Positions 1-64,000 of a stretch of 64,000 bases of DNA are shown here, piece after piece (the stretch's first letter is position 1; each line of letters opens with the position of its first letter). Location of the stretch: the sequence record NC_052663.1. One strand, 5' to 3'. Source of the stretch: Escherichia phage VEcB. The translations under genes were made by a program, and so were the position numbers. The notes beneath the pieces are model-generated. The model did no database searches, had not been told where the DNA came from, and worked only from the letters and a program-made list of their open reading frames with translations.

Positions 1-268
1 CAGTAAAGAAATACCTAAGCATTTTGAAGAAGTGTTTAGAAATTATTTACTTCGTGGAAGGGGTTTAGCTGCCTTTGAACCTATTGCAAAAGTTTCACGA
101 GAATCTATTGCTAAAGCGATTGCTCTGCAACGTTATAGACCGTTATCTCCTGTGACTATCAAAATCCGTAGAGATAAAGGTAACTACTCTTCTCATATTC
201 TTATTGATACTGGACACTTAATTAACAGTATTGAATCAGAAATCAAGAAGGGTCGTTCTAAAAAATAA
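1..268 (+). CDS. 3' end of a virion morphogenesis gene, 5'-truncated by the window edge
   Basis: Frame of ORF 32..268 stays open back to nt 2, and the ORF-track start at 32 is GTG. Lies immediately upstream of the tail sheath module. Confidence 0.35.
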   Translation, partial: SKEIPKHFEEVFRNYLLRGRGLAAFEPIAKVSRESIAKAIALQRYRPLSPVTIKIRRDKGNYSSHILIDTGHLINSIESEIKKGRSKK

Positions 269-269
269 C

Positions 270-298
270 TTGCAATAAGTCTGTTTTTGATGTATACT
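270..298 (+). promoter_or_regulatory. sigma70-like promoter TTGCAA-N17-TATACT
   Basis: -35 at 270..275, 17 nt spacer, -10 at 293..298; followed by RBS AAAGGAG and ATG at 313. Confidence 0.4.
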
Positions 299-312
299 AA
301 AAAGGAGATACA

Positions 313-729
313 ATGCTATTAGACCAATTTACTCTCCTTGATCTAACAACGTATCAGGGTCGTAAAAGAACTTATGTTCAAGATCCTGATTCGCCAATTT
401 CCAATATGGGTAATACAGTAGCATACGAAGACTTTACAATAGAGGCTGCAAGTTTGCAACCAATATCAGGTAGAACACTTCAAGCACTGCCAGAAGGATA
501 CAGATCTAAGGCACAATATAGCTTCTGGACAAAAACAGAAATCAGAGGCATCCAGCAAGGATCAGATCAATTATCTGACCAAATACTAATAGATGGACAA
601 TGGTTTTCCATTTATTCTTTGAAAGACTGGACAAGAACATCTTTCTTAATACACACACATTGTGTTGCTATTCTAGATGACCAGAATAACACCTATTCAT
701 ATTCTGAGGAGGGTGGTAATTTTGGCTAA
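313..729 (+). CDS. hypothetical virion protein (head-tail joining region)
   Basis: 138 aa ORF, RBS AAGGAG 6 nt upstream of ATG; position in structural module. Confidence 0.4.
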   Translation: MLLDQFTLLDLTTYQGRKRTYVQDPDSPISNMGNTVAYEDFTIEAASLQPISGRTLQALPEGYRSKAQYSFWTKTEIRGIQQGSDQLSDQILIDGQWFSIYSLKDWTRTSFLIHTHCVAILDDQNNTYSYSEEGGNFG

Positions 730-1378
730 TATCTATGAACAAATTGAATTGTATGAAAATACGATATTATTAAATATCGCTAAGTTCTTACAAAGACTAG
801 TGGGGCTTCCGGTTTATGTTATGGATAAACCATTTGTTAAACCAACAACCCCATATCTGACATTACGTATTGTATCATCTGATGATTCAGGTGGTTGGTC
901 ACAAAAATATTCTTTTAGTGAAGATGCGTTTTCCTATCTAATGGACAATAAGTATGAAATAGAACTTATGGCTTTTAGAGGAAGACCCATGACACTTTTA
1001 AGTTATGTTCTTGCGGCACTTCGTGGTGCAGATGAATTAAAATACCAGTATCTTTATTCCAAAGGTATTAGCTTCTTATCTGCAACAAATGTTGCACAGG
1101 CTAACACTGTTCTGGATGGAGATAAAACTGAACAAAGAGCGAGAATATTTCTTACATTCAATACTACGATGGTTATTGAGGACTTAGTAACTACCGAAAT
1201 TGAAGCAATTAATATGAACATTCATTCGTTCAGAGATGATTACGATGATCCTACTCCAATAGATCTTCCTTTGGATAAGATTTACATTGTTGCTCACAGA
1301 AGTAAAACTTATTACTTTACGACGACTGATGATGGATCATTAATTAAGTATATCCCAACGGATAATTCATTGGAATAA
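677..1378 (+). CDS. hypothetical virion protein; start uncertain
   Basis: 233 aa ORF. The ATG at 677 overlaps the upstream gene by 53 nt; a TTG at 722 preceded by GAGGAGG (705..711) is an alternative start. Confidence 0.4.
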   Translation: MTRITPIHILRRVVILANIYEQIELYENTILLNIAKFLQRLVGLPVYVMDKPFVKPTTPYLTLRIVSSDDSGGWSQKYSFSEDAFSYLMDNKYEIELMAFRGRPMTLLSYVLAALRGADELKYQYLYSKGISFLSATNVAQANTVLDGDKTEQRARIFLTFNTTMVIEDLVTTEIEAINMNIHSFRDDYDDPTPIDLPLDKIYIVAHRSKTYYFTTTDDGSLIKYIPTDNSLE

Positions 1379-1398
1379 AGTTTCTAACAGGAGCATAA

Positions 1399-2805
1399 AT
1401 GGCAACTTTTCGTGATAAGGTAGTTTCCGTAACCCTTACCTACGGTGCTACTTCAATTAGTGAAACACAGTTTGATATCCCTCTAATTCTTACAGGGCAT
1501 AACGTTACTGGAAATCTTGTAGATTATTTCACTTCTTCAGACGCACTTCTGCAAGCAGGTTTTGGCACTGCCGATCCAGCTTATAAAATGGCAAAACTAC
1601 TATTTGACGGTCTGTTCGCACCAGAACAAGTTATCGTCGGTAAGCGTGATGTTTCTAAAACAACTCTAACTCCAGTAGTTGAAGATAGTGCAACTTACGT
1701 TATCACTATTAAAGCAAATTCAAAAAGCAAGGACTTCAAGTTTGTTGCCGATGATACTGCAACTGCTCAAGAGATTGTTGTTGGTTTAACAGAAATGATC
1801 AACGCAGACGCAGTGTATAAAGAATTTTTCACTGTGTCAAACGATGGTAGTGTTATCACTGTAACCCCAGTTGCAGGTAAATACGCTACTATGGATAGTT
1901 CAGGATTCACAACTAAAGTAGAATATGCAAATGATATCTTAGAAGATATTGCTAAAATTGCAGACTATGAAAACAGTTGGTTCTGGTTACTATCTGACTC
2001 TCACGCAGAACAAGATATTATCGATCTAGCAGGTTATGTAGAAGAGCATGATAAAGTGTATTTCTTCTCTACCTCGCAACCAGGTGTTCTAACTAAAGAA
2101 GAAGATAACATTCTAGAACGCTTAGGTGATATGGGCTACAATAACACTTGTATGGCATTGTGGATGACTAACGCTGATACAGTGTTCCCAGAGGCTGCTG
2201 TAGTTGGTTCTATCTGCTCTGCAACACCAGGTACTACTACCCTGCATGGTAAAACCCTTGTTGGTATCGAGATTGAAAAACTTGGTCAGACAGCAGAAAA
2301 CTTTATCGTTCAACAGAATGGTAATATTTACCGTAAAGAACACGGTGTTCTGTTCTACCGTGATGGTTTCATGGTTAGTGGTTTCTATGTTGACTATGTG
2401 GTACACGCTCTGTGGTTCAAAGCTCGCGTAGAAGAATCTCTGTTCGCTCTATTCAAACAGCAATCTATGCTTGGTAGTGGTGTTAGAGCAACTTCTGCTG
2501 GTCTTGCGTTGATTCGTCAGGCTGTTACTGCAAACCCAATCCAAGTAGGTATTAACAATGGTTCTATTGCCAATGAGGTAGTAACTTCAGAGGAAACAGG
2601 ACTTCTGGTAAGCCTTAAACCTACTATCTATATCCCATCTCGTGCAGATATGACTGATGCTCAAATCAATGCACGTTTGGTTGATGGTATGGTTATTGAA
2701 TACGTATATGCTGGATTCTTCCACTATGTTAAAGTGCAGGTAAACGTTCTGACGAACCGCACTGCAAATAGCCAGAATTCCAATAGCTCTACTGTATCTT
2801 CATAA
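1399..2805 (+). CDS. putative tail sheath protein
   Basis: 468 aa; RBS AGGAG 5 nt before ATG; followed by a strong terminator and a 159 aa tube-sized gene, chaperone-sized ORFs and the tape measure (sheath-tube-chaperone-TMP synteny of contractile tails). Confidence 0.55.
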   Translation: MATFRDKVVSVTLTYGATSISETQFDIPLILTGHNVTGNLVDYFTSSDALLQAGFGTADPAYKMAKLLFDGLFAPEQVIVGKRDVSKTTLTPVVEDSATYVITIKANSKSKDFKFVADDTATAQEIVVGLTEMINADAVYKEFFTVSNDGSVITVTPVAGKYATMDSSGFTTKVEYANDILEDIAKIADYENSWFWLLSDSHAEQDIIDLAGYVEEHDKVYFFSTSQPGVLTKEEDNILERLGDMGYNNTCMALWMTNADTVFPEAAVVGSICSATPGTTTLHGKTLVGIEIEKLGQTAENFIVQQNGNIYRKEHGVLFYRDGFMVSGFYVDYVVHALWFKARVEESLFALFKQQSMLGSGVRATSAGLALIRQAVTANPIQVGINNGSIANEVVTSEETGLLVSLKPTIYIPSRADMTDAQINARLVDGMVIEYVYAGFFHYVKVQVNVLTNRTANSQNSNSSTVSS

Positions 2806-2813
2806 TTAAAAGC

Positions 2814-2838
2814 AGCGGGGGAAACCCCCGCTTATATG
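2814..2838 (+). terminator. rho-independent terminator hairpin
   Basis: 8 bp GC-rich stem AGCGGGGG/CCCCCGCT with AAA loop, then a T-containing tail, directly after the sheath stop codon. Confidence 0.55.
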
Positions 2839-2864
2839 AAAAGTAGTATAAAAGGAGATCCACT

Positions 2865-3344
2865 TTGGATAAAATGCTTACTGGCGTAATGGCCTATGAT
2901 CCTTCTCAAGTAATCCTGTCTTTGGGTGGTTGGGAACCTTGGGGTTTCGCCGCAGATACCAAAATTGTTATTAACAAAACTAACGATATCATCAACCCAT
3001 ATTCAGGTACTGATGGTGACGTTTCCTTGGCTCTTAGTCGTAACCGTTTAGGTACGCTAACAATGTCACTGCAACGTACTTCCCCAGCAAACGAAGTTCT
3101 TGCTGCTTATGCACAAACGATGTATTCTACTCGTCAAGTAGCATTTAGCGTATATCTAGAAGACCCTCGCGGATATTATATCAGCACAATTGGTTGGATT
3201 CAAAGTCAACCGGACGACACTATTGGTGAAACTATTCAAGAAAACCAATGGGTAATTGGTCTTAAAGATGCAAGCCTACTTCGTTCTACTGTAGGTGTTG
3301 GTGTTAACGCACTTAACTCTATTAGTGCTCTAACTATTCAGTAA
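2865..3344 (+). CDS. putative tail tube protein
   Basis: 159 aa directly after sheath; TTG start 6 nt after AAGGAG; flanked by terminators on both sides. Confidence 0.5.
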   Translation: MDKMLTGVMAYDPSQVILSLGGWEPWGFAADTKIVINKTNDIINPYSGTDGDVSLALSRNRLGTLTMSLQRTSPANEVLAAYAQTMYSTRQVAFSVYLEDPRGYYISTIGWIQSQPDDTIGETIQENQWVIGLKDASLLRSTVGVGVNALNSISALTIQ

Positions 3345-3348
3345 CAAA

Positions 3349-3375
3349 AAGGGCAGAAATGCCCTTTATTTTTAA
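3349..3375 (+). terminator. rho-independent terminator
   Basis: 7 bp stem AAGGGCA/TGCCCTT, GAAA tetraloop, then TTATTTTT. Confidence 0.6.
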
Positions 3376-3387
3376 AGAGAGGAAATA

Positions 3388-3870
3388 ATGGAACAACAAA
3401 AAGATAATACTATTGCAAAATTTGCTCGTCCAGAAGTAATGGTTGAAATTGATCTGGATGAAGGACGCAGTGTAAAATTTAGAGTTCTCAAGTGGAGTCC
3501 AACTAAAGTTTTTGAAAGGATTCCAGAACTAGGTAGTGTACTAGCTGTTCCTATGACAATGTATAATACTGCTCTTATGTCAGCAGACGAAGATCTAGAA
3601 GCTCGTATTGCTATGGCACTGATCCAATTATTCAGTGGTCTGGAAGAAAAAAACTTAGCCGCATTCTTACGTAAAATTTTAGATGAAGTTTACACAGAAG
3701 CAGGTCATAGTGTTTCCGATAATTTTGATGAATTGTTTTTTGCTCACCCAGAATTAGTTGTTGACTTAGCTGCAAAAGTTCTTGAGGTGAACTATGCCCC
3801 TTTTTTCAAACGAGGTTTCGGAAAACTGTTGACCCAATTTCAAGGAATAGAGACTCTAGCGAAGAGTTAA
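3388..3870 (+). CDS. putative tail assembly chaperone
   Basis: 160 aa acidic protein between tube and tape measure; assignment by position only. Confidence 0.4.
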   Translation: MEQQKDNTIAKFARPEVMVEIDLDEGRSVKFRVLKWSPTKVFERIPELGSVLAVPMTMYNTALMSADEDLEARIAMALIQLFSGLEEKNLAAFLRKILDEVYTEAGHSVSDNFDELFFAHPELVVDLAAKVLEVNYAPFFKRGFGKLLTQFQGIETLAKS

Positions 3871-3917
3871 GTCCGGCAATTAAATCAGCAATTGAAATTG
3901 CCTCACAAACCCTTAGC

Positions 3918-4145
3918 TTGACATGGTATGAAGTAATTCTTTGTAAGGTAATTAAGAATACCTCCGAAACCTTGTCCTCGTTAGATAATTACGGTGTAGA
4001 TTATCTACTTAAAATTTATGAATATTTAACATTTGAAGACTATGTACAAGATCTTCACGTTAAAGATGCGGATATTAAACGTGGTCAACAGAGAACAATA
4101 AGAGAACTGGATACGGCTATGAAAAAATTAATTCCAGATTCATAA
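3918..4145 (+). CDS. hypothetical protein (possible second chaperone ORF)
   Basis: 75 aa ORF immediately upstream of the tape measure gene. Confidence 0.3.
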   Translation: MTWYEVILCKVIKNTSETLSSLDNYGVDYLLKIYEYLTFEDYVQDLHVKDADIKRGQQRTIRELDTAMKKLIPDS

Positions 4146-4164
4146 GTAATACGGAGGATTACCC

Positions 4165-6144
4165 TTGTTAGAAATTAACACTTCCAAGATTAAGAATACA
4201 GTAACGTTTACTGTAGATAAAGACAGTTTAAAAAATACTAAAGACGCAATTAAAAACCTTAAAACTTTTACAGAATCTATTGAACCATCTTTAAATATGA
4301 CTAAAATGCGTCGTCAGTTTAAAAGTATGGAAGAGTATGCTAAAAGAATAAGGCAGCAAATGTCAGGTCTTGGCGGCGGTAATCCTCCACCAATCCCACC
4401 AACCGGAGGTTCAAGTGGTGGTGGAAAAGGAGGAAGTGGTAGAGGTGGTTCTGGATCTTCTGGAGGACGTAAGACACCAGAGGAAAGAGCCGCAGAAGCC
4501 GCCGCTAAACGTGCAGCACTTGCTAATATGAAGCAAGACGATTTTAGTTTTAAAGCTATGCCTTTTACAAAAGCAGACAGCAGAATTCTAGAAAAATCTA
4601 AAAAGATTGTAGAAGAAACTGTTGAACTTTATCGTAAAGGTGTAATCACTAGCCAACAAATGAATAATACTTTGGCTAGACAGTTAGAAGAACTACGCAG
4701 ATCTCATAAAGAGAAGAATGCACAACTTCTTGATGAAGAGAGAGCTAGACGTAGAATTGCCCGTCTGCAAGAAGCAGAAGATAAAAGAAGACAGCGTGTT
4801 CGAGAAAGAGAAAGAAAGGAGTTCGAACGTCAGCAAAGGAGAGAAAAAGAAGCAAGACAGCGAGATAGACAACGTAAGCTATCTGGTGTAGGTAATGCTG
4901 CTATTGCTCTTAACCCTGCTATGTTTGGTGCTGCTCTTTTAGGTGCTGGTTTATATCAAGGTATAAGCAAAATAGCTGAAAGTATCACAACTGCGGCAGA
5001 ACGTATTAATATGGTTAGTAAAGGTGGTCAGAACGTACAGGTAAACCCTAATGCAATTTTAACAATGCGTACTTGGGGTGAGATGAACGGTGTAGACTCT
5101 GCCAGCATTATTAAAGCCATTGACAATATTAAAGACGTTCGTGAACGTTTAGGTAATACTGTACTCCACTCTGAATTTGATGAAAAATCAGGTAAATGGA
5201 AAGGTGGAGATAGTGGTATTAATGAAATCATGAACCAATTTGGTTGGTCGAAAGAAGATGTTGCTAAATTCCAGAACAGACCTTTAGACTTTGTTCAAGC
5301 ACTTGTTAATGAAGGTCAAAAAAGAGGAATGAACTCCGCGCAAATTGGTCGTTTGATGGAAAACCTTGGTGATGACTTAATGCACTACCAACGTATGTTT
5401 TTGGATAACGGTAAAGAGTACATGAAAGTCTTGGATATGTTAAAAAATTCAGGAGCAACTCTTAACGATGAAAACATCAAAGCAGCACAAGATTTTGTTA
5501 AGCTAAGAGCACAAATTAGTGCAGCAGGAGAAGGTTTTACCAATAACTTACTTATAGGATTTATGGATGGTTTAAAATCTGCACCAGATTTTGCAGAGAA
5601 TATGAAAACTTTCCAAGAAGCTGCTCGTGGTCTTGGTGAAATGTCTGGTAGTATTGTAAGTAGCCTTGCAAAAATTGCGAAATATTTCCTTGATTTTTCA
5701 AATAAGGTTGGGCCAAAAAACAATACTAAAGAAGCTGTAAGAGATTATTATAATGGTACGCAGTATGGGTACGATGCACAGGTTGGTGGTAATCCTTGGG
5801 CTTATTGGCCTATTGGAAGAGATCAACATAAACCTGAAAATCAACCTTTAGGTGACTTTGATAGTAGTTTCTTAACTAGTGCCTTAAACCCAAGTGCTTC
5901 TAGTATCGGTTACAATAGACCTGATTTAACAGCATCTATGCTAACACCACGCCAAGGTGTTCCAGTACCATTAAGTGTAGAGAATACGGTTGTTATCCCA
6001 GACAACGCATTCCAGATTAATGTTATTCCAGATGGCTATGGTTTTAGTAATTATCTAGATGCGACAATGAATACCAGTTTTAGTAACTTCTCACAAGGTT
6101 TAACTCTTCAGTTAAGCAGTGGACAATCTTCTACTGGTGGTTAA
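4165..6144 (+). CDS. tail tape measure protein
   Basis: 659 aa; TTG start 6 nt after RBS ACGGAGGA; Gly/Pro-rich linker, long Arg/Glu-rich coiled-coil segment, hydrophobic central segment; canonical position after tube and chaperones. Confidence 0.7.
   Translation: MLEINTSKIKNTVTFTVDKDSLKNTKDAIKNLKTFTESIEPSLNMTKMRRQFKSMEEYAKRIRQQMSGLGGGNPPPIPPTGGSSGGGKGGSGRGGSGSSGGRKTPEERAAEAAAKRAALANMKQDDFSFKAMPFTKADSRILEKSKKIVEETVELYRKGVITSQQMNNTLARQLEELRRSHKEKNAQLLDEERARRRIARLQEAEDKRRQRVRERERKEFERQQRREKEARQRDRQRKLSGVGNAAIALNPAMFGAALLGAGLYQGISKIAESITTAAERINMVSKGGQNVQVNPNAILTMRTWGEMNGVDSASIIKAIDNIKDVRERLGNTVLHSEFDEKSGKWKGGDSGINEIMNQFGWSKEDVAKFQNRPLDFVQALVNEGQKRGMNSAQIGRLMENLGDDLMHYQRMFLDNGKEYMKVLDMLKNSGATLNDENIKAAQDFVKLRAQISAAGEGFTNNLLIGFMDGLKSAPDFAENMKTFQEAARGLGEMSGSIVSSLAKIAKYFLDFSNKVGPKNNTKEAVRDYYNGTQYGYDAQVGGNPWAYWPIGRDQHKPENQPLGDFDSSFLTSALNPSASSIGYNRPDLTASMLTPRQGVPVPLSVENTVVIPDNAFQINVIPDGYGFSNYLDATMNTSFSNFSQGLTLQLSSGQSSTGG
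4366..4470 (+). repeat. low-complexity Gly/Ser/Pro-rich coding tract inside the tape measure gene
   Basis: Encodes GLGGGNPPPIPPTGGSSGGGKGGSGRGGSGSSGG. Confidence 0.6.
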
Positions 6145-6151
6145 TGCATAA

Positions 6152-6180
6152 AGCCTCGCTTCGGCGGGGCTTTTTATTTG
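6152..6180 (+). terminator. rho-independent terminator
   Basis: 8 bp stem (one G-U wobble) with TTCG tetraloop followed by TTTTTATTT. Confidence 0.65.
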
Positions 6181-6182
6181 TC

Positions 6183-6212
6183 TTGACAAAGAGTTGTTTT
6201 TCGTGATAAAAT
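6183..6212 (+). promoter_or_regulatory. sigma70-like promoter TTGACA-N18-TAAAAT with TG extended -10
   Basis: Consensus -35 TTGACA at 6183..6188; TGaTAAAAT at 6204..6212; sits between terminator and next gene. Confidence 0.45.
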
Positions 6213-6259
6213 GAGTGATAAGGGAGAATGTTTCTTATCACATTAAGAGGTAAAATTAT

Positions 6260-6970
6260 ATGGCAGCAAACACTCCAGAACAACACGTTCAAGCGGTTTA
6301 TAAAGCGGAACAAGATATAAATTCTACAAAAAACACAAATAACTCTGCCTCTACTGTGAAAGGGGAGAATGGTTTTTGTATTTTAGCAAGTGTTTACAAT
6401 AGTGCAAGTGATCAATATATTCAAAACTACCAAGCTATAGTTTTTGATGCTGTTCCAAATATCGGTGTAAAACGTCAAGCAGATGTAACTAGTTATCCTG
6501 TAGAAAATGGAGCTAATGTATCGGATCACGTTCAAGTTAAAAATAATACTTTCTCTTTATCAGGAATGATTACAGAGACACCTGTAAGATTAATGCGAGA
6601 TATGCTATATAGTGCTGGTGTTAACGGTACTCGTATCAGTCAAGCAATTACTTACTTAGATAAAATATTTGATGAAAGACAGCCTATCATTTTAATAACA
6701 GAACATAAGGTGTATGAGAATGTTATTTTGAAAGGCATATCATATGAATATCAAACAGAATATGCAATGCAATTTGACTTGGAATTTGAACAAGTAAGAT
6801 TAGTTTCTTACGGGGAAACAAATGCTATTGCACTTAAGACAAAACCAAATAAGAATACAGGTGTTAAAAACAAGAAAGGTACTAGTCCAGATGCTGATTT
6901 GGATGCAAGAACAGGGAAAGCAACTGGTACAGAACATCTTAGTGATCACAGTGCAGATGGTAAAAAATAA
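6260..6970 (+). CDS. hypothetical tail/baseplate protein
   Basis: 236 aa ORF immediately after tape measure, where baseplate assembly genes usually start. Confidence 0.35.
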   Translation: MAANTPEQHVQAVYKAEQDINSTKNTNNSASTVKGENGFCILASVYNSASDQYIQNYQAIVFDAVPNIGVKRQADVTSYPVENGANVSDHVQVKNNTFSLSGMITETPVRLMRDMLYSAGVNGTRISQAITYLDKIFDERQPIILITEHKVYENVILKGISYEYQTEYAMQFDLEFEQVRLVSYGETNAIALKTKPNKNTGVKNKKGTSPDADLDARTGKATGTEHLSDHSADGKK

Positions 6971-6981
6971 GGAGAAAATTT

Positions 6982-7401
6982 TTGGCTATTTCATCTTATT
7001 CAAAGATCAGTAGAAGCACATCTAATAGTGGCTACAATGCAGTATTTATTGATCGAAATTTAGGTTATTATTCTTGGTACTTACCTACAGAACAGTACCC
7101 AGACCAAACATATACAGTAACTCTCGATGGAGTAGATTATGATATACGTTTGAGATGGAATACAAGAGATCAAGCGTGGCAAATGCAATTAGGATTATCA
7201 GGAGACAATCCTAGTGTAACTTTTAAAGTAACCAATGGTTTAGATCTTCTAGAACCATATAAGTATATAGAATCTGTACCGGATGGTCAACTCTATTTGG
7301 TAGATACTGTTAAAATAAACGGTAGACCTAATTACTATGACACAGGTGTAGATAAAAGATTTGCTTTGGTTTATATCGACGCTCTTCCATATCAAGCATG
7401 A
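6982..7401 (+). CDS. hypothetical baseplate protein
   Basis: 139 aa ORF in baseplate gene run. Confidence 0.35.
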   Translation: MAISSYSKISRSTSNSGYNAVFIDRNLGYYSWYLPTEQYPDQTYTVTLDGVDYDIRLRWNTRDQAWQMQLGLSGDNPSVTFKVTNGLDLLEPYKYIESVPDGQLYLVDTVKINGRPNYYDTGVDKRFALVYIDALPYQA

Positions 7402-7416
7402 TAAAAGGAGTTTTAA

Positions 7417-8427
7417 ATGGCAGAAAAAAGAGATTATACAAAAGCTCCTGCACCCAATCTAAACAGAGCATACAAACTGTTAATAGGTACAGCTACTAAT
7501 ACTAAAGAAAAAAGGACAAAAAATTCCTCTTTCAAATCTACAGTAGACTTAGATACTAAACTAGGGGATGCTAAAAAATCAACCCCTAATTTGTATGTTA
7601 TTACGGAGCACCAAATATCTTTCACAATAAGAAAAGATAATAATAAAGATCCTAATCAAGCCGAGATAACTATTTATAACCTAAGTGATGATACTGTTAA
7701 TTATATTAACAAAGGTATTCGTAACAACTTGGCTGTTGCTTTAGCGGTAGGTTATGAAGGTCAAGAGTTAATTATGATCTTTAAGGGAACGGTGCAATGG
7801 GTGAGTGATACGTTTAACAATACAGACAGACGTACAGTGTTACATTGCCTGGATGGTGGTATTAACATCTCCGAAGCAAGGACAAGCCGAAGTTATCCGA
7901 AAGGTACAAAAGTAAGTAAAGTTGTTAAAGACCTAGTTAAAGATTTAGGTACTACAGAAGGTAATATTCACGTAGACACAGAGAAAACTTTATCATCTGC
8001 AACAGCTATGTGTGGTAACACATCACATTACTTAGAAAGTATCTGTAAAGGTATTGATCACAATGTGTCGATACAAGATGGATCTGTTTACGTGACACCA
8101 AGATCACAAATGTCTAGTGCAAGATGTGCATATATTAGTGCAGAAACAGGTTTAATTGGTAGTCCAGAACCTTTCCACAATGATATTAAACCGACACAAA
8201 AAGTAACCAAATCTTCTAAGAAAGCTAAAAAGCCTACCGATGGTGTTAAGTTCAGATGTGAAATGAACGGTGCTATCTTACCAGAAAAAACTGTTTGGCT
8301 CAAGAGCCATAACTATGATGGTGGTTTTAAGGTGGTGTCTGTTGTTCATACAGGAGATAGGGAAGGTAAAGACTGGACAACTGAAGTAGAGTCTGTATCT
8401 GTATCTGCAATTATTAAGAAGGGCTAG
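7417..8427 (+). CDS. putative baseplate hub-like protein
   Basis: 336 aa; directly upstream of the spike gene; RBS AAAGGAG. Confidence 0.4.
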   Translation: MAEKRDYTKAPAPNLNRAYKLLIGTATNTKEKRTKNSSFKSTVDLDTKLGDAKKSTPNLYVITEHQISFTIRKDNNKDPNQAEITIYNLSDDTVNYINKGIRNNLAVALAVGYEGQELIMIFKGTVQWVSDTFNNTDRRTVLHCLDGGINISEARTSRSYPKGTKVSKVVKDLVKDLGTTEGNIHVDTEKTLSSATAMCGNTSHYLESICKGIDHNVSIQDGSVYVTPRSQMSSARCAYISAETGLIGSPEPFHNDIKPTQKVTKSSKKAKKPTDGVKFRCEMNGAILPEKTVWLKSHNYDGGFKVVSVVHTGDREGKDWTTEVESVSVSAIIKKG

Positions 8428-8429
8428 AA

Positions 8430-9167
8430 ATGGATGCTTTAAATTTTGTAACAGCAATCCGTGGATTAATCAACGAGCAAGTTGCGGAAGTACATACATC
8501 TTTACCTGTAAGGGTAATTGGTGTAGATTATGGATCTAAGACAGTAACTTTAGAATCTATTGTAAAAAACACCAGATCTACTGAAGATGAAATAGATTAC
8601 CCAACATTCCACGATGTTCCTTTTATGGTAAATGGTGGTGGTACAGGTAGAATTTCATTTCCAATTAAAGCAGGAGATATTGGTGTTGTTGTCTTTTCGG
8701 AAAGAGATCCGTCGAATGCTTTCCAGACAGATGGAGATACAGCCAGCAGCGGGACGTTAATTCAACCTTGTGGTTTATATCCAGCCTGTTTTATTCCTAA
8801 GATAGCAACAGCTACAGATTCTTCAGAAGAAGTAGATTCTGAAAAAGTTGTTATCTCAAATAATAAGCAAACTTACGCTTCGTTTGATCCTAACGGTAAT
8901 ATATCTGTGTACAACACACAAGGTATGAAAATAGATATGACACCAAACAGTATCGTTCTTACTGATGCAGGAGGAGGAAAACTTACACTGCAAGGTGGGA
9001 CTATGACATATAAAGGTGGCACTGTAAATTTAAACGGTTTAACAATCACACCTGACGGTCGTATGAAAGATAGTGGTGGCATTGGTTTACACACACATAC
9101 ACACCCTGTGCGCGGTGTTGAAACTGGTGGTAGCACTGTTACTTCCGACAAACCAAATGGAGGTTAA
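8430..9167 (+). CDS. putative baseplate central spike (gpV / Mu gp45-like)
   Basis: 245 aa; N-terminal OB-like segment, Gly-rich beta-strand repeats and a C-terminal HTHTHP His cluster typical of spike tips; position before the wedge gene. Confidence 0.55.
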   Translation: MDALNFVTAIRGLINEQVAEVHTSLPVRVIGVDYGSKTVTLESIVKNTRSTEDEIDYPTFHDVPFMVNGGGTGRISFPIKAGDIGVVVFSERDPSNAFQTDGDTASSGTLIQPCGLYPACFIPKIATATDSSEEVDSEKVVISNNKQTYASFDPNGNISVYNTQGMKIDMTPNSIVLTDAGGGKLTLQGGTMTYKGGTVNLNGLTITPDGRMKDSGGIGLHTHTHPVRGVETGGSTVTSDKPNGG

Positions 9168-9170
9168 CAG

Positions 9171-9806
9171 ATGGGAATACCATTTGATTTAAAACTTGAT
9201 GGTTCTAACGATTTAATAATGGTGGATGGTGATTTAACACTAACCACAACTAAAAGTGAAATTGCAGCACAGACGCTTGGAATAACACTTAGAACTTTCC
9301 GTGGAGAATGGTTCCTCAATTCTAATTTTGGGGTTCCATATCTACAAGAGATTATTGGTGTTGCCAAGAAGAAAGAGATTGTTGATCGCATTTTCTTATC
9401 AACTATCGCAAGTAATGTTTATATAGATAATATTAATTCATACACGTCCTCTTATGATAGAGATGATAGGTATTACTCAATGAACGTTACTGTTACAGTT
9501 GGTGAACAAGTTGTTAGTGCGCTGTTCAGTACGCAGCCGTCTGAAGAATATATCTATCCAGAAGCTGGTGATGATAATGCAGCAATCACTTGTGAAGCAT
9601 TTGAAATTGTTGAATCTGCAAATAGACTCTATCGCTTTATTAACATTGTTGGTCTTCCTAGAGATACTTATTCTACTTGGTGGAATGAATGGTCTAACGA
9701 GGCATTGATTGAAAAATACCTTGTTAACGAAGCCAATAAAGGTCTTGCAACCAATTACAACTATGCTATAACAGCAACAATGGGAGCTACAAATAATAAT
9801 GGCTGA
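9171..9806 (+). CDS. putative baseplate wedge protein (gpW / gp25-like)
   Basis: 211 aa; N-terminal segment TLRTFRGEWFLNSNFGVPYLQEI resembles the gp25/GPW family motif as recalled; P2-like order V-W. Confidence 0.5.
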   Translation: MGIPFDLKLDGSNDLIMVDGDLTLTTTKSEIAAQTLGITLRTFRGEWFLNSNFGVPYLQEIIGVAKKKEIVDRIFLSTIASNVYIDNINSYTSSYDRDDRYYSMNVTVTVGEQVVSALFSTQPSEEYIYPEAGDDNAAITCEAFEIVESANRLYRFINIVGLPRDTYSTWWNEWSNEALIEKYLVNEANKGLATNYNYAITATMGATNNNG

Positions 9807-10272
9807 TTTAACTACAATCAAGGTGTCTGATCTACCTGTAACAACATCTGTTTCAGACACAGATTATTTTGTAACAGATCAATCAGGCATCACTAAGAAA
9901 ACATCATTACGTGTTCTTCTTGCGGGTGCTGGTGTTACACGAAATCGTCTTTCTGCAAGGGGTACTGTCACAAATACCCTAGCTTTAGATATTAGCACGG
10001 CAGAGTATTTCTCTGCCACTTTATCTAGTCCAACTTGCAGTATTTCATTTAGTAATGTTCCAGTTACAACTAACATTGTTCAAAACTTTACTCTATCTCT
10101 ACGTCAAGGTAGTGGAGCAAATAAAGTAACGTGGCCTCAATCTGTTAAATGGAGTTTTGGTCGCGCTCCTGTTTTGAGTTATAAACAGGGAGCTACAGAT
10201 ATTTTTGAATTTGTTAGTTATGATAATGGAGCTACCTGGATAGGTAGTTTAGTGATGGCAGGAGTGATTTAA
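9799..10272 (+). CDS. virion protein with fibre-type N-terminal anchor motif
   Basis: 157 aa; N-terminus (DLP..S..DYFVTDQ....K.T) resembles the N-terminus of the tailspike at 15325. Confidence 0.4.
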   Translation: MADLTTIKVSDLPVTTSVSDTDYFVTDQSGITKKTSLRVLLAGAGVTRNRLSARGTVTNTLALDISTAEYFSATLSSPTCSISFSNVPVTTNIVQNFTLSLRQGSGANKVTWPQSVKWSFGRAPVLSYKQGATDIFEFVSYDNGATWIGSLVMAGVI

Positions 10273-13148
10273 TGTCAAGAATTAAGCACAGAATTGACAA
10301 TGTTTTTCAACTGATCGATGGACATATTCAGTTCTTAGATCGTAATACAGGTTTAACTGTAGATCCTACAGTGCAACACTATGTATTAAACCCACAAAAC
10401 GTTCTAGCTAATAACAGACACTTTATAAACTGGACTGCTCAAGAAGGGCAACCAAACGGGGATGCTACAACAGAAGGTCAATCCGTGCTTATTCTTGGTT
10501 GCGCTTATGCATATCTAGCTTCCGGCGATACAAAGTATTTAGACTCTGCTAAAAAATATTGGCAAGCCTATATAGATTACTTCTTTGGTGGTCAACCTAT
10601 CCCAGATCCGCCAGCAAAGTATCGCCCTAACTGGATTATTAACGGTAAAGAACCACGTCTTGCACACTATCCTCTTACAGATGATGGCTACCCTACACAC
10701 GGAGGTTTTAAGGGTAGCTTAATGACGTGGACTAACGGTAGAACAGTTATTCCTCATGGTGCTCCACATTGGGGAGAATACCTTGACAAAGCATGGTTTG
10801 CTTTTAATGGTAATCTAGGATGGAACTCTGTAAACGCTACAGTATATGCTGTTAATGCAGATGGAACAACAGATTGGTCTAAGAATGGAGATCAATGGGA
10901 CGTTGATTGGATCATTGATCGTCTAGGACGTAAAGTTGATTGGGATGGAAATATCTTAGAAGAAGGTTTTCCAACATCTCAATACGGAACAGTTCAACTA
11001 AAAAATACTTCTGTAAACGGTACATATAAATTTAACTACGCGACTTGTAACCCTGTTGAACACGGTGGTTATTTAATGGAGCGTAACACTATGTGGCATA
11101 ACAGACCAGTTAACGTTCCGGTAGAAATGGGCTTTCAGGATAATGCGTCAGATGCCGAAACTTGGTGGTGTGATGCTAATTACCTGATGTACCAAATTAC
11201 AGGAGAAAGAAAATATTGGCTATGCTGGCAGTCTTCACTGTTAGTGTGTCAAGATTACTCAAACATTGATATGTTTGATAAATTTTTCCGTAAGTCTACA
11301 TATGCAACTATTCCGTTTACAGATGGCATCTCTTACGATTATTCATATCCATCTACAGCAATACCTAAATATTCAAGAGATACTTTAGGCTATATTGTTA
11401 TTAGACAAGATGTTGCTGCTCAAACAACATTAGAACAGCAAGCCATTTGGTTTAAAGTTGATCAGAACTCTAAGTTACGAGTCCAGTTTCAAGGTGTAGA
11501 TGACGCAGGACATGGTATTCTTTTCCGTCCAGAGTTGGAATTAAGTAAGACCAAAGATGAAAATAACACAGTAACTTACCGCTGTGGCTTACCACTAGGT
11601 ACAGCTAATATGACAAGCATGGATATTCCACTATCCAGCTTTATGAGAAGTACCCCTCCTAGTGGTGGAACATATATTATCGCAGATCCGCGAATTATTG
11701 TTGACTGGGGTGACAATACTGTGGTACAATATAAGTATGTAACAGGTATTGCTGGAACTAATAATGACCAGATTGTTACTGCATCAATGGATACGGATGG
11801 TGGTGTTACTGTTGGTTTTTGGTTAACTCCTACATCAAAAGCTAATGTTAAGTCTATTACATATAGAACATATGAAGATGACTTTAACATGACTATCACG
11901 GATGCTCAAGGTTGGAGATGGTGGGCTATGCTGCCTAAAACGCAAGGGGCATGGAGTACGAAGACTTTATCAGCCTCTGCTTTTAAGTTAAGTGCTTACC
12001 AGCCTAATCATCCAGAAACAGATCCTAAACCTTCAGCAATAAATCTTACTGCTGTAGATCAGGTAAATTTAGTTCTTGATACGGCTCCTGTCAATGGTTT
12101 AACAGGAACAATAGATTTCTATTGTATTAACGATGTACCTGAAAGATATTCGTCATCTTCTGGTGATGATTATACCATGTACTTCCGTATTACTGTACAG
12201 GCTTCAAGTCCTCATACTGCTAAGTTAGGTGATTGTACTATTATTGACTATAAGTTAAATAGTCTTAATTACACACCAGGAATAATTCCATTCTCTAATA
12301 TCAGTGACCCAAACACTGCATTATACGATGGATGGCGTGGTATTCCATACCCAGGATACCAGTATCCTTCCTTATACTGTTTCGCAGGTAGGGATATTGA
12401 TTGGACACGTTTAAACAACAGTATTGATTTCTTGTATGATGCTCAAATGTGGTTTTATAACACGTTTGATCCTGTGATGCCTGGGCCTATGGCACAAGCA
12501 TATGTGTGGGATCGTTGGGATGCAAGAAAATACGGTGAACCTAATACGTTTACAATGAAACACTGGAATGAAAAAGCGTGGGATGGTTATGAAGCTCGTG
12601 CATTCTACTGTGCTTGTCATGCTGTATACGAACTTGTACAAAGAGGAGAAACACCTCCTGAAAAACTAGTAACTGTTTGTAAAAATTGGATCAACTACCT
12701 TAAATGGTTCCAAGACAATAATGATGGAAGAACACCAACTATCTTTAATCCAGATGGTACAGTTCTTGCACCTATAGATGACTTTACTAGTCATATGTCT
12801 GCACTGTTTATGGCGGGTTGTTCAATCATGGGCTTGGCAGGTTATGATTCACAAATTCCAAACATTGGTATTGTAGCAGACAGATGTTTTGATCTGATTC
12901 AGCAAAACTATATTGTGCTTTCCCCTAACCATCCGATGAATGGTTCCTGGAGTGTTGCACCACGCCCAGATTCAGATAACGGAATGTTCTTTGGTTTCCA
13001 TGCTGGAGAACTATTACGTGGTTTTGGTTTATATGCCTTGTATCGTAAACTAAACCCTCAAAACGCTTTACCAATTTTGGATAATAGTAACATACCAACA
13101 CTAACTGTTCTAACTATGAATGATATTAGTGTTGATGTAACCAAATAA
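10272..13148 (+). CDS. large virion (baseplate/fibre-associated) protein
   Basis: 958 aa ORF; start overlaps the upstream stop (ATGTC/TAATG-type coupling); Trp/Tyr-rich. Confidence 0.4.
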   Translation: MSRIKHRIDNVFQLIDGHIQFLDRNTGLTVDPTVQHYVLNPQNVLANNRHFINWTAQEGQPNGDATTEGQSVLILGCAYAYLASGDTKYLDSAKKYWQAYIDYFFGGQPIPDPPAKYRPNWIINGKEPRLAHYPLTDDGYPTHGGFKGSLMTWTNGRTVIPHGAPHWGEYLDKAWFAFNGNLGWNSVNATVYAVNADGTTDWSKNGDQWDVDWIIDRLGRKVDWDGNILEEGFPTSQYGTVQLKNTSVNGTYKFNYATCNPVEHGGYLMERNTMWHNRPVNVPVEMGFQDNASDAETWWCDANYLMYQITGERKYWLCWQSSLLVCQDYSNIDMFDKFFRKSTYATIPFTDGISYDYSYPSTAIPKYSRDTLGYIVIRQDVAAQTTLEQQAIWFKVDQNSKLRVQFQGVDDAGHGILFRPELELSKTKDENNTVTYRCGLPLGTANMTSMDIPLSSFMRSTPPSGGTYIIADPRIIVDWGDNTVVQYKYVTGIAGTNNDQIVTASMDTDGGVTVGFWLTPTSKANVKSITYRTYEDDFNMTITDAQGWRWWAMLPKTQGAWSTKTLSASAFKLSAYQPNHPETDPKPSAINLTAVDQVNLVLDTAPVNGLTGTIDFYCINDVPERYSSSSGDDYTMYFRITVQASSPHTAKLGDCTIIDYKLNSLNYTPGIIPFSNISDPNTALYDGWRGIPYPGYQYPSLYCFAGRDIDWTRLNNSIDFLYDAQMWFYNTFDPVMPGPMAQAYVWDRWDARKYGEPNTFTMKHWNEKAWDGYEARAFYCACHAVYELVQRGETPPEKLVTVCKNWINYLKWFQDNNDGRTPTIFNPDGTVLAPIDDFTSHMSALFMAGCSIMGLAGYDSQIPNIGIVADRCFDLIQQNYIVLSPNHPMNGSWSVAPRPDSDNGMFFGFHAGELLRGFGLYALYRKLNPQNALPILDNSNIPTLTVLTMNDISVDVTK

Positions 13149-13156
13149 GGAAAATA

Positions 13157-15316
13157 ATGAAACAGGCTATTTTTACTGTAACTCGAAATACGAGAGTAAA
13201 TGCCAGTTCATTCAGCTATAAGACCGTCGATGGAACGGCGGTCGCTGGTAGAGATTATGTAGCTAAACAGGGAACAGTAACGTTCCCTTCTGATGCAGAT
13301 TCTGCTACTGTGGTGGTTGATGTATATGAACGTCCGGCAAACTCTTTAGATCTTTATTTTACTCTTGAGATTACTAGCATAAGTCAAAATAACATGATGA
13401 TCAATGAAGAAATTCGTTGTGTTATTACGACTAATCAATCGAATACAACCCCGCTAACTTGGCCTGTTGTGAAGTCTAGAATGTTTGATCCTAAGTTTTG
13501 GACAATAGATTCTCAATCAACAGAAAGTTGTTCTATTATCTCTAATGGTGATTCTTTCACGGCAAGAATGGTTAATAGGACAGTGGCTGGTCTTGCTGGG
13601 ATTATTTGGTCAACTTACGATAAATATGATCACAAAGGATTAGGCTACCAAGAACATTCTGATTTAAGTAAAGAAAAACTTTGGTTTAAAATGGAACTTA
13701 GTCAAGGTGTTCCTGGGTTAAAAGAAGAAAAATTAATGCCATCCTTAACAGTGACACTGAAGGATGAAACAGTTCATTATGTATCTCTAAACTTTTATGC
13801 AGAAGAAGTTTCAGAGGACGGTAAAACAGCAATAATCAAATTAGATTTCTCAAATTTAAAATCTGGGCCAGAAAATGATATTGTTGTTGACACTACACAG
13901 ATAGATAACATGTTCTTCTCCTTGATCTCCGCAAGGTATCAAGAAATTGAAGATGTTATACCTGTAGACAATATGGATCTTTCCTTTAAGTTTACCATAC
14001 TAGAGCCTGATACTGGTTACAGTATGATGAATATGGGTAATTTAAATGTTCCGGCGCACACCATAAGAATGTGTACATCTTATGATGATATGTATAACCT
14101 AACCCCAGAGCGAGTTATTTCTAACACCTATAGATTAGGTTATAGAGATATGATTAACCATTATAATGGTATGTCACACTATTATCAATTTAGTTGGGAT
14201 GCTGGATCTAATAAATGGGCTTTGAATAGAACAGAATATTTAAACCCAGCAACAGAAGCCTGGTTTGATAATTTCCACGCTAATGCAAAAGCTATGGGCT
14301 ACACAGTAATGAACTCCTTAAGTTTTGAACTTATGAGTACAGTGTGTCCTGTAGAATGGGTACAACATACTTGGAATGATGATCTGGCTGCTACAGGTTA
14401 TGAGCCACCAAGTTATGTTTTATCTCCTTCAATTGATGAAGGGATGAATTATTTACAAGGTGTAATAAATAAGATAGCTTCTATATCCGCTACCAATGAT
14501 CTTCCTGTTATTATTCAGGTTGGTGAACCGTGGTGGTGGTATAACACAGCTACCAATCTCCCGTGTATTTATGATTATGCAACCAAAGTTGCATTTAATA
14601 ATGAAACTGGATTATATGCACAAGATGTTGGTACAGTTAAGAATTATAAAACTGGTACACCATATGATGAATATTATGCATTCCTATCTAAAACATTAGG
14701 ACTGCGTGTTGCTAAATTTGCAACAGATACTAGATTAGCATATCCTGGAGCAAAAGTTACATTGTTACCATTTGTGCCATCCATTTTGGGTAATGGTATG
14801 ATGGAGTTTGTTAACTTCCCTAAAGATTATTATATCCCAGAAAACTTTGACTTTTATTGTTCAGAATGTTATGATTGGTTGTTGGAAGGTAAGATGGAAA
14901 GATCTTTCGACGCTATCACAATACCTAATGAGCAACTAGGTTTTAGTTACAATAAGATACATTATCTTGCAGGGTTTGTTCCAGATGCAACTCTAGCACC
15001 ATTATATGGCTTTGATCCTGAATCAAACTATAGAACATATTTGTGGAAAATGATTATAGGTAATATTGTATTGAATGATCAGAAGTTTGTTGGTTTATAT
15101 CAATACATATGGGCTTATCCACAAATAATGCATGATTCAATAACTGTTCTTAATTCAAAATCCCAAGTTTTTTATATGGGTAATGTGCCTTTGAATTGCT
15201 ATTTGCAAGATATCACTCTTAAACAGGTAAATGTTACGATTGCTACTATAAGCGGAATTACATTAGCCACTAAATCTGGAGAAGATTTAGTAACAACACA
15301 AAAATTTTATATATAG
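13157..15316 (+). CDS. virion protein with N-terminal Calx-beta-like domain
   Basis: 719 aa; N-terminal VDGTAVAGRDYVAKQGTVTFPSDADSATVVVDVYER matches the Calx-beta pattern. Confidence 0.45.
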   Translation: MKQAIFTVTRNTRVNASSFSYKTVDGTAVAGRDYVAKQGTVTFPSDADSATVVVDVYERPANSLDLYFTLEITSISQNNMMINEEIRCVITTNQSNTTPLTWPVVKSRMFDPKFWTIDSQSTESCSIISNGDSFTARMVNRTVAGLAGIIWSTYDKYDHKGLGYQEHSDLSKEKLWFKMELSQGVPGLKEEKLMPSLTVTLKDETVHYVSLNFYAEEVSEDGKTAIIKLDFSNLKSGPENDIVVDTTQIDNMFFSLISARYQEIEDVIPVDNMDLSFKFTILEPDTGYSMMNMGNLNVPAHTIRMCTSYDDMYNLTPERVISNTYRLGYRDMINHYNGMSHYYQFSWDAGSNKWALNRTEYLNPATEAWFDNFHANAKAMGYTVMNSLSFELMSTVCPVEWVQHTWNDDLAATGYEPPSYVLSPSIDEGMNYLQGVINKIASISATNDLPVIIQVGEPWWWYNTATNLPCIYDYATKVAFNNETGLYAQDVGTVKNYKTGTPYDEYYAFLSKTLGLRVAKFATDTRLAYPGAKVTLLPFVPSILGNGMMEFVNFPKDYYIPENFDFYCSECYDWLLEGKMERSFDAITIPNEQLGFSYNKIHYLAGFVPDATLAPLYGFDPESNYRTYLWKMIIGNIVLNDQKFVGLYQYIWAYPQIMHDSITVLNSKSQVFYMGNVPLNCYLQDITLKQVNVTIATISGITLATKSGEDLVTTQKFYI

Positions 15317-15324
15317 GAGTAAAA

Positions 15325-17574
15325 ATGTCAACTACAATTACTAATTTACCCGAAACATCAAAAGTTAATGGTTCTGATTACCTGGTTTTAGACCAACCTG
15401 ATAAGACTGTTAAAAGCACAGTTTCCAACTTTCTTACTGACACTGGGGTGGTTTTAGCCACCCAGCTAAAAGATGTTTCTGGAGCTACCAAGTATCCAGA
15501 ACTTCAGATTGCACGCTGGCGAGACGAGGGAGATATCAGAGGGTGGGGCACGGAAACGAACGGTGATGTTACCGAAGCAATCATTAAGGCGGTAGCGGCG
15601 ACAAGCGGCACTATCATTGTGCCTCCAGGCAATTATACGGCCACGCCAACCTTGGAGCAGGTTCCTTCTGTACTGAAATTGCTTTCACAAGCAGAGTTTC
15701 GAGGATCATTAGATATCAATCTCCCTGCGGGAACAGTTAACCTTTCTGAAAAAACGGTAATACGTTCGCAAAATGTCCATAACCTGTCTATCTCTGGGGT
15801 TAAATACTCGACATCCCTAACCGGTCTGGTAAGTGTTAGTGGCAGTCCAAAGGCATATCTGGTAACTATCTCTCTGGCAGATGCATCGAATGTTTCTGTC
15901 GGCGACGTGGTGATGATTCGCCACGACATCTCAGGAACTGGAGGGTATCACATTCACTGTGGTGGATGGGTTGTGGATGCGGTATCTGGTAATAATGTCA
16001 CCGTAAAAAATACCTGCCACCTTTCTGCATTCCCGACATCAACGATTACTAGTGGGTCGGTAGTCATTCTTAAAAGCATTCTGAAATACACTGGCTGTGA
16101 TGGTATTGTGGCAGCAGGCTCGGGATGCATTAAGACGATAAATGGTGTCGCTATTGTCGGTGATTATGATCTGGCAACAGGCTCTGGAACTATCGGGGCA
16201 CACGGCTTCTCCCTTACCACTCCAGACATAACCGTTGCTAGTCCAGACCCATCCAATGAAGTTTTTGATGCATCAGGCTGCATAGCTATTGGCCCTGATT
16301 TGGCGATTGTTGGGTTCGGTGAGCAGGGGTTTGTAGCGTCAGAGAGATCTGGTGTGGTTTCAAACTTTATATCTTCATGCTCTAACCGCAAGCGCGGTGT
16401 ATATTCTGAAGGCGCTCATATACGCGGTAAATTTATGCTTTGCTCAGGGAATGGTGAGGATGGGATTATTTCAGACATTGGTGGCGCAATTCAGGCTAAC
16501 GGTTCAGTTTGCTCAGGAAATGGACTTAACGGTTTTTGGTCATTCAACCACAGTCTCTTGAGTGCTCCTGGCGGGATTTCGTGTGGTAACTTCACGAATG
16601 GTGCGGAAGCGCGCGGACCAGGTGCATTAAATCTGCAAAATGGGAAGAGCTATTTAAACAGGCTAATTGGTGCAACCGCGTCAAATGGTGGGACGGTTAT
16701 TTTTACTGGCTCAACATCAACGCAGAATGGCACGGATGGACTGGTTGCAGTTTATGATGGTTTGATCTCTGCCGCCAATGCCAGCTCAGTGGGCAACGGA
16801 CGCTATGGGGTTGCCGTAACTCACGCAAAAATTGTGCTTACAGGCTCAGGAAGCGTAAGCGGAAATTCAACTGTAGATTTCATCGATCGCGGCGAGGGTA
16901 CTATAATTAAGCCGGATGGAACGATGCTGCCAAGAAAGGCTGCCCCGCAAAGCATCCTTTCTATTCGTAACGCCAATCTTTCCGGTGCTGATGTTACGGC
17001 ATCATCAATTGGTGATATTACCGTCTCGCAAAGAAACACATCCTCGGGTGCATTAACCCCCCTGTATGTATTCAAATCTGACGGAACCCAGCTTCCAGTC
17101 AATGACGCCACGCAGAACCTTGGCAGGGCAAGCAATCGCTACAATGTTGGTTTCTTCGCTGGCGGAACACAGTCAACTTCAGATGCCACACTTAAAGACC
17201 CTATCCGAGAGTTCAATCAGGCCGAACTCAATGCAGCAATGCGCATCTCGAAAATGTTTGGATTCTGGACGTGGCTTGATGATGACAATAAGCGTTTGCA
17301 TGCAGGGACTACGGTTCAAGCAGTGTTAGCTGTTCTGGAAGAGGAAGGTCTAGACTGGCGTAGCTATGGATTTATCTGTTTTGATGAGTGGGATGATGAA
17401 TATACCCCGGTAACCATTGAGGTAGATGGCGAAGTCGTTGAAACAGGGGAAATGAAATTAGTGCGTGAGGCTGGTTCTGTCTGGCAACTGCGCGATCAGG
17501 AATTTGACCGTTTCGTTATGCGTGGACTTTCTGAAAGGCTGAGTATTATAGAAAGTAAGCTGGATTTACTGTAA
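15325..17574 (+). CDS. tailspike with C-terminal intramolecular chaperone-like domain
   Basis: 749 aa; conserved AT-rich N-terminal anchor, then a GC-rich Gly/Ser-rich beta-helix-like body, then a C-terminal S-D..K / FGFWTWLDDD region resembling peptidase S74-type autoproteolytic chaperone domains (recalled pattern). Confidence 0.5.
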   Translation: MSTTITNLPETSKVNGSDYLVLDQPDKTVKSTVSNFLTDTGVVLATQLKDVSGATKYPELQIARWRDEGDIRGWGTETNGDVTEAIIKAVAATSGTIIVPPGNYTATPTLEQVPSVLKLLSQAEFRGSLDINLPAGTVNLSEKTVIRSQNVHNLSISGVKYSTSLTGLVSVSGSPKAYLVTISLADASNVSVGDVVMIRHDISGTGGYHIHCGGWVVDAVSGNNVTVKNTCHLSAFPTSTITSGSVVILKSILKYTGCDGIVAAGSGCIKTINGVAIVGDYDLATGSGTIGAHGFSLTTPDITVASPDPSNEVFDASGCIAIGPDLAIVGFGEQGFVASERSGVVSNFISSCSNRKRGVYSEGAHIRGKFMLCSGNGEDGIISDIGGAIQANGSVCSGNGLNGFWSFNHSLLSAPGGISCGNFTNGAEARGPGALNLQNGKSYLNRLIGATASNGGTVIFTGSTSTQNGTDGLVAVYDGLISAANASSVGNGRYGVAVTHAKIVLTGSGSVSGNSTVDFIDRGEGTIIKPDGTMLPRKAAPQSILSIRNANLSGADVTASSIGDITVSQRNTSSGALTPLYVFKSDGTQLPVNDATQNLGRASNRYNVGFFAGGTQSTSDATLKDPIREFNQAELNAAMRISKMFGFWTWLDDDNKRLHAGTTVQAVLAVLEEEGLDWRSYGFICFDEWDDEYTPVTIEVDGEVVETGEMKLVREAGSVWQLRDQEFDRFVMRGLSERLSIIESKLDLL

Positions 17575-17639
17575 TTAAGAGCCGCTATCTCCTACTATGA
17601 TGGCGGCAACCTTAAAATATTTAAGTGGGGAGCCACCTA

Positions 17640-17885
17640 ATGAGAAAATTTTTAATAGGTATGTTTTGTACATATCCTGATAATAAAGTCAGTTCTACTA
17701 AAGTTTGGAATGCTATTGGTATGATTGTTATGTCCAGTATGTTTATTTATTTGGGAATTGATAAAGAAATTCCTGAATGGATGGGCTGGGCTTTTGTTTT
17801 TATGATCACGCCATCCAGACTAATGAAGAATTTAATAGATTTACGTTGGGGCAGATCACCTGCCCCTGATAAGGAGGATAACTAA
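17640..17885 (+). CDS. small membrane protein with two predicted TM helices (holin-like topology)
   Basis: 81 aa from ATG 17640 (RBS GGGGAG 7 nt upstream; ORF track starts at GTG 17625); two hydrophobic segments. Confidence 0.3.
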   Translation: MRKFLIGMFCTYPDNKVSSTKVWNAIGMIVMSSMFIYLGIDKEIPEWMGWAFVFMITPSRLMKNLIDLRWGRSPAPDKEDN

Positions 17886-19372
17886 TGGCAGATTATGGTT
17901 TAACAGATGCTGGTTTTGTCATTCCAACGTTTGATGATATTCTAAATAATTATATGACAGCATTGAAAAACACTTTCGGTGCAGATACAGCTACATCTGA
18001 AGATACAGTCTTTGGTCAACTGTTTCGTATTATTGCATATACAGATTACACCCTTTGGGAAGGTATGCAAGGTGTTTACAATACCCAAACCTTAGATGGT
18101 GCAGAAGGTATTTACCTTGATGAAATTTTCTCTAAAAGGGGTTTTTATCGTAAAGCTGCTTCTGCTGGTAGTGGTTATGCTTATGTTAAATCTAACAATA
18201 AGGCAGCTTGGACTTATGAACTAAGCACAGATGTTTATTTTAATGCCGATAACGATTTAACATATTATGTCAGTGCACCGACAATGTTGAATGCTAAGAT
18301 TGGAGCATATACCATTTCTAAAGCAAACGCAACAGCTTCTGGTGAAACTTCTATTACTTTCTACATTCAAAGTGCTATTGATGGTGGTCTTAACAGTAAA
18401 ACACTAAGTCCTAGCAATACAAACTTTATTGTAGATCTCACGAATTTCATTAAAGCTAACGTATCAACAACAGATCGTGCTTTAGTATGGAATGATGCCA
18501 GTAATGTTTACATGGGTTATAATCCAGAAGATAATGTTAACCCAGTAGGTCTAGTAACACCAGTGAAATTTTACGCATCTATTGCAATAGGTACAAAATG
18601 GAGTGAAATTCCAGTTACGTGCTCAGACGTTGGTTATAATCCAGTAGGCACAGAAAGTATCACAGGTATTTCTTCAACGTTTACAGGCTTTTTAGATACA
18701 GGTAACTTCTATCCATTCTCTCCAGGTACAGATGTTGAAACAGATGCAGAATTCCGTTCTCGTTTCAATGATAATATGGATGAAGCTAATGCTGCTACTC
18801 GTGCTGCTATTGTTAAAGCTCTACTACTGACAGATGGTGTGACAAAGGTTAAGATTTATGATAACCCTACATTACACGATCAGGAACATGCTCCAGCTAT
18901 GACATTCCAGACTATTGTGTATGGTGGTACAGCAGAAGAAGTTGCACAGGTTATTTATAATACTAAGCCTATTAACACCTTAACCTATGGTACAACAGCA
19001 ATTACTATCGTAACAGAAGATGGCGGTCAAGAAGTAATTCGTTTTTCTCCTGGTGACAATGCTGAATATTCACTTAAACTAGTATATCAAACTGGCAATG
19101 GTAGTGTGTTAAGTACAACAGAAAGAGAAAATATTGTTTCTGCTCTTTCAAATCTACAGGCTTATTTTGAGCTAGGGTCAACAGTAACTAACGATCAGAT
19201 AAAAGGTGTAATTTATTCTGCACTTGCGTTCGGACGCTTGACTTCTCTCCGTGTTTATGTTAAACTTAATACTGAGGATGACAGTAAATATAATGAGGGA
19301 GATATCACTCCAGCGTACAATGTTGTACCATCCTTTGACCTTGATAATATTTCCTACGAGTACGGAGTCTAA
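17885..19372 (+). CDS. baseplate protein J-like (gpJ / gp6 family)
   Basis: 495 aa; N-terminal pattern typical of Baseplate_J proteins; followed by an I-like gene, fibre and fibre-assembly gene (P2 order J-I-H-G). Confidence 0.6.
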   Translation: MADYGLTDAGFVIPTFDDILNNYMTALKNTFGADTATSEDTVFGQLFRIIAYTDYTLWEGMQGVYNTQTLDGAEGIYLDEIFSKRGFYRKAASAGSGYAYVKSNNKAAWTYELSTDVYFNADNDLTYYVSAPTMLNAKIGAYTISKANATASGETSITFYIQSAIDGGLNSKTLSPSNTNFIVDLTNFIKANVSTTDRALVWNDASNVYMGYNPEDNVNPVGLVTPVKFYASIAIGTKWSEIPVTCSDVGYNPVGTESITGISSTFTGFLDTGNFYPFSPGTDVETDAEFRSRFNDNMDEANAATRAAIVKALLLTDGVTKVKIYDNPTLHDQEHAPAMTFQTIVYGGTAEEVAQVIYNTKPINTLTYGTTAITIVTEDGGQEVIRFSPGDNAEYSLKLVYQTGNGSVLSTTERENIVSALSNLQAYFELGSTVTNDQIKGVIYSALAFGRLTSLRVYVKLNTEDDSKYNEGDITPAYNVVPSFDLDNISYEYGV

Positions 19373-19374
19373 AA

Positions 19375-20004
19375 ATGGCAGTGAGTGTTGACCATGTGAC
19401 AACGTGGGATAGTATCAATGAAGATGTTAAAGACCTACTGATTGAAGATTTTAAATCTTCTCCGAACATTGTCAAACTACTCTATATCATTTCTAGCGAA
19501 AAACAAAAGATAGATCAGGCAATGATCTATCTTGCCAAACACCGCTTAATCTCTACTGCAACTGGTAAGTATTTAGATCTTATTGGTGAAGAGATGGGGA
19601 TGGAAAGAAATGGTGCTACAGATGAAGAGTATCGTACAATATTAAAAATCAGGGCTTATCGTGTTGCGTCTTCTGGTACGCGAGATGATATCATTGATAT
19701 GTTCGCTCGTTTTACAGGAACAGAAAAAGAAACGATTAATACATACGTTGGATTAAATAAAACATTCGACGTATTCTTTTATAATTTGTGTCTACAATCC
19801 GATCAGGCAGTAGCACAGTTACTTAACGTTTTCCCGATCCTAAGTAGTTATCGCTTAGGTGCGAAAGCGGGTGCAGCCTTTGGTTTCACTTCCTATTATG
19901 CCACAACTCCACCTCATGGTATAGGTGGTTTAGGTTCTCTTTACACAGAGGCTGAAGGAGATGATACAGGGCGAATGACTATGCTGATAGCTCAAATAGA
20001 ATAA
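19375..20004 (+). CDS. putative baseplate protein gpI-like
   Basis: 209 aa immediately downstream of the J-like gene. Confidence 0.4.
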   Translation: MAVSVDHVTTWDSINEDVKDLLIEDFKSSPNIVKLLYIISSEKQKIDQAMIYLAKHRLISTATGKYLDLIGEEMGMERNGATDEEYRTILKIRAYRVASSGTRDDIIDMFARFTGTEKETINTYVGLNKTFDVFFYNLCLQSDQAVAQLLNVFPILSSYRLGAKAGAAFGFTSYYATTPPHGIGGLGSLYTEAEGDDTGRMTMLIAQIE

Positions 20005-20017
20005 GGAGTTACTCTTA

Positions 20018-21001
20018 ATGGCAAAGCCACAATACTACCCTGACTGGGCGACACAAACAGTAACCCTCCCAGGAACGGGAAACACAAACAAGATTAGACC
20101 AAAAGAAACCATCCGTAATGTTGGTATGGACTTTGGTCAGATTATGACTTGTGAAGAAATGAACTGGATCTTAAACAATATTGGGTCTTGGATTCGCTAT
20201 ATGCAAGATGAATTCTTCCCAACATTGCCTACTACATATCTTCCTATAGTCGGTACTAAAATTACAATGGCAGGTGATGCTACAGGTGAAGTTACATGGA
20301 ATGGTAATGCTGCTGTAACATTATCTATTCAAGTCGTAGATAACAGCCATAATCACTTATCAGCTAACATTACAGACGCAACATCAAACCAAGTTGTAGG
20401 GAACGTCCTTGTTAAGCGTGATAATGGTGGTGCTATCTATGCAGGTGATATTTACACTTGTGGTACAGGTGCTACAGATCCTGCAACATTATTCTTTAGA
20501 AACTACAACGGACAAACAGTAGGTAATATGTCCTCTGAACCAGGTGCAGGTGGTCAACTCTATATTTATAGAATGAATCCATCAACTGGGGGAACATCTT
20601 GTGCAGTCCGTTTATATGATGCAGGTTATGTTTTAATAGACAATCCTCGTTCTAATTCTGGTCAAGATACTGGTAATGGTAATGCTCTTGTAAGATTAGA
20701 CTATCTTAACTCCAGACTAAACTCATTGCAAAGCACACTGCAAAATAATATTAACAACGTTAATAGTAACTTGCAAGGCCAAATTAATAGCATTAACAAT
20801 AGAGTTTCTTCTGTTGTGTCTGCTATCCGTCTTGGAACACGTATCCAAGCTGGTGTGTCTGAGTCTCGTTTCTATGCTGGTCACGTGATCACAGGTTGGG
20901 GTTTTGGTGACAAGAAAGAACTTCGTGGTGCTTGGTATTGGTCAGCCCCGCTACAATATTATATTAATGGTAGCTGGATAACAGTAACCAACGTTTCGTA
21001 A
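20018..21001 (+). CDS. tail fibre protein (gpH-like)
   Basis: 327 aa; Gly/Asn/Thr-rich, coiled segment, followed by a tail fibre assembly chaperone gene. Confidence 0.5.
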   Translation: MAKPQYYPDWATQTVTLPGTGNTNKIRPKETIRNVGMDFGQIMTCEEMNWILNNIGSWIRYMQDEFFPTLPTTYLPIVGTKITMAGDATGEVTWNGNAAVTLSIQVVDNSHNHLSANITDATSNQVVGNVLVKRDNGGAIYAGDIYTCGTGATDPATLFFRNYNGQTVGNMSSEPGAGGQLYIYRMNPSTGGTSCAVRLYDAGYVLIDNPRSNSGQDTGNGNALVRLDYLNSRLNSLQSTLQNNINNVNSNLQGQINSINNRVSSVVSAIRLGTRIQAGVSESRFYAGHVITGWGFGDKKELRGAWYWSAPLQYYINGSWITVTNVS

Positions 21002-21010
21002 GGAGAGTCT

Positions 21011-21562
21011 ATGAAAAAAGATGTTATTTTTACAGGTTTTGAATTGTATGAACCAGAATTAACAGAAGAAAATATTCTTTATCTTTCTGTTGGTGGTGGT
21101 TTTTTGCAAGACAAAGATGGTAACGACTGGTATCAGCTTCAAAAAACTTTGATGGTAGAATATCCCGACGCTTATTTTATTACCTTAGATGATAATAATA
21201 TTGTACGTGGTGCTACTAAAGATGTTACTACCTATTTCCCTGCCGGACAATCTATTTTAGTTACATATAATGTACCAGATAAAATAGAAGATGAAAGTAA
21301 CATTGGCTCTTGGCAATATGTTGAAGGTAAGTTTGTTCCTCACAATAATCTTGCTATTGAAGATGCTACTCTTAAGTTAGAAAAGGAGCTAACTTGGGCT
21401 ACGAATCAAGTGTCTGCGATTCAAGATTTAGAGGAATTACAAGGTTTATCTGAAGAACAAAAAGATTGGTTAGGAAAAGTTAAACTCTATCGTGCAACAT
21501 TAATTCAAATTAACGTTGAAGATGCACCTAATATAACTTGGCCTACAAGACCTAAGAAATAG
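21011..21562 (+). CDS. tail fibre assembly chaperone (Tfa / gpG-like)
   Basis: 183 aa; C-terminal motif WLGKVKLYRATLIQINVEDAPNITWPTRP matches the conserved C-terminus of tail fibre assembly proteins. Confidence 0.6.
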   Translation: MKKDVIFTGFELYEPELTEENILYLSVGGGFLQDKDGNDWYQLQKTLMVEYPDAYFITLDDNNIVRGATKDVTTYFPAGQSILVTYNVPDKIEDESNIGSWQYVEGKFVPHNNLAIEDATLKLEKELTWATNQVSAIQDLEELQGLSEEQKDWLGKVKLYRATLIQINVEDAPNITWPTRPKK

Positions 21563-21571
21563 GGGCAATGT

Positions 21572-21913
21572 ATGGAGCTAACAGAAGTATGGGATATCGC
21601 TAAAGAGGCGATTATCCCTCTTATTGGCGTAATCTGGGTGGTCTTCAAACAGAAGATAGATGATATGGCAAGTGATTTGGATAAAATGGAAGACAAATAC
21701 CGCGAACTAGAAAAGAAGTTGGTGTTTGTTGAATCCACTTATGCTACCAAAGCAGAACTTGCTCAAATGCTTAACCAGATCAACTCTACATTAATGGCAA
21801 ATAATACTGCCTTAGAACAGAAGATTGAAAAAATAATGGATTTAAAAAATGCTCCTGTTCAATTAATGCTAGAGGAGATTACAAAGCGCACACAAAGTAA
21901 GGACAAAAATTAA
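21572..21913 (+). CDS. hypothetical membrane-anchored coiled-coil protein
   Basis: 113 aa; one N-terminal hydrophobic helix followed by a charged coiled-coil. Confidence 0.3.
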   Translation: MELTEVWDIAKEAIIPLIGVIWVVFKQKIDDMASDLDKMEDKYRELEKKLVFVESTYATKAELAQMLNQINSTLMANNTALEQKIEKIMDLKNAPVQLMLEEITKRTQSKDKN

Positions 21914-24327
21914 TGGCGAATTTTCCAACATATCCTGCTACGACACTAGAACAAGGTGTTGATCTGGTTATATTCTCGTCTAACCAGATGCATGATGTTA
22001 TTAATGGAGATGCTACAGCAACTGTAGAAACCGAAACAGGTTTAATACCTACACTGCGTAAAGCACTTGTTGATAACTTCTTCTTTAAGAGTCCTGTTGC
22101 TTGGTCAGCAGGATCAACTGAAACTGTATTTAACCAGTTACGTTATTTTGAAAACGGTATCTTGAGTGGGTACTATTATGCCCCATCTGCCACTACTGCG
22201 AACCCTGTACCTATGCAGGGCACACCTGTAGGAGACAGTAACTGGACTCTGTACGCTCTTAAAACTGAACAGTTAGCTTCAGATGTGTATCCTTGGTATT
22301 TTAAAGGTGCTACAGGATATGAAACAGAAATCAGTCCTCCTTATATCTTTGATAATGCTATTGTCACCATTAACGGTGTAATTCAGATTCAAGGTGAAGC
22401 ATTTACTATCAGAGATAGTAAAATTATTCTGGCAGAACCATTAGGTTTAGATCCGTCTACTGGTCTACCTAACAAATTGTTTGCTTTTATTGGTAAAACA
22501 ACAGCCTCTACTTCTTACGTAGAGAAAAACCTTTTGTCATCTACCACTGGTGCAGCAATGGTTGGTCTTCCATCTGGAGGCAACCTGTTACAAGCTCAAT
22601 ACTTTGTAACGCCTGAGCAGTTTGGTGCAATTGGTGATGGAGTTACCGATGATACTCAAGCAATTTTAAAAACTATTACTTTCGCTAACACGAATAACAT
22701 TCAAGTACGTGCAGATAAGAATTATAGATTCACAAGCTCAATTGCTATGTCTGGTATTCGTTGGTATGGTGGTACATTCACTGGTAACGGTGGAACAATG
22801 ATTTCTACTGTGTCCTGTTGGATGGAAAACGTTCGCTTTGAAAAATGTTATGTTAAGATGTTAGGTGGTGATTGCCGATTCTATCGTAATATCTTCTCCA
22901 ACGCAACATCTACAGCAGCATTCTTAATGCAAGCAATGACAAGTGAAGGTACGTTGGACTTCAGTTACAACGAAATGTATGGTTGTAAATATGCGATCCT
23001 GCAACAAGGTACTGGAGAAGTAATGACCTATGGGCGTTACTCTAACAACTATATTCACGATATCAAAGGTGATGCTATTGAACTTAACGTAGTTCAAAAA
23101 CACTACACTGAAGGTTTGATTATCGAGAATAACCACATTGCTAACGTAGATGCTTCTGGACAAGGGGCAAACTGGGGTATTGGTATTGGTGTAGCAGGTA
23201 GTGGCCCATATGGTGTTGATGTTCCTGATTCACAATATGTACGTAATTTCAGTATCGTTGGGAATAGGGTTTACAATTGCCGTCAATGTTTACACGTTGA
23301 AATGGGTAAAAACTTCACAATACGTGATAATGAAGTTTATCCTAACACAGCAGTTTCAACAGGTACAGGTTTAACTACTTGTGGTGTTGCATTATACGGA
23401 TGCCAAGATTTTGAAGTTGATGGTTTAACTGGTTATCTGCTCAATGATCCTTCTGTTTCAACACGTATGGTCTTTATTGACTGGGGTGTTAACAGTGGAA
23501 GATATGCGGGGCCACCAATTAACTTTACAATTAAGAATTTGGATATTCCAGAATCTTCAATTGAGATTGCAACATCTGGATCAGATGCCTGGGAAAACTC
23601 TACAATTGTTAGTAATATCAATTGTAATGTTTTTAAATGGCGTGGGCTACCATCTAGCTCTACCTTTAATAATATTCGTTGCCGTAGTATTGACTTTATT
23701 GGTCAACACGGAAGCGGAGAAGGAAGTGGTGGCGGTTTCTATACTCGCAGCCAATTCACGTATATGAAGTGGGTAGGATGTACAGCACTTAGCGGAGATG
23801 AAACAACAGTTTCTTTTGCTAAAATCTACACTGATCGTTGCGATCAGGTTGGAAATAACTTTGGTGTTCCAACTGCTGTTGATGGTACAGGTCATCGTGG
23901 GCCAGTTTTAACTACTATTTCTGAACAATATTTTACAACTTATGATGAATTCCCAGGTGGGCGTGAATTCCCTACTGGAACAGTTATTCATTGTGCAAGC
24001 GGTAAAAAACATGTTGTTACAGTAGGTGGTGCTTTCTTTAGTGCCAACGAGAAAATAAAAGCAACTGTTACAGGTCAAACCTATCTACAGTCTAATGCTT
24101 TAAACTGGGCTAGTAATGGCTACGCTAAAGCAGCAGGTACTAAAATTGTTATTCCAGGTGCAGGTGCAAATGGCGGCGATCTTGTGACAACTATAGCACG
24201 TGCTACATATGTGACAAATAGTTTGTACACAATAGATATTGCAGATCCAATTGTAACACCTACAGCAGAGAATACACAAATCAAAGCTCTGAACCCTGTT
24301 ACTTTTGTTACTGTCAATAATGCTTAA
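21913..24327 (+). CDS. tailspike / polysaccharide depolymerase (pectate-lyase-fold beta-helix)
   Basis: 804 aa; contains QFGAIGDGVTDDTQAI, a hallmark of pectate-lyase-superfamily tailspikes; start coupled to upstream stop (TAATG). Confidence 0.65.
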   Translation: MANFPTYPATTLEQGVDLVIFSSNQMHDVINGDATATVETETGLIPTLRKALVDNFFFKSPVAWSAGSTETVFNQLRYFENGILSGYYYAPSATTANPVPMQGTPVGDSNWTLYALKTEQLASDVYPWYFKGATGYETEISPPYIFDNAIVTINGVIQIQGEAFTIRDSKIILAEPLGLDPSTGLPNKLFAFIGKTTASTSYVEKNLLSSTTGAAMVGLPSGGNLLQAQYFVTPEQFGAIGDGVTDDTQAILKTITFANTNNIQVRADKNYRFTSSIAMSGIRWYGGTFTGNGGTMISTVSCWMENVRFEKCYVKMLGGDCRFYRNIFSNATSTAAFLMQAMTSEGTLDFSYNEMYGCKYAILQQGTGEVMTYGRYSNNYIHDIKGDAIELNVVQKHYTEGLIIENNHIANVDASGQGANWGIGIGVAGSGPYGVDVPDSQYVRNFSIVGNRVYNCRQCLHVEMGKNFTIRDNEVYPNTAVSTGTGLTTCGVALYGCQDFEVDGLTGYLLNDPSVSTRMVFIDWGVNSGRYAGPPINFTIKNLDIPESSIEIATSGSDAWENSTIVSNINCNVFKWRGLPSSSTFNNIRCRSIDFIGQHGSGEGSGGGFYTRSQFTYMKWVGCTALSGDETTVSFAKIYTDRCDQVGNNFGVPTAVDGTGHRGPVLTTISEQYFTTYDEFPGGREFPTGTVIHCASGKKHVVTVGGAFFSANEKIKATVTGQTYLQSNALNWASNGYAKAAGTKIVIPGAGANGGDLVTTIARATYVTNSLYTIDIADPIVTPTAENTQIKALNPVTFVTVNNA

Positions 24328-24332
24328 TTAAA

Positions 24333-24355
24333 AAGGGGCGAAAGCCCCTTTATAA
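24333..24355 (+). terminator. rho-independent terminator
   Basis: Stem AAGGGGC/GCCCCTT with GAAA loop then TTT-A-rich tail, directly after the depolymerase stop. Confidence 0.5.
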
Positions 24356-24368
24356 AAGGAGTAGTAAA

Positions 24369-26330
24369 GTGATTTTAACACGTCCAAATAGTGCCATTGC
24401 AGACATGGTAGAGTCTCGCTATAGAAAGCGTAGAAGTTTTGCAAGTGGTTTTACCTTAAGAGATGCTCGTGAAGCATTGCTCTTTGAAACTGACGGTAAC
24501 TACTATCAGTGGAAAGGTTCTCTACCTAAAGTTGTACCTGCTAACTCTACTCCTACATCTACTGGAGGGATTTCAGATACAGCTTGGAAAAATGTGGGTA
24601 ATGCAGATGACATTGCTCAAATAGAATCAGAATTAGATGCTATTGAAGCTGAAATTGAAGATCTTAGAGAATCCATTCCAGAAGCTGGTAAATCAGCTTA
24701 CCAGATTGCCGTAGACAATGGTTTCCAAGGTGCTGAGACAGACTGGTTGGCTTCTTTAAAAGGTGATCCAGGTGCTCCATTAAAGCTGCTAGGGACGCTA
24801 TCTAATACCAACCAATTACCTACAACCGGAAACAATGCAGGAGATGCATGGATTGTAGGAGAAAATATGTATGCTTGGGATGGTACTGCTTGGAGAAAAG
24901 TAAACTCACAGGGGCCAGAAGGTAAATCAGCTTATCAAGTTTGGCTTGCAGCAGGAAACCAAGGTACAGAACTAGATTATCTTGCTTCAATTAAAGGTGA
25001 TAAAGGGGAACCTGGCCCAGAGGGGCCACAAGGTGTACCAGGTAACAATGCTAATGGTTTTGATTACCAAGGTGCAGCTAATTCCGTTTCAGATCTTCCT
25101 TCTGCATCTCCTGGAAACACATCTCAAGCATGGAGTATTGGTACATATCTATACGTGTCAAACGGTGTAGAATGGATCAATATGGGCGCTATAGTGGGGC
25201 CAAAAGGAGATAAAGGCGACAAAGGAGATAAGGGTAACACTGGTGATTCAGCTTATCAAGTCTGGTTAAACGCTGGTAACGTTGGTACTATTGACGAATA
25301 TATTGCCTCTCTGAAAGGAGAAAAAGGTGATAAGGGAGACAAGGGTGATCAAGGTGAGCAGGGTATACAAGGCTTGACGGGGCCAACTGGTGCAGGGTTG
25401 ACCATTATTGATATTCTGACTGACACTTCTGAACTACCACAAACTGGAGAAGATGGTGATGGTTATCTGATCAATAATGAACTTTGGGTTTGGTTGCAAG
25501 GAGCCACACAGTGGACAAATGTTGGTCGTTTAGCTGGTACTCCAATCACTGCAAAAGGACACGTTGCGTCTGCAAGTGCACTTCCTCCTACATCCAATTA
25601 CGGTGATGCTTATCTAACGGAAGACACAGGTCATCTTTACATTTACACCTATGATGAACAAACTCAAACTGCTGAATATGTAGATATGGGTAGTTTGAAA
25701 GGTGATAAGGGTGAGAAAGGTGACGCTGGTACTAACGGTACGGATGGTGCAACTTGGATTGTTAAAACAACAGATCCAATCTCTAGTGATGGTAAACAAG
25801 GTGATTATGCCTTTAATATCTCCACTGGCGAGGTGTTCTTAAAAACATCTGCAACTGTCTGGACTTCTCAAGGTACACTACCTAGCATCACAGATGCACC
25901 TAGTGACGGTAAGATCTATGCTCGTAAAGATGGAGCATGGGAAGAACTAACTAGTTCTGTAGATGGTCAAGATATAGTTCCAACAAAAGTAACAGCTAAT
26001 TTTATAGAGGTTACAGCATACACCAACAACTCTGTTATAGGTGACTGGACACCTCCAGGAACACATAACATGAATGTGTTGAATCTTACTGGTAACGCTA
26101 CTATAAAAGCATGGCCTGGTGTCGAAGATAGCACAAAACCTAAACCATTCTCTGCAATAGTTTATCTTATCCAAGATGCCACTGGAGGTCGTACTGTTAC
26201 TTTAGATCCATCTTACAAAGTAATTGGTTCTAGTGATATTAATACAGATCCTAACGGAGTAACAATACTACAACTAACATATTGTGGTGTTGGCAATTAC
26301 GTGGATGCTATTGTTGCTAAACGCACATAA
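24369..26330 (+). CDS. tail fibre protein with collagen-like GXY repeats
   Basis: 653 aa; GTG start after AAAGGAG; several Gly-X-Y runs (GDKGEPGPEGPQGVPG; GDKGDKGDKGNTGD; GEKGDKGDKGDQGEQGIQGLTGPTG) separated by a recurring approx. 30 aa motif (SAYQ.W...GN.GT..DY.AS.KG). Confidence 0.65.
   Translation: MILTRPNSAIADMVESRYRKRRSFASGFTLRDAREALLFETDGNYYQWKGSLPKVVPANSTPTSTGGISDTAWKNVGNADDIAQIESELDAIEAEIEDLRESIPEAGKSAYQIAVDNGFQGAETDWLASLKGDPGAPLKLLGTLSNTNQLPTTGNNAGDAWIVGENMYAWDGTAWRKVNSQGPEGKSAYQVWLAAGNQGTELDYLASIKGDKGEPGPEGPQGVPGNNANGFDYQGAANSVSDLPSASPGNTSQAWSIGTYLYVSNGVEWINMGAIVGPKGDKGDKGDKGNTGDSAYQVWLNAGNVGTIDEYIASLKGEKGDKGDKGDQGEQGIQGLTGPTGAGLTIIDILTDTSELPQTGEDGDGYLINNELWVWLQGATQWTNVGRLAGTPITAKGHVASASALPPTSNYGDAYLTEDTGHLYIYTYDEQTQTAEYVDMGSLKGDKGEKGDAGTNGTDGATWIVKTTDPISSDGKQGDYAFNISTGEVFLKTSATVWTSQGTLPSITDAPSDGKIYARKDGAWEELTSSVDGQDIVPTKVTANFIEVTAYTNNSVIGDWTPPGTHNMNVLNLTGNATIKAWPGVEDSTKPKPFSAIVYLIQDATGGRTVTLDPSYKVIGSSDINTDPNGVTILQLTYCGVGNYVDAIVAKRT
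24990..25750 (+). repeat. collagen-like GXY coding repeats interleaved with fibre repeat motif
   Basis: Repeated GAYAARGGNGAYAARGG-type codon periodicity visible in DNA (e.g. 25204..25245, 25318..25400, 25700..25745). Confidence 0.55.
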
Positions 26331-26333
26331 TCA

Positions 26334-26358
26334 AAGCCCCTTCGGGGGCTTATTATTT
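26334..26358 (+). terminator. rho-independent terminator
   Basis: 7 bp stem AAGCCCC/GGGGCTT with TTCG tetraloop followed by ATTATTT. Confidence 0.55.
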
Positions 26359-26369
26359 AAGGAGATTAA

Positions 26370-28256
26370 ATGTATCCTATTCCTTTATTTATGTCAACAA
26401 CATCAGCTTCAGTAGTAACAGCTACATCTATAACCACTTCCTCTATTGGTATTGCAATAGTTGGTAGTAAAAAGCAACTGACATACACAGTTTCACCGGA
26501 AGATGGTGCGTTATTTGATATAGCTTTTTCATCTTCAGATAATACCAAAATGGTTATAGATAATAGTGGTATGATGGAGTTTGTTGCCGAAGGTGGTTTT
26601 GATGCAATAATGACAGCTAAAAATAATTTAGGTGCTGTCTTAACTGATCAATCTGGTGGTTATGCTTCAGAATTAAGCGTGTACACTGAAAGTCTATCCG
26701 CTATGGATGTAGGCACTACTCAACAGTTGGTTGCTACAATCAGTCCAGAAGGTGCTAAAGACCTTCCAGATATGGTAATTACATACACCACAACAGATCC
26801 AGAAGTAGCTACTGTAAGCCCTACAGGATTAATAACTGCTCTTAAAGATGGCAATTGCCGTATAGGTTGTACTGCAACGTATCAAGGAACAGTTGTGGCC
26901 TCTGATAGTTCTTATTTAGGTGTTAATGCTATTCCTGTTATTTCTAATGTAACAGCCGTGGCAAACAGTTATGGAGACGTTCGTGTTGCTTGGGATGTAA
27001 CTGATCCACTAGACGGTGATACTTATACTGTAGAAGTATTAGATTTAAGTGATAATAGTGTTCAGTGGACTACAACAACCACGAATACTTACGCTTACTT
27101 TGATATCTCTGACTCTATTCCTCTTTATGGGTTTGCTCCAACATACCTTAAAATTAGCGTTAAGAGCACCAAAGCAGCAGCCGTTATCTTTAATAACTCA
27201 ATAGCTACAGATGATTCGTTCATTAAAGAAGTTATTGTCTTTGCTGGACAAGATAACGTAAATGCACACTTTACAGAATTATCTGGTGCAAATAAAGCAG
27301 TAATGAGTAGCACAACAACCCGTAATGCATATGCTACGCAACGTGGTTTAGCAAATGCTGAAGTTCTTCCGTTAAATACAGCTTCTGGATCATCAGCAGC
27401 AGATAAATATGCTGACGATAAAGCTGGAACAGGTACACCAGACAACTACTGGTATGATCTGGATAACACAGCAGATGGGCCATGCTTAACTAACTTTATC
27501 ACTAAAGTCACACCTTATGCAAGTAAGGTTAAAGCAATTATTTGGGGACAAGGTGAAAATGATGCTGTATCAGCATCTTCGACTGTTGCAGGTAGGTACA
27601 GTAACACTACACGTTACCATGATGCTACGATAGCTATCTTTGATAAGATGCGTACAATAGTTCCTGCTTCTCAAGCAAAAATTGTTTGGCAGATCCTAGG
27701 ACGTTCTTATTTATATGGTGTAGAAGTTAATGGTGTGGATTGGCAGAAGTACAGAAATGTACAAAGAACCATCTCTACAGCACGTGATGATGTTATCATT
27801 GGTTCTTGGGTAGATGGTGCTGAACGTTACAGTGGTTATGTTTATGAAGAAGGTATTGATGGTCGTATCCATTATATTTCTTCTGTATATCAAACAGCAG
27901 CTACAAAACTTGCTAAATCAGCAGCAGACGGTACAGATTTAACATCAACACCACCTGTTTGGGTTGATATGTCTGTTCCAACAGGAGGAGCCGCTGTAAG
28001 ACAAGCTAACCAAGATGCAATTATTTCTTGGGAACCAGCAGGATATACCAAACATTACTTCCGAAATGTAAACGTCCTCACAGCAGCAATTCTTACAGAA
28101 CAAACTCTTGATACTAACACTTACACATTTACTTATGCAGATCAGGTTGAACAATACGGGTTTGCAGCAGGTACAGCAGTGTTTGATGTTGCACACTATG
28201 ATGCTGATAATGACGTGTTATCACCTCTTGTCAGATTTACAGTCAATGTTACATAA
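26370..28256 (+). CDS. virion-associated protein with Big_2-like Ig domains and SGNH/SASA-type esterase domain
   Basis: 628 aa; two Big_2-like segments (e.g. VATISPEGAKDLPDMVITYTTTDPEVATVSPTGLITALKDGNCRIGCTA); esterase-like blocks VIVFAGQDNVNAHF and AIIWGQGENDA resembling sialate/carbohydrate O-acetylesterases. Confidence 0.5.
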   Translation: MYPIPLFMSTTSASVVTATSITTSSIGIAIVGSKKQLTYTVSPEDGALFDIAFSSSDNTKMVIDNSGMMEFVAEGGFDAIMTAKNNLGAVLTDQSGGYASELSVYTESLSAMDVGTTQQLVATISPEGAKDLPDMVITYTTTDPEVATVSPTGLITALKDGNCRIGCTATYQGTVVASDSSYLGVNAIPVISNVTAVANSYGDVRVAWDVTDPLDGDTYTVEVLDLSDNSVQWTTTTTNTYAYFDISDSIPLYGFAPTYLKISVKSTKAAAVIFNNSIATDDSFIKEVIVFAGQDNVNAHFTELSGANKAVMSSTTTRNAYATQRGLANAEVLPLNTASGSSAADKYADDKAGTGTPDNYWYDLDNTADGPCLTNFITKVTPYASKVKAIIWGQGENDAVSASSTVAGRYSNTTRYHDATIAIFDKMRTIVPASQAKIVWQILGRSYLYGVEVNGVDWQKYRNVQRTISTARDDVIIGSWVDGAERYSGYVYEEGIDGRIHYISSVYQTAATKLAKSAADGTDLTSTPPVWVDMSVPTGGAAVRQANQDAIISWEPAGYTKHYFRNVNVLTAAILTEQTLDTNTYTFTYADQVEQYGFAAGTAVFDVAHYDADNDVLSPLVRFTVNVT

Positions 28257-28289
28257 ACAAAAAGGAGCCAATAGGCTCCTTTTCTTTTA
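28257..28289. terminator. bidirectional rho-independent terminator at convergence of the two modules
   Basis: 7 bp stem AGGAGCC/GGCTCCT (loop AATA) flanked by A-rich 5' and T-rich 3' tracts, so it is a U-tract terminator on either strand; lies between convergent stops at 28256 and 28292. Confidence 0.65.
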
Positions 28290-28291
28290 TC

Positions 28292-28723
28292 TTAATCAGT
28301 GAAAATTACGCTCACATCTTCTTTAGAGAAGAGTTTATGATCTTCACCTTTTGTCTCAAGAGTTTCATACAGGTTAAGAAGTTCTGAAACATCTTTCTCT
28401 ACTAGTTTCTTCAATGTTGCAATTTTCTGTTTGCGATTTTTAATACGTTCAGCTACAACCTTACGTTGGTATCCGGCAGTACGATAACCTGAGAAAGTTA
28501 CACCAGTGAGACTTGCAGTTACAGGATCGTAATGACGTTCAATCTGAAATTTATTAAAAGGTACAGCGTCATCACGAATAATCTTACCGCCATTACTTAC
28601 TTGACGAAGACCAGTAACTTGTTCTAGTCGTGCCATAGAAATCTTTGGAGACAGACCAGAGTCCAGGTTCATACCGTTGTTAATCAGTGCTTTCAGGGTG
28701 ATTTTGCTGTTCAGTGTACTCAT
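28292..28723 (-). CDS. hypothetical protein
   Basis: 143 aa; ATG at 28723 with GGAGGA RBS 8 nt upstream; start overlaps the last 44 nt of the methyltransferase gene. Confidence 0.4.
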   Translation of the reverse strand: MSTLNSKITLKALINNGMNLDSGLSPKISMARLEQVTGLRQVSNGGKIIRDDAVPFNKFQIERHYDPVTASLTGVTFSGYRTAGYQRKVVAERIKNRKQKIATLKKLVEKDVSELLNLYETLETKGEDHKLFSKEDVSVIFTD

Positions 28724-29411
28724 TTAGTCGTTCCTCCGCTTGCTTAAAAATATTTACATCGGCTTCACAGCCTAAGTATTCTCTACCTGTTAAAAGTGCC
28801 GCAACTTGTGTTGTTGCACTCCCAGAGAAGAAGTCTAAGACTACATCTCCTTCGTTGGTGTGTATATTAATAAGGTCACAAAACAAAGTCAAGTGTTTTT
28901 GTGTTGGATGAAAACGATCTGCTCCTTGATAGATAGGATACTCAAACACACCCTTATGGTAGGAAGCATTGAAGGTTGGCTTCGAACCTTTAACACAAAC
29001 AATAGCCATCTCTTTAGCGTTACTAAGATAGTTAACACCACTGTTGATGGGTACAGGGTTTGTTTTAATCCATTCGATAGTACGGAACATACGAAAACCA
29101 AGCGGTTCAAGGATTTCACGTAGCTCCTGGATCTTCCAGATATCATACCAAACTATGCAAGTACCACCTTTTCTAAGCACCCTGTAGGCTTCTTTGAATA
29201 CTTCTTTAAAGTAAGGAATATCTACAACATCCCAATCACCAAAGTTGTAAGATACACGGAATCTATCCGTATCTTTTCCAGTAGGCTCTCCAGATTGAAA
29301 ATTTGTGTCACGAGAAATAGCATATGGTGGGTCAGTAAGAATCAAATCTACACTATTGCTTTCGAGGGTTTGCAGGTAGTTTAATGCGGTGTTGTTTACA
29401 AATTCGCTCAT
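28680..29411 (-). CDS. DNA methyltransferase, beta-class amino-methyltransferase (N6-adenine or N4-cytosine)
   Basis: 243 aa; catalytic motif IV LILTDPPY near the N-terminus and SAM-binding motif I FFSGSATT near the C-terminus (IV before I is beta-class order); RBS AAGGAG. Confidence 0.8.
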   Translation of the reverse strand: MSEFVNNTALNYLQTLESNSVDLILTDPPYAISRDTNFQSGEPTGKDTDRFRVSYNFGDWDVVDIPYFKEVFKEAYRVLRKGGTCIVWYDIWKIQELREILEPLGFRMFRTIEWIKTNPVPINSGVNYLSNAKEMAIVCVKGSKPTFNASYHKGVFEYPIYQGADRFHPTQKHLTLFCDLINIHTNEGDVVLDFFSGSATTQVAALLTGREYLGCEADVNIFKQAEERLNEYTEQQNHPESTD

Positions 29412-29420
29412 TATATCTCC

Positions 29421-29449
29421 TTCAAAGAAAAGGAGCCGTTAGGCTCCTT
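29421..29449 (-). terminator. rho-independent terminator (minus strand) downstream of the SSB-like gene
   Basis: 8 bp stem AGGAGCC/GGCTCCT, followed on the minus strand by TTCTTTG; sits between the SSB stop and the methyltransferase RBS. Confidence 0.5.
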
Positions 29450-29471
29450 ATATTCACACAATATTTAACTA

Positions 29472-30419
29472 TTAGAAACAGTGCAGGAAGTTTCGACCAT
29501 ACTGCAAACCAATAGGAGCAAATGGGATATCATCATCGAAATCTTGAACAACAGGTTCTGGTTCTTTCGGTGCTGGCTCTTTCTTCTCTACTTTTTTAGT
29601 TTCTTTCTTAACTTCTTGTACTGGGGTAGACATTCCACGGATAGCAGCAGCTACTTTATCAGACAAAGCAAGAACTTCACGAGCAGCTTCAATAATCTCT
29701 TCTGCCGTTACAGTTTTACCTGTATGATCACGACAAGCGTTAAGAATTGCGTGTCCAACTGAAGCACCAAGATCATAGTCAGTCACATCAACGCCACGAT
29801 CTTTAGCAATTTCTGCTTTCAGAGTAACAGTTGCAGATTGTACCACACCAGCCAAGTCGAAAGCATCACCTTTCACACCAGCACGTAGAAGCTCCAGAGC
29901 GCCATTTACAGCGTGTCCTGTTTCAATCCCTACAGTATCACGTTTTTTGTAGTTAGGTTTGCTACCTTCGTTATTAGATGGCTTATTTCCACCTTTTGAA
30001 GAAGATTGTGCTTGCTGAACACCTTCTGTTGAAAGAACAGTGATTTTACCTTTAGAGGAGTTGTAGTATGTTTTGCCATTCCATTCGGAAGGTTTAACAT
30101 CCATAGTTACTTCTACACCTTTTTCGATAGTAATCCACTTATCACCATCTTTAACTTGCAGGTTTTCATGTTCTGGGTGCAGTTTAACTTCACCTAGGCT
30201 AACCCAAACACCTTTATCATCAGCACCAGCACCTTTCTCTTTAATAAGCAGAGATGCTTTGTGAGTTGATTCAATTTTCTTATCTGGCTGACCTGCAACC
30301 TTAATATAAGAGACTTTCATTTCATCAAACTTATCCAGTTTGACATATTCAACGATACCTTCAGCCCAGAATGCTTCTTTTTTAGTACGACGGTCGATTT
30401 CAGAATTAATTACTGGCAT
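29472..30419 (-). CDS. putative single-stranded DNA-binding protein with SSB-type acidic C-terminal tip
   Basis: 315 aa; extreme C-terminus DFDDDIPF preceded by Lys/Glu/Pro-rich linker, as in bacterial SSB C-tails; N-terminal domain not obviously canonical OB-SSB. Confidence 0.5.
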   Translation of the reverse strand: MPVINSEIDRRTKKEAFWAEGIVEYVKLDKFDEMKVSYIKVAGQPDKKIESTHKASLLIKEKGAGADDKGVWVSLGEVKLHPEHENLQVKDGDKWITIEKGVEVTMDVKPSEWNGKTYYNSSKGKITVLSTEGVQQAQSSSKGGNKPSNNEGSKPNYKKRDTVGIETGHAVNGALELLRAGVKGDAFDLAGVVQSATVTLKAEIAKDRGVDVTDYDLGASVGHAILNACRDHTGKTVTAEEIIEAAREVLALSDKVAAAIRGMSTPVQEVKKETKKVEKKEPAPKEPEPVVQDFDDDIPFAPIGLQYGRNFLHCF

Positions 30420-30435
30420 AAATTCTCCTCTATAA

Positions 30436-30834
30436 TTACATTACTTTAACACAAAACTCTCGTAAAAGAGTAGCGTCAGTTTCTTCCAACAGGTATTTAC
30501 CAAGACCAATACCAAATCCTATTTCACCACTTTCGAAATGGAGGATTTGTATCTTTTCTCCACCAAGGTTAATTACTTTTGCTTTTCCAGGATTATCCAA
30601 AACATCTCGTATTGTATCCTGTAGTAACATAAGTTCACGTTTTGTGATAGTGGTTTCAGATATCTCTTTGTTTTCTACTCTCACTGTTAAACGATTGTAT
30701 CCACCAAAGAGACATAGTATTTGAATAAAAAAGGTATTATCTTGAGGTTCAACATCTTTTTTAGTTAGCTCAAGACGATTAGTTTCTCTACTATAGAACG
30801 TCTCGACTAAGATTTTAGAACGATTATCTGTCAT
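30436..30834 (-). CDS. hypothetical protein
   Basis: 132 aa ORF with ATG and GAGGA-like RBS. Confidence 0.35.
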   Translation of the reverse strand: MTDNRSKILVETFYSRETNRLELTKKDVEPQDNTFFIQILCLFGGYNRLTVRVENKEISETTITKRELMLLQDTIRDVLDNPGKAKVINLGGEKIQILHFESGEIGFGIGLGKYLLEETDATLLREFCVKVM

Positions 30835-30877
30835 TCAAGTCCTCATAATAACACATAATTATAATGTTTGTCAACAC

Positions 30878-31492
30878 TTAAATTTTAAATTCTTCGTTGT
30901 TAAATGAATCCAGTGTACGTACTTCTGGTTCTTTGGGAATGAAAACGTCTTTTACAAAGCGGAACATAGGGAAACGTTCTGCCATTTTACGGACGTGTGC
31001 TTCTTTACCTGTGTATCGGTGATTAATAGTACAAATATTAGTTTTCAGTGCAAATTCAAAATCTGGATGATATACATAATTTTGACCATCCCAGTAACAC
31101 AAGCAAATAGCTACATCAAAGTTCCATACGATTTCACTGCGTACACCTTCTTCCATGATCATAAAGTTAAACTTAAGATCTTTATAGTATGCTTCAAATA
31201 CCCATTTCAAATGTGGTAGTTCGGCATAAGTGTGTTCTGTTTGCTTAGTAATTTGTTTAACATTACGTGCACCAACACCCAACATCAAAAATTTCTCTAC
31301 TAATACAAGTGTATTGTGGTTAGGCATACGCAAGTAAATGTCAATATCTTGCGCAGGTTTCTCTAATCGCCAGTCACGTACAGCGCCGCCAGCTACAATT
31401 GCAAACGGATCTACCAGTTGGCACATACGTAATACTTCTAAAGCTCGTACTTTTTGATCTTCAATATTCATATTTTCTCCTATCGTGTCCAC
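30878..31492 (-). CDS. polymerase-beta-type nucleotidyltransferase, CCA-adding-enzyme-like head domain
   Basis: 204 aa; motif FAIVAGGAVRDWRLEKPAQDIDIYL (GG-x12-DxD) closely resembles the catalytic head of class II tRNA nucleotidyltransferases; no HD domain present. Confidence 0.5.
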   Translation of the reverse strand: MDTIGENMNIEDQKVRALEVLRMCQLVDPFAIVAGGAVRDWRLEKPAQDIDIYLRMPNHNTLVLVEKFLMLGVGARNVKQITKQTEHTYAELPHLKWVFEAYYKDLKFNFMIMEEGVRSEIVWNFDVAICLCYWDGQNYVYHPDFEFALKTNICTINHRYTGKEAHVRKMAERFPMFRFVKDVFIPKEPEVRTLDSFNNEEFKI

Positions 31493-32076
31493 TCTTTGTG
31501 TTGTTCTACATGCTCAAGCATTTCATTATATAGTGCTTTAAGATGTGGAACAACTCTTTCATCTTCAGTTTCAAAGAATTTTGTAAGCTGTTCTGCCTTA
31601 GCCTTCAACCAACAAAGATGCGCTTCAATTTCAGTATTAAAACGTCCCAGTGTTATAACACGTCCATCACGTTGAATATGGGCTTTATACTTTTTACGAT
31701 CTTTTTCGTAACTACATCCTACCATAGTCCCATGAGATCTTTTACTTACTCTATAAGCTAAGAACTTGTTAAGATCTCCTGTTACTAAAAGACAGGTATC
31801 GGGAGAGTAAACTCTCCCTCCTATAATATCTTTATCAAGTTCTAAGTTTTCCCAGTTATCCCAAGTTTGCAACCAAGAGTAGAAATTGGAGAACAGTTTC
31901 CATTCTTCACAAACCGTCACCCCATTATAACAAGGATCACGTTCTTGTTGACAAGGGGAGTAACACCTCCCCAACATAGCCATCCATTTCATATAATGCG
32001 GCGTTAGTTTCTTACTACCAGGTAGCGTACTCTCGCCTTCCAAATCATTAATACCTTCACCATATACGGTAAGCAT
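31480..32076 (-). CDS. HNH-family homing endonuclease (free-standing)
   Basis: 198 aa; YNGVTVCEEW...F..F..W pattern and Cys/His content typical of phage HNH endonucleases; located directly upstream of the DNA polymerase gene. Confidence 0.55.
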   Translation of the reverse strand: MLTVYGEGINDLEGESTLPGSKKLTPHYMKWMAMLGRCYSPCQQERDPCYNGVTVCEEWKLFSNFYSWLQTWDNWENLELDKDIIGGRVYSPDTCLLVTGDLNKFLAYRVSKRSHGTMVGCSYEKDRKKYKAHIQRDGRVITLGRFNTEIEAHLCWLKAKAEQLTKFFETEDERVVPHLKALYNEMLEHVEQHKEWTR

Positions 32077-32103
32077 AAAAACTCCTTTAAAATCAAAGAG
32101 ATG

Positions 32104-34683
32104 TCAGTGACAAGTTGACCATGAACTACCAACATCGTAACCAGCAGTGAGAGGTACATTAAGATTGTAATACTCACCAGCTTTATTAACAGCGATAGAT
32201 GCTAATTCTCCAGCACGACTGTAGGCTGTAAACCAACCACCTTTCGGAGATTCATGTACGTTAGCCCAAATCTTGCCAGTACGTTTCTCTTCCTCTTCTT
32301 TCCAGGCATTAACCTTATCCAAACATTCTTTATCAATTTTCTTTTGTTCTTCTGGATCATCAACTTGAGTCCAACCTAAAGATTCTTTAGAGAACCATTT
32401 AAAATGCACCAGATCACGAGTTACTTCAAGCTGTGCTTCATCGTGATATGCAATCATTTGTTGAACGAATGACTTATTTTTCCAGTCATCAACAAAAAAG
32501 TCAACAGCTAATCCTTCTTCTTCGATAAGATCGTCGTAGATAACCATTGCTCTTTTTGCACAAATAACACCACCACTCTGGAACAGAGAGTTAAGTATTG
32601 CGTGTGCAGATCGTGTAGGTACTTTCCTACCATCAATACCAAGAATGTATTTCTTACCTGTTTTAACCCAAAAATCATGCAGACGTTCTTTAAGAAGCGC
32701 AAGAGGTTTTGCAGCTTCCCAGAAAGCATCGTATACAAGCTGTCCTGTATACATATCACTACCTATAGTTTTTGCTACTTTTGCAGCTTGAGCACCATAA
32801 GTAATACCATACTTAACAGATTTAGCAGGGCTTCGTTCAAACTTACGACCAATAGTGTCAGAAATACGTCGAGCCATCATTGTATGAACATCATTAGGTT
32901 TTTCCAATAATAGAGCATTACAATATTCATGTGGTTCCTGCTCGTACCGCCAACAGTAGTGTGATTCTATTTTTGCCTCAAGAGAATCAAAGTCATAACC
33001 AATTTGGAAGTATTTTGGAACTTCTACACCAAATAAGTTACGCATTTCATATCCGTACAGAGATGTTACACGTGGGATATTTGCTACTAACCTATGTTTC
33101 ATACGAGACGTAGCTGCATCACACGTTGCAGCAGGAGTCGGTATACGACCATCAGCCCTTACTGCCGCCAGATAACCTTTATCGTAATCCTCTTCATCCT
33201 CTTCCCAATCAGCACCACCGCCTAGAATAGAGTTTCTACGATGTTTATACGTAAGATACTGCACAATCTGCGTAGCATAAGGAAACTTTTCACCTAGTGC
33301 TTCCAAGTTAGGACAAATATCCTTCTCTTGCCCTTTTGTAAAGGAAGGGTTAGTAAGCACCTTAACACCACGACCTTTAGCTTTAGCAATACGATCTCTT
33401 AGTTTCCATTCCAAAGTTTCTGGTGTGCACTCCAGATGATCACATCTATCCTGGCAGAAGTTAGATGCTAATGTTTGATCAACATAGTCACGAATAGCTT
33501 TCTCCATTTGTGCTTCATCTTTCTTAATCTTAGTGCCAGATTTAAGAGTGATATCTTTATCTTTATATTCAGATGGACTCCAACCTAAACCAACTAACCA
33601 ATTTTTAATATGTGTAGTGTCGTCTAAAGTAGCAGGTACTGTAGGATCACAAATAGGTTCTTCTGCTGGAATAGGCAGTTTAAACTCTTTACCTAATGCA
33701 AATAACCACCAACCATCTTCTTTTTGTACAAGTTCACCAGAATGTTTCTCTGCAAACTTTATCATGTTACTTGAAGGTTCACCATTCTTTTTAAACTGTA
33801 GTTTAGGTGGAATGAATGATTTCAAATAACCTTTAGTAGCAGGTTTAGGAGGTAGCACAGGTTCTGCCTCTAAACGACATGCTTCCATTCGAGCATCCAG
33901 ATCACGAATATTATCTTCTGCTTGCTTCATATTGAAAGCAAAGCCACGGTGCTCTTGACGTGTAATAATATCAGCTACACGTTGTTCTAAGTTAAATGGT
34001 TCAGACCACTTATTATAATCACCCCACTCTTCCATCAAATAACGGAACACTGCGGTGTTAGCTTTGTTATCGTAAATACAGTAATACAGCATATCTGCTG
34101 CAAATGTTTTAAATCTTTCAGTTTCAGGGATGTTTTTTCTAAAATCAATTTTAACATCCCCTCCAGCTTTCTTAGATAACTCTGCCAGACTATGACCACC
34201 GAAGCGATCAGGGTTTAGTGTCTTACTTAAGATCATAGTATCACAAATTTCAATGTTACTATTACCCCAAGTATTGTACTTAATACTGTAGTTGAGTTTA
34301 AAAAATAATTTAATTGCCAGTAAGTCAAAGTTAATGATGTTATGTCCAACTACTTTGGTAATTTTATAGTTTGAATTACCTTTAAATTTACCTGTTCCAT
34401 TTACAAAATCAGGAAAATCTTTAAGAGGGAAATGGGTATATTCTAAATGCTCATATTCCTCCAGTCGGTATTCATACTTTCCGTCAGTCTCAATATACGG
34501 ACGACCATCGAAAAGATATTTATCACCATCATGGAAAGCAATAATCTCTCCAGTATCATGACTTTCGCACACAATACAGTGCATTGCAAAACTATCTTTT
34601 AAACGATATGGACTTGCCAAGTAATCTACACTTTCGTCATTAAGCAAGTTGTTACTTTCAATGTCGAAAGTAAAAGCTCCCAT
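32104..34683 (-). CDS. DNA polymerase, family A (T7 gp5-like) with 3'-5' exonuclease domain
   Basis: 859 aa; Exo I FDIESNNL; motif A DFDSLEAKIESH; motif B RSPAKSVKYGITYG; motif C YHDE; RBS GGAGGG before ATG. Confidence 0.85.
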   Translation of the reverse strand: MGAFTFDIESNNLLNDESVDYLASPYRLKDSFAMHCIVCESHDTGEIIAFHDGDKYLFDGRPYIETDGKYEYRLEEYEHLEYTHFPLKDFPDFVNGTGKFKGNSNYKITKVVGHNIINFDLLAIKLFFKLNYSIKYNTWGNSNIEICDTMILSKTLNPDRFGGHSLAELSKKAGGDVKIDFRKNIPETERFKTFAADMLYYCIYDNKANTAVFRYLMEEWGDYNKWSEPFNLEQRVADIITRQEHRGFAFNMKQAEDNIRDLDARMEACRLEAEPVLPPKPATKGYLKSFIPPKLQFKKNGEPSSNMIKFAEKHSGELVQKEDGWWLFALGKEFKLPIPAEEPICDPTVPATLDDTTHIKNWLVGLGWSPSEYKDKDITLKSGTKIKKDEAQMEKAIRDYVDQTLASNFCQDRCDHLECTPETLEWKLRDRIAKAKGRGVKVLTNPSFTKGQEKDICPNLEALGEKFPYATQIVQYLTYKHRRNSILGGGADWEEDEEDYDKGYLAAVRADGRIPTPAATCDAATSRMKHRLVANIPRVTSLYGYEMRNLFGVEVPKYFQIGYDFDSLEAKIESHYCWRYEQEPHEYCNALLLEKPNDVHTMMARRISDTIGRKFERSPAKSVKYGITYGAQAAKVAKTIGSDMYTGQLVYDAFWEAAKPLALLKERLHDFWVKTGKKYILGIDGRKVPTRSAHAILNSLFQSGGVICAKRAMVIYDDLIEEEGLAVDFFVDDWKNKSFVQQMIAYHDEAQLEVTRDLVHFKWFSKESLGWTQVDDPEEQKKIDKECLDKVNAWKEEEEKRTGKIWANVHESPKGGWFTAYSRAGELASIAVNKAGEYYNLNVPLTAGYDVGSSWSTCH

Positions 34684-34751
34684 TCTCCCTCCTTAAAATA
34701 TTTCTAAAGTCTTAATTTGTTAATACTGTACCACAAATTAATTGTTTTGTA

Positions 34752-34769
34752 AAGGGGCTTTCGCCCCTT
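34752..34769. other. GC-rich hairpin in the intergenic region upstream of the polymerase gene
   Basis: Stem AAGGGGC/GCCCCTT with TTTC loop; the T-tract is on the plus-strand side, so strand of action is unclear. Confidence 0.3.
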
Positions 34770-34773
34770 CTTG

Positions 34774-35169
34774 TTATTTATTGTCAGCACTTAGTTGTAC
34801 TTTAATAAGGCAATTAGGGACACCATTGGTATTTCTCAAGCCTACACGTTCAATTTTAACAGTGCCTGTCAAACCATTAAAAGTGGAAACAATGTTATTA
34901 ATGTTTTCATCCTTACTAGCGATATCAAGAACAACTTTATCACTAACATTTTTCAGCATACGATCTACAAGCTCTCCCACAAAACCACTGGTAGTTTGAA
35001 TGAGAAGGTATAGGCAACCATCCTCAAACCACAAATGTTCACCATAAGCATAACCGTATGGTTCTAACTCCGATCCATCTTGAAATTTAAACTTAGCAAC
35101 AGTTTTCGTATAATCATACCCTAACGCAGAAGGGGATACCCCATAAAGGATATTTTCGTTGTCTTTCAT
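34774..35169 (-). CDS. hypothetical protein
   Basis: 131 aa from ATG 35169 (AAGGAG RBS 6 nt upstream); the ORF-track start at 35298 would overlap the primase-helicase gene by over 100 nt. Confidence 0.4.
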   Translation of the reverse strand: MKDNENILYGVSPSALGYDYTKTVAKFKFQDGSELEPYGYAYGEHLWFEDGCLYLLIQTTSGFVGELVDRMLKNVSDKVVLDIASKDENINNIVSTFNGLTGTVKIERVGLRNTNGVPNCLIKVQLSADNK

Positions 35170-35179
35170 ATTTCTCTCC

Positions 35180-36952
35180 TTAATAAGAACCATCAGGAAT
35201 ATTCTCTGGGTTACTTGTGTATTGATCGTAATCGTGAAGTGTAGCTGTTTTAATCTCATAGAAGAAACTACCTGCTGCACCAGTCTCTGAGAACTCACGG
35301 TTCTTTAGAATGTAGCAATATGTGCGGTTACGTTCCATAGGATCTTCAGCTTGTTTATCACGCTCCAGCGCAATTGTGATACCAGCACCTTTAGCAAGGA
35401 AGCTACTACCCATTGCATCATCTTCTACAATATGTTCATTACTATTGTTAGAAGACTTTTTAACGTGTGAAATTACAACAATGGTTATTGCATACTCTTT
35501 CATAATGCGTTTCAGCCACGTCGCAAGTTCCTCTTGTTGTGACACGTCCATACCAGAAAGCAAGTCAGAATAAGGGTCGATAACAAGAATGGTTACTCCG
35601 AAATAAATAATCATTTCCAGAACCTTCTCTTTAATCACATCTACGTTAGCTCCACGATCATCACAAACATAGAAACGTGGTGTTCCATCTTCTCGTTCGT
35701 AAAAATCACGAATCTTTTCTTCATTATCTTTTAAAATCTTTTCCTTCTCTTCTTTCGTTTTACGGTGAAGAGGGATATGCAAGAATGAAGACAGTAAGTT
35801 ACGAGAATACTTCTTATACGTTGCCTCCAAAGATAAAATACCAAGAGTATGTTCTGGGTGTGCAAGAATAATGTGTTTCGTAATCTCGTTAACCAACAGT
35901 GTCTTACCGATACTTGTTTTTGCAAGTATAACAGTAATTTCTTCTTCTACCAAGCCTCCACCTAACATATTCGAAGCAACACGCATGAATGGAGGAAGGG
36001 TGATCATTTTAGCTTCCAGGCATTCCAAGGCTGCTTCATATAGTACGTTAGAAGCGTAAACACCAGCAGGTGTGTACAGTTTAGCTTTGAAAAAGCGATC
36101 AATAAAATGATCAATTTTTCCTTCTACTAGTGCCTGGTTAGGATCTTTAACATCCGTTAGTTCCATCACGTAAACTTTATTACGTGGTAAGATTTTAACA
36201 CATTTCTCAACTGCTGCACGTCCAGCTTCATCATTATCCATACATAGAACAATCTTTTTAAATTGATCTAAGAATTTATAACGATGTTGAAGCTGCTTAT
36301 GCAGAGATGTTTCGCCACAAGTACCAGATACTACAGCAGGAACAGGATATTTACCACCCTTGTTATAATCTTTTAGCATCTGTGTTGCAGCCAGCATATC
36401 GTGTTCACCACCAACGATTAGAATAGTACCGCTGTGGTTACGATATTTAAACTCCCCAAAAAGATCACAATCCTTTCCTGTTTCACCGATAGGATGTGAG
36501 AAATCTTTTGGATCGATACGTTGTTTATACCCAGCAATATTGTAATCTTTAGTTGTAGGGTATAGTGTTGAAATTACTTCGCCAGTAGCTTCATCGTACA
36601 TATAACGTACACCGAAAGGCTTAGAGATATCTTCACGAATACCGCGATAACCTTTTGGATTAGTTCCAGTGCTGGCTTTTAGTTTATCATGTACTTCTGG
36701 ATTAAACTCACTACCCAAGATATCCTCCTCTTCAATTTCTTCGCCGTGTGCATTTAACCATTTTTGATCAGGGATAGTAAAGCCACAAGAAAAACAATGT
36801 GCGCCTCGATGGTCTTCATCGGCATCTAAGCCATATACCATCAAATTGTTTTGTGATCGATCACGCCCTCCTTTCATACAACGAGGACACCCAGTATGTC
36901 CTTCTTGACTTAGATCAATGTTATACCCATATTTATTTACAACATAAGACAC
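35180..36952 (-). CDS. bifunctional DNA primase-helicase (T7 gp4-like)
   Basis: 590 aa; GTG start with AGGAG RBS; N-terminal zinc ribbon CPRC...CFSC, central TOPRIM-like region, C-terminal helicase with Walker A AKTSIGKT. Confidence 0.8.
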   Translation of the reverse strand: MSYVVNKYGYNIDLSQEGHTGCPRCMKGGRDRSQNNLMVYGLDADEDHRGAHCFSCGFTIPDQKWLNAHGEEIEEEDILGSEFNPEVHDKLKASTGTNPKGYRGIREDISKPFGVRYMYDEATGEVISTLYPTTKDYNIAGYKQRIDPKDFSHPIGETGKDCDLFGEFKYRNHSGTILIVGGEHDMLAATQMLKDYNKGGKYPVPAVVSGTCGETSLHKQLQHRYKFLDQFKKIVLCMDNDEAGRAAVEKCVKILPRNKVYVMELTDVKDPNQALVEGKIDHFIDRFFKAKLYTPAGVYASNVLYEAALECLEAKMITLPPFMRVASNMLGGGLVEEEITVILAKTSIGKTLLVNEITKHIILAHPEHTLGILSLEATYKKYSRNLLSSFLHIPLHRKTKEEKEKILKDNEEKIRDFYEREDGTPRFYVCDDRGANVDVIKEKVLEMIIYFGVTILVIDPYSDLLSGMDVSQQEELATWLKRIMKEYAITIVVISHVKKSSNNSNEHIVEDDAMGSSFLAKGAGITIALERDKQAEDPMERNRTYCYILKNREFSETGAAGSFFYEIKTATLHDYDQYTSNPENIPDGSY

Positions 36953-36964
36953 AGGATTCTCCTA

Positions 36965-37234
36965 CTAAAATGATTCGTTTGTCTCCATAATATATTGCAT
37001 TTCCAAATCTTCCATATGTTTCTTAAATTGGTAAACAATTTCCGATGGGGAAATATCTATATCAAAAAGGTCTTTTGTACCAGAATAAAACCTAATACCA
37101 TCAACAATAAGACCACCATAATAATCCCAATCACTTTCTCGTGAGAAAGGGTTAGGTTCTTCATAATAGTAATCTACTTCAACAATAATAGGTTCTTTAT
37201 TATCTTGTTTATACTCAAAATCAAAAGTGTGCAT
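36965..37234 (-). CDS. hypothetical protein
   Basis: 89 aa acidic ORF. Confidence 0.3.
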   Translation of the reverse strand: MHTFDFEYKQDNKEPIIVEVDYYYEEPNPFSRESDWDYYGGLIVDGIRFYSGTKDLFDIDISPSEIVYQFKKHMEDLEMQYIMETNESF

Positions 37235-38178
37235 TATAAATCCTCGATAAGCAGTCTGCGGGTTTCATTTAAATCATCAATATTGTAGTTATCTCTTACA
37301 TACTTAGCAAGAGCCAATCCTTTCTCAATACAAACATCAGGGGATTCGATTAAGTATTCTACAATATCTTTCCACTCTTTAACTGAATCAGCAAAGAAGA
37401 TTAGATCTTTAAATTCTTCAGTATAATAGTTCTCTCGTGGCGAACAAACGAGTGGCAAACCTTTAGCACCAGCTTCAAGAATTTTTAAATTACTTTTGGC
37501 ATTATTAAAATGATTATTTACTAATGGAGCTATGGAGATTTGATGACCATCGTATGCTTCCATATAACACTCATAAGGACGAATACCTTCATAAACACAA
37601 TCTGGTTGAATATTTTCTTTAATTTGCAACCATTGAGCACTACTTAACTCTTCGTGATCTCTACGAAATCCACATAAAGTTAAATCTTTACCAAAATCAG
37701 GAAGAATTGCTAAATCATGTTTATGTGTTTCACTTCCCGCCCAAACCAGTGGACTTTTAGAATAACGATCTTTAGTAAGAACAAACTGTCCTTCATCAAA
37801 AGGTAGTCCGTTAGGCACAATATGTACATTATCATTGTATTGGCTTAATTCAACCTTTAATGCCGGAGTTGTTGTAGTTACAAGATCACTTCTTTCAAGG
37901 AACCATTTTAGGTCATCTCGGATTTGATTTTCAAATAATCCTTCAAGCATATGCCCTTCAGGAATAATTAAAGAATCATCCAGATCCATTACCAATTTAA
38001 ACCCAAGTTGTTTAAGAGCCAGGAAACCTGGCTTTCCACGTGTTGGTACTCCATTGAACACAAAAATATTATGCTTAGGATTAATGGTCAGTTTGCGTTT
38101 ATATGGCAAAATGATTCTATGAAAATCACATACACTATACTTTTCATTTCCGCGTGTGTCAAGAATAATATTAGGCAT
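37234..38178 (-). CDS. putative glycosyltransferase (GT-B-fold-like), paralog 1
   Basis: 314 aa; C-terminal motif KSNLKILEAGAKGLPLVCSP resembles the sugar-donor-binding signature of GT-B enzymes; clear paralog of the next gene. Confidence 0.5.
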   Translation of the reverse strand: MPNIILDTRGNEKYSVCDFHRIILPYKRKLTINPKHNIFVFNGVPTRGKPGFLALKQLGFKLVMDLDDSLIIPEGHMLEGLFENQIRDDLKWFLERSDLVTTTTPALKVELSQYNDNVHIVPNGLPFDEGQFVLTKDRYSKSPLVWAGSETHKHDLAILPDFGKDLTLCGFRRDHEELSSAQWLQIKENIQPDCVYEGIRPYECYMEAYDGHQISIAPLVNNHFNNAKSNLKILEAGAKGLPLVCSPRENYYTEEFKDLIFFADSVKEWKDIVEYLIESPDVCIEKGLALAKYVRDNYNIDDLNETRRLLIEDL

Positions 38179-38189
38179 ATAGCTCCTTA

Positions 38190-39164
38190 TTAAAGACTTT
38201 CAATAACTTGACGACGCAGTTCATTAGCATCTGCAAGATTATAATTAAGACGAACGTGTTCTGCAAGCATCATACCACGATCTTCTGTGTATCTAGGGTT
38301 CCTCATTAGCTTGACAACTTCATAATGCCAAGATGCTTTAGAGTCTGCATAGATAACAGCCTTTGCATCTACCGGATTGAAGTACGGCAGCACAGGAGAA
38401 CAGATAATAGGAAGACCCTTTGCACCTGCTTCCAAAATCTTCAAATTGCTTTTACAGTTGTTGAAGTCATTATCTACCAGAGGAGCAATTGCAATACTGT
38501 GACCGTCATACACAGACATATACTCACCTAAATTTTTAATAGCTGGTTTATACTGTGCATTTGGAATTTTACGTTTTACTTTAACCCACTCCGCAGTAGT
38601 TAGATACTGACTATTATTTCCAACAGGTGCAGAAGGATACACTTCATACCCTGCAATTGTCAATAGCGTATCATCAAATGTATTAGCTACAAGAGATAAA
38701 TCAGGTTCATGGCTTGCTCCTCCCGCCCAAATAATAGGCGTGTCAGAATAACGGTCTTTTGTCAAAGTAAATTGACCTTCGTCGTAAGGTAGTGCGTTTC
38801 TAATAACGACAACATTACGATTTAAATGACGAATTTTGTAAGCTAGGTATTCTGTTGTTACAGTAACCACATCTGCTAACTTAATCATCTCTACAATAGT
38901 CTTTGAGTGATTAGTAAATACGCCAGCCATATAATGTTCAGGATTAAGCGAATAAAAATCATCTAAATCAACAATAATCTTAACACCTTGTGCCTTCAGG
39001 CGTTTAACTTCGTCTGATCCACGAGAATACACTCTATTAAAAACTAAAACGTCTTTCTTAGGTTTAAACGTATTTCCAGCAAATGGCATTACAATACGAT
39101 GGTAATCACAACCACTGCCTAACTTATTATCACACTTAAGTACAGGAGTATTAGGATTTACCAT
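38190..39164 (-). CDS. putative glycosyltransferase (GT-B-fold-like), paralog 2
   Basis: Start set at ATG 39164 (GAGGAGG RBS; aligns with paralog 1 N-terminus MPNIIL/MVNPNT); shared motifs CD(F/Y)HRI, IAPLV(N/D)N.FNN.KSNLKILEAGAKGLP. Confidence 0.5.
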   Translation of the reverse strand: MVNPNTPVLKCDNKLGSGCDYHRIVMPFAGNTFKPKKDVLVFNRVYSRGSDEVKRLKAQGVKIIVDLDDFYSLNPEHYMAGVFTNHSKTIVEMIKLADVVTVTTEYLAYKIRHLNRNVVVIRNALPYDEGQFTLTKDRYSDTPIIWAGGASHEPDLSLVANTFDDTLLTIAGYEVYPSAPVGNNSQYLTTAEWVKVKRKIPNAQYKPAIKNLGEYMSVYDGHSIAIAPLVDNDFNNCKSNLKILEAGAKGLPIICSPVLPYFNPVDAKAVIYADSKASWHYEVVKLMRNPRYTEDRGMMLAEHVRLNYNLADANELRRQVIESL

Positions 39165-39837
39165 ATTTTTGAGCCTCCTCATAAGAGATAAAAGTTTTAC
39201 CATTGCGAAGATCCTCCAGGGATTGTTTATATTGTTCCCAGTTTACACCAATCCCCTGTTCTTTCTCTTCTTTTGACAGATTCGCAAAAGGTAAAGGATT
39301 GTCTCCAAATACATCATCAGGATGGATAAACGCCATAATTCGAATAGGACATGGTACGCCTTGAATACCTCGGTTCAAACCTGCCAGTGGGACGCGATGA
39401 ATCCACTCTGCATCTTCATACCCATAGCCGTGGGTGTATGAGCGGAAATAGCCAGCTTTCTCAATAACTGCACGGGAATACATACCAAACTGGCACATTC
39501 CTAGCTCCCAAATAACCACTTCCCCTTCAATACCTTTTACTTTATCTTTAAAGTATTCAGGCATACCAAAGAAATCCCAACCATTTTCCTTCGCCTGTTT
39601 TACAAAATATGTTTCCCAACCTTGAACAACAGGATAGCAATCATCATCAAAAATAAACCAGTAATCATATCCTTCATCATAAAACTTTTTCATCAGTTCA
39701 TTACGAGCATATGCAACACCTTTTCGTTCCCGATCATACTGTACAACAAAAGTAGCACTAGGATCAGTCACAAGATAATCTTTAAGAGGACGCTTACCTA
39801 CAGTAATAACACCAACACCAATTTTTGTATTTTCCAA
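39151..39837 (-). CDS. putative glycosyltransferase, GT-A fold (family-2-like)
   Basis: 228 aa; N-terminal GVGVITVGKRP nucleotide-binding start and acidic DDD motif FIFDDDCYP typical of GT-A glycosyltransferases. Confidence 0.55.
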   Translation of the reverse strand: MENTKIGVGVITVGKRPLKDYLVTDPSATFVVQYDRERKGVAYARNELMKKFYDEGYDYWFIFDDDCYPVVQGWETYFVKQAKENGWDFFGMPEYFKDKVKGIEGEVVIWELGMCQFGMYSRAVIEKAGYFRSYTHGYGYEDAEWIHRVPLAGLNRGIQGVPCPIRIMAFIHPDDVFGDNPLPFANLSKEEKEQGIGVNWEQYKQSLEDLRNGKTFISYEEAQKYGKS

Positions 39838-39846
39838 AATAACTCC

Positions 39847-40410
39847 TTAAATAATTTTATTCATGTCTTGACAATGTAAAAGGTGTGAAACAGCTTTTCT
39901 AGGATCATCATTACCTAAACGGTATGTGTGAAATAAATATAACCCACGTAGTAAACCTAGCCTTTTATTGTTAGCGTGCAATGCTTTAGAGAAAATTATA
40001 TCAAACTGTATTGATCTTTCCTCAAAAGGAATTTCATTCCACAGACTCTTACGAAAGAGAAGAAAGAATCCTGCTAAGATAGCATCTGTAGGTACTTCCT
40101 CTATTGAGTTTCCCCATTCTAGATGTGCTCTTTTTGCAATCTCAATGTGGTGTAATATATTCGGATCTTCACTTCTTTCATTATTAAATAATTGATATGT
40201 TGATCCCAATCTGTTACAAGATGCACCAAGAACATCAAAATCAGGATTTGAACGGACAATTGATTCCAGCCAAGCAGGTTGTTCTGGAAGAAGAAACATT
40301 GTATCAATGTCTCTTAGGCAAATCCAACTATCTTCTGGTAAGACACTTATTGTGTCATTGATACCTTTTCCAATATCTCCAGAAAGATAGGGAGTTATGT
40401 GAAATATCAT
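39847..40410 (-). CDS. hypothetical protein, possible GT-A-like glycosyltransferase
   Basis: 187 aa; ICLRDIDTMF DxD-like motif; adjacent to three glycosyltransferase genes. Confidence 0.35.
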   Translation of the reverse strand: MIFHITPYLSGDIGKGINDTISVLPEDSWICLRDIDTMFLLPEQPAWLESIVRSNPDFDVLGASCNRLGSTYQLFNNERSEDPNILHHIEIAKRAHLEWGNSIEEVPTDAILAGFFLLFRKSLWNEIPFEERSIQFDIIFSKALHANNKRLGLLRGLYLFHTYRLGNDDPRKAVSHLLHCQDMNKII

Positions 40411-40467
40411 ACTCCCTCCGTATTATTACTTTAGCATTTTTAGACTAAAAAGTCCAAATGGTTTTAC

Positions 40468-40662
40468 CTATTGATTACGTTTTGCGAGTTCCATTTGGAT
40501 AGCTAAACTGTGATCTCGTGCTTCCATATACTCTTTATATGTTTCATTAAGATGATCACGACAAACATCACGCAGTTTAATCAGCTTATCTGTAGGGATA
40601 CCACTAAGATCATCCCAAGATTTTACAACTTCACCAGTATCATTGATCCCAATGGTTTTCAT
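40468..40662 (-). CDS. hypothetical small protein
   Basis: 64 aa ORF. Confidence 0.3.
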   Translation of the reverse strand: MKTIGINDTGEVVKSWDDLSGIPTDKLIKLRDVCRDHLNETYKEYMEARDHSLAIQMELAKRNQ

Positions 40663-40918
40663 CTACAACCTCCTTAATTGCTACAGCACAGTTTTTGCAG
40701 ATACACTGCCCTTTACCTTTAGAAATCTGGATGTAAGGTTCATTTTCATTTTCGCCCTTACGTGAGTCATATATTACAGAATTGAAGCACACAACGCAAA
40801 TATTTTTTAAGATTGTATACTTATCAACTTTCTTTTTTGTTTTAAAGTTAACCTCAATAACATCAGCCATCAGTGTAACACTCCCAGTATGTTGTTTTGT
40901 GACATAACCATAGAACAT
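40640..40918 (-). CDS. hypothetical Cys-rich small protein (possible zinc ribbon)
   Basis: 92 aa with CVVCF and CICKNC Cys pairs. Confidence 0.3.
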   Translation of the reverse strand: MFYGYVTKQHTGSVTLMADVIEVNFKTKKKVDKYTILKNICVVCFNSVIYDSRKGENENEPYIQISKGKGQCICKNCAVAIKEVVDENHWDQ

Positions 40919-41148
40919 TCAACATTATCGTGACTACGTGAAAAACGTTCCCAAACATCTTCATCGACTCGTAAAGCTATACAAGGATAGACGTTATCAT
41001 TGATCATTTCAATTGAATAAACATCCATATTGTCTTCGTCTTCGATGAACATCATTGCAAACTGTTCTAAATGTTTCCTAATGTAATGTACATCCTCTTC
41101 TGTAAGACCAATAACAAGATAACTTGCAACGATAACGCCATCTTTCAT
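40870..41148 (-). CDS. hypothetical small protein
   Basis: 92 aa ORF. Confidence 0.3.
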   Translation of the reverse strand: MKDGVIVASYLVIGLTEEDVHYIRKHLEQFAMMFIEDEDNMDVYSIEMINDNVYPCIALRVDEDVWERFSRSHDNVECSMVMSQNNILGVLH

Positions 41149-41158
41149 CTATATCTCC

Positions 41159-41668
41159 TTAGCGATAGAATTGATGTTCTTTGTAGCGGTACACTAGAAC
41201 CATATCTTTTTCCCAGTGTGCTCTTATTGTAGATTTTTTAAAGTATAATGCTCCTTTTGTAATATCTAATGCAATTCGTAATTCTGGAAAATGCGTATCG
41301 AGATAAAGCAGACGTTCTGCTATAGCCTTAGCTTCCTTCCACTTATCACGTTCCATAACGTTGAATGTCTTTGTGTAAGAGAATTGTCCTTTTTGAAACA
41401 AAACTTCTTTTATAGTATCAGGGAAATATGAATCTCTAGCCCTATTTAATACTACATTACCAACAGCAGACATACCGCGCTTTCCTTGATTACGACTTTC
41501 TGCATAGATTGCACAAGCTAATAGATTTTCTTTACTATCACGCTTTGTACACTTGTGAACTACTTTAGCAGTTTTTACGTTTGCAGCTTCGGCTTGCGCC
41601 ACGACAGGTGTAAATGTAAAAGCAGTTAAGGATAGTAACGCAATTGCGACAAAGGTTTTTATTGACAA
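41159..41668 (-). CDS. secreted cell wall hydrolase, SleB-like (Hydrolase_2 family)
   Basis: 169 aa; TTG start 5 nt after AGGAGG; N-terminal signal peptide (AIALLSLTAFTFTPVVAQA); SleB-like core LLACAIYAESRNQGKRGMSAVGNVVLNRA...DTIKEVLFQKGQFS. Confidence 0.6.
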   Translation of the reverse strand: MSIKTFVAIALLSLTAFTFTPVVAQAEAANVKTAKVVHKCTKRDSKENLLACAIYAESRNQGKRGMSAVGNVVLNRARDSYFPDTIKEVLFQKGQFSYTKTFNVMERDKWKEAKAIAERLLYLDTHFPELRIALDITKGALYFKKSTIRAHWEKDMVLVYRYKEHQFYR

Positions 41669-41699
41669 ACTTGCCTCCTATTTTGTTAAACGAACTTTT

Positions 41700-41728
41700 A
41701 TTGTAACACAGAAGAGGCTGTTTTGCAA
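41700..41728 (-). promoter_or_regulatory. sigma70-like promoter TTGCAA-N17-TACAAT (minus strand)
   Basis: -35 at 41723..41728 and -10 at 41700..41705 read on the minus strand; about 25 nt upstream of the SleB-like gene RBS. Confidence 0.5.
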
Positions 41729-41731
41729 GTT

Positions 41732-41750
41732 GAGGGGGATTATCCCCCTC
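41732..41750 (-). other. GC-rich hairpin downstream of gene 41761..42363 (possible terminator or processing site)
   Basis: 8 bp stem GAGGGGGA/TCCCCCTC with 3 nt loop; no strong U-tract. Confidence 0.3.
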
Positions 41751-41760
41751 TTACACCCTG

Positions 41761-42363
41761 TTAGATGTTGTAGACCTTCGTATGAGTTACTACACCATCT
41801 TCTACAAAATCAATACGTTCTTGATCCGTAATTAGTGCAGACAATACTTTAAATTTAATTGTTACACGTTCAAAAGCTGGTTGACCATCTTTAAGATAAT
41901 TATGTTCAGTTGTTACTGTCTTGTTTACAAAATCAACTTTTGCTTTACCGTTTTCGCGCAAGTGGAATGTTTTTCCTGCTTTATACACAATTTCAACATT
42001 ACCTTCGAGAGTAATTCCTTCAAAAAGTTCACCCTCTTCTTCATTTTCTTCATTTTTGAACAGACGACGAAACTCTTCCATATCAAGATAAACAACATCT
42101 TCAGAATAACTATCAGTAAGGTATGTCTTACCATCCATTAACCCGAAATATTGCCAGATTGCCGAATAAACATCACTAGTTGATCCAAGGGTATCTCTGA
42201 GTTTAGTTCCACGGATTACTTCATAAACTTCAAAATTGAAACCAGACTGCAAAGCATTAAACAGTACATCACTAACTTCTAAAGCATAATCTTCATTGTT
42301 GTCAATATCCACAAGAAAATTACCGCTACGAATAAGTTTTTGACCTTCTAAAGTAATACCCAT
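41761..42363 (-). CDS. hypothetical protein
   Basis: 200 aa acidic ORF downstream of terD. Confidence 0.35.
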   Translation of the reverse strand: MGITLEGQKLIRSGNFLVDIDNNEDYALEVSDVLFNALQSGFNFEVYEVIRGTKLRDTLGSTSDVYSAIWQYFGLMDGKTYLTDSYSEDVVYLDMEEFRRLFKNEENEEEGELFEGITLEGNVEIVYKAGKTFHLRENGKAKVDFVNKTVTTEHNYLKDGQPAFERVTIKFKVLSALITDQERIDFVEDGVVTHTKVYNI

Positions 42364-42415
42364 TGTTTTCTCCTCTTCTATTTAAAATATGCGCCCCGAA
42401 GGGCGCTATGATTTA

Positions 42416-43012
42416 TTACTCGAACCAATCGTCGCCAGCGCCAAACGCTTTAACTACATCATAAATGTCAAGTCCAGCTTTACCTACACCATATGCTTTC
42501 AGTTTCCATTCGCTATCTTCCCGTACCAGGGAGGCAACGTGGCAAATGGTATTACCTGCAAGTTCTGGAGCCAAGAAGTCAAAATCCAGCAGTTCAACGT
42601 TACGTTCATCATCGAAGATTTTAAGGAAACCTTCGGTAGCGTGACCAAGGCGTTTCTTACCCGTTTCGTCATCAATAGTGATTACGAATGCAATTTCCTG
42701 TGCTTCAGCAGAGATATTACCCAGTGTAACATCAATCTGCTCCATCTGTCCTACACCATCACGAACATCTTCACCTGCAAAAGTAGAACGTTCAGGATCA
42801 AATTTCTGTGCGTAGCATACCAGGTGGCGAGGAGACAACAGTTCCGGCAGACCAGATGCATTGTGTCGGCAAATCAGAGCACTAACATCCAGATCCAGTT
42901 TTTCGTTAGATTTCCAAGAGAATTCCAGACGAATGCGTTTCAGTGCTGGTGCAATCTTTTTCAGAGAAACTTTTTCGCTAGAACCTTTTTTCAGGGAAAT
43001 TTTCTGAGTCAT
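42416..43012 (-). CDS. terD: TerD-family protein
   Basis: 198 aa; N-terminal SLKKGSSEKVSLKK, DLDVSALIC, IAFVITIDD and C-terminal SEWKLKAYGVGKAGL closely parallel conserved TerD blocks; AAGGAG RBS. Confidence 0.8.
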   Translation of the reverse strand: MTQKISLKKGSSEKVSLKKIAPALKRIRLEFSWKSNEKLDLDVSALICRHNASGLPELLSPRHLVCYAQKFDPERSTFAGEDVRDGVGQMEQIDVTLGNISAEAQEIAFVITIDDETGKKRLGHATEGFLKIFDDERNVELLDFDFLAPELAGNTICHVASLVREDSEWKLKAYGVGKAGLDIYDVVKAFGAGDDWFE

Positions 43013-43049
43013 AATTTATTATCTCCTTTGTTGTTAATTTACGTTATCT

Positions 43050-43077
43050 ATTTTACTAATCTTTTCTACAAAGTCAA
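43050..43077 (-). promoter_or_regulatory. sigma70-like promoter TTGACT-N16-TAAAAT (minus strand) upstream of terD
   Basis: -35 at 43072..43077, -10 at 43050..43055 (minus-strand reading). Confidence 0.45.
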
Positions 43078-43084
43078 GCGTTTT

Positions 43085-43879
43085 TTACGCTTTTGCTCCG
43101 AATTTTTTAACCCACTCGCCAAACTCTTCGGATAGCAGTTTATCGTAAAGTTCTTCGTCAGACAAGGACAAATCTGCAATACCGATAAAGTCAACGTTAT
43201 CGTATTCTTTTGCCAAGTCTTTCAGGAATTTAAAGTTTGCATTACCTACACCAACCATAAACCAGTAAACAGGAGTGTTGCGGTGTTTGTTCAGCAAACT
43301 ACGTACTGCTGAAGTATCCATGTTCTCCCCGTCAGTTTGGAAGAAAATCATTGCAGGAGTACGATCAACTTGTGCATCAGTATCTACAACCTGTTCTACA
43401 ACAGTACGTGTAACTTCTACAAGTTCTTTTTTACCAGTCAGTTTAGCAAGGAAACCCTTAGCCGGAACTTCTTCATACTCAACGACTTCGCGTGTAATAT
43501 TTTTCATAGGTACACTACCGAAGTATGTATCATAGATCTCTTGCATTACTGGAGCATAAGCTGTACCACCATTGATGCAAATGTTAGACATGCAAGAGCC
43601 GACATAATCATCATATACATCAGCCGTTGCAGGAGGCAGTTCAAAAGAAGAACTATTGAAAGCCCACATGTCAATCTGTGCATTATCATCAAACTTCATA
43701 CCAAACGGCAGCAGTTTACCTACAAAATCACTAACAGTGCCATCACGATATAGCTCACACATACTACCCGAAATATCTAAGGCGCTACCGACACGAAGAA
43801 CAACATCGTTAATCTTTTTCTTACGCAGAGATACAGTAAGAGTTTCTTGACGTTTTTTAAGACTGATTTTATTGGACAT
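43085..43879 (-). CDS. vWA-domain protein (TerF/TerY-like)
   Basis: 264 aa; TerD-like N-terminal SLKK..TLTVSLRKK start followed by vWA MIDAS motif DISGSM and downstream Thr/Asp metal-site residues. Confidence 0.55.
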   Translation of the reverse strand: MSNKISLKKRQETLTVSLRKKKINDVVLRVGSALDISGSMCELYRDGTVSDFVGKLLPFGMKFDDNAQIDMWAFNSSSFELPPATADVYDDYVGSCMSNICINGGTAYAPVMQEIYDTYFGSVPMKNITREVVEYEEVPAKGFLAKLTGKKELVEVTRTVVEQVVDTDAQVDRTPAMIFFQTDGENMDTSAVRSLLNKHRNTPVYWFMVGVGNANFKFLKDLAKEYDNVDFIGIADLSLSDEELYDKLLSEEFGEWVKKFGAKA

Positions 43880-43880
43880 A

Positions 43881-44150
43881 TTATTTCTCCTTTCTGACTG
43901 TAATGTTAGTAACTTCTAAATCCACTTCTACCACTTCTGTATCATATAAAATACAGTTAAGTTGACCTCTTTGTGAACCGTTCAGACACATTGCTTGGTT
44001 TGTATTAACCTTAATAAACACTAAGTTTCTGAACGTATCTAAACCAGCATCTTGATAGGCAACATAATATACAAATGTATCACCTGCGTCAAGTTCTCCA
44101 AAACATTTAGGTTCATCTGATTCGTCGTCTTTGATATTAAATTTAAGCAC
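43881..44150 (-). CDS. hypothetical small protein
   Basis: 89 aa ORF. Confidence 0.3.
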   Translation of the reverse strand: MLKFNIKDDESDEPKCFGELDAGDTFVYYVAYQDAGLDTFRNLVFIKVNTNQAMCLNGSQRGQLNCILYDTEVVEVDLEVTNITVRKEK

Positions 44151-44706
44151 TATCTTCTCCTTTACCTACTTTCAAGCCTAAATAGAAAGCCTCTCTAGTG
44201 ATTTTTTGCAACTCGTTTAAAGAGATAGTTACAACTAAATCATCTTCAATTTCTAGCTTTGAGTCTTCTTCTGTCTCAATGCAAGTATTATGCACTTTGT
44301 GGTAAGGATTGTCAACACGTTTAAATTTATTATTTTCAGTGCTGAAGAAGCAATCTGGATCTTCCTCCCCATCACCCCAACCCTGGTTAGGATCTTCTTC
44401 AGATCTTTCTGTTGGGATCTCGCCTGTAAAGTGCTCTTCTAATACCAGAGCAATCCCATCTCCAAGATCGGAAGAGAACATCAAATTACAAACTTCTTCC
44501 CAAGGCATAGACCACTTAAATCTTTTACGATTGCCATGTTTATCTTCTTCGTTAGAGAAAACACTACCATAACTATCATAATTCCCATACATCTCTTCGA
44601 CAACCTTACCACCTTTCAAAAGAAATAGGTAGCAAGGAGAGCCATCGAAAGAGGTAGAAAGAGCAGCATTACCAGACTCTTTGCACAAGAAACTAAAACA
44701 CCCCAT
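44143..44706 (-). CDS. hypothetical acidic protein
   Basis: 187 aa ORF, start coupled to upstream stop. Confidence 0.3.
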   Translation of the reverse strand: MGCFSFLCKESGNAALSTSFDGSPCYLFLLKGGKVVEEMYGNYDSYGSVFSNEEDKHGNRKRFKWSMPWEEVCNLMFSSDLGDGIALVLEEHFTGEIPTERSEEDPNQGWGDGEEDPDCFFSTENNKFKRVDNPYHKVHNTCIETEEDSKLEIEDDLVVTISLNELQKITREAFYLGLKVGKGEDSA

Positions 44707-44906
44707 TATACACCAGCCTTAAGATCAATTAAAGCCAAAGTTGTTTCAGAGTGTGTTTGCTCGTCTACAGGTGCAGTCATATGATAATACAAAAAATCTT
44801 CAGCATCATACCAATCTGATTCTTGACCTTGTTTCCAACCATCAATGAAAGCATCTTCCATAATGGTTTGCAATTCTTCACGAGTTAAGTGAATATCTTT
44901 ACTCAT
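44706..44906 (-). CDS. hypothetical small protein
   Basis: 66 aa ORF. Confidence 0.3.
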   Translation of the reverse strand: MSKDIHLTREELQTIMEDAFIDGWKQGQESDWYDAEDFLYYHMTAPVDEQTHSETTLALIDLKAGV

Positions 44907-45139
44907 TACACATTCTCCTCTTTTACCAATTCCATCGTTGAATTGTCAAAACCATCTTTAGAAGAATAGGTATAGACAGAACGTAGTTCTCGCAGGACAG
45001 TGAATACATTAGGATCATCTAACCAAGCATCCTGGAGGAGAACATAACGATCTTCATTGTCATACTGAACAGCAATCATAGAACCAGACAGTTTGTAAAT
45101 TTTAATATTCATAATATATTTCTCCTTAAAGTAGACCAC
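44906..45139 (-). CDS. hypothetical small protein
   Basis: 77 aa ORF. Confidence 0.3.
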   Translation of the reverse strand: MVYFKEKYIMNIKIYKLSGSMIAVQYDNEDRYVLLQDAWLDDPNVFTVLRELRSVYTYSSKDGFDNSTMELVKEENV

Positions 45140-46229
45140 GTTTAACAGTTTGAATCATACCATCTTCAAGAGATTGCACTTCTTGAATGTAATCAATACG
45201 AGCAGCACGGGCTTCAGTGTTGATTCGGTTAGTTTCTTCCAACATTTTAACTAAGTTTTCTTGATCGCGACGTAATGTTTCAATATCCAATACTTGACGA
45301 TTAGCAAGTTTTGTAGCTTCAATTTGGTTTTGTGCAGCCAGATCACTACCCATTGCAATAGCAGCATTAAATTCATTCAGTACATTGTTCTGTGTATCGG
45401 CTGCTTTCTTCTGGCGTAAACTTTCAATATACATAGAAAAGTTTGCAGAGTAAGCAGGAATAACATTATTCACAATATTACGGGCTGATCGCATCAAACT
45501 TGCAGATACTTTCTGCATACTTTGTACACGTGGCCCCATCTGAACACACAGTAAACGCAAGGCTTTCAGGTCTGCAATACGAATTTCAAGCAGATCCATA
45601 GTATCACGAGTACGTTGACGCTCTTCTACTTCATTTTCAGGTAGTGTATTAAGGCGAACTTCTTCTTTTTCATAAGTAGCTGTTAGAAGCTCTATATCCC
45701 TGTTTAAGCTAAGAGCATATTTTGCAATAGCCTCCTCTAAACGTTGCAGATATCGTAAAGAATCTTCTTCTTTTTTCAAATCTGTTTGGAGTGTCTTTAC
45801 CAAACCTTCAATACGGTTATTGATGGTGTCAAATTCTCCAAACAAATCTTCTTTCATACCTAAAACTTTCTTAACTAGTTTACCTAAACCTTTAGATTGT
45901 TTAATAGAGTTAGGATCAAGTTGCTTTGCTTGCTTAATAAGTGCAGTTAAACGTTCACTCATTTCATCTCCCTGAGATGAACGCTGGTGTTTAAGCACTT
46001 CAGCATTAAGGTTACGAAGAGTAAGTCCTGCATCAGCACCAACCTGTTCAATCTCTTCACGAGACATTGGAGGCAGCATTTGTACAGGGCGTGCAACAGC
46101 AGGGGCATATACAGGGCTTGCATCCATAGCACTTGGAGCAAACAAAGACTTACTTTTTTCTGTTGTTGCCGTGAATACACTCATTTCAGACGGTTTGCTT
46201 TTTACGGCACTGATAAAAGGACTGGACAT
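45126..46229 (-). CDS. telA: TelA-like (toxic anion resistance / KlaB family) protein
   Basis: 367 aa, largely alpha-helical coiled-coil protein of TelA size and composition; context with terD and terC; assignment by gestalt, not by a defined motif. Confidence 0.5.
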   Translation of the reverse strand: MSSPFISAVKSKPSEMSVFTATTEKSKSLFAPSAMDASPVYAPAVARPVQMLPPMSREEIEQVGADAGLTLRNLNAEVLKHQRSSQGDEMSERLTALIKQAKQLDPNSIKQSKGLGKLVKKVLGMKEDLFGEFDTINNRIEGLVKTLQTDLKKEEDSLRYLQRLEEAIAKYALSLNRDIELLTATYEKEEVRLNTLPENEVEERQRTRDTMDLLEIRIADLKALRLLCVQMGPRVQSMQKVSASLMRSARNIVNNVIPAYSANFSMYIESLRQKKAADTQNNVLNEFNAAIAMGSDLAAQNQIEATKLANRQVLDIETLRRDQENLVKMLEETNRINTEARAARIDYIQEVQSLEDGMIQTVKRGLL

Positions 46230-46297
46230 TCAATTTCCTCCATATTCTTTAGTAAATGGTGATACCTCTGTACCACCATAATAACACAAGTTAAGTA

Positions 46298-47149
46298 TTA
46301 AACAAACATATCTAAATAATTTGTAGTAATAAATGCTCCATCTGCTTCCAGATTAACATAACCCGTGGTATTAGCAGTTAAGAAATCTAGATCGAAGGAC
46401 TCTTTAACACCCCGTACCTCAACACGAGAGATATCGAATACAGGTAGTGTAACAGCCTCTTCGTGCAATACCGTACCTTTGTAGGTTGCCTTAATGATAA
46501 ACTTGATATTACCTGTTCCAGCATCATATAAAACACTTTCAAACCCTTTGAGAGTATATTTATCACCAGAAGTGAAGTGCAAAGTTGCTTTGTTTACAGT
46601 ACGTTTCTTACGAGGAGTTCCTTTCACACGTTTATGATCACTACGTTTTTTGTATTTAGGAATGAATACAAACGATACACTCTCAAGAAAGGTATCAACA
46701 TCAAGGATTTTAATATCCTCTGTTGCAGCAAATTTTGAAGTCGTTGCATCAAAATGCTTTTCCCTGCGATCATACATAAAGATATCAAACCGATCTTCTA
46801 AATCAAACAAATTATGTATTTTAATTTCAGAATGCTTGCGCATTGCAGCAACCTTGAACTCTTCAAAACGTGGGTGTTCTACAAGTTCTTCAAGTTTTAC
46901 ACCAAAGACAGTATATGGCTTCGAAGTCTTTTCTGGTGTTGGCATTACAGAAGCATAGTCCCCGATTGCGCTCTTAAAGCAAAATTGTTCTTGACCTGTA
47001 TTTTTACCAACGAATTTACAGTATTCATCATCGTGCATACTTTCCTTGGTAGTACCAACAAACTCAAAACCATCTTTATTCTTCTCAAGGATTTCTTGAT
47101 TAAAGATCCAACCTTCCAGGCGATATACTTTACCAACTTCTAGTTTCAT
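46298..47149 (-). CDS. hypothetical protein
   Basis: 283 aa ORF. Confidence 0.35.
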   Translation of the reverse strand: MKLEVGKVYRLEGWIFNQEILEKNKDGFEFVGTTKESMHDDEYCKFVGKNTGQEQFCFKSAIGDYASVMPTPEKTSKPYTVFGVKLEELVEHPRFEEFKVAAMRKHSEIKIHNLFDLEDRFDIFMYDRREKHFDATTSKFAATEDIKILDVDTFLESVSFVFIPKYKKRSDHKRVKGTPRKKRTVNKATLHFTSGDKYTLKGFESVLYDAGTGNIKFIIKATYKGTVLHEEAVTLPVFDISRVEVRGVKESFDLDFLTANTTGYVNLEADGAFITTNYLDMFV

Positions 47150-47184
47150 CTGTTTCTCCTTCTTATTTAATCTGTATTAAATTA

Positions 47185-47775
47185 TTAACGACGACGTGAG
47201 CTACTAAAACTACGTTTCGACGAAGAATAACTTTTCGAAGACTTACTATAAGAACTAATAGGGCTTGAGTAAGACTTACGAGCAGAGTAATCACTATTCA
47301 CTTTTGTTGTTGACGGGCGTGAATACGTTTGTACACTTTGCTGCTTAATTGTGTTTTGTTTAGTGGTTGTATATGTATTTCCTTGTTTATCATAAAAACT
47401 ATGCTTTTGTGTTGTATATGCTTTACTGTTAGTTGTAGGAGCAGCGTTGTTATTAATAATTGTTGTGCTGCTACCACCATCTCTATAACCGCCACCGCCA
47501 CTATTACCACTCAACATATGACCAAGAAGCATACCTGTAGCAAACTCACCTACACCAGAAGAACCACTGCCGCCTCCTTGCACAACAACTGTTGAAGGTT
47601 GTGCAGGTGCTGCTTGAACAACTTGAGGTGCAGGCTGATTTACATATTGTTCATCTACCATCTGATTTGGTGTTTGTTGGTAACGTTGATTTTGTACATT
47701 TTCAGAATCATCACAACCTACCAGCAATGCACTACCTAATACAACTGCAACAATAAAAGATTTAATGTTTTTCAT
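47185..47775 (-). CDS. lipoprotein (Gly- and Ser-rich), probable inner-membrane retention signal
   Basis: Start set at ATG 47775 (MKNIKSF; GAGAGGG RBS); signal peptide with lipobox LLVGC, Asp-Asp at +2/+3; Gly-rich and Ser/Tyr-rich C-terminal low complexity. Confidence 0.5.
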   Translation of the reverse strand: MKNIKSFIVAVVLGSALLVGCDDSENVQNQRYQQTPNQMVDEQYVNQPAPQVVQAAPAQPSTVVVQGGGSGSSGVGEFATGMLLGHMLSGNSGGGGYRDGGSSTTIINNNAAPTTNSKAYTTQKHSFYDKQGNTYTTTKQNTIKQQSVQTYSRPSTTKVNSDYSARKSYSSPISSYSKSSKSYSSSKRSFSSSRRR

Positions 47776-47968
47776 TTGTAACCCTCTCATTTAAAGTCTC
47801 AACACAATTTTTAAAATCCCTAGAGAAACAATACATCTGTTCTCCGTTCCTGTTGATAGTAATTGTATGGTTATCAATATATGTTGTCAAGATAAAAATC
47901 AAACAAAACAACCCTAGAGCAAAACAAATATTTTCAAACAGAATCCAAAGAACACGTAAAACCACCAT
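47762..47968 (-). CDS. hypothetical small membrane protein
   Basis: 68 aa with one hydrophobic helix. Confidence 0.3.
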   Translation of the reverse strand: MVVLRVLWILFENICFALGLFCLIFILTTYIDNHTITINRNGEQMYCFSRDFKNCVETLNERVTNEKH

Positions 47969-48019
47969 CAGATCACCTCAACAAAGCCCCCGAAGGGGCT
48001 TAATGAATTAAGCAACAGT

Positions 48020-48985
48020 CTAGTCTTCTTTTTCAGGGAAGATTAAACTTGCAATAACACCCAGCCCAAGAGTACCTAACACAATATACATACTGATCGT
48101 CGGATCAATGTGTGCTGGCAGGAAACTCACTTTTGCGTGCAGAGTTTCTGCAAACGGGTGATACATCAGTTTTACACCCACAAATACCAGGACTACGATA
48201 ACTGCTTTCTCCAGATGAACCAAATACTTCAGTGCAACACTAAGAACAAAGAACAGAGCACGTAAACCTAAGATTGCACAGAGCATCGAAGAGAACACCA
48301 GCAGAGGTTCTTGTGTCACCGCAATTACCGCTGGAACAGAGTCTACTGCAAAGATTACGTCAACCATTTCCATTACAAACACACAAACCAGAGCCGGAGT
48401 TGCTACACGAACACCATTTTTGATTGTGAAGAACTTCTCACCATCCATCTGATCAGATACAGGGAACAGCTTACGAACAATGCGAGTAGCCCAGTGTTTA
48501 GAGTAATCAACTTCTGCATCATTATCCCCAGCGAATACCATTTTAGCCGCACAGAAAAGGATGACAGCACCGAAGAAGATATTAACATACCAGCCCAAAC
48601 TCAACAAGTAAGTGCCTACTGCTACAAACACACCTCGGAAGACAATCGCACCTGCAATACCCCAAAGTAGAATTTTGTGCTGCAAGTGTGTGCTTTTAAT
48701 ACCAAAACTTGCGAAGACTGCCACAAATACTACTAAGTTATCTACAGAAAGAGATTTCTCCAACACATACCCACTCAAGAACAAGCTCGCAAAATCAGCA
48801 CCGTGTTGGAAGTATACAAAACCATAGTAGGCTAATGATACCCCAATCCAGAAAATTGACCAGCCAATTGCAGATTTAAATGAAATTTCTTTGTTTTCTC
48901 TGTGTCCAAAGAAGTCAATACAAATCGACAAGACTAAAATACCCACTAAAACAACCACATCAATAATTGGGAAACCCAGTTGCAT
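48020..48985 (-). CDS. terC: TerC-family integral membrane protein
   Basis: 321 aa polytopic membrane protein with the diagnostic EKSLSVDNLVVF motif; GAGGAG RBS. Confidence 0.8.
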   Translation of the reverse strand: MQLGFPIIDVVVLVGILVLSICIDFFGHRENKEISFKSAIGWSIFWIGVSLAYYGFVYFQHGADFASLFLSGYVLEKSLSVDNLVVFVAVFASFGIKSTHLQHKILLWGIAGAIVFRGVFVAVGTYLLSLGWYVNIFFGAVILFCAAKMVFAGDNDAEVDYSKHWATRIVRKLFPVSDQMDGEKFFTIKNGVRVATPALVCVFVMEMVDVIFAVDSVPAVIAVTQEPLLVFSSMLCAILGLRALFFVLSVALKYLVHLEKAVIVVLVFVGVKLMYHPFAETLHAKVSFLPAHIDPTISMYIVLGTLGLGVIASLIFPEKED

Positions 48986-49003
48986 TCTTTTCTCCTCTTT
49001 AAT

Positions 49004-49022
49004 GCGGAGGACAATCCTCCGC
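49004..49022 (-). other. GC-rich hairpin in the 5' leader of terC
   Basis: 8 bp stem GCGGAGGA/TCCTCCGC with 3 nt loop, located between the predicted -10 and the terC RBS. Confidence 0.35.
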
Positions 49023-49034
49023 TCTATGTCTTAT

Positions 49035-49062
49035 ACTATAAACTGTTTTTAAAGAAAGTCAA
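49035..49062 (-). promoter_or_regulatory. sigma70-like promoter TTGACT-N16-TATAGT (minus strand) upstream of terC
   Basis: -35 at 49057..49062, -10 at 49035..49040 (minus-strand reading). Confidence 0.4.
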
Positions 49063-49311
49063 CTAGTTCAGTTCTGTAATTTTAAGTTTATCTTCTTTGT
49101 TAATGATAGGGAAAGCTACAGCATCACCTACGTCATCAATAAAGCAAATAGCAAGACCACCTTCCACTTTGCTAATCTGACCATTAAAGGCGTGATACGG
49201 GGCAGGAACTTGATCTCCATCTTCAAGGAGAATAGCCTCGTAAACCTTGCCGATAGTACAATCACGAGTGTTTTTAAATTTTTCAAGCACTTCAACATTT
49301 ACTTTACGCAT
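49063..49311 (-). CDS. hypothetical small protein
   Basis: 82 aa ORF. Confidence 0.3.
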   Translation of the reverse strand: MRKVNVEVLEKFKNTRDCTIGKVYEAILLEDGDQVPAPYHAFNGQISKVEGGLAICFIDDVGDAVAFPIINKEDKLKITELN

Positions 49312-49325
49312 ATAAAGATCCTCTC

Positions 49326-49532
49326 TTATTTGTTAGATTGAAAGATACCACGAAGTACCGCAAGAATGAACGTCACACAGACTACACTCCAAAACGTTAC
49401 AGGAACATGATGCCAGTCTAAACCGATAATGTCAATCATATAGTTGTATGCTAAAAGCAGTAGCCAACTAGGGATTAACACAATCAAGAACACAACAATA
49501 AAACAACCTAATACTGCTAAAACACCTGCCAT
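49326..49532 (-). CDS. hypothetical small membrane protein
   Basis: 68 aa, almost entirely hydrophobic (two TM segments). Confidence 0.3.
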   Translation of the reverse strand: MAGVLAVLGCFIVVFLIVLIPSWLLLLAYNYMIDIIGLDWHHVPVTFWSVVCVTFILAVLRGIFQSNK

Positions 49533-49541
49533 ACTTTCTCC

Positions 49542-50258
49542 TTATTTCAGTTTGTAAACAATTACATTTAAACCTTTGTTCACTAGAGTTTCTTCGATCA
49601 TAAGTTTTACAATATTCCAAGAACCTCCAGCCAAACCACAACCAAGCATTGGTAAACCTACAATTTTACCGCCTGAAGATACAACATCGTCTCCCATACT
49701 ATCTAACGCATTGTAGATAGCTTCATAATTCAGGTCACGCTTACCTTCCTCACGACGACTATAACCATATTGTCCATATAAATTATAAATTGTCAAATTG
49801 TTTTCTGCATACTTAGTAAACGTACCTAATTTTTTATAATCACCACGTTTAGTGGCACAATCTGCTTTAAACGCACCAGGCCACTTGCTTTTAATTTTTG
49901 GTGCAATACCACTACCCATAGTGCAAAAACAGTTACAGCAGTGTGCTATAGCGTCTATATCGCCTCTCTCGGCTGCTGCTAAAAGATCACCGTACACCTC
50001 AATGATACCTGCTGGATAACTTGTTACAATTTCATCTTCCCAGTACATTTTCTCTACACCACCGATCAGTGCAAAGTTTTGTGTAATACGATCATCAATG
50101 TAATTAAGACCTGAGACATACACAGCGTATTCATCACGTGCTGTGATACCTTGTACACGAATTCTTAAGACACCATCTTTATCTGTTGCTACACGCCCAA
50201 AATCTTTTTCTGTAATATTGGTGATAGGATCTCCGAAAGTCATTACTTTATTAGACAT
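49542..50258 (-). CDS. macro-domain protein (ADP-ribose binding / processing)
   Basis: Start set at ATG 50258 (AAGGGGA RBS; 8 nt overlap with the PRTase stop); motifs AIAHCCNCFCTMGSGIA and IVGLPMLGCGLAGGSWNIV resemble the N-x6-G-G-G and G-x-G blocks of macro domains. Confidence 0.5.
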   Translation of the reverse strand: MSNKVMTFGDPITNITEKDFGRVATDKDGVLRIRVQGITARDEYAVYVSGLNYIDDRITQNFALIGGVEKMYWEDEIVTSYPAGIIEVYGDLLAAAERGDIDAIAHCCNCFCTMGSGIAPKIKSKWPGAFKADCATKRGDYKKLGTFTKYAENNLTIYNLYGQYGYSRREEGKRDLNYEAIYNALDSMGDDVVSSGGKIVGLPMLGCGLAGGSWNIVKLMIEETLVNKGLNVIVYKLK

Positions 50259-51108
50259 AATAATCCCCTTTAACATTAGGTTTGTTGATAATGTTGCTTT
50301 CAAAAAATTGACGTAGGAAATCAAAGTTCTCTTTGTATTTTTCAATGTTATTGTAACCTTCTGCAAGGCAACCAAAGAACAGTTGTTCTACATAATACAA
50401 AGGAAGTTGTGAAAGTGCAATTTTAAAGTCAACTTCGCTTTGACTCATTAGATACTTAATAGGACGAACCAAACATTTAGCATCAGCTTCTTGCTTAATC
50501 ATTTTAATAAAAGCTGCCAGATTATTGATATAGTTGAAGTTAAGTGCAGCTTCGGTGTTGGCTTCTGTACCTTCATACTTTGCAAAGTACAGGAAAAACG
50601 TATTGTTTTCAACACCTTCTTTGTCTAAAATTTCAATAAGTTTTTCTTCGTGTGTACCTGTAATATTAACATCATCAATGAAAATCAGATTTTTATCGCC
50701 CCAAAAATCACGATTGATAGAGAAAGTATCACCATCGATCAAAGCCTTACGATCTTCTTTGCTAAGAAATCCATAATCATTGATATAGCTTACTTTACGA
50801 TGAACGATATCCCACTCTACTGCTTTACCTCCTTTGATAGAGATTAGGTAGTTGAGGTGATCTACAAAATGTTCAGATAACACTGTAGCTGCATTTTTAA
50901 CATAGTTATACGGAGATGGAATAACAACAGAACTTTCATTTACCAGTCGTTCTTCATATTTAGAAAAGAAACTTTCAGCCAGAATGCGTCCCATTCTTTT
51001 TGCTGCCTGGTTACTACCAAACTTTAGTTTGGAATAATCTGCAATGTTAAATTTTGCTTCCTTCAGGTTAGTAAAAGTATTAGCAAAATGTTGAATTTGA
51101 TTACGCAT
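50251..51108 (-). CDS. phosphoribosyltransferase (type I PRTase fold)
   Basis: 285 aa; PRPP-binding motif NLIFIDDVNITGTHEEKL; start overlaps the HAD gene stop. Confidence 0.6.
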   Translation of the reverse strand: MRNQIQHFANTFTNLKEAKFNIADYSKLKFGSNQAAKRMGRILAESFFSKYEERLVNESSVVIPSPYNYVKNAATVLSEHFVDHLNYLISIKGGKAVEWDIVHRKVSYINDYGFLSKEDRKALIDGDTFSINRDFWGDKNLIFIDDVNITGTHEEKLIEILDKEGVENNTFFLYFAKYEGTEANTEAALNFNYINNLAAFIKMIKQEADAKCLVRPIKYLMSQSEVDFKIALSQLPLYYVEQLFFGCLAEGYNNIEKYKENFDFLRQFFESNIINKPNVKGDYYV

Positions 51109-51775
51109 TAATAAGTTCCTCTTTTTTAAGTTTAGCCAACAAGTCTTCTGGATTAATAATATGACAGAACTTCATCCCTATGTCAACAGCTTTTCCATCA
51201 TAAATCAAACTATCTCCAACGTGTAAAATCTCCTCTGGTGCGAGATCAAACGTCACCATTTCATCAAAAGAGAGTTTAAAAAACCTAGGATCTGGTTTAC
51301 ACAAGCAAAACTCGTCAGAAAAATGCATAAAGTCGAATGGTAATTTTGTTAAGCCAGAATATACAGCTAAGAAACTACCTGGTACAAAATTAGTATTGCT
51401 CTTAATACTCAAAGAGTAGGTTGAACTTAACTCTTCCAACTTCTTGCAAAGTTCAGGATTCAATGTTGGAGGATGTTTTATAAACATTGCTAAACAGTCT
51501 CTTTTTAACCCATCCACTTTATCAAGATCAATGTTCAAACGAGTAGAAAGTGTTACCCAAGCATCCTTAGACGTTCCACAAATGCCTTTTTCTGCTTTTA
51601 AATCCAAGAGAGTTTTTACCTCTTTATATACGGTAGCTGCTTCTACCTCAGAACAAGAGGCATACTCGGCAATAACCTTGTTGCGCTCTTCTGCATACAA
51701 AGGGTTAGCAGTAATAAGAGTATTCCATACATCAAAAGAAATATGCTTAACAGTCATTTTTAATCCTCCGTCCAA
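51101..51775 (-). CDS. HAD-superfamily hydrolase (phosphatase-like)
   Basis: 224 aa; motif I ISFDVWNTL near the N-terminus and motif IV HVGDSLIYDGKA near the C-terminus. Confidence 0.55.
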   Translation of the reverse strand: MDGGLKMTVKHISFDVWNTLITANPLYAEERNKVIAEYASCSEVEAATVYKEVKTLLDLKAEKGICGTSKDAWVTLSTRLNIDLDKVDGLKRDCLAMFIKHPPTLNPELCKKLEELSSTYSLSIKSNTNFVPGSFLAVYSGLTKLPFDFMHFSDEFCLCKPDPRFFKLSFDEMVTFDLAPEEILHVGDSLIYDGKAVDIGMKFCHIINPEDLLAKLKKEELINA

Positions 51776-51927
51776 AAGAATATCATCTGCTTAATTTTAT
51801 TGATCTCTTGATGTAGTAACTTTCCAGCATGTGATTGATCTTTAATATTGACAGCAAGAATTTCAAGCTCCGTTAGTTTTTCCTGGATAGCTTTATATTC
51901 ATCATCTGTAAGCATTTTCTTCCCCCT

Positions 51928-52131
51928 TTAGAATGGTAATCTTTGTATGTCACTTATCCCCACACCAAGAAGTCTAGCAATATCCTTATCTAAAAGCAAC
52001 TCTTTTTGTTCTAAAATGTTAATCAGATCTCCTAATACTTCTTTAATGTCACGATCATTTTTAGCAACGTGACCACCTGCCGTATCAACTTTATCTTTAA
52101 AAACAAAGTAATGATCCATAATACCCTCCAT
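51928..52131 (-). CDS. hypothetical small protein
   Basis: 67 aa ORF. Confidence 0.3.
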   Translation of the reverse strand: MEGIMDHYFVFKDKVDTAGGHVAKNDRDIKEVLGDLINILEQKELLLDKDIARLLGVGISDIQRLPF

Positions 52132-52165
52132 ATAAATAAAGGAGGCTTTCGCCTCCTTTTATCAC

Positions 52166-53326
52166 TTAGTAAGAACGACCACCAAACACATACTCTGTGT
52201 AGTTTTTACGTTCTTTGTTTTTAATAACAACTTCAATGTTGTTACCTTTATCATCGGTGAACACAAAGTGATAACCGTCACCACCCATTGTACGGATGTG
52301 TTTTTCATCATACGTCAGCAAGATACGGTCTACACCCCAGTAGTAGTCACCTTCTTCATCTTTGTCTTCTACTGTAACGACCCCTTCCATTTCAGGAAGA
52401 TGTTCTTCTCCTAGCTTATGGTCTACAGCTACAACATAACGATTACCGCTAAACAAACCCTGTGCTGTCATACCGTCAATATCGGTATCTGCCGAAACAT
52501 CTCCTGTACGATCTACACCGTTGACTTTCAGAAGTTTAACTTCTTTTGCAGCATAGCGGTGTTCAGTAATACTGATACCCATTAATGCAAGTGCATCAGA
52601 GAATTTGTCATTAGGGTAACGGTTAAGTTCTTCTACTAATGACTGAACAATATCAAAGTTCAAGTCCACGGACAGATTATAAAGCGTTTCAAAATCTGGT
52701 AAAAAGGCTTTGTTCTCCAGATTTTTAGCCAGATAATCATCCATAGTAGCTTTAGGTAGTTTCTTATAGCTAAAACTGTAGAAAATACGGCTAGGACGAT
52801 TACGCAAAAATTCTGATACATAACCATCATTTTTAGTCAATACAAACAGCTTGTCATAACCACCAACACCATCCAGCAGGGTAAGCAAACCATCTTGTGC
52901 ATCTTTTTCAGCATACAGTTTATCAAATTCATCGATCATAATCATCACAGGTTGTGTGATTTTAGACATAAAGTTGATAAAGCCTTCACCATTAAAAGCA
53001 CTACCGATAGAAATAGTAGGAATACCCATTTCACGAAGAGCAGAAGACAGCATTTTAGCTTGCAAAGTTTTACCGCTACCTTTCGTACCCTCAAGGAGAA
53101 CACCTGTGTTTTTACCTTTGCGGCTAAGGAACGTCTTGATAATACGTTCTGATTTATCATCAGTATCACCGTATGTTACTGAAGGGACTTCCATATCGTT
53201 TTTAGGATACAGGAAGAACTCGCCACTTTGAGTAACACCTACACCAAAAGTTCCTGCTGGAATTTCTTCAATATCTGTACCAGACTTCTGACGCAGGAAG
53301 ATTTGATTGCCGAATACTGTAAACAT
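52166..53326 (-). CDS. AAA-family ATPase
   Basis: 386 aa; Walker A GTKGSGKT, Walker B VMIMIDEFD, sensor-1-like LFVLTKND. Confidence 0.5.
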   Translation of the reverse strand: MFTVFGNQIFLRQKSGTDIEEIPAGTFGVGVTQSGEFFLYPKNDMEVPSVTYGDTDDKSERIIKTFLSRKGKNTGVLLEGTKGSGKTLQAKMLSSALREMGIPTISIGSAFNGEGFINFMSKITQPVMIMIDEFDKLYAEKDAQDGLLTLLDGVGGYDKLFVLTKNDGYVSEFLRNRPSRIFYSFSYKKLPKATMDDYLAKNLENKAFLPDFETLYNLSVDLNFDIVQSLVEELNRYPNDKFSDALALMGISITEHRYAAKEVKLLKVNGVDRTGDVSADTDIDGMTAQGLFSGNRYVVAVDHKLGEEHLPEMEGVVTVEDKDEEGDYYWGVDRILLTYDEKHIRTMGGDGYHFVFTDDKGNNIEVVIKNKERKNYTEYVFGGRSY

Positions 53327-53346
53327 AGTTTTCTCCTCTATTTAAT

Positions 53347-53817
53347 TTAGTCAGATTCCCAAATGTTGTCTTTCTTAACCCACATTCGTTGATTATCTGA
53401 ACCTCTATAACGTTTCGTTGTTGGTTGAGTCATATCATACTTACCATCTATTACTATGTCAACCAGTTTTTTAATTTTCTCTGGAATTTCTTCAAAAAGA
53501 TATCCTGTATATAAGACAATATCTTTTTTGTTTCCAAAACAATCTCTTACCTTCTCAAGAACATACTCTACAGTGTCAATGTTCTCTTTGTCAAGAGGTT
53601 CACCACCTAAAACTGTTAATCCTTTAATGAAAGGTCGAGATAAATCTTCCAAGATAAGATCTAATGTTTCAGTAGTGAACTCTTGTCCGTAGTTATACGA
53701 CCAGGCTTTCTGGTTGAAGCAGCCACGGCAACCGTGGCTACAACCGCTCACCCACAAAGAGCATCTTACACCGTCACCGTTGAGCATGTCAACAGGTTCA
53801 TATCCGGCGTAATTCAA
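53347..53817 (-). CDS. nrdG: anaerobic ribonucleoside-triphosphate reductase activating protein (radical SAM)
   Basis: 156 aa; radical-SAM cluster motif CSHGCRGC near the N-terminus; directly downstream of and coupled to nrdD (ATGA overlap). Confidence 0.8.
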   Translation of the reverse strand: MNYAGYEPVDMLNGDGVRCSLWVSGCSHGCRGCFNQKAWSYNYGQEFTTETLDLILEDLSRPFIKGLTVLGGEPLDKENIDTVEYVLEKVRDCFGNKKDIVLYTGYLFEEIPEKIKKLVDIVIDGKYDMTQPTTKRYRGSDNQRMWVKKDNIWESD

Positions 53818-54755
53818 AAATGTTTCTCCCTTTCTAATACTTCTTGCATTTTACCTTTATTATAAGGGCGAGAGTTAGGGGCAGAAAGGTATCCTGACAC
53901 TCTTCTGATCACAGATATGGATTCTTCTTCATGATTACCGCAACTTGGACACTCGAAGCCTTTAGCCGTTGCTTTAAATTCACCATGAAAACCACATTTG
54001 AAACACTGATCTACAGGTTGGTTCACGCCAAAATAAGGAATTTTGTTGTAGGCATAATCTACAAGAGTTTCCAGTGCTTGCAAGTTATTTTTAAGGTTTG
54101 GTGTTTCTACATAACCTATGTTCCCACCATTACTAATTTGTGCAAAACCTTCCTCATAATCCCACTTTTGGAACGGGGTAGTGTGCATCCACACAGGTTG
54201 ATGGAAAGAGTTTGTCAAGTAGTCACGATCAATAGAACCAGGATAGCGATCATTTAATGCTTTGGCAAATTTATAGCACAAGGATTCTGCTGGTGTTCCA
54301 TACAAACTAAAAGCTAAACCAGAACGTTCTTTAAATGTGCCACAGATATCCTTCATATATTGAAGGATGTTTTTACCCATTGCTTTTGGATTGGTGTTAC
54401 CTGGGTATAAAATCTCCATAGCTTCTGCTAAACCTACATAACCGATACTAATAGAGGCATAACCACCTTCGAATAGTTTACCAATCTCTTCATTAGCTTC
54501 TAGTCGAGCTAAAGCCCCTTCCATAAACAATGTAGGGTTTTGAGATGCTTTGGTATGTCTAATACGGTTAACACGTAGCATATGTGCCTTATACGCCATC
54601 TCCATATGTTGTTCCAACAGTTCAGTAAATAAGATGCCCTTTTCACGGGACTCTGCTGCAATGATAGGTAAGTTTAAAGAAACTACGCCTAAGTTGAAAC
54701 GACCATCATATTTTTCACCTTGCTCTGTTGCATAGTATGACAAGAAACTTCTACA
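53814..54755 (-). CDS. nrdD: anaerobic ribonucleoside-triphosphate reductase, exon 2 (C-terminal part)
   Basis: Contains the C-terminal zinc ribbon CFKCG...CPSCG and glycyl-radical motif RRVSGYL; the frame upstream of Cys codon 54753..54755 has no ATG/RBS and continues the exon 1 frame after an approx. 770 nt insertion. Confidence 0.65.
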   Translation of the reverse strand, partial: CRSFLSYYATEQGEKYDGRFNLGVVSLNLPIIAAESREKGILFTELLEQHMEMAYKAHMLRVNRIRHTKASQNPTLFMEGALARLEANEEIGKLFEGGYASISIGYVGLAEAMEILYPGNTNPKAMGKNILQYMKDICGTFKERSGLAFSLYGTPAESLCYKFAKALNDRYPGSIDRDYLTNSFHQPVWMHTTPFQKWDYEEGFAQISNGGNIGYVETPNLKNNLQALETLVDYAYNKIPYFGVNQPVDQCFKCGFHGEFKATAKGFECPSCGNHEEESISVIRRVSGYLSAPNSRPYNKGKMQEVLEREKHF

Positions 54756-55525
54756 CATTATGTTCAAAGTGGCTCGCAAGGCCACTCCCGCACCATTACG
54801 TGCTGCTGCATGTCACCATGCAGATCAGACTATATCTTCATGCTTAAAGCATGTCTACCATTTGGGGTGTCATAGGCTTACACCCTACGCTGCTACATTC
54901 ATCACAGCTAGTCGTTAGGCATTTCGTAACAGAACTCATAATCATAATTATTTGGTGCTCCGCGCTTTAAGATTGCAGATATTCTTTTTCTGTCCAACCC
55001 TAAAGCGTCAGCACAACATCTCAGACTTTTAAAGTAAAAAACTTCACCAGTAGCCTTATGAGTAGCTTTTACACTGTGACACCTTGTGTAGAAAGCATAA
55101 CAGTTATTATCGTAACCCTCTTGCGTGTTGTCTGGACAAGATCCCCACTCAAGATTGTATACACTGTTGTCTTTCCTATTGTCACCTTTATGCTTCACAT
55201 AAGGTAAATTGTCTGGATTGGGTAAAAACGCTTCAGCTACAAGTCTGTGCACCCGAAAGCAAACAGTTTTCTTGTTTTTACGTATTCTGACAAGTTGGTA
55301 TCCTGTGTTTATTTCTTCCCACGAGCGAAGGATTCTTTCATCCTTATACCTGGTACAATAAACATTTCCAAGCTCGTCAATTTCATACCCTTCAAAATCA
55401 CGAATTTGTTTTCTCATATCAGTACCCCCCTTCTTCTGTGTTGGGAGTTCTGTTACGTTTAGCACGGGATTGTCTCGTTGAGAGTTCCCCCGTTTAGGCA
55501 GATTTTACATGAGCAGTTATAGTTT
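54756..55525 (-). mobile_element. putative group I intron interrupting nrdD, carrying an HNH homing endonuclease ORF
   Basis: An approx. 770 nt insertion separates two halves of one NrdD reading frame. Proposed 5' splice site follows a U (exon GGU) and the proposed last intron nt is G. Internal ORF is in a different frame with its own RBS. Boundaries inferred from recalled NrdD conservation around SMG/CRSFLS, not from a folded intron model. Confidence 0.5.
54908..55417 (-). CDS. HNH homing endonuclease (intron-encoded)
   Basis: Start set at ATG 55417 (AAGAAGGGGGG RBS); N-terminal FEGYEIDELGNVY (NUMOD4-like) and HNH region VHRLVAEAF..H.....N.....N. Confidence 0.6.
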   Translation of the reverse strand: MRKQIRDFEGYEIDELGNVYCTRYKDERILRSWEEINTGYQLVRIRKNKKTVCFRVHRLVAEAFLPNPDNLPYVKHKGDNRKDNSVYNLEWGSCPDNTQEGYDNNCYAFYTRCHSVKATHKATGEVFYFKSLRCCADALGLDRKRISAILKRGAPNNYDYEFCYEMPND

Positions 55526-56383
55526 ACCCATGCTTGTGACGCGACCATCTGAAGATCCTGTAACTTCTTTGTTTAAAGGTACAGAGATAAAATCAGGATA
55601 AATGCGTTCAGCACAACACTCCATTGCCAGTTGCTTCAAATCATAATTTGGATCGCCAGCTTTCATGTTAACACCATCTTCCAAGAAGAAGATAACTTTA
55701 GGAAACACAGGAGTTACCCTATCTTTTCCTAATCCTTGTTTGTGCACCATTAGGTAGTTTTTAGTGATCATTCTACCAAAAGCAGAGGTATCCAAACCTA
55801 AACTAATTGTTATAAAAGGTGACTGACCATTTACACTCATTAGGGTGTTCACCTGGTAGATTAAAGTTTGCATTGCATCATAGACCTGTTTATCTACCAT
55901 ACGCATAGCAATATCATAATCGCCAACATCGGCATATATTTTATTAAAACTTGCTTTAACGTATTGACTAAGCCCAGTATCAACATGTGCACAAGTTTGT
56001 CCACCATATTGGCTAGAAGCTACTGCTTGAATAATTTGAGTTAGGACAGTAGTTGCTACACCAATAGATTTTGGTTTTTCAATATGTGCATTACCAATAC
56101 GGAAACCGTTCTCAAGCATATCTTGGTAATTTACCAGGCAACAATTAGTTAAAGGTGAGAGTAAATAATCTAAATCGTGGATGTGACCATACCCACTTTT
56201 ATGCCATTCTGCTAAATCTTCAGGCAAAATATGGGTCATTGCCATGTGCTTGCTTAGGATACCTGCTAGTAAATCTCGGTGAGTATTAACAATCATTGCA
56301 GGTTTGTTTGCATTTTCACGAGTAAATTCTTCGGATGTTTGTTCGAGGAATCCGATTACATCCTCATATAGTTTTTGGGTCAT
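55526..56383 (-). CDS. nrdD: anaerobic ribonucleoside-triphosphate reductase, exon 1 (N-terminal part)
   Basis: Start set at ATG 56383 (GGAGGA RBS); conserved NrdD blocks HIHDLDY, LTNCCLV, PKSIGVAT, SQYGGQT, NGQSPF, DPNYDLKQLAMEC; the ORF runs on 2 codons into the intron before a stop. Confidence 0.65.
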
Positions 56384-56392
56384 TAATCCTCC

Positions 56393-56425
56393 GTGGAAAA
56401 TAAAAGCCAGCATTAAGCTGGCTTT
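56393..56425 (-). terminator. rho-independent terminator (minus strand) between gene 56473..57423 and nrdD
   Basis: 9 bp stem AAAGCCAGC/GCTGGCTTT followed on the minus strand by TATTTTCC. Confidence 0.5.
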
Positions 56426-56472
56426 AGGGTGGATCTTTATTTTAAATCTTTTTCGTAAGATTGTCCTTGATC

Positions 56473-57423
56473 TTAGTCAAGGTTTTTGGTAATACGTGTA
56501 CAACCGTCAGAAGTCAAACCGTCAACTTGAGTTTCCCAAGTGCCATGAATATTTCGGAACAATGTTGTTACACCTTTTGGTTCATTAATAATGATTGCCA
56601 TAACAAGTTTAGGATCGATAACAGACATAATCTTTTCCTCAATACCCTCTGTAATAACATTATTACGCACAATATTAATTACATCTTCTTGTACAGTAAG
56701 AGTGCTTACGTTCTTAAGAGTATATACCTGCTGCGTAGTGTAAATGATACGAACATAGCTTACAGAACGAGTAGGCACAGGTTTACGCGGTCGGCGAAAA
56801 CGTGGTTTTGGTGAAGATTCAGTCTTACTTTCATTTTTTGAATAATACTCCTCAAACAGTTTAGTAAATGTTTTTACATCAACTACAAACCGATCTTTCC
56901 TATATGGAGAATACTTATGTGCACCATTAATTCCACTGTTTTCATCAAAGAAAGTAATATTTTCTTCAGTTGAATATGTTAGATAATGGTCTGCATCTTT
57001 CCAATGTGGTTGTGGACAATGCGGATTACAAACGGAAAGCAGATAACTAATATCTTCTTCCGTTGCACTAGTATCCAGGAAACATGTATTATGCACAGAC
57101 AGTTCTACTTTTTCAACCATATCCTTTTCTTTATCCTCTTTGGCAAGATACTCAGTACGAATAATATCCAGAAAATCTTTAGGTGTTACTTCCATAAATG
57201 TATATTCAGGGTGAAGTTCCATATATTCAAATCCACAACCATCTAATTGCTGTAGGAAGTTAGGATAGAAGAACAAGTCATTAACACTATGAATCAGATC
57301 ATTGATTTCTGCTTCAGATGTGTAACCAAAACTCTTGTGAATTGCTTCATTAAGAATATGCAGGATACCCATCTCTTCTGCTGCTTTTTTAACTTCCAGT
57401 TTATTAGCGTAAAATGCAATCAT
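56473..57423 (-). CDS. hypothetical protein
   Basis: 316 aa ORF. Confidence 0.35.
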   Translation of the reverse strand: MIAFYANKLEVKKAAEEMGILHILNEAIHKSFGYTSEAEINDLIHSVNDLFFYPNFLQQLDGCGFEYMELHPEYTFMEVTPKDFLDIIRTEYLAKEDKEKDMVEKVELSVHNTCFLDTSATEEDISYLLSVCNPHCPQPHWKDADHYLTYSTEENITFFDENSGINGAHKYSPYRKDRFVVDVKTFTKLFEEYYSKNESKTESSPKPRFRRPRKPVPTRSVSYVRIIYTTQQVYTLKNVSTLTVQEDVINIVRNNVITEGIEEKIMSVIDPKLVMAIIINEPKGVTTLFRNIHGTWETQVDGLTSDGCTRITKNLD

Positions 57424-57440
57424 TATGTTCTCCTTCTAAA

Positions 57441-57875
57441 TTAGTTTAAAATTTCTTTGGCAATGGTAGAAGCAAGTTTTCCATCATATTGATTAGGATA
57501 CTCTGCTTTAAGGTGTTTCATCATATCTGGCATTTTCTTGCCTGTCAAGGCAAATTCTTCAGCAATCGCTCGAAGGTCATCTTCAGATAGCATTTCTGGT
57601 AAATATTTTTCCAGAGTGGTGATATCACGCATAGCTCGCTCACATTTGCTAATGGAAGCATTAACTTTCTTAAGTGAGTCTAGCTCCTCTTTAGCGTGTG
57701 CAATACCAATCTTAACAATGTTAATCATAATATCATCTTCTGATTTATTTAGATTTGCCTTTTGAGTACGAGCAAGGTCAAACTCACCAATAATATTAGT
57801 TAACAAAGCAAAAGCACCTTTATCGGTTGTACGTGCTAAGATACGATCTGCTTTCATTTGTGTCACAATAGACAT
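57441..57875 (-). CDS. GatB/YqeY-domain protein
   Basis: 144 aa helical protein whose length and pattern (KYLPEMLSEDDLRAIAEEFALTGKKMPDMMKHLKAEYPNQYDGKLASTIAKEIL) match the YqeY/GatB C-terminal domain family. Confidence 0.45.
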   Translation of the reverse strand: MSIVTQMKADRILARTTDKGAFALLTNIIGEFDLARTQKANLNKSEDDIMINIVKIGIAHAKEELDSLKKVNASISKCERAMRDITTLEKYLPEMLSEDDLRAIAEEFALTGKKMPDMMKHLKAEYPNQYDGKLASTIAKEILN

Positions 57876-57887
57876 TCTATTCTCCTC

Positions 57888-58460
57888 TTATTTGCTAATG
57901 CTTTGAATCTTATTTACAACACGGTTTATTGCCAGTGAAGCCCTAGGCTCCGCAATACCTGTTGCATAGATATAAGGATGACCTTTTGGAGACTCCCTCA
58001 TACCGAATGAACCTAATTCTAAACCATATTCATCCTCTACGTCAACCCCAATATTAGTGGGTACTAAATATGTTTTAACTCCATAGTAAGTAGAGAAGAA
58101 ACAGCGCATAGAGTTAGCATACTCTTCAATTGTAGCATCAGGGTAGAACTCAATCAACTCCAATTTCAAGAAAATATTGAAATGAGTGTCATCTAAATTT
58201 TCTTCTGTACGGTAACATGGTGTTAGTGCCATATAAGGATTACCTGCTGCAAATTCAAAACCATCCTTCTCCATTTGCAGGAAAGATTGTTCTGCACTGG
58301 CTACATAGTATTTACCGTTAGGATGCCCTAATGGGCGATCCTCTTTATTTTCTGGTAGTGTGTACGCCAGTATATCAGCATCCACGAGATATGGAACTTC
58401 CAACATTTGTGCAAACCGACCATAGTAATCAATAGCTTGAGCTATTACTTCAACATTCAT
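57888..58460 (-). CDS. hypothetical protein
   Basis: 190 aa ORF; start coupled to the upstream stop. Confidence 0.35.
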   Translation of the reverse strand: MNVEVIAQAIDYYGRFAQMLEVPYLVDADILAYTLPENKEDRPLGHPNGKYYVASAEQSFLQMEKDGFEFAAGNPYMALTPCYRTEENLDDTHFNIFLKLELIEFYPDATIEEYANSMRCFFSTYYGVKTYLVPTNIGVDVEDEYGLELGSFGMRESPKGHPYIYATGIAEPRASLAINRVVNKIQSISK

Positions 58461-58708
58461 GAGCGACCTCCATTGCGGAATGCACGTTTAGTAATGTTCG
58501 ACATAGTGATCAAATCTTGAAGCGTCATATCAGGAAAATGCTGTTCAAGAACACCTTCAACAGCGCCTACAATATCTGATAACTCAATAAGTTGCATCAG
58601 CTTGCAATCTTGATCAATAGCATCCTGAAGTTCATAAAGCTCTTCCTGAATTTTAGCAATAGAACCATATTCCTCTTTGCTAATCTCCTTCAAATGATAC
58701 CCTGCCAC
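58457..58708 (-). CDS. small all-alpha protein, possibly MazG-like nucleotide pyrophosphohydrolase
   Basis: 83 aa with acidic EE...E...EL.D pattern reminiscent of the MazG/HisE fold; weak. Confidence 0.3.
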   Translation of the reverse strand: MAGYHLKEISKEEYGSIAKIQEELYELQDAIDQDCKLMQLIELSDIVGAVEGVLEQHFPDMTLQDLITMSNITKRAFRNGGRS

Positions 58709-58718
58709 TTTAACCCCC

Positions 58719-61493
58719 TTAGTTTACCAGTTTATTTATATCTGGTAAAAGATTTATTTCACCTAAAAAATCACCTTCACCTTCCTCTAACCAACTCTCA
58801 TATGCTTGTGCATGATTATAGTTACCATCAAAAGAATCTGCAACAAATTTTTCTACAGCTTTTCGAGATGTGCCAGCGCCAAATACACCAAGTTTAATAC
58901 CATTGATCGGTAAAGTGGTGCTTGTTGGTACTTTCTCTGTTGCAACACGGTTGATATCTATAATCTCCTGTACGGTTGTGTTCCATTGTAAGCATTTAAC
59001 ACAACGGGTATGCGCTACATACAGTAGGTTTCGCTCTGCCTCTTCCAGTCCTACCCATTCACCAGTCTTTTTATCATAGTTGGAAGGAAAATCATTAGCA
59101 ACAATAACCTGATCCCACTCCAAACCTTTAGACTTGTGTGCTGTAGTAAGTGTGACTTTTGCTGTAGGAGAATTTCTGTGCGTTCTAAGTGTATGTGCTA
59201 TGGTGTTCGCCTTACCAGAAACTACGATGTTTAACAAGCGTTTAGCATCTGGATCAGCCTCTGCACACTCAACAAATTCATCCCAGTCTGCGTAAGGTAA
59301 TACAGTTTCATGTTTTACTTTCTCAATATCTCCTCTCCGAAGAGCATTAACACTATCTACCATAGAGATAAAATCCCTGGTATCTACGTTAATAATAATT
59401 TCTTCCCCATCTGCAATACGATCCATTGCCTCCATAAGCAAGGTTAAATTCTTGCGAAAGATGATAGTGTAAGGTTTTGTATAGTCTACAACATCTGATT
59501 TGTAGCTACCTACTACAGTATCAAAGCCTTTACCAACCAAAGGATGACGCAAAGGTTCTTTATCGCTTAAAATCATATTGGCAATGTTTGCCACTTTGGG
59601 GCCAAAACGGAAGCAAGCAGTTAATGGAAGCTCTGCCCCATACTTAGCTGTTTCAATCATCATATTAGAGCTACCTCTAAATTGATAAATGCAGTTGTGG
59701 CTAAGAATTTCATTGCCAAAGAAGTTAGCAGTATCCTCTACTTCAATATCATAATAGATACCCTCACTATCTACAATGTCCACAATCTCTTCTGCCGTTA
59801 CAGTATCACCATCTTTTACCAACACAGACATGCCTTTAAACAAACCCGCTGCCGGAATTAAGTTATATTTGGCACTGTTCACAGAGGACATGCATTCTTT
59901 TAAAGATGCAAACGGAACTATTTCAAGGATCTTTTGTGCAAAACTCAATGCTTCACGATAAGAATTGAAATATTTACGTACACGGTAACGACCTTCCAAT
60001 TTAGCAGCACTTACGCTTACACCTGCTTTAATCAGTGAAGAATAGATCGGCATTTCACTTTCTGTCCACTCAAAACTAACTTGTGTTCCTTTACAACCTT
60101 GTGCTCGCAAAGTCACTGTTAGCATTTTTCTTTCATCTACTGCACAATTGATGCTGTGCCAGTGTGGATAAGCAAAATGATAATCTTTATCCTCTAAAAG
60201 TTTAAAACCATTTTGTCCGAATTGTTCAAAGATGTTATTGATCCTTTCTTGATTAATGCCGCGTGAACTTGCTTCAAATACACAAGTAGGAATGCCATAT
60301 TGTAAACTGTATGCCATTTCTTTTTCCATAGCAGCTTCACGGTTTTCAACAATATCCAACACCCATAATTTCTGTGCTTTTTCAGAACGTGTACGTTGCC
60401 CCAGTTTAGAAAAACCTTCTTTATCATCGAATTTGTTAGTGATCCCTACTCGGAAACCTAAATCTTTCCTCCACATTAGGTATACCACCATCTGATCATC
60501 TTTCAGAACATAGGATGAAGCCCAAATACGATGGTTATGTGTCATATCTAAAGTTTTACCTGTGGCAGTAATAATATTCCTACCTTTTGTACGTGTAGAT
60601 AAAGTCTTATTTGTTACTTTTCTAAATGTAATTTTACCATTAGAATAAGACTCTACCTTATCACCGATTTGTAGGTCTTTCATTGTAACCTGACCATTCT
60701 CGGTATTAAGTACCGTGTTTTCCGACACACATTGGAATTCATCGCCCACTACCACAATTTGTTTTGCAGATTTAGCATTTCGCAGAATAGACAAGAATGC
60801 AGGGTTAACATCCTGGAATTCATCACCAAAAATAATGTCATAACCAAGGTCAGCACCTGATAATTCAAACAATTTTACATAGGTGTCATGCGTCATCAAA
60901 GTATCTGTGTTAGGATCGATGCGCTCTCGCCACAATTGTTTTGCATACTTAACCACTTCTGTAATTAGTTTGTGTTCGTTAATACCTTTTCTTTTAATAT
61001 CTGCAAGATGTACACTAGGAAAATGTTTACGGCTGATAAAAGGATCATCCGAAAATTCAAACTTACCTACGGTTTGCTTGATCATTAAACCGATCATAGC
61101 ACGAGTTAAAAGTGTTTTACCTCGTTTATCAATAAGATTATTAATCTTAAATTTCTTTGCTATCTCGCTACCTGTACCTGCAACGTTAACATACTGTCCT
61201 TCTGGTCGTGACAGTTTTGCGCGTAAACGATGATCCAGGAATTGATAGCAAATAGAATGCAATGTACGGCATTCTACATTTAGTGGCATCTTACGTCGTG
61301 CTTCTTCTGCCATGCTTTTATTGAAAGCTAAGTAAAGAATGCGATCTTCTGTACTGTTAGCCAGCAAATAAAGTGTTGACGTTTTGCCTGATCCAGATTT
61401 AGCTTGGATAGTTAAAAAGCGATGGTCTGGAAAAGCCTCCTTAATAGCTGTTTGCTCTTCTGTTGGAGTGAAGCTCAACTCTTTCTTAGCCAT
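58719..61493 (-). CDS. UvrD/Rep-like superfamily 1 DNA helicase interrupted by an intein
   Basis: Start set at ATG 61493 (AGAGAGG RBS). Walker A AKSGSGKT, motif II IIFGDEFQDVN, motif III VVVGDEFQ-[intein]-CIYQFRGS, C-terminal motif VAHTRC. Confidence 0.75.
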   Translation of the reverse strand: MAKKELSFTPTEEQTAIKEAFPDHRFLTIQAKSGSGKTSTLYLLANSTEDRILYLAFNKSMAEEARRKMPLNVECRTLHSICYQFLDHRLRAKLSRPEGQYVNVAGTGSEIAKKFKINNLIDKRGKTLLTRAMIGLMIKQTVGKFEFSDDPFISRKHFPSVHLADIKRKGINEHKLITEVVKYAKQLWRERIDPNTDTLMTHDTYVKLFELSGADLGYDIIFGDEFQDVNPAFLSILRNAKSAKQIVVVGDEFQCVSENTVLNTENGQVTMKDLQIGDKVESYSNGKITFRKVTNKTLSTRTKGRNIITATGKTLDMTHNHRIWASSYVLKDDQMVVYLMWRKDLGFRVGITNKFDDKEGFSKLGQRTRSEKAQKLWVLDIVENREAAMEKEMAYSLQYGIPTCVFEASSRGINQERINNIFEQFGQNGFKLLEDKDYHFAYPHWHSINCAVDERKMLTVTLRAQGCKGTQVSFEWTESEMPIYSSLIKAGVSVSAAKLEGRYRVRKYFNSYREALSFAQKILEIVPFASLKECMSSVNSAKYNLIPAAGLFKGMSVLVKDGDTVTAEEIVDIVDSEGIYYDIEVEDTANFFGNEILSHNCIYQFRGSSNMMIETAKYGAELPLTACFRFGPKVANIANMILSDKEPLRHPLVGKGFDTVVGSYKSDVVDYTKPYTIIFRKNLTLLMEAMDRIADGEEIIINVDTRDFISMVDSVNALRRGDIEKVKHETVLPYADWDEFVECAEADPDAKRLLNIVVSGKANTIAHTLRTHRNSPTAKVTLTTAHKSKGLEWDQVIVANDFPSNYDKKTGEWVGLEEAERNLLYVAHTRCVKCLQWNTTVQEIIDINRVATEKVPTSTTLPINGIKLGVFGAGTSRKAVEKFVADSFDGNYNHAQAYESWLEEGEGDFLGEINLLPDINKLVN
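59694..60731 (-). mobile_element. intein (346 aa) inserted in helicase motif III
   Basis: Begins with Cys (CVSENTVLNTENG), has a block-B TxxH motif (LDMTHNHRIW), ends with SHN followed by extein Cys. Removing it restores GDEFQCIYQFRG; size suggests an embedded endonuclease domain. Confidence 0.7.
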
Positions 61494-61494
61494 T

Positions 61495-61971
61495 TCAACC
61501 TCTCTTAATTTGTTTAACAAGCATAGGAACAAAATCTCGTTTTAAAATTTGTTCAATAATATGATCAGGTAGCTGTTGGAAATTATAATTAAAAGCTACT
61601 GTCTCACCTTTAGGTGTTTCTACCCGCACATATAACATGTTACGAAGTTTATCCACTTGTGCTGTATATTCTAAACCATGTAATTGATGCATTGCAAACA
61701 TCAAATCATCAGTTTCAGTTTGGAATCTATCATTTGCTTGCATTAAGGATAAGGTAAAAGGTAGATTTTCCCTAAGAGCCACCTTCTTAGGAACTAGTGA
61801 AGGAAAATACTCACCAATAACTTCCTGTGTAAGCTGGATACACTCTTTTTCAAGTTGGTTTTGTTCCTTAAGTTCACAAACACTTTTTTGTAAAGTGTTA
61901 ACCTCTTTTTGCAAAGCTGCTAGTTGAGCACTTAACTTTCTTTTTTGATTACGACCAAAACGTTTAGACAT
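61495..61971 (-). CDS. hypothetical coiled-coil protein
   Basis: 158 aa ORF with basic N-terminus and leucine-zipper-like segment. Confidence 0.35.
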   Translation of the reverse strand: MSKRFGRNQKRKLSAQLAALQKEVNTLQKSVCELKEQNQLEKECIQLTQEVIGEYFPSLVPKKVALRENLPFTLSLMQANDRFQTETDDLMFAMHQLHGLEYTAQVDKLRNMLYVRVETPKGETVAFNYNFQQLPDHIIEQILKRDFVPMLVKQIKRG

Positions 61972-61979
61972 ATTTCCCC

Positions 61980-62495
61980 CTAGTAAAACCCTTTAACAAT
62001 CTGTATTAACTCGGCACAACGGTTGACCAACTTTTCCTCATACAATACACGTTGTGGCATATGTTGTATAATATACTCCATTTGCTCATGCCATGTCCAC
62101 TTTTCTTTTTTGTCTGGGATAACATCACTAGCACGAGAATTATCTTTTAATGTTTGTATAATCCAATTGCTTGGAAAGTGCTCTCCACCTTTCTTAAATG
62201 GTTTATAGTGGCCTAGAGTAAATTGAGAATCTCCTGTTAGAGCACCCAATTTATTTAGATGAATAATCAAACTACGAAACACGTAGTATTCATAGATGTT
62301 ATCCACCGTATAGCAAGCATAATATTTCAAGATGCCCTTATCTCGCGGATACTTACCAACATCCAGATTGCACCAGTTGACATTTTCTGGATCATAGTGG
62401 TGTTCCTTAAGCCATATTTCTCTTTCATCAAAGTCTGGATATATTACCGCCCTGCTTACAGAGTCAACAAGTGGAGATTGAGCATCAAAAAACAT
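61980..62495 (-). CDS. hypothetical protein
   Basis: 171 aa ORF. Confidence 0.35.
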   Translation of the reverse strand: MFFDAQSPLVDSVSRAVIYPDFDEREIWLKEHHYDPENVNWCNLDVGKYPRDKGILKYYACYTVDNIYEYYVFRSLIIHLNKLGALTGDSQFTLGHYKPFKKGGEHFPSNWIIQTLKDNSRASDVIPDKKEKWTWHEQMEYIIQHMPQRVLYEEKLVNRCAELIQIVKGFY

Positions 62496-62516
62496 TATAT
62501 TTTCCTTATTGGTTTG

Positions 62517-62882
62517 TTAAACGTTTTCTAAATCTTTTAAGGCATTACCCAACGTTAGAACAATAACATCGTTTGCTGCCTCTTCCCCATTGATATTGGT
62601 GAAATTTGGTGTGACAAAAGTAACCATATAAAACTCGTCTACCTGGAAGACAGCAATAACACCATCCATCTTAACATCTTGACGAAAGGAAAAACCAATC
62701 ATCTTCTCTTGCAAAGGCATATCCCCTTCCTTCATTACCGCTAGGGAGTTTTCAGGAATGTTATATTTATCTGCTCCGATGTAGATGTACGTAATGTTAT
62801 CTTTATCGTGATGATACAGGGTTGCTTTTTCCATATCTAAACCTGACAGATCAAATACGTTAATTTCTTGTGTAGTCTTCAT
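62517..62882 (-). CDS. hypothetical protein
   Basis: Start set at ATG 62882 (GGGAGGA RBS 5 nt upstream); the longer ORF-track start would overlap the upstream gene by 98 nt. Confidence 0.35.
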   Translation of the reverse strand: MKTTQEINVFDLSGLDMEKATLYHHDKDNITYIYIGADKYNIPENSLAVMKEGDMPLQEKMIGFSFRQDVKMDGVIAVFQVDEFYMVTFVTPNFTNINGEEAANDVIVLTLGNALKDLENV

Positions 62883-63246
62883 AAATATCCTCCCAAATCC
62901 AATAATCATCTGTGTAAGTAGGATGCCTTTTATCCCACTCTGTTCTAGCCCAAGCAACCGCTGCTACCAACACATCACCATGACAAGGTTGAGGTGCGCA
63001 GAAGCAAACTAAGTCTTTCCCTTCTAATTCTAACAAATCCTCAAGAGTGATTTTACCACAACGAATTTGTTCCCACAACCACTCTTTATATCTTTGTATA
63101 GTTGATCCTCGTGGTTCATCATCCTTTAACTTAAAAGGATTTGCAAACTTTGAGGCTTTTAACCCCATATGAGGCATAGCTCTGCCAATGTACACTGCAC
63201 CTTCAGGTATTACTTTACCTAAGTGGTAAAAATTTAATACTTTCAT
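62860..63246 (-). CDS. hypothetical protein with DUF4326-like Cys/His motif
   Basis: Contains GKDLVCFCAPQPCHGDVL; start at ATG 63246 is uncertain (weak RBS; ORF-track start is TTG 63270). Confidence 0.35.
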   Translation of the reverse strand: MKVLNFYHLGKVIPEGAVYIGRAMPHMGLKASKFANPFKLKDDEPRGSTIQRYKEWLWEQIRCGKITLEDLLELEGKDLVCFCAPQPCHGDVLVAAVAWARTEWDKRHPTYTDDYWIWEDIYEDYTRN

Positions 63247-63247
63247 A

Positions 63248-63598
63248 TTAACCCAAACACATCTGTGCAATCAAGCCCTGTATAAATTTATTAGCTTCTT
63301 TACTGTCGTAATCAGTCTCTTCTGGATATCCATCTTCATCGTACACAACTGTACCTTCAATATACCCTGCCTCAATTAAGGCGCGGATCATATCAAATTG
63401 CCGGCATGAGTTACCAAATGGACGTTTACCATTAAAACACTCTTCTTCTCTCCATAACGTAGAGAGTAGTTGTCGGAAATATTCCCGTACAGTGACAGTA
63501 CCAAGATCTGAATCCTCAAACATAACATCCAAGGCATCAGGATTGCTTTTCTCTACATAAGGAATATATTTAACACCATTAATAGTTACATCAAGCAT
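63248..63598 (-). CDS. hypothetical protein
   Basis: 116 aa acidic ORF. Confidence 0.3.
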   Translation of the reverse strand: MLDVTINGVKYIPYVEKSNPDALDVMFEDSDLGTVTVREYFRQLLSTLWREEECFNGKRPFGNSCRQFDMIRALIEAGYIEGTVVYDEDGYPEETDYDSKEANKFIQGLIAQMCLG

Positions 63599-63961
63599 TT
63601 ATTTCTCCTTATCATCATATTCTAGGAACATATCTGCACGATATGCTTTACGCTCTTCAAACTTAGCAGGATCTACAACAATAAGCAATACAAGGTTAAC
63701 ATCTAAATACTTTTTAACAAATAGAAATAAATCTTTTCCACAGTTAAAACCTACACCAGTATAGGCATCCCCATATTGATCTACTGATTTAATCTTCTTA
63801 CTAACCGTACATTCTATGCTATTCTTTTCTTCTTGGTATAAGGCTTTTCCACCCCAATATGTAAAGAATTTAGTACCGTCAGCACCAAGTTTAAAACCTT
63901 CTGTTGCATGTCCAGCAAATGAAAGTAAACATAACCAAGTAATCATCAGGTACTTTAGCAT
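63599..63961 (-). CDS. hypothetical secreted protein
   Basis: Start set at ATG 63961; N-terminal signal-peptide-like segment MLKYLMITWLCLLSFAGHA. Confidence 0.3.
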   Translation of the reverse strand: MLKYLMITWLCLLSFAGHATEGFKLGADGTKFFTYWGGKALYQEEKNSIECTVSKKIKSVDQYGDAYTGVGFNCGKDLFLFVKKYLDVNLVLLIVVDPAKFEERKAYRADMFLEYDDKEK

Positions 63962-64000
63962 TTTAACCACCCAATTGCAAATGTTTAGAAAGAACAATAT

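Follow-up and report, generated by a model that had tools for sequence, protein, structure and literature searches.

An SSB-like protein of a phi92-like phage carries the host SSB tip motif internally, ahead of a conserved C-terminal extension

The window, by which we mean the whole 64,000-nucleotide stretch of Escherichia phage VEcB (NC_052663.1) analysed here, belongs to a phi92-like myovirus (Justusliebigvirus, Stephanstirmvirinae) and contains, within its replication module, a gene for an SSB-like protein located just downstream of the DNA polymerase and helicase genes. The first-pass annotation of this DNA had reported the ORF, and its limits, strand and length are confirmed exactly, with a ribosome-binding site upstream. 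The gene and its flanking signals are as follows.

29472..30419, minus strand: whole ORF of the SSB-like protein (315 aa plus stop codon), equivalent to Phi92_gp156 and a member of PHROG 4477
30425..30431, minus strand: ribosome-binding site AGAGGAG, 5 nt upstream of the ATG, read from the sequence
30845..30874, minus strand: sigma-70-like promoter TTGACA-18-TATTAT, with 11/12 consensus matches and a TG extension; a consensus match only
29430..29449, minus strand: intrinsic-terminator-like hairpin, 22 nt past the stop codon of the SSB-like gene
28259..28284: second copy of the terminator-like hairpin, beyond the methyltransferase cassette

The ORF is real and conserved. Its 948 nt of DNA are at least 99% identical to 14 GenBank phage records, in which the counterpart is Phi92_gp156, and a PHROG profile search gives a full-length match of the protein to phrog_4477 (E 1.9e-101), the profile stopping exactly at residue 300 of the window protein. 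The homologue set comprises 98 clusters, and the gene is conserved across the Stephanstirmvirinae and Vequintavirinae; most GenBank records label the homologues as hypothetical and a few as SSB. The same-strand order in the replication block is helicase, endonuclease, DNA polymerase (32104..34683), HNH gene, nucleotidyltransferase, a conserved 132-aa ORF (30436..30834) and the SSB-like gene. The sigma-70-like promoter is placed upstream of the last two, which probably form one transcription unit, and the SSB-like gene appears to be read from this sigma-70-type promoter. The next gene, an N6/N4 DNA methyltransferase, lies behind the terminator.

The protein is composed of two predicted domains and two disordered linkers, followed by the tip motif and a short extension.

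30021..30419, minus strand: N-terminal all-beta OB-fold domain (residues 1-133), predicted; putative ssDNA-binding module
29940..30020, minus strand: inter-domain linker (residues 134-160), low-complexity and disordered in the AlphaFold2 model
29634..29939, minus strand: conserved four-helix domain (residues 161-262) with an invariant D161 and two G-H-A-x-N motifs
29544..29633, minus strand: Lys/Glu/Pro-rich intrinsically disordered linker (residues 263-292), from sequence and the AlphaFold2 model
29520..29543, minus strand: SSB-Ct (tip) motif DFDDDIPF (residues 293-300), the same as that of the host SSB but internal
29475..29519, minus strand: post-tip extension APIGLQYGRNFLHCF (residues 301-315), of the AP[IV]GL class defined below
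29498..29500, minus strand: out-of-frame ATG in the Tyr-Gly codons of the extension, opening an 11-codon stub (MVETSCTVSNS*)

The AlphaFold2 model (80 homologues) has pLDDT values above 90 for the two domains, and the predicted structure of the N-terminal domain is an OB fold of the ssDNA-binding class. At the level of sequence, no homology of this domain to SSBs is detected by Pfam, NCBIfam, a PDB profile search or hhalign: a Pfam search of the window protein finds no domain match, so that PF00436 is not recognised, TIGR00621 scores 13.7 bits against a cutoff of 54 and aligns with the tail only, and hhalign of the N-terminal domain against 73 canonical SSB OB domains gives a probability of 1.6%. 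A BFVD fold search matches uncharacterised family members only. The first-pass annotation had described the N-terminal 200 aa as unlike a canonical OB-fold SSB and had proposed structure prediction as the check; the description stands for the sequence, and the prediction returns an OB domain, so that "atypical" does not apply to the predicted fold. The Lys/Glu/Pro-rich linker that it placed ahead of the tip is also found, at residues ~263-292, and is predicted to be disordered. D161 does not vary among the 41 sequences of alignment A1 and is at least 90% conserved among the 80 of alignment A2. The four-helix domain is probably an oligomerisation or partner interface, a role suggested by the genetic data on the relative Bas52_0087, which point to the helical domain. 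Relatives of the rV5 type (~400 aa) have an extra beta domain at the position of the residue 134-160 linker.

The C-terminal tip of SSB is a hub that recruits more than a dozen bacterial genome-maintenance proteins. The pockets that receive it have a hydrophobic cavity for the terminal Phe, a basic lip anchoring the alpha-carboxyl and a basic ridge for the Asp residues, and the alpha-carboxyl contact is among the most important in SSB-Ct docking (PMC10164576). The DFDDDIPF octapeptide of the window protein matches the last eight residues of E. coli SSB exactly, and a comparison of the family profile with solved structures matches SSB tails only (7f2n and 1eqq; E 4e-5 and 9e-5, respectively). 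The motif is conserved in the 98 homologue clusters and is therefore no chance match; some relatives carry a longer match to E. coli SSB (PPMDFDDDIPF), and among the ORFs of the 64-kb window this is the sole SSB-type tip.

DFDDDIPF had originally been taken as the C-terminus of the protein. The host-identical motif is indeed there, but its terminal position is not: DDDIPF occupies residues 295-300, and a further 15 residues, APIGLQYGRNFLHCF, precede the stop codon in place of an acidic SSB-Ct with a free carboxylate at the extreme C-terminus. The proposal that a C-terminal tip recruits host SSB partners is not supported as worded for the window phage, and because the tip is internal, a simple tip-recruitment model cannot be assumed for this allele. 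The more general part of the proposal, that this is an SSB-like phage protein mimicking host SSB, fares better, with the predicted OB fold, the location in the replication module, the host-identical acidic tip and a preprint on Bas52_0087 (described below) all in its favour.

We define an AP[IV]GL class of extensions, 14-17 residues long in total, in which Ala-Pro comes right after ...IPF, the core reads G-L-x-[YF] and the chain ends on a hydrophobic residue. The window extension belongs to this class and agrees with a tail alignment of 15 sequences (A3), where G16, L17 and Y19 never vary; an identical peptide is present in ZCKP1 and P0032. Within the family, extensions of 14-17 residues are found in 21 of the 98 homologue clusters (~20%), with the consensus AP[IV]GLQY[GA]x[NH]x[IL][HY][AC]h; one of the remaining clusters has a single extra Ser, and the others (~80%) end at ...IPF or a close variant. 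On the family tree the extended alleles do not group together but fall into at least 10 separate clades, frequently with a tip-only allele as sister. AlphaFold2 models the extension as disordered (pLDDT ~50), and the structure therefore gives no hint of its function.

Two further ideas were considered and set aside. Recoding by frameshift or readthrough to give a tip-terminated product was rejected, with no slippery heptamer seen by eye at the F-A junction and neither alternative frame showing a stop close by in the stretches inspected. A beta-clamp (QL[SD]LF) or PIP-box motif within the extension was rejected on a misfit of the anchor positions, judged by eye. The extension, the most unusual feature of the protein, had been overlooked in the first-pass annotation.

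Codon comparisons indicate that purifying selection preserves the peptide encoded by the extension. A comparison of 33 different DNA versions of the 15-codon class gives a pN/pS of 0.38 when they are read in the peptide frame, whereas the two alternative frames give 1.28 and 1.47; for the tip codons ahead of the extension the value is 0.06. The extension APVTLPFPRHAIHAI is encoded by six different DNA versions, and by our own count the extension DNAs of the window and ZCKP1 show six synonymous and no non-synonymous differences. These ratios and the synonymous-only differences imply that the extension is maintained as a peptide and that the tip is still constrained. Since DDDIPF is highly conserved in capped alleles, the tip presumably still works in some way, and "blocked" is perhaps too simple a word for it.

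The same tail and extension are also found on other SSBs, including P0098 (a PHROG 7364 SSB), the PHROG 44 SSB of siphovirus ACG-M12, and many canonical SSB fragments in Proteus, Providencia, E. coli, Salmonella and Klebsiella assemblies; all 120 matches listed for a 45-aa tail profile were proteins of at most 86 aa, and these counts are not prevalence estimates. The DDIPF-AP junction, searched as a DNA pattern in IMG/VR, is present in at least 120 viral contigs, and among the matches listed, 89 of 120 junction proteins have ordinary SSB OB domains (PF00436). The extensions among the matches listed include an AP[IV][GT]L[PQM][YF]...h class (n=58; e.g. APVTLPFPRHAIHAI and APIGLPYPRHAIYVI), an APLHHLAGA type (n=28) and an APEWR type (n=9), the remainder being assorted short hydrophobic ends. 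In bacterial genomes the AP[IV][GT]L class corresponds to Enterobacterales, APLHHLAGA to Pseudomonas and APEWR to Rhizobiales, as scored only on matches that have an acidic tail and no more than 20 aa of extension, the junction pattern otherwise giving many chance matches in unrelated taxa. The bacterial loci inspected are prophage recombination modules.

P. putida prophage: ERF-YqaJ-SSB, with extended SSB
Providencia prophage: RecT-SSB, with extended SSB
E. coli prophage: SSB-Abc2, with extended SSB
Proteus prophage locus: extended SSB

The canonical phage and prophage SSBs with extensions (APVTLPFPRHAIHAI, APIGLPYPRHAIYVI, APLHHLAGA and APEWR) resemble the window protein in having a host-type tip followed by Ala-Pro and a short, mostly hydrophobic peptide, but differ in having PF00436 OB folds and in belonging to temperate-phage ERF, RecT or YqaJ recombination modules rather than to a lytic myovirus replication module. 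The extension is a portable element, found on SSB scaffolds that are unrelated to one another, and clear homology links the Enterobacterales class to the extension in the window.

A subset of the extended alleles is associated with endonuclease genes. Within Phapecoctavirus, the tip-only ESCO13 and the extended ZCKP1 are 97% identical up to the last DDDIPF codon, after which ZCKP1 has an insertion of ~480 bp that comprises the extension with its stop codon and the gene for an HNH-type endonuclease (PHROG 2340); the two sequences are homologous again from the terminator onwards. The ZCKP1 endonuclease starts at an ATG that lies out of frame within the Tyr-Gly codons of the extension, and the start codon of the EndoVII-type endonuclease (PHROG 1035) of rV5-like phages likewise lies inside the extension; in these phages the extended alleles have the endonuclease and the DDIPF-ending alleles do not. 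Relatives of the ZCKP1 enzyme are located directly after SSB genes in four unrelated phages (ACG-M12, mEp021, Skarpretter and C130_2), which suggests that SSB 3' ends are where this endonuclease family homes. Pfam gives no match for the adjacent endonucleases, and PHROGs names them endonuclease or endonuclease VII.

Phage T4 has a comparable arrangement, with the free-standing homing endonuclease segG beside gene 32. The free-standing endonucleases at phage SSB genes are HNH or EndoVII-type with a shared zinc-ribbon N-terminus, and are present or absent between near-identical phages, as homing elements are. The window differs from these loci in having the extension and the embedded start codon only, with the 11-codon stub in place of an endonuclease cassette at the 3' end of the SSB-like gene. 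We had considered the MVETSC... stub as proof of endonuclease loss in the phi92 lineage and have withdrawn this, as the stub follows from the identical extension DNA.

Genetic data are available for one member of the family. BASEL phage Bas52 is phage RudolfGeigy, and bas52_0087 (QXV84166.1) encodes an rV5-type, 408-aa member of the PHROG 4477 family. According to a 2026 preprint, Bas52_0087 is a predicted SSB-like protein that has two OB folds and ends in an FDDDIPF "C-tip", and it is genetically required for triggering the DRT10 (UG17) reverse-transcriptase defence; escape mutants of Bas52 have D252V or Y351C in this protein, escapers are point mutants only, the SSB partner ExoI (SbcB) modulates DRT10, and DRT10 restricts both the Vequintavirinae and the Stephanstirmvirinae, the latter given at subfamily level (bioRxiv 10.64898/2026.04.29.721553). 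The window protein aligns with Bas52_0087 and Bas50_0088, with D252 of Bas52 corresponding to the family-invariant D161 and Y351 to A257, both in the helical domain. Because Bas52_0087 belongs to the family, the genetic evidence ties the family to ssDNA metabolism.

Bas52_0087 and the window protein have in common an OB domain, a helical domain with the invariant Asp, a disordered tail and FDDDIPF. Bas52_0087 is ~408 aa in length with an inserted second beta domain and ends exactly at ...DDDIPF, whereas the window protein is of the 315-aa short type and has the post-tip extension. Extended alleles are not mentioned in the accessible part of the preprint (bioRxiv 10.64898/2026.04.29.721553). 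The BASEL Stephanstirmvirinae carry capped alleles, and since DRT10 is described there as restricting this subfamily, the cap does not obviously abolish the DRT10 phenotype. Together, the data support naming PHROG 4477 "SSB-like", as the SSB-like protein of the phage; an SSB-like label with a host-type tip is already known for the family from some GenBank annotations and from the 2026 preprint.

Compared with E. coli SSB and the PF00436 and TIGR00621 families, the window protein shares an OB fold (predicted here), a disordered Pro-rich linker and DFDDDIPF, but its OB domain is without detectable sequence homology, it has an extra conserved four-helix domain, and its tip is internal under 15 residues, such that the free alpha-carboxylate for partner pockets is absent. 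Phage T7 gp2.5, T4 gp32 and the HK620 SSB are OB-fold ssDNA binders with acidic, aromatic-ended C-termini that recruit partners, and in all three, unlike in the window protein, the chain ends with the functional aromatic residue. To our knowledge, none of the three has been described with a conserved post-tip peptide. Sak4 depends on the last six residues of the HK620 SSB (PMC5928155).

We favour the interpretation, with a probability of roughly 0.6, that the gene encodes a phage SSB-like protein with a copy of the host tip beneath a portable, selected cap that has spread with homing endonucleases and alters partner choice. The OB domain would coat phage ssDNA, as its modelled fold suggests, and the helical domain would assemble the protein or contact a partner. 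In uncapped alleles, with the tip as the true C-terminus, the tail could plausibly dock host SSB-interacting proteins such as ExoI (SbcB). The cap would remove the free alpha-carboxylate of the terminal Phe and so change the partners that the tail engages; canonical carboxylate-dependent docking of host partners would be weakened or lost in the capped allele. The extension may in addition provide a second contact that is specific to the host clade, or a signal for stability. In the myovirus group the extension would spread by gene conversion with free-standing homing endonucleases that target SSB 3' ends; the phi92 lineage has the extension without the endonuclease. Conservation of the tip under the cap, together with the restriction of Stephanstirmvirinae by DRT10 described in the preprint, argues against a pure "off switch".

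A neutral origin, in which the extension has no function and is left behind by, or hitchhikes with, a homing-endonuclease cassette that inserted where the SSB-like gene stops, would account for the endonuclease start codon within the extension in ZCKP1, ACG-M12 and rV5-like phages, for the extension and endonuclease forming a single indel relative to tip-only relatives with flanks at least 97% identical, and for the same out-of-frame ATG and 11-codon stub being kept in the window. The stub, however, is not independent evidence of endonuclease loss, as identical extension DNA entails the same alternative frame; an endonuclease is located downstream in only 1 of 120 DDIPF-AP viral loci among the matches listed, the extended SSBs of prophages are followed by Abc2 or nothing comparable, purifying selection acts in the extension's own frame and not in the endonuclease frame, and the length is kept at 14-17 residues across deep divergence. 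On the frequency of the endonuclease, the prophage loci and the peptide-frame selection we reject membership of an HNH cassette as a general explanation of the extension; the neutral by-product reading is largely refuted in that general form, and we regard it as very improbable for this gene. The two elements also occur apart, with the extension but no endonuclease in GAP31, K54lambda1.1.1 and the window, and an endonuclease after a tip-only allele in K54_rec2. Because of this separation and the scarcity of endonucleases at the listed loci, the extension does not look like a cassette by-product; our reading of the sequences is that it would be an independent feature of the SSB, co-converted by the endonucleases when they move.

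The extension might instead add a function rather than mask the tip, as a second linear motif for a clade-conserved host protein or as a degradation or remodelling signal (a ClpXP/ClpAP-type hydrophobic degron), and this we consider somewhat unlikely. The extension classes track the host clade and not the phage type or SSB scaffold, the same class recurs on SSBs from phages whose replication or recombination machinery is unrelated, and the tip motif is conserved alongside the extension, all as expected of an added motif; the C-termini are hydrophobic or small (...HAIHAI, ...AIYVI, ...LHCF, ...ALYA, ...LAGA), which we take to resemble known C-terminal degrons. Such a motif is nevertheless not recognisable by eye as a beta-clamp (QL[SD]LF) or PIP-box consensus, AlphaFold2 gives the extension no structure, and the shortest classes (APEWR, APCM), which do not seem long enough to hold a specific motif, are better fitted by a simple cap. 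It is doubtful, too, that the protein is an adaptor or decoy on an OB scaffold (an RPA32/STN1-like OB plus helical arrangement) that sequesters or redirects host SSB partners such as ExoI, and not a replicative SSB. The preprint proposes competition with SbcB (bioRxiv 10.64898/2026.04.29.721553), and in our alignment the DRT10 escape mutations fall in the helical domain and not the OB domain, in line with such a role. The structural matches behind this idea are weak, though, the gene is located among core replication genes and is conserved in both subfamilies, no other SSB-type tip was found in the window ORFs, and DRT10 escapers are, in the same text, point mutants only, as expected for an essential gene.

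Returning to the interpretation that we prefer, of a host-type tip under a selected cap, the presence of a conserved, selected peptide over the tip carboxylate on several unrelated scaffolds suggests that phages tune or gate the recruitment of host partners. More tentatively, it is possible that post-tip extensions are a general, unrecognised regulatory device, in which a host-clade-specific cap rewires the host proteins (ExoI, RecQ, PriA, Pol III chi) acting on phage ssDNA or times SSB stability, and endonucleases shuttle capped and uncapped alleles. If so, phage populations would have a switchable tip state, perhaps affecting their sensing by defences such as DRT10. The capped tip also bears on how DRT10, retrons and other defences that sense phage SSBs are triggered. 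A search of full-text literature for junction peptides and related terms, in an incomplete corpus, found no description of a capped tip; the capped tip, as a widespread, selected and host-clade-specific feature on several scaffolds, and its shuttling by SSB-targeting endonucleases appear to be new. SSB 3' ends are also identified here as a putative homing site for a phage endonuclease family. Natural capped and uncapped alleles are available for comparison among the BASEL phages (tip-only in Bas52 and Bas53, capped in Bas50 and Bas54). For annotation, the statement that a protein "ends in DDDIPF" needs checking against the real stop codon.

The SSB-like protein of phage VEcB contains a predicted four-helix domain, and its gene lies among several genes transcribed in the same direction.

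Features in and around the SSB-like gene (coordinates, strand, description)
28259..29449, minus: cassette of methyltransferase gene, 143-aa ORF and flanking hairpins
28292..28723, minus: 143-aa ORF, function not assigned (phrog_20244)
28680..29411, minus: N6/N4 DNA methyltransferase gene
29634..29939, minus: helical domain of the SSB-like protein (residues 161-262)
30436..30834, minus: 132-aa ORF, function not assigned (phrog_16560)
31480..32076, minus: second free-standing HNH endonuclease gene (phrog_953, E 8.5e-74)

Within the helical domain a G-H-A-x-N motif occurs twice (residues 168-172 and 222-226), and D161, T197, K201 and Y215-D216 are also near-invariant. Residue conservation this high suggests that the domain has a specific site, for binding or for catalysis, and is not simply a helix bundle for oligomerisation. 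The 132-aa ORF directly upstream of the SSB-like gene is kept in phi92-like and Phapecoctavirus phages; a sigma-70-like promoter (30874..30845) is probably common to both genes, and the ORF product is a candidate partner of the SSB-like protein.

The methyltransferase cassette has the SSB-like gene on one side and the convergent tail genes on the other, and a copy of one terminator hairpin stands at each of its ends (29449..29430 and 28284..28259). It is missing from the Phapecoctavirus relatives ESCO13 and ZCKP1 and looks like a moron-type insertion. The second HNH gene, located between the nucleotidyltransferase and DNA polymerase genes, is probably another mobile insertion, because ESCO13 and ZCKP1 carry two to three small annotated ORFs at this position instead.

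In other phages, endonuclease genes adjoin SSB genes directly (L003 4992-5399, L004 4600-5223, L007 4691-5116 and L008 1561-1902, in each locus's own coordinates). Pfam does not recognise the products of these four genes, which have in common an N-terminal CxxC...CxxC zinc-ribbon module; their nuclease bodies differ, being either PHROG 2340 'endonuclease' or PHROG 1035 'endonuclease VII'. Since a common N-terminus is joined to different nuclease bodies, the zinc-ribbon is suggested to be the part by which all of them target the DNA of SSB 3′ ends.

Many GenBank records, of the MG0656xx series (H9-H12, H27, H40, H59 and others), are titled 'Campylobacter phage' with host C. jejuni. Their SSB-like gene is ~97-100% identical, at the DNA or protein level, to that of E. 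coli phages (phi92-like, rV5-like and Phapecoctavirus), and the records probably reflect wrong host labels or contaminated samples. In a Proteus prophage (L012 2695-3231), two ORFs are called for one extended SSB gene, an 82-aa piece with the PF00436 match and a 76-aa piece with the tail; this points either to a gene that is split or frameshifted or to a wrong ORF call. The same may lie behind several of the short entries in NCBI named 'partial SSB'.

Follow-up and report, generated by a model that had tools for sequence, protein, structure and literature searches.

Among the replication genes of Escherichia phage VEcB lies a reading frame for a small nucleotidyltransferase (hereafter NTase). 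The sequence-only reading of the window, by which we mean the whole 64,000-nt stretch analyzed here, had described a 204-aa protein at 30878..31492. The open reading frame is real and runs uninterrupted on the minus strand over these positions in the ORF list of the window, but the gene is likelier, on sequence grounds, to start at ATG 31471 than at GTG 31492. The ATG is preferred because it follows an AGGAG Shine-Dalgarno sequence (31481..31477) with a 5-nt spacer, because the 98.5%-identical gp038 of phage alia is annotated in RefSeq at 594 nt, in agreement with this start, and because the conserved N-terminus of the family aligns at its methionine. The GTG overlaps the 3' end of the upstream HNH gene, and the extension to it that would give the 204-aa form (31472..31492, minus strand) holds both the AGGAG and the HNH stop codon (TAG, 31482..31480) and is probably not translated. 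The coding sequence taken here (30878..31471, minus strand, stop codon TAA at 30878..30880) specifies 197 aa, and its product matches PHROG 1614 (E 1.2e-34).

The GGAVRD...DIDIY signature recognized in the earlier reading corresponds to motif A (31334..31390, minus strand), in which G28-G29-A-V-R32-D33, followed by W34, makes up the NTP-binding loop and helix and D42-I-D44-I-Y46 provides two metal-binding carboxylates. A27, G28, G29, W34, D42 and D44 are invariant across 62 family sequences; in a set of 141 sequences, G28, G29, W34, D42 and D44 are conserved in at least 99%, A27, A30 and R32 in 96–97% and D33 in 91%. The stretch A-G28-G29…D42-I-D44-I shows the hG[GS]…Dh[DE]h pattern of the Pol-beta superfamily, and aligns to the GGAVRD…D.D of CCA enzymes. 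A candidate third catalytic carboxylate is E93 (31193..31195, minus strand), within the strand spanning residues 88–96, a placement that follows the order of secondary-structure elements in the model and not a residue-level superposition; acidic residues (E or D) occupy this position in 69% of the 141 family members, and N or Q in 18%, so that it is not universally acidic. The only charged positions conserved in at least 70% of the family are D21, R32, D33, D42, D44 and K162.

The predicted fold reaches only approximately residue 175. Its C-terminal subdomain (residues 125–175; 30947..31099, minus strand) comprises a beta-hairpin, a helix, a strand and one 'neck-like' helix, and carries Y153, H159, K162, R166 and F167. 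The remaining residues, 176–197 (30881..30946, minus strand), form a disordered acidic and aromatic tail of net charge −2 that ends in PKEPEVRTLDSFNNEEFKI and for whose final 20 residues pLDDT is 55–70. We are highly confident that the NTase is, by family and by fold, a Pol-beta enzyme whose build follows that of class II CCA-adding enzymes and poly(A) polymerases from the head to the end of the first neck helix.

Indeed, the model displays the head-domain fold of class II enzymes, and the NTase shares with class II tRNA nucleotidyltransferases and poly(A) polymerase I an N-terminal helix and the GGxVRD…DxD motif A, before extending into the first neck helix. Unlike these enzymes, however, it is less than half their size and carries no neck pocket, body or tail. 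The usual C-terminal domains are missing, as the sequence-only reading had stated: the protein has 197 aa as compared to 412 aa for E. coli Cca, it has no HD domain, and a Pfam search for PF12627 and other neck, body or tail domains gave no match, while both PF12627 and PF01966 are found in homologues of Cca. Sequence similarity is short as well. Motif A aligns with 6ibp, 9kma and E. coli Cca over approximately 20–45 residues, alignments to class II enzymes being reliable over about 20–40 residues only, and a residue-level alignment to E. coli Cca recovered motif A alone (hhalign probability 17–31%) and failed in global mode. Neither motif B (RRD), which serves ribose recognition, nor motif D (EDxxR), the protein template for C and A, is present as a string in the NTase or conserved among the 141 sequences, in which conserved arginines are limited to R32 and K/R166; in the model, the equivalent stretches would read N-F-D…A-I-C and K-E-A-H-V. 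The Pfam PolyA_pol profile (PF01743) scores the NTase at 20.6 bits, under its 23-bit cutoff, and matches 10 of the 62 family members at E<=0.01, while the NCBIfam CCA equivalog yields 14.9 bits versus a cutoff of 290. The isoelectric point, considered as a hint of nucleic-acid binding, was uninformative, the family median being 6.3 and the head and neck of E. coli Cca being acidic as well.

As judged from sequence comparison, the nearest experimentally studied relative of the NTase is the anti-Gabija protein Gad2, which phage SPbetaL7 needs to escape Gabija, and which carries a predicted nucleotidyltransferase domain and is toxic when expressed; the sequence-only reading had not made this connection. 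Precomputed Pfam matches on P0001 and P0002 name PF26128, labelled 'Gad2 (weak)'. The NTase profile aligned to SPbetaL7 Gad2 with a probability of 87.8% (E 3.3e-6, 118 columns) and, by hhalign, to a 38-sequence Gad2 alignment with a probability of 95.7% (E 1e-8, 114 columns). These 114 columns go past motif A to take in the Q102, F118..[ST][IV]C and F138 motifs, and the core columns of the NTase pair with Q88, F102, T108 and C110, which are invariant or nearly so in the Gad2 family. In the window, this common core lies at 31103..31168 (minus strand) and contains N102, whose place is taken by Q in 84% of the family, together with F118 and [ST]-[IV]-C at residues 121–123. With the NTase-family HMM, 119 of 120 Gad2 homologues are matched, at a median of 19 bits and at most 29 bits, versus none of 120 enterobacterial Cca proteins; a Gad2 HMM built here gives the NTase 16.3 bits. 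Since all the sequences recovered for the Cca comparison profile were at least 87% identical, so that it had little diversity (Neff 1.3), it is chiefly the HMM scores and the length of the alignments that place the NTase nearer to Gad2 than to class II enzymes. These alignments indicate that the catalytic core of the NTase is homologous to the N-terminal nucleotidyltransferase domain of Gad2, albeit remotely, with 23–24% of the core residues identical.

Both Gad2 of SPbetaL7 and the NTase are thus phage-encoded proteins with a predicted nucleotidyltransferase core, in which AGG…DxDxY, a (v)Q(x)I strand, F..[ST][IV]C and the next F motif are held in common, and relatives of each are toxic on expression. 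Gad2, however, is 400 aa long, and its conserved C-terminal region of approximately 260 aa (residues ~142–400, many of them invariant) is missing from the NTase; the alignment stops at Gad2 residue 141, and the NTase ends 40 residues further on. The NTP loop differs (GGAVRDW in the NTase, GGTITSLF in Gad2), as does the genomic setting: Gad2 is found in temperate Bacillus phages and prophages at an anti-Gabija locus, while the phages that carry the NTase family are virulent, infect Gram-negative hosts and usually have the gene in their replication module. A Gad2 profile searched against PDB sequences found no relative.

Other small nucleotidyltransferases resemble the NTase in structure. Many minimal phage enzymes with the class II head fold appear among the matches of a BFVD fold search, and they include CCA-enzyme-like proteins of small podophages such as fHe-Kpn01 Gp22 (Klebsiella phage, 182 aa) and Emajogi gp22 (P. 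putida phage). Like the NTase, these minimal enzymes have 165–215 aa, a class II head fold and a location in a DNA-metabolism region beside a primase/helicase or polymerase gene; they are structural analogues (TM about 0.55–0.65), the likeness coming from structure and not from direct sequence homology. Both Gp22 and gp22 are toxic on overexpression, and Emajogi gp22, which adjoins a primase/helicase gene, has homologues 'annotated in some phages as Gad2 family'. A bacterial protein, NP_344798.1 of Streptococcus pneumoniae (PDB 2la3), is a 191-aa stand-alone 'CCA-adding enzyme head domain' with 9% identity to the NTase. Antibiotic nucleotidyltransferases (LnuA, ANT, KNT) were not the best structural match.

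The gene order on the minus strand is primase-helicase, PolA, HNH, NTase, a 132-aa ORF and an SSB-like ORF, so that the NTase does adjoin replication genes, as had been read from the sequence. The T7 gp4-type primase-helicase (35180..36952) is annotated primase/helicase in alia and is the commonest neighbor of the NTase family. The family A DNA polymerase (PolA, 32104..34683; DNA polymerase I in alia) lies upstream in the same apparent transcription unit: the NTase and PolA genes appear to be co-transcribed, the minus strand from one to the other having no terminator-like site except a weak one within the polymerase gene. Between them sits an HNH homing-endonuclease gene (31480..32076; PHROG 953, E 8.5e-74), which is not present at this junction in phAPEC8 or FKP3 and whose homologues recur in 18 of 50 NTase neighborhood groups. 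The SSB-like ORF (29472..30419), a conserved neighbor, carries DFDDDIPF near its C-terminus, gives a weak match to the tail of TIGR00621 ssb, is 61% identical to phAPEC8 gp085, and has a homologue annotated SSB in ESCO9. Directly past the NTase stop, a strong sigma-70-like promoter sequence (TTGACA-18-TATTAT with TG, 30845..30874, minus strand), a consensus match of 11/12 and the best site in the scan, would drive the 132-aa and SSB-like genes. No conserved partner gene of the NTase was found, the 132-aa ORF being limited to Stephanstirmvirinae. We note that, in one subclade, a recurrent N-terminal domain of approximately 95 aa without Pfam match is either part of the NTase polypeptide or the product of the sequence immediately upstream; the window contains no copy of it.

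The family comprises approximately 1000 clusters at 50% identity, with a length of about 190 aa, and a literature search found no paper characterizing it. It is essentially restricted to phages: 185,579 species genomes yielded 6 loci, all on MAG contigs, versus 104 relatives in viral contigs. The NTase is a core gene of Stephanstirmvirinae, and members of the family are core genes of well-studied coliphages, including the BASEL isolates EmilieFrey, JohannJBalmer and PaulScherrer. Among 50 dereplicated NTase groups, a primase-helicase gene lies within 8 kb in 31 and PolA in 25, with median distances of 1–2.3 kb. Variable anti-defence genes would less typically show such core-gene status and synteny than replication accessories do. 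On the other hand, the NTase is only 36% identical to its phAPEC8 orthologue, as compared to 79% for the polymerase, 61% for the SSB-like protein and 56% for the 132-aa neighbor, and evolves much faster than its replication neighbors, in what looks like an arms-race signature.

Taking these data together, we tentatively read the gene as encoding a stand-alone, catalytically competent, short-form phage nucleotidyltransferase of the Gad2 type that acts in counter-defence; the counter-defence role itself, which is drawn by analogy, is plausible but short of an even chance. With NTP and two-metal catalysis, the enzyme would add one or more nucleotides to a hydroxyl acceptor, which by analogy with all characterized class II relatives would most probably be a nucleic-acid 3' end. 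It would be produced together with the phage DNA polymerase and, acting on the host side in the manner of Gad2, could shield replicating phage DNA from DNA-targeting defence of the Gabija type. Because the mechanism of Gad2 was described as unknown in 2026, the comparison carries over phenotype, not chemistry. Few anti-defence proteins are predicted to be enzymes, and Gad2 is among them; the NTase family described here is a very large sister family to it, in which the class II CCA/PAP-type NTP loop is kept alongside Gad2-specific core motifs. Since the NTase is small, confidently predicted and core in coliphages, Gad2-type biochemistry becomes directly testable in E. coli.

The best surviving alternative, which we consider unlikely, is that the NTase is a host-directed enzyme that tails RNA 3' ends with untemplated nucleotides, as poly(A) polymerase I does on mRNA or MenT on tRNA acceptor ends. 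Such tailing might accelerate RNA decay or block translation, and could supply nucleotides to the phage ribonucleotide reductases and to DNA synthesis, an outcome to which we give the same low weight. However, the NTase has no RNA-binding body or tail domain, and shows no match to DUF1814/MenT-type sequences or to PADLOC defence models. MenT/AbiEii toxins score below class II enzymes and, being parts of bacterial toxin–antitoxin systems, come with a cognate antitoxin, whereas no such partner is conserved near the NTase; the toxicity that would fit this explanation is known from other proteins, and on overexpression only. RNA tailing would also leave unexplained the tight linkage to replisome genes and the SSB-like tails described below.

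The linkage and the tails would fit a second alternative, in which the NTase is a housekeeping accessory of a T7-type replisome, tethered by an acidic and aromatic tail similar to those of the phage SSB and primase-helicase, and acting on primer or DNA 3' ends, or nucleotidylating a replisome protein, in the ordinary course of phage DNA replication; we regard this as somewhat less probable still than RNA tailing. Apart from the synteny with primase-helicase and PolA, the apparent co-transcription with PolA and the core-gene status in Stephanstirmvirinae, the explanation draws on the tail ends of the family. In the sister genus these read …EEDDIPW or …DDDIPW and resemble the …DFDDDIPF of the adjacent SSB; phAPEC8 gp083, the NTase there, ends in …EEDDIPW and adjoins an SSB that ends in …DFDDDIPF. 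Of 81 NTases at the loci compared, 7 have ends of the form [ILVT]P[FWY], versus 20 of 1412 background ORFs, mostly SSBs (Fisher p = 4e-4), and the primase-helicases of these phages also have an aromatic C-terminal residue. The tail of the VEcB enzyme itself, however, ends in …NNEEFKI, which is not a canonical tip, and the NTase has diverged from its phAPEC8 orthologue well beyond the 61–79% identity of the replisome proteins. Moreover, the gene is absent from the replication module in two lineages. In FBKp34-like Klebsiella phages, a 47%-identical homologue lies outside the module and overlaps a PARP-like gene, a relocation that is the behavior of an accessory gene; the ICP1 homologue also lies outside the module and is truncated to the head alone. 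The ORF downstream of the latter, considered as a split C-terminal half, showed no similarity. No T7-type replisome is known to need such an enzyme.

Gad2-type counter-defence and replisome recruitment could also be combined, with a short Gad2-type enzyme being brought by its SSB-tip-like tail to the replisome or to the host SSB interactome, where it would nucleotidylate a bound host factor or the 3' ends of replication intermediates and so hide the ends of phage DNA from end-sensing nucleases such as Gabija. We hold this to be improbable, to much the same degree as the housekeeping role; if it is true, the family would reveal the chemistry of Gad2-type counter-defence, would add an enzymatic accessory of a new kind to T7-type replisomes, and would form an evolutionary bridge from class II CCA/PAP enzymes to Gad2.

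Considerably less probable is repair or maturation of tRNA 3' (CCA) ends, which the sequence-only reading had put forward, perhaps with a separate tRNA-binding partner such as a YqeY-domain protein. The class II-like motif A and head fold would suit this role, and homologues are named 'putative tRNA nucleotidyl transferase / poly(A) polymerase' in some database records. An RNA ligase and a phosphoesterase accompany the 15 tRNAs of the phage lineage, and on one related contig an array of 11 tRNAs lies 2.5 kb from the NTase. However, the RRD and EDxxR residues that define CCA addition are not conserved, body and tail are missing, and both the PolyA_pol and the CCA equivalog scores lie below their thresholds. 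In the near-identical phage alia, each of the 15 tRNA genes already includes the CCA, a tRNA gene lies within 8 kb at just 6 of 80 related loci, and the host already has Cca. The proposal of tRNA-end repair is therefore not upheld, and to name such phage genes 'tRNA nucleotidyltransferase / poly(A) polymerase' is unjustified, nor should they be taken as a sign of phage tRNA repair. Regarding the putative partner, the YqeY-domain ORF at 57441..57875 is real and, like the NTase, encoded on the minus strand, Pfam YqeY giving it 30.3 bits versus a cutoff of 27, but its association with the NTase did not hold. The two genes are 26 kb apart in the window and are not co-distributed: YqeY was not detectable in Phapecoctavirus phages, which carry the NTase, and 89 NTase loci with 2124 ORFs yielded no YqeY-like one. 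A YqeY gene lies 2 kb from the NTase in one Klebsiella-phage lineage only, and this distribution led us to reject a partnership.

The sequence-only reading had also named a nucleotide-signal-modifying role. It is very improbable that the NTase makes a decoy or competitor nucleotide signal in the manner of the MNT-like phage nucleotidyltransferases, the one such phage family known to produce decoy cyclic dinucleotides, which are likewise phage-encoded minimal Pol-beta enzymes with an anti-defence role, producing 3'3'-cGAMP or c-di-AMP and thereby blocking TIR-STING (Ho et al., bioRxiv 10.1101/2022.06.09.495361), but which form a separate clade with the motif GS-x-AY[GAN]T-x4-SDxD, for which a regular-expression search matched no ORF of the window. 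The anti-defence gene Atd1 of Pectobacterium phage PcCB7V came from a screen of genes flanking MNT-like enzymes; according to AntiDefenseFinder, Justusliebigvirus and Phapecoctavirus have Atd1.

The phage is a Justusliebigvirus (Stephanstirmvirinae) coliphage, and positions 29000–35000 of the window match vB_EcoM_ESCO9 at 99.5% identity and phage alia at 98.9%. The open reading frame (ORF) first read as a nucleotidyltransferase (NTase) at 30878..31492 is indeed present on the minus strand, but its 204-aa form is probably not the translated one; the GTG start falls within the 3' end of an HNH gene. A more credible start is the ATG at 31471, which has AGGAG five bases upstream, agrees with the RefSeq model of alia gp038 and coincides with the conserved N-terminus of the family; the protein is thus 197 aa long. 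The signature that drew attention to the gene, GGAVRD...DIDIY, was found at 31390..31373 and 31348..31334 (minus strand). The HNH homing endonuclease gene (31480..32076, minus strand) lies between PolA and the NTase, with its stop codon overlapping the NTase ribosome-binding site; phAPEC8 and FKP3 lack it at this position. RefSeq already annotates the gene as 'nucleotidyltransferase'; what is new is that it has been placed beside Gad2, that it explicitly fails the tests for CCA-enzyme membership, that its replisome linkage extends across ~50 lineages, and that SSB-like tails occur in the family.

The NTase was assigned to PHROG 1614 (E 1e-34), and an exhaustive HMMER scan placed 995 clusters (50% identity) in its family at E<=1e-3, nearly all of 175–220 aa and matching over positions 3–175. 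A fold search of BFVD returned many 165–215-aa phage proteins of the same fold. Among analogous proteins, the 182-aa, CCA-enzyme-like Gp22 of Klebsiella phage fHe-Kpn01 is toxic in E. coli (PMC7291057). Pfam PolyA_pol scored 20.6 bits, under the 23-bit cutoff, the NCBIfam CCA equivalog 14.9 bits against a cutoff of 290, and matches to PDB chains were confined to the N-terminal helix and motif A. The protein is a real Pol-beta NTase of class II type, with sequence support for class II membership that is thin. Among 141 family members, conservation covers Q6, A10, A27-G-G-A-(P)-R-D-W34, D42, D44, Y82, E93 (E or D in 69%), Q/N102, F118, [ST]121, C123, F138, Y153, H/Y159, K162, K/R166 and F167. 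Motif A is shared with class II CCA enzymes; RRD and EDxxR are neither present in the NTase nor conserved in the 141 members. The chain ends after one neck-like helix and therefore also lacks a pocket for templating nucleotides and a body and tail for binding tRNA, as the sequence-only reading had said of the C-terminal domains. These absences speak strongly against a CCA-adding enzyme.

Two variants of the architecture were observed. In ICP1 isolates (L003 4986..5405, Vibrio phage ICP1_2006_A, ADX88944) the NTase is reduced to a 137–139-aa head domain that stops right after the S-V-C motif, and the ORF that follows shows no similarity to the lost C-terminal subdomain. In one subclade (loci L044, L054, L062, L045–47, L056–57 and L033), one or two copies of a ~95-aa domain (MKFRVxSPEHS…GYxW…EEYVL…), which has no Pfam match and is absent from the window, are fused to the N-terminus; the same domain forms a separate ORF just upstream of the NTase in L065/L066/L078 (7345..7953).

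Two database relatives of the NTase carry the precomputed Pfam label PF26128, named 'Gad2 (weak)'. Gad2 is a 400-aa anti-Gabija protein of Bacillus phage SPbetaL7; when it is knocked out, the phage becomes sensitive to Gabija. By AlphaFold prediction it contains an NTase domain, and the copy from SPbetaL7 is toxic (bioRxiv 10.1101/2023.05.01.538930). Its mechanism was still listed as unknown in a 2026 review (PMC12904381). Using Gad2 (OQ921347.1, WIT28108.1) and 120 homologues, we found that the NTase-family profile matched Gad2 alone with a probability of 87.8% (E 3.3e-6) and a 38-sequence Gad2 profile with 95.7% (E 1e-8, 114 columns; family 23–154 versus Gad2 25–141), in an alignment spanning the Q102 strand, the F118…[ST][IV]C motif and F138. 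The family HMM recovered 119 of the 120 Gad2 homologues, with a median of 19 bits and a best score of 29, and none of the enterobacterial Cca proteins; the Gad2 HMM scored 16.3 bits on the window NTase. These comparisons argue for a relation that is real but remote. Gad2 has a conserved C-terminal portion of ~260 residues that the window NTase lacks, and reads GGTITSLF in place of GGAVRDW; a PDB sequence search with the Gad2 profile found nothing. Having kept the class II motif A, the family appears to connect class II enzymes with Gad2, with no rigorous ranking of the two claimed because the Cca comparison profile was of low diversity. The best-supported reading is that the protein is a short-form Gad2-type phage NTase with a class II head fold, predicted to be catalytically competent; we hold the family and fold assignment with high confidence.

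NTase loci were found in 185,579 species (one genome each) only six times, all on MAG contigs and one identical to phAPEC8, and viral contigs yielded 104 relatives. All ORFs lying up to 8 kb to either side of 89 loci were clustered, and neighbours were tallied in the 50 NTase groups left after dereplication at 70% identity. The neighbours were a T7 gp4-type primase-helicase (31/50 groups), Family A DNA polymerase (25/50), HNH homing endonuclease homologous to that of the window (18/50), a 5'-3' exonuclease-like protein (12/50) and ATP-dependent DNA ligase (10/50), at median distances of 1–2.3 kb. Together with the order conserved in Stephanstirmvirinae, PolA – (small or HNH genes) – NTase – 132-aa ORF – SSB-like protein, these counts uphold the location beside replication genes. 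The gene of Gp22, an analogous NTase of P. putida phage Emajogi, adjoins a primase/helicase gene; this Gp22 is toxic when overexpressed, and some phage annotations put its homologues in the Gad2 family. The linkage is not absolute, the ICP1 copy being near DNA ligase and NadV and that of FBKp34-like Klebsiella phages beside a PARP-like gene. Between PolA and the NTase the window shows no convincing terminator, and a near-consensus sigma-70 promoter with an extended −10 (30874..30845, minus strand; TTGACA-18-TATTAT, 11/12 matches) sits after the NTase stop, ahead of the 132-aa ORF. From this arrangement the NTase appears to close the polymerase transcription unit, and would be co-expressed with the phage DNA polymerase. 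A terminator-like hairpin follows the SSB-like gene (29449..29430).

The sister-genus NTase ends in …RLEEDDIPW (phAPEC8 gp083), and further family tails read …DDDIPW, …NNIPF, …ESIPY, …EKPIPF and …VEIPF; the SSB-like proteins of tail-bearing loci end in …DFDDDIPF. Tails in [ILVT]P[FWY] are enriched, occurring in 7/81 locus NTases versus 20/1412 background ORFs (p = 4e-4), most of the latter 20 being SSBs themselves. The window NTase tail, …TLDSFNNEEFKI, is acidic, aromatic and disordered without forming a canonical tip. The pockets that bind SSB tips normally recognise the terminal carboxylate. The window SSB-like protein (29472..30419, minus strand) carries the exact E. coli SSB tip DFDDDIPF followed by 15 residues (APIGLQYGRNFLHCF), which would bury that carboxylate; the extension is seen in this genus, and the protein of phAPEC8, FKP3 and other relatives ends in …IPF. 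The tails suggest that the NTase could be tethered to the replisome or the SSB interactome. In nearly all NTase-bearing phages the primase-helicase has F or Y as its last residue, behind an acidic or polar stretch (…NPENIPDGSY in the window; 35180..36952, minus strand), which recalls the polymerase-binding tails of T7 gp4 and gp2.5, themselves acidic with a terminal aromatic residue.

Most likely, the NTase acts on the 3' end of a nucleic acid and serves in counter-defence or is otherwise directed at the host, and a counter-defence role specifically is a tentative proposal that falls somewhat short of an even chance. Host RNA tailing, or a toxin-like shut-off, is unlikely. A housekeeping replisome accessory is less likely again. 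Between the window phage and phAPEC8, identity is 79% for PolA, 61% for the SSB-like protein, 56% for the 132-aa ORF and 36% for the NTase, with the catalytic residues of the latter kept, a pattern of arms race or shifting constraints and not of a core replisome enzyme.

The tRNA-end repair proposed earlier is improbable and was not confirmed: beyond the missing CCA-enzyme motifs and domains, CCA is encoded in all 15 tRNA genes of alia, the host has Cca, and a tRNA gene lies within 8 kb of the NTase in 6/80 related viral loci and nowhere within the 64-kb window. Decoy nucleotide synthesis is highly improbable; the phage NTases of Ho et al. that make CDNs form a separate MNT-like clade whose synthase motif is absent from the window NTase. 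On a 148-kb viral contig (L023 11155..14622), an 11-tRNA array begins 2.5 kb downstream of the NTase, the sole such array among 80 loci.

The YqeY-domain ORF at 57441..57875 is real, but its suggested partnership with the NTase did not hold: homologues were found in Justusliebigvirus and not detected in NTase-carrying Phapecoctavirus, and YqeY-like ORFs numbered 0 of 2124 across the 89 loci. The exception is the Klebsiella FBKp34-like lineage (L096 8001..10936, L097), with the order NTase – PARP-like gene – two ORFs – YqeY. There, the NTase homologue is 47% identical and overlaps by 22 nt the gene for a 430-aa, eukaryote-like PARP (WGR, PARP_reg and PARP catalytic domains); the YqeY-domain ORF is found 2 kb downstream, in a neighbourhood that also holds TerC and TelA genes.

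Elsewhere in the window, four glycosyltransferase-like ORFs (37234..40410, minus strand) lie directly upstream of the primase-helicase, that at 39151..39837 with a weak TET-associated glycosyltransferase match; with the complete dTDP-rhamnose pathway encoded by alia, they may form a DNA- or surface-glycosylation module. The anaerobic ribonucleotide reductase gene NrdD (53814..56413, minus strand) is interrupted by an HNH/I-HmuI-like homing endonuclease gene (54908..55465), which leaves it as two ORFs (55517..56413 and 53814..54785), and is followed by NrdG (53347..53817, minus strand). The UvrD-like helicase (58719..61532, minus strand) contains an intein, with Intein_splicing/Hint matches at residues ~267–613. 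Finally, MG065645.1 and MG065656.1 ('Campylobacter phage A145/C3') hold genes 100% identical to those of the window phage, and are probably mislabelled or contaminated records.

Follow-up and report, generated by a model that had tools for sequence, protein, structure and literature searches.

The gp108-110 cassette of mycobacteriophage Che8 specifies soluble phage glycosyltransferases (GTs) whose targets are the capsid and tail-tube proteins, and gp110 is described as essential for capsid glycosylation (Freeman et al., 2023; PMC12363180; PMC11256854). Such mycobacteriophage cassettes lie just upstream of the terminase genes when the genome ends are joined, and in phage TChen the neighbor of gp98 is orthologous to Che8 gp110 (52% identity). 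Freeman et al. are said to have placed the acceptors at C-terminal Ser/Thr of structural proteins. Giant viruses encode nucleotide-sugar synthesis, including that of rhamnose, together with cytoplasmic GT-A enzymes that glycosylate their own capsid; capsid or fibril glycosylation is known for the chlorovirus PBCV-1, with its A064R rhamnosyltransferases, and for Mimivirus. The capsid protein of STIV is also glycosylated. A different target, DNA, is modified by the T-even alpha-GT and beta-GT (GT-B) and by TAGT (GT-A; beta-glucosyl-HMC alpha-glucosyltransferase); these enzymes require that a dedicated enzyme first supplies 5-hydroxymethyl- or 5-hydroxy-cytosine. A sugar coat on head proteins is unreported for coliphages, and in the literature we found no experiment showing glycans on any Stephanstirmvirinae virion.

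The stretch analysed here (64,000 nt, the window) comes from vB_EcoM_ESCO9, a phi92-like Justusliebigvirus, and contains four GT genes (Table 1) that correspond to phi92 gp163-166 and already carry a GT annotation in public records. Positions 37234-40410, proposed for the cluster in the initial annotation, proved exact and comprise four consecutive ORFs, with the start of GT2 overlapped by GT3 over 53 nt. The cluster is located, as was also proposed, between the primase-helicase gene (35180-36952) and small early ORFs, and thus, as in T-even phages, GT-A and GT-B enzymes would be expressed with replication genes; a Ter stress module (TerD / vWA-TerF / TelA / TerC) is found in the neighborhood. 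The four genes are glycosyltransferases with intact, invariant catalytic motifs. The composition first read from the letters, that is, two tandem GT-B paralogs with common motifs, a GT-A gene with a DDD motif and a further ORF containing DxD, was borne out, the last being a second GT-A; structure prediction, suggested there as a check, returned a GT-A fold for both GT3 and GT4. None of the four products contains transmembrane segments.

Table 1. Location of the glycosyltransferase genes and the adjacent small ORF in the window.
Feature	Coordinates	Strand	Description
GT1	37234-38178	minus	314 aa, GT-B (GT4-like) glycosyltransferase
GT2	38190-39203	minus	337 aa, GT-B (GT4-like) glycosyltransferase
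GT3	39151-39837	minus	228 aa, TTG start, GT-A glycosyltransferase
GT4	39847-40410	minus	187 aa, minimal GT-A glycosyltransferase, DxD...H motifs
Small acidic ORF	36965-37234	minus	89 aa, phrog_4240, SDWDYYG motif; between GT1 and primase-helicase

GT1 (pI 5.2) and GT2 (pI 8.9) are 41% identical (BLASTP, E 5e-83), share the motifs CDFHRI/CDYHRI and IAPLV(N/D)N.FNN.KSNLKILEAGAKGLP, and both match phrog_7162 (E 1e-145 and 4e-149, respectively). They are assigned by sequence to the GT-B class: GT1 matches Pfam Glyco_trans_1_2 with 26.8 bits (gathering score 25), a domain found in 22/33 members of the GT-B family, whereas Glyco_trans_1_4, of the GT1 clan, is matched by 26/33 and the N-terminal Glyco_transf_4 domain by 7/33; PDB matches of the family profile are weak and of the GT4 family. 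In the KSNLKILEAG motif, K and E are among the residues invariant across the family. Single-copy homologues from more distant phages always scored higher with GT2 than with GT1, and a GT2-type gene adjoins or overlaps a GT3 homologue in 8/11 distant IMG/VR loci. GT2 represents the ancestral type and is the copy conserved alongside GT3, and GT1 is the derived product of a tandem duplication specific to the lineage. In Burkholderia dolosa, a distant GT-B homologue adjoins an invasin-type adhesin.

The product of GT3 has two invariant motifs, F-D64-D65-D66 (FDDD) and Y138-G-x-E141-D142 (YGxED), and matches phrog_2456 (E 3.5e-79); its AlphaFold model (pLDDT 88.9) retrieved with Foldseek the GT-A enzymes STIV A197, COLGALT1, WrtF and TarP. 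The best PDB match was A197 (E 1.6e-5, 20% identity over 136 columns), likewise a small viral GT-A, although from an archaeal virus and, as for GT3, with a putative acceptor only. The structures in BFVD most similar to GT3 included giant-virus GTs, and these viruses also share with ESCO9 their own synthesis of a rhamnose sugar-nucleotide; they are, however, eukaryotic viruses with other GT families, atypical N-linked glycans and no sequence-level kinship to the module. None of Che8 gp108, gp109 and gp110 is homologous to GT1-GT4, and the tie to the proven system is therefore through a putative variant cassette: in TChen gp98, the N-terminal domain, a GT-A, is homologous to GT3 (hhalign, 99.4%, E 3e-21). 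Additionally, tblastn retrieved 347 mycobacteriophage records, and Methyltransf_24 enzymes accompany GT4 relatives, as they do in the mycobacteriophage cassettes. Conversely, the ESCO9 module differs from these in its GT-B enzymes, its own dTDP-rhamnose pathway, its Gram-negative host and its replication-gene neighbors.

No sequence relationship was detectable between GT3 and GT4. The latter matches phrog_14179 (E 5.5e-113) but nothing in Pfam, shows D34-x-D36, H161-x-Y163-R164 and H176 as invariant residues, and its AlphaFold model (pLDDT 93.2) came closest, in a Foldseek comparison with the PDB, to RmlT (E 2e-4), a rhamnosyltransferase of Listeria that uses dTDP-rhamnose, with LARGE1 and LH3 next. 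In relatives, GT4 adjoins an RmlB-like dehydratase, and ESCO9 carries, outside the window, an rmlB-rmlA-rmlC-rmlD operon for dTDP-rhamnose that is also present in 54 Justusliebigvirus records. These genes link the module to a 6-deoxyhexose pathway, and GT4 is a candidate rhamnosyltransferase.

The ESCO9 rml operon sits among nucleotide-metabolism genes and the GT cluster adjoins those for primase-helicase and DNA polymerase, a context that would fit a stepwise addition of rhamnose or other sugars to a modified base of the phage DNA, perhaps at a minority of sites. Stepwise sugar addition to modified bases was the reading favored in the initial annotation, and DNA glycosylation had been raised earlier by Olsen et al. 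(2020; PMC7552041). The phage also encodes C5-cytosine and Dam-like methyltransferases, and phage modification pathways described for arabinosylated cytosine (PMC13390438) imply that sugar-nucleotide synthesis can feed DNA modification. Similarity of the GT3 family to TAGT (PF20691) is weak but consistent (17/19 members, best E 1.5e-4), and GT3 matches phrog_842 with E 4.5e-5; however, the TAGT match of GT3 itself is below threshold (22.1 bits, threshold 27.5) and is limited to a segment of about 55 residues that includes the DxD motif, T-even phages are absent from the organisms named in the tblastn matches, and no DNA GT was among the best 50 BFVD structural matches. A ThyA-family hydroxymethylase ORF was found neither in the window, as noted at the outset, nor in the whole genome of Eryne, a relative 99% identical over the cluster, where the proposed genome-wide search yielded a divergent ThyX as the only thymidylate-synthase-like protein; likewise, no TET/JBP enzyme was annotated or appeared in a Pfam scan of 20 further Eryne proteins. 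The ESCO9 group thus departs from the T-even phages in the enzyme that provides the acceptor base, and also in the behavior of its DNA. Whereas T-even DNA withstands restriction and is a target of type IV enzymes, the opposite is reported here: HincII cuts ESCO9 DNA, the three HincII-resistant phages of that study including the Tequatrovirus ESCO58 (PMC10269720); the sister phages Bas60-62 have been characterized as exceptionally RM-sensitive (PMC8594841); and BREX reduces Pau and PATM, 98% identical to ESCO9 over the GT cluster, by seven orders of magnitude, these phages being listed apart from the 13 restricted by BrxU, a modification-dependent type IV enzyme (PMC8565348). The window also avoids 6-bp palindromes strongly (13/49 testable ones are absent, p 8e-12, vs 0/46 in T4), and the replication-gene context is particular to this lineage (see below). 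Base glycosylation consequently went unsupported and we consider it very improbable, while the caveat that virion proteins might be the target turned out to be the better-supported reading.

Phapecoctavirus keeps the four-gene cluster in the same order, and more distant myoviruses show the order GT4, RmlB-like dehydratase, GT3 and one GT-B. In IMG/VR, 65 loci that encode a GT3 or GT4 homologue were analysed and reduced to 43 non-redundant groups, 34 of them outside the Stephanstirmvirinae-like lineage. In these 34, terS, terL, portal or MCP genes were at ≤3 kb from the module in 16 and at ≤10 kb in 23, compared with 0 and 1, respectively, for a replication gene, a count that is biased because the landmark queries included more head than replication genes. 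The MCP gene directly precedes the module in 11 groups (order portal, MCP, GT3, GT-B, GT4), two of which were confirmed by Pfam. Annotated examples are Cellulophaga phage phi18:2, with a GT between portal and protease/MCP, and Streptomyces phage KimJongPhill, where epimerase, methyltransferase and GT genes immediately precede terL. Placement in the replication module is therefore specific to the ESCO9 lineage, and elsewhere the module resides in head-gene operons. Its conserved core is the pair of GT3 (GT-A) and GT2 (GT-B), with GT4 as a frequent third member.

The same three GT families co-occur in phages that infect Actinobacteria, Bacteroidota and Proteobacteria, and the presence of the trio in head operons of phages whose hosts differ in their envelopes argues against host-envelope remodelling, which we deem improbable. 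The GTs and the phage dTDP-rhamnose would in that case act on lipid-linked glycans (LPS core, ECA or Und-PP-GlcNAc intermediates). The structures that the phage itself uses as receptors (ECA/NGR glycan, LPS core glucose) would thereby be masked or altered so as to exclude superinfection, or progeny would be kept from adhering to debris. RmlC/RmlD and ECA synthesis draw on the same dTDP-4-keto-6-deoxyglucose pool, which the phage enzymes would share. Many LPS and cell-wall transferases are GT4-family GT-B enzymes, and these phages require wecB and waaC/waaG surface glycans (PMC8594841). Two modifiers of cell-wall polymers, TarP (a prophage-encoded WTA GlcNAc transferase) and RmlT (a WTA rhamnosyltransferase), belong to the solved structures nearest in fold to GT3 and GT4, respectively, but with TM-scores of only about 0.45-0.5 and 12-16% identity; they act on ribitol-phosphate polymers, which E. 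coli lacks. Furthermore, the soluble GT1-GT4 are not accompanied by any flippase, polyprenyl-phosphate transferase or membrane GT, and the BASEL authors deemed complete surface modification futile in a lytic cycle (PMC11990801).

Where a capsid gene adjoins the module, its product has Ser/Thr at the end in 9/10 unrelated lineages. For one such MCP, 60 close relatives were compared, and the end is Thr in 9/9 with the module and Ser/Thr in 0/51 without it (Fisher p 7e-11, which overstates independence because the module-bearing MCPs form only one or two clades). Module presence is thus linked to a Thr at the capsid C-terminus. In a comparison of two coliphage lineages with one, both GT-bearing genera have MCPs ending in ...LTTA and decoration proteins in ...FTS, compared with ...TLKGE and ...LGEE in FFH2, an rV5-like phage from Vequintavirus, a genus in which GT3 had no matches. 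The S/N-rich tail of the sheath protein does not track with the GT cluster.

On these comparisons, we give an even chance to the module O-glycosylating phage head proteins. The four soluble Leloir glycosyltransferases would form a module for glycan assembly in the cytoplasm and build a short O-linked oligosaccharide on Ser/Thr at or beside the C-termini of the MCP (...VVKLTTA) and the decoration protein (...VVFTS), from host UDP-sugars and dTDP-L-rhamnose supplied by the phage rmlBACD genes. The acceptor and the order of sugar addition are what we infer, rhamnose would presumably be among the sugars, and the glycan may contribute to immune shielding or stability; if so, capsid glycosylation could change the immune recognition of therapeutic phages. 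A counterpoint is that the ESCO9 cluster lies beside replication genes, without head-gene neighbors.

Its location in an early/middle gene block would also suit another acceptor, such as a host or non-structural phage protein (in host takeover or anti-defence), an RNA, e.g., phage tRNA, or a small molecule linked to Ter; we regard such an alternative as somewhat unlikely. The sequence does not reveal the acceptor, TerD lies upstream of the cluster, at a distance of 2-3 kb, in those Stephanstirmvirinae-like loci that extend far enough, and the adhesin neighbor in B. dolosa points in the same direction. Nevertheless, Ter genes do not travel with the module outside of the ESCO9 lineage, there is no positive pointer to any specific alternative, and capsid adjacency and the C-terminal Thr pattern are left unaccounted for.

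Membership of the 89-aa ORF in the module is uncertain. It is conserved at its position only in the large-myovirus lineage and was not found in the capsid-adjacent versions of the module, and it therefore probably accompanies the replication genes in this lineage only.

Four head-to-tail ORFs on the minus strand fill positions 37234-40410 exactly as the initial annotation had placed them (GT-B paralogs GT1 and GT2, and GT-A genes GT3 and GT4), and they are the genes designated gp163-166 in phi92. The region (window 37000-40500) is 100% identical to that of phage ESCO9 (OM386654.1), and 97-99.8% identical to that of 54 other records of Justusliebigvirus. The annotation of the four genes as glycosyltransferases pre-exists in RefSeq and in several submissions, and in the BASEL annotation two of them appear as 'putative disaccharide synthase' and two as 'putative glycosyltransferase'; a literature search retrieved no paper that tests the function of the four-gene cluster. 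NCBIfam scans gave no match for any of the four products, and none of them contains hydrophobic segments. The predicted pI is acidic for GT1, GT3 and GT4 and basic for GT2, values that we consider uninformative because the polymerase and the primase-helicase are likewise acidic. Additionally, scans for promoters, terminators and T4-type late promoters produced matches at chance level and did not indicate expression timing.

The paralogs GT1 (314 aa) and GT2 (337 aa) show 41% identity to each other (E 5e-83) and contain the long shared motifs listed in the initial annotation; each of them aligns with phrog_7162 over its full length. GT1 exceeds the gathering score of PF13524 (Glyco_trans_1_2; 26.8 bits, with a gathering score of 25) and, among 33 members of the family, the C-terminal nucleotide-sugar-binding domain matched the GT1-clan models PF13692 (Glyco_trans_1_4; 26 members), PF13524 (22) and PF00534 (6). 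The N-terminal domain Glyco_transf_4 was matched by seven of the 33, with a best E of 1e-5 and with GT1 below threshold (E 0.0012). From the PDB sequences, the family profile retrieved only GT-B chains of enzyme family GT4, and weakly (5i45, 3c4q, 2xa2 and 8dvz; E 0.007-0.1). Residues K228, S229, K232 and E235 of KSNLKILEAGAKG, in the motif KSNLKILEAG, are invariant in 33 sequences with identities down to 22%; we take this stretch to be an EX7E-type donor-binding region. By their C-terminal domain and donor-motif residues, GT1 and GT2 are predicted GT-B, GT4-like Leloir glycosyltransferases. The only named bacterial homolog of the pair is a 411-aa protein of Burkholderia dolosa (35% identity), encoded directly downstream of genes for an invasin/intimin-type adhesin and a 571-aa protein, an arrangement that hints at adhesin glycosylation.

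GT3 and GT4 show no sequence relation to each other, and neither single-sequence nor family-profile searches with them against PDB sequences gave any meaningful match. Their assignment to the GT-A fold held when AlphaFold models were run, since every significant Foldseek match in the PDB was to a GT-A enzyme. The GT3 model (228 aa; pLDDT 88.9) matched STIV A197, COLGALT1, WrtF, vaccinia H3 and TarP; its FDDD and YGxED motifs are invariant, with D64, D65 and D66 conserved in all 19 sequences compared. GT4 (187 aa; pLDDT 93.2) had no Pfam match, and its best fold match in the PDB was the Listeria dTDP-rhamnose transferase RmlT, a modest one (E 2e-4, TM ~0.48, 13-16% identity); D34, D36, H161 and H176 are invariant in 27 sequences, as is an HxYR motif. 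Judging from these models, GT3 and GT4 are GT-A fold glycosyltransferases with an invariant DxD and, in GT4, also a C-terminal His.

The initial annotation favored glycosylation of modified DNA bases by this cluster, and rhamnosylation of hydroxymethylated nucleotides had already been proposed by Olsen et al. 2020 (PMC7552041). Several lines of evidence weigh against DNA as the acceptor. The statement that no base-hydroxymethylating enzyme is visible could be extended to the whole genome of Eryne, a relative 99% identical over the cluster: no ThyA-family ORF occurs there or in the window, and a phmmer search of the 867 ORFs from both, with E. coli ThyA as the query, gave nothing at E<=0.9. The only thymidylate-synthase-like protein of Eryne is a divergent ThyX. 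This putative ThyX-like protein (323 aa, annotated as 'thymidylate synthase') scored 36.9 bits with Pfam Thy1 and 35.5 bits with TIGR02170, whose cut-off is 87.9, and its gene adjoins those for a thymidine kinase and an NT5C-like nucleotidase. Enzymes of the TET/JBP type were likewise found neither in the Eryne annotation nor among 20 additional proteins that were scanned against Pfam.

Published restriction data also argue against a DNA acceptor. HincII cuts ESCO9 DNA, whereas the three HincII-resistant phages included the Tequatrovirus ESCO58 (PMC10269720), and the phi92-like phages Bas60-62 were described by Maffei et al. 2021 as 'exceptionally susceptible' to restriction-modification despite their glycosyltransferase machinery (PMC8594841). 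Phages Pau and PATM, 98% identical over the cluster, are lowered by seven orders of magnitude by BREX and do not figure in the list of phages that BrxU restricts, an enzyme that cleaves DNA with 5mC, 5hmC or glucosyl-5hmC (PMC8565348).

The composition of the genome agrees with these data. Of 49 testable 6-bp palindromes, 13 do not occur in the window at all (median observed/expected ratio 0.77, p 8e-12), whereas a T4 piece of equal size lacked none of 46 (median 0.99) and showed no avoidance. In the whole 145-kb genome of Eryne there are no sites for HindIII, PstI, KpnI, BamHI, ScaI or PvuII (18-45 of each expected); over the same 145 kb, AAGCTT, CTGCAG, GGTACC, GGATCC, AGTACT, CAGCTG, CCATGG and CGATCG all have a count of zero (12-45 of each expected). 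GATC is not avoided, and the phage has a Dam-like methyltransferase. Such strong avoidance is the pattern expected of restriction-exposed DNA.

Homology to the T-even DNA glycosyltransferases was also considered. GT3 matches the Pfam family TAGT with 22.1 bits, below the cut-off of 27.5 and only over residues 26-79, the DxD region; comparable weak matches occur in 17 of 19 members of the GT3 family. We did not accept this match as evidence for a DNA acceptor, since its score is below the threshold, it does not extend beyond the surroundings of the DxD motif, and the similarity to mycobacteriophage glycosyltransferases described below is stronger. T-even phages were not among the named organisms retrieved with GT3 by tblastn (E<=1e-3), and the top 50 structural matches of GT3 in BFVD included no DNA glycosyltransferase. 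Taken with the negative searches for a hydroxymethylase, the restriction data and the palindrome avoidance, this makes glycosylation of DNA by the cluster very unlikely, while a low-density or site-specific DNA modification may occur.

Evidence on the acceptor came from the genomic context of the homologs. Three scans of IMG/VR yielded 65 loci with GT3 or GT4 homologs, which collapsed into 43 non-redundant groups; outside the lineage of the window, the GT3, GT-B and GT4 families travel together as a module. In nine groups, similar to Stephanstirmvirinae, the module adjoins genes for the primase-helicase and PolA. Of the remaining 34 groups, 16 have a terminase, portal or capsid gene no farther than 3 kb away, a number that rises to 23 at a distance of 10 kb, whereas a replication gene occurs within 3 kb in none and within 10 kb in one; the landmark queries comprised more head than replication genes, which biases the replication counts, whereas the positive adjacency to capsid genes is independent of this imbalance. 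The gene order portal, major capsid protein (MCP), GT3, GT-B, GT4, or a close variant of it, with the MCP directly upstream, was found in 11 of the 34 groups, with Pfam confirmation obtained for two of them, and a matching pattern is present in the annotated phages Cellulophaga phi18:2 and Streptomyces KimJongPhill. Individual loci agree: a GT-A plus GT-B pair is located just upstream of terS, and relatives of GT4 occur in larger glycan cassettes (GLF, GT2, deacetylase, Methyltransf_24, DegT, GT-D), one such cassette being flanked by the terminase and portal genes.

Ser or Thr is the last residue of the MCP adjoining the module in nine of ten mutually distant lineages. We further used a single MCP as an IMG/VR query and compared its 60 close relatives (66-100% identity): nine have the module, and all of these terminate in Thr (...APTT, ...AAT). 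The other 51, for which at least 3 kb of sequence downstream was available in each case, lack the module; none of them terminates in Ser or Thr, and most end in ...TP. The Fisher p is 7e-11, a value that overstates independence because the module-bearing MCPs represent only one or two clades. In both coliphage genera with the cluster the MCP ends in ...VVKLTTA and the decoration protein in ...VVFTS; conversely, in the rV5-like phage FFH2, from the genus Vequintavirus, which gave no GT3 matches, they end in ...VVKATLKGE and ...LGEE, a contrast that is only suggestive because it sets two lineages against one. The C-terminal Ser/Thr of adjacent MCPs thus appears to track the presence of the module, which would lend indirect support to capsid glycans. 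This signature fits the glycans of mycobacteriophage Che8, which Freeman et al. reportedly found in 2023 to be O-linked at the C-termini of the capsid and tail-tube subunits. The tail sheath of Justusliebigvirus has an S/N-rich stretch at its C-terminus, which was considered as an acceptor and rejected: Phapecoctavirus has the glycosyltransferase cluster without this stretch, and the two do not co-track.

The relationship to the cassettes of mycobacteriophages is partial. GT3 had tblastn matches in 347 mycobacteriophage records, and its family aligned with residues 18-234 of TChen gp98, the N-terminal GT-A domain of this cassette glycosyltransferase (hhalign probability 99.4%, E 3e-21). The gene for gp98 lies two genes from that for gp100, a protein sharing 52% identity with Che8 gp110, and capsid glycosylation has been reported to require gp110 (PMC12363180; PMC11256854). 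However, Che8 gp108, gp109 and gp110 had to be discarded as direct counterparts, none being specifically homologous to any of the four enzymes: hhalign gave probabilities below 1% for the GT4 family with gp110 and for the GT3 and GT4 families with its TChen ortholog gp100. The priming glycosyltransferase gp110, essential in Che8, therefore has no homolog here, the GT-B pair being of a different fold. The association of the Che8-type cassette with head and packaging genes is absent from the window, where the primase-helicase adjoins the cluster, but present in relatives of the module.

The same four genes occur in the same order in Phapecoctavirus, with ~70% nucleotide identity. More distant large myoviruses contain GT4, an RmlB-like 4,6-dehydratase, GT3 and a single GT-B, followed by a conserved ORF of ~85 aa, the primase-helicase and PolA. 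Every such lone GT-B obtains a higher score with GT2 than with GT1, so GT1 is the derived duplicate. The reading frames of GT3 and GT2 share 53 nt in the window, and the two genes are adjacent or overlapping in eight of 11 distant IMG/VR loci. The 89-aa ORF beside GT1 was considered as a carrier or acceptor within the module, and is probably not a member of it, since it is kept only in the large-myovirus lineage. OZ035770.1 ('Justusliebigvirus alia') retains three glycosyltransferases, one of them an in-frame chimera of the GT2 N-terminal domain and the GT1 C-terminal domain that was produced by recombination in 108 nt common to both genes, with its junction at the conserved LP(F/Y)DEGQF..TKDRYS.

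An operon rmlB-rmlA-rmlC-rmlD for the supply of dTDP-L-rhamnose adjoins the ribonucleotide reductase genes in ESCO9 and is also present in 54 Justusliebigvirus records; RmlB, RmlC and RmlD of Eryne were confirmed with Pfam and NCBIfam. In Eryne, a deletion of ~557 bp has left RmlB fused to the C-terminal half of RmlA; most of the operon is missing from 'cardinal', and rmlA and rmlB are missing from the Phapecoctavirus ESCO37. The cluster is intact in these three phages, and its coupling to the rml genes is not obligate because phages without them keep it.

In the best-supported mechanism, to which we give an even chance, the four soluble glycosyltransferases would assemble a glycan, drawing partly on dTDP-L-rhamnose made by the phage, and O-glycosylate the head proteins of the phage itself. 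More tentatively, and a little short of even, the sequence comparisons suggest a new three-family module (GT-A, GT-B, GT-A), widespread in tailed phages, that would O-glycosylate capsid proteins at their C-terminal Ser/Thr; in the phi92-like and phAPEC8-like coliphages it would have been relocated beside the replication genes, with duplication of the GT-B and with a phage-encoded dTDP-rhamnose pathway feeding it. Use of another acceptor, such as a protein of host or phage origin, an RNA or a metabolite linked to the Ter genes, seems unlikely, and remodeling of the host envelope by these enzymes is more improbable still.

Our analysis redirects the idea of DNA glycosylation toward virion proteins, a hypothesis that is new for coliphages within the literature searched. 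If true, phages of Justusliebigvirus and Phapecoctavirus, which are widely isolated, have a broad host range and serve as components of therapeutic cocktails, would have virions coated with a glycan that contains rhamnose. To our knowledge, virion glycosylation would thereby be described for the first time in phages that infect Gram-negative bacteria. The coats of mycobacteriophages are reported to change antibody binding and neutralization, so that pharmacokinetics, immunogenicity and phage engineering would be affected if the same applied here. The glycosyltransferase module recurring in many viral contigs would then also come with a prediction of its acceptor, namely a capsid protein whose last residue is Thr or Ser. 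Were virion proteins not the target, the cluster would still be a conserved four-enzyme pathway with a dedicated sugar-nucleotide operon.

Coordinates of the glycosyltransferase genes and of other features discussed in the text
Feature	Location	Strand	Remarks
GT1	window 37234-38178	minus	GT-B
GT2	window 38190-39203	minus	GT-B
GT3	window 39151-39837	minus	GT-A
GT4	window 39847-40410	minus	GT-A
169-aa protein	window 41159-41668	minus	early genes just past the cluster
Ter stress module	window 42416-43879 to about 49000	minus	Eryne genome pieces L002 47620-49083 and L003 330-4189
Tail sheath ORF	window 1399-2805		S/N-rich tail 2755-2805; ends ...NRTANSQNSNSSTVSS in Justusliebigvirus, ...NRTAN in Phapecoctavirus
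Divergent ThyX-like gene	Eryne genome piece L004 22582-23553		outside window
RmlB-RmlA fusion	Eryne genome piece L004 15716-17026		outside window
rmlB-rmlA-rmlC-rmlD	ESCO9 8470-11731		outside window
Three-gene cluster with chimera	OZ035770.1 (L049) 45596-48986		equivalent of window 37812-38691 deleted
B. dolosa GT-B homolog locus	contig L007 3025-8440		

A tellurite-resistance-type stress module (TerD, a vWA-TerF-like protein, TelA and TerC) lies a few kb from the glycosyltransferase cluster. TerD accompanies the cluster in those Stephanstirmvirinae-like loci whose sequence reaches far enough, and not in other phages; two genes of the Ter module are wrongly labeled as HNH endonucleases in PHROG-based annotation. 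The 169-aa protein has a signal-peptide-like N-terminus and is an endolysin in the Eryne annotation, distinct from a second endolysin and from spanin genes located elsewhere. Lastly, five records deposited as 'Campylobacter phage' with host C. jejuni (MG065656.1, MG065639.1, MG065689.1, MG065645.1 and MG065650.1) closely match E. coli Justusliebigvirus or Phapecoctavirus genomes, four of them with 97-99% nucleotide identity, while B15 groups with Phapecoctavirus by protein, and their labels or hosts are probably wrong.

Follow-up and report, generated by a model that had tools for sequence, protein, structure and literature searches.

The stretch of DNA considered here (the window) comprises 64,000 nucleotides of Escherichia phage VEcB (NC_052663.1). 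On its minus strand, at 41159-41668, lies a gene encoding a SleB-like (Hydrolase_2) wall hydrolase of 169 aa, with a TTG start and a TAA stop codon. A 3-kb query around this gene was 99.8% identical to Escherichia phage vB_EcoM_ESCO9 and 98.5-99.3% identical to many other Justusliebigvirus coliphages (Stephanstirmvirinae; phi92/phAPEC8-like), and subtracting about 6310 from a coordinate of phage alia (NC_052655) gives that in the window. The same query also matched five records labelled as Campylobacter phages, a host label that looks doubtful. The window carries tail genes on the plus strand, followed by a minus-strand arm containing the genes for DNA polymerase, primase/helicase and ribonucleotide reductases, together with many small genes. 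It is in this replication/nucleotide-metabolism arm, outside the structural module, that the hydrolase gene is found, with TerD, an ORF of unlabelled function, small soluble ORFs and glycosyltransferases as its neighbours.

On the 5' side of the gene, the minus strand harbours a Ter-type cluster made up of TerD (42416-43012), a vWA-TerF-like gene (43085-43879), TelA (45126-46229) and TerC (48020-48985); a 201-aa ORF with a lipoprotein-type signal (LLVGC) lies at 47185-47790 on the same strand. Two divergent metagenomic relatives, L012 and L013, have the same order, vWA-TerF / TerD and then the SleB-like gene, and L013 also has TelA. Between TerD and the hydrolase gene, a 200-aa ORF (41761-42363, minus strand) matched only a PHROG of unlabelled function; at the nucleotide level this ORF is about 35-45% identical to its Phapecoctavirus counterpart, it is missing from L013, and from these comparisons it looks like a hypervariable slot between conserved flanks. 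It is separated from TerD by a perfect G+C hairpin (GCGCCCTTCGGGGCGC, 42391-42406) with T-runs on both strands, which has the appearance of a bidirectional terminator-like site. Another G+C-rich hairpin, GAGGGGGA-TAA-TCCCCCTC (41732-41750, minus strand), is placed between the upstream gene and the hydrolase promoter, where the 47 nt 5' of the -35 element fold at -20.4 kcal/mol. Relatives keep a hairpin of different sequence at this point, which in KP2025 is followed by TTTT. We considered an intrinsic terminator here and rejected it: the hairpin is real, but in VEcB it has no U-tract, and the terminator scan made no call.

The TTG codon is preceded, at a distance of 5 nt, by the Shine-Dalgarno sequence AGGAGG (41674-41679, minus strand) and, further 5', by a sigma-70-type promoter, TTGCAA-N17-TACAAT with a TGn extended -10 (41700-41728, minus strand), identified by scan and conservation. 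The -35 hexamer TTGCAA occupies 41728-41723, the -10 hexamer TACAAT 41705-41700 and the TG 41708-41707. The two hexamers agree with the consensus at 9 of 12 positions; since promoter matches of this quality are not enriched in the region (46 observed, 39.3 expected from shuffled sequence), a consensus match by itself proves little. The composite TTGCAA-N14-TGnTAnnnT is instead rare, occurring three times in the window against 0.10 expected. A second exact copy of it lies near the window edge, at 63952-63980 on the minus strand, probably within a coding region. The stronger evidence for the promoter is its conservation, rather than the match to the consensus: the -35 TTGCAA, the 17-nt spacing, TGnTAnnnT, AGGAGGC and the TTG start are invariant across five lineages, the proteins of which are only 61-75% identical. 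We take the predicted promoter, the ribosome-binding site and the unusual TTG start as real. The earlier note on this DNA, made from the letters alone, was right about the TTG start and its AGGAGG, both recovered from the ORF list and the sequence, and its 'early region' is correct as a position in the minus-strand arm; the promoter that it called 'near-consensus' is present and conserved, but for 9 of 12 positions the term was generous.

The following gene (40870-41148, minus strand), delimited from the sequence, the ORFs and the alia annotation, encodes a 92-aa protein of PHROG 16257, a function-unlabelled family. Its ribosome-binding site overlaps the stop codon of the hydrolase gene, and the two genes are therefore presumed to be co-transcribed. 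Further 3', on the same strand, come two small ORFs and then four putative glycosyltransferase genes; because of this arrangement, together with the stop/RBS overlap, the hydrolase gene appears to head an operon. The four glycosyltransferase ORFs (37234-40410, minus strand) are annotated as such in alia: that at 37234-38178 passes the Pfam Glyco_trans_1_2 threshold, that at 39151-39837 has a sub-threshold match to a TET-associated glycosyltransferase family (22.1 bits, threshold 27.5), and the other two gave no Pfam match. Genes for dTDP-rhamnose synthesis occur elsewhere in the relatives' genomes.

In comparison with Phapecoctavirus, the promoter, the leader and the first ~45-57 codons (41534-41728, minus strand) form an island of 90-95% nucleotide identity, against about 70% in the rest of the hydrolase gene and about 40% in the upstream gene. 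The dS was 0.17-0.32 for codons 1-28 and 1.8-2.2 for the rest of the gene, and the codons at the conserved residues 12-57 are almost all identical in four of the five lineages. A conserved RNA element was rejected as the cause of the island: the single-sequence fold gave z = -0.10, Rfam gave no match and RNAalifold returned a positive covariation term, with compensatory pairs limited to 3 of 37. Two origins may be envisaged, namely recombination at the edge of the variable gene slot, or a synonymous constraint tied to TTG-initiated translation or to export.

The encoded protein matched Pfam Hydrolase_2 (PF07486) with E=6.5e-20 and 72.1 bits (gathering cut-off 27) over profile positions 2-100 of 100; no second Pfam domain was found in its 169 aa, and it falls in PHROG 938, a family labelled 'endolysin'. 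The SleB-type catalytic domain spans residues 48-168 (41165-41527, minus strand), with a Pfam envelope of 61-168 and a PDB sequence match that begins at residue 48. In the latter search (phmmer) only the Bacillus SleB catalytic domains 4F55 and 4FET were retrieved, and the same two structures were the only ones matched by Foldseek (TM 0.72-0.73, target-normalised; E about 1e-4). The AlphaFold model used has a mean pLDDT of 80, with block means of 79-97 over residues 31-168, ~60 at residues 91-100, and values below 50 for residues 1-31, which are predicted to be disordered.

In the phmmer alignment with 4F55 and 4FET, Glu57 (codon GAA, 41498-41500, minus strand) falls on the Glu of the SleB motif YGESRGE, which by chain numbering is Glu157 of B. 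cereus SleB and which we take to be the catalytic residue. Glu57 is invariant in all the aligned relatives, as are about 30 further positions. A catalytic Glu is needed by SleB (PMC12331253). Two cysteines are conserved together, Cys40 (codon TGT, 41549-41551, minus strand) and Cys52 (41513-41515), the latter five residues before Glu57; both are invariant among 20 Stephanstirmvirinae relatives and in the rV5-like phage naam, and the motif (V/Y)H(K/T)C...LAC is common to the nearest representative clusters. We infer from this pattern that Cys40 and Cys52 may form a disulfide in the periplasm. The dN/dS against the Phapecoctavirus orthologues was 0.14-0.16, and the predicted mature enzyme is basic, with a mass of 16.8 kDa and a pI of 9.7. 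As judged from sequence and modelled fold, the protein is a small single-domain peptidoglycan hydrolase of the SleB/CwlJ type and, as regards the bond that it would cleave, most likely a lytic transglycosylase. Assignment to SleB proper, the spore cortex-lytic enzyme, was rejected: the SleB equivalog TIGR02869 scored 51.9 bits against a cut-off of 236.5, and only its catalytic half was matched (profile positions 81-199 of 201). A role in spore germination was likewise discarded, as the gene belongs to a virulent coliphage.

Codons 1-26 (41591-41668, minus strand) encode a predicted Sec-type signal peptide, recognised by hydropathy and by the -3/-1 rule. It is composed of the n-region MSIK, a 15-residue hydrophobic core (residues 5-19), P20 and the c-region VVAQA/EA (the slash marks a predicted cut); the three regions in order read MSIK, TFVAIALLSLTAFTF and TPVVAQA/EA. 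By the same rule, AXA-type signal-peptidase sites follow residues 24, 26 and 28, and cleavage is predicted after A24 or A26. Twenty uncharged residues lie between K4 and Q25, about 45% of which are Ala/Ser/Thr, together with P20 and the AXA sites. With its n/h/c regions and the small residues at -3 and -1, the segment has the make-up of a type I Sec signal peptide; export as a lipoprotein or through Tat was rejected, given that there is no lipobox Cys (the first Cys is residue 40) and no twin-arginine. The layout is kept in the 20 Stephanstirmvirinae relatives and in naam (MKIKIFAIILSALLSLPVVA/AP), and the N-terminus of the T5-like AKFV33 orf081 reads MKAALLLVAALTFSFSSQA/SHD. In both the rV5-like and the T5-like proteins the hydrophobic core, of 11-13 residues, is too short to serve as a membrane anchor. 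We infer that the VEcB hydrolase would be exported and its signal peptide cleaved. The homologue of the Certrevirus CB7 has been described as carrying a signal peptide and as toxic in E. coli on expression (PMC7344957).

The domain is widespread. By tblastn, Hydrolase_2 was found in 1225 phage records, and 26,077 family members came out of 1.84 billion representative proteins searched with a profile. A hydrophobic N-terminus is present in 138 of the 151 best of these 26,077, hence export or anchoring appears to be the rule for the domain. Moreover, the predicted signal-peptide form, encoded among non-structural genes, recurs in several large virulent phage groups that have another lysin. The gene itself is labelled in GenBank either 'putative cell wall hydrolase (SleB)' or 'endolysin'. 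According to its genome announcement, the Phapecoctavirus iGC_PHA_EC001 has two lytic proteins, of which one carries PF00959 and the other PF07486 (PMC10793346), and the homologue is described in papers on Certrevirus (CB7, PMC7344957) and Septuagintavirus, the CB7 paper also noting its signal peptide. The observation of a hydrolase at this locus is thus correct but already known: the gene is annotated, has been published for the phage group and is a conserved accessory gene.

A stand-alone lysozyme is encoded elsewhere in the close relatives. The alia gp186 is a protein of 166 aa with a Phage_lysozyme domain (GH24) and no export signal, encoded outside the window about 65 kb away, and its sequence resembles that of T4 lysozyme; the syntenic gene of ESCO9, ESCO9_00021, has the same size and is annotated 'baseplate hub', and the BME3 copy of this T4 e-type lysozyme is 98.2% identical to that of alia. 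At an identity of at least 95%, the SleB-like gene was found in 53 records and the T4 e-type lysozyme in 54, and at 60-90% identity in 77 and 77 phage-database records, figures in which the counts were matched and not the individual records. The records MG065639, MG065645, MG065656 and MG065689, entered as 'Campylobacter phage' with C. jejuni as host, encode a T4 e-type lysozyme with 97.6% identity to the coliphage protein. The T4 e-type lysozyme is likely to be the principal endolysin of the phage group; because it has no export signal, it would need a holin. In the rV5 genome paper, the Phage_lysozyme protein Gp89 is named as the lysin (PMC3606486).

Directly 5' of the large terminase gene of alia, we found a Rz-like i-spanin with one membrane segment, overlapped in another frame by an unannotated lipoprotein ORF (MRKHLLALCLVLALMMTGC...; L004 24994-25700) that is probably, by its signal and position, the o-spanin. 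Kongari et al., in their survey of spanins, enter phAPEC8 and phi92 as a spanin family pair (PMC6139136). Beside the alia spanins no holin was found, the small proteins 5' of Rz being without membrane segments; in the window, the membrane ORFs gave no holin family match, and the hydrolase operon encodes no membrane protein. The small ORF with two transmembrane segments nearest to it (49326-49532, minus strand) is 7.7 kb off; it encodes 68 aa, with two predicted membrane segments in a holin-like topology, and matched only a PHROG of unlabelled function. The phage group thus has its endolysin and spanin parts elsewhere, and the SleB-like enzyme is probably an extra.

These results bear on the earlier note in several ways. 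The secreted SleB/Hydrolase_2 enzyme that it proposed, behind a host-type promoter, is supported by the Pfam score, by a fold match to SleB only and by the conserved signal peptide and promoter, and no holin-endolysin cassette adjoins the gene, as it had stated, the neighbours being soluble ORFs, glycosyltransferases and TerD. It had left the choice between a signal-peptide endolysin and a periplasmic wall-remodelling enzyme: the endolysin half is weakened by the separate lysozyme of the relatives, and an auxiliary periplasmic hydrolase is the better reading. A separate canonical endolysin elsewhere in the genome, one half of what the note had named as speaking against its claim, is present in alia and ESCO9 as the T4 e-type GH24 lysozyme; of the holin/spanin cassette that it had proposed to look for, the relatives yielded the spanin pair, beside the terminase in alia, but not the holin.

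The following course of events can be proposed. Host sigma-70 RNA polymerase would transcribe the hydrolase gene from the conserved promoter. Standing at the head of an operon within the replication arm, it would be expressed before the late genes, a timing suggested by position, and the TTG start may keep the amount of enzyme low. The protein would be exported by Sec, cut by signal peptidase I after A24 or A26 and folded in the periplasm, where C40 and C52 would probably be joined by a disulfide, and from the periplasmic side it could cleave glycan strands without any holin. It would thereby act as a second, auxiliary murein hydrolase, conditioning the wall or helping to break it, with the T4 e-type lysozyme and the Rz/Rz1 spanins as the principal, holin-dependent lysis set. 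With moderate confidence, we favour this auxiliary periplasmic role alongside the T4 e-type lysozyme. Several points weigh against it: many records and the PHROG database say 'endolysin'; a free periplasmic hydrolase made early must be tolerated for most of the cycle, and no mechanism of control was found; and no holin was found for the T4 e-type lysozyme either. In the literature on the hydrolase and its close relatives we found no experiment on activity, export, cleavage or timing; the literature search on T5.083 gave no functional data, and the gene goes unmentioned in the main text and one supplementary file of the T5 and SUSP1 screens by CRISPRi-ART.

The enzyme could instead serve an early purpose other than lysis, such as local remodelling of the sacculus in support of infection, a change of the wall that hinders superinfecting phages or altered turnover of muropeptides, any contribution to final lysis being incidental. 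This we regard as unlikely, but it finds backing in the distribution of the family, since signal-peptide forms lie among replication or non-structural genes where another endolysin is present or reported (Stephanstirmvirinae, rV5-like and T5-like phages), in the overlap of the rV5-like gene with the start of rIIA-rIIB, in the conserved synteny with TelA / vWA-TerF / TerD and in the invariant TTG start, which may keep expression low. On the other hand, a specific partner or target was not found, the neighbours vary by lineage (glycosyltransferases here, rII in rV5-like phages, a helicase in Certrevirus), and such a role is hard to tell from that of an auxiliary lysin without experiments. A broader version of the idea, in which the signal-peptide Hydrolase_2 enzymes of rV5-like, phi92/phAPEC8-like and T5-like phages would constitute a distinct class secreted early for purposes other than lysis, beside a separate endolysin, is put forward tentatively, and we doubt it on present evidence.

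That the hydrolase is itself the principal endolysin, of the signal-peptide or SAR type, accumulating in the periplasm until depolarisation of the membrane unleashes it, with the T4 e-type lysozyme doing something else, seems to us improbable. The label 'endolysin' of PHROG 938 and of many GenBank entries would agree with it, as would the toxicity of the Certrevirus homologue in E. coli (PMC7344957), the small protein with two transmembrane domains encoded directly after the gene in Certreviruses and the JG004 homologue, the N-terminus of which is a membrane segment and not a cleavable peptide. Hydrolase_2 can in fact serve as main lysin, because the phi-A318 copy occupies the usual endolysin position. 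Against this reading stand the complete, separate T4 e-type lysozyme encoded in this phage group, for which the record counts match, the conserved host-type promoter and the location in the replication arm, the downstream genes, here devoid of membrane segments, and the Pro and AXA sites, which, together with the orthologue cores of 11-13 residues, fit a cleaved peptide and not a releasable anchor. The canonical, holin-dependent kind of endolysin was rejected: with its conserved signal peptide the hydrolase is not a signal-free cytoplasmic protein, no holin or spanin genes are linked to it, its promoter is of the host type and the spanins are elsewhere. A virion-associated lysin was rejected too, the hydrolase being a stand-alone protein with a signal peptide, encoded outside the structural module; the paper on the phi92 virion structure does not mention a hydrolase or lysozyme. 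Finally, a catalytically inactive wall-binding protein, or a gene in decay, for which we found nothing in favour, is hardly credible in the light of the invariant catalytic Glu and about 30 further positions, a dN/dS of about 0.15 and a catalytic domain predicted with high confidence.

The auxiliary reading has some practical consequences. It corrects an annotation habit, as many of these genes are labelled 'endolysin' in genomes that also encode spanins and a classical T4-type lysozyme. If an early exported hydrolase truly has a role of its own, there would be an extra step of lysis or infection in large groups of coliphages used in phage therapy. In addition, a mature enzyme predicted to be basic (pI 9.7) and holin-independent would be a candidate enzybiotic.

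Among known systems, the Bacillus SleB (4F55, 4FET), a germination-specific lytic transglycosylase, shares with the phage protein the PF07486 domain, the fold and the motif of the catalytic Glu. The phage protein differs in that it has no N-terminal PG_binding_1 domain, with an identity of about 20-23% in the fold alignment; it has a signal peptide and a Cys pair, Cys52 aligning to an Ala in SleB, and the phage host has neither a spore cortex nor the muramic-delta-lactam substrate. Like the SleB-like protein, the T4 e-type lysozyme (alia gp186, ESCO9_00021) is a small murein hydrolase whose gene lies apart from the structural ones, but it is a GH24 enzyme and has no export signal. The SAR endolysins (P1 Lyz, phage 21 R) are exported by Sec with no need of a holin, as is predicted for the hydrolase, and resemble it in a fairly Ala/Ser/Thr-rich hydrophobic N-terminal segment and in a Cys near the catalytic residue; by contrast, their catalytic fold is another, whereas here a Pro precedes the AXA sites, the cores of the orthologues are too short to span the membrane, and there is no adjacent pinholin and no lysis cassette.

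Other phages carry the domain in different settings. A Rhizobium phage has Hydrolase_2 within a very large protein, the gene of which comes directly after that of tail tubular protein B. In the small podovirus phi-A318, a 129-aa version that has no signal is encoded at the end of the genome, the usual place of lysis genes. The homologue of the Pakpunavirus JG004 has an N-terminal membrane segment in place of the cleavable peptide. The T5-like homologues of T5.083 (AKFV33 orf081) are, as here, single Hydrolase_2 domains, about 150 aa long, with an evident cleavable signal peptide, and the AKFV33 gene has a T5-type promoter in front of it and tRNA and other non-structural genes around it; the identity is only about 35% over the catalytic domain, and the Cys positions differ. 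T5 has a different, known endolysin (PMC7344957).

The SleB-like proteins of Vequintavirinae (CB7_83, phiTE_033, naam_76) align over nearly their full length, with 39-41% identity in rV5-like phages and 34.5% in phiTE, and a SleB-like hydrolase has also been reported for PVP-SE1, of the same subfamily (PMC12210895). In Certrevirus the gene is followed by that of a 65-aa membrane protein and then by a helicase, neighbours that differ from those of VEcB; two TM domains were predicted for the downstream protein in the CB7 paper (PMC7344957), and one membrane segment was found for phiTE_032 in our cruder scan. In rV5-like phages the hydrolase gene overlaps the start of rIIA-rIIB, whereas here small ORFs and glycosyltransferases adjoin it, and the naam gene comes directly after a terminator and has no promoter of its own, unlike the VEcB gene. 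The rV5-like naam enzyme has in common with that described here a signal peptide, the HxC...LAC Cys pair, the catalytic Glu, a place in a non-structural arm and another lysin in the same genome.
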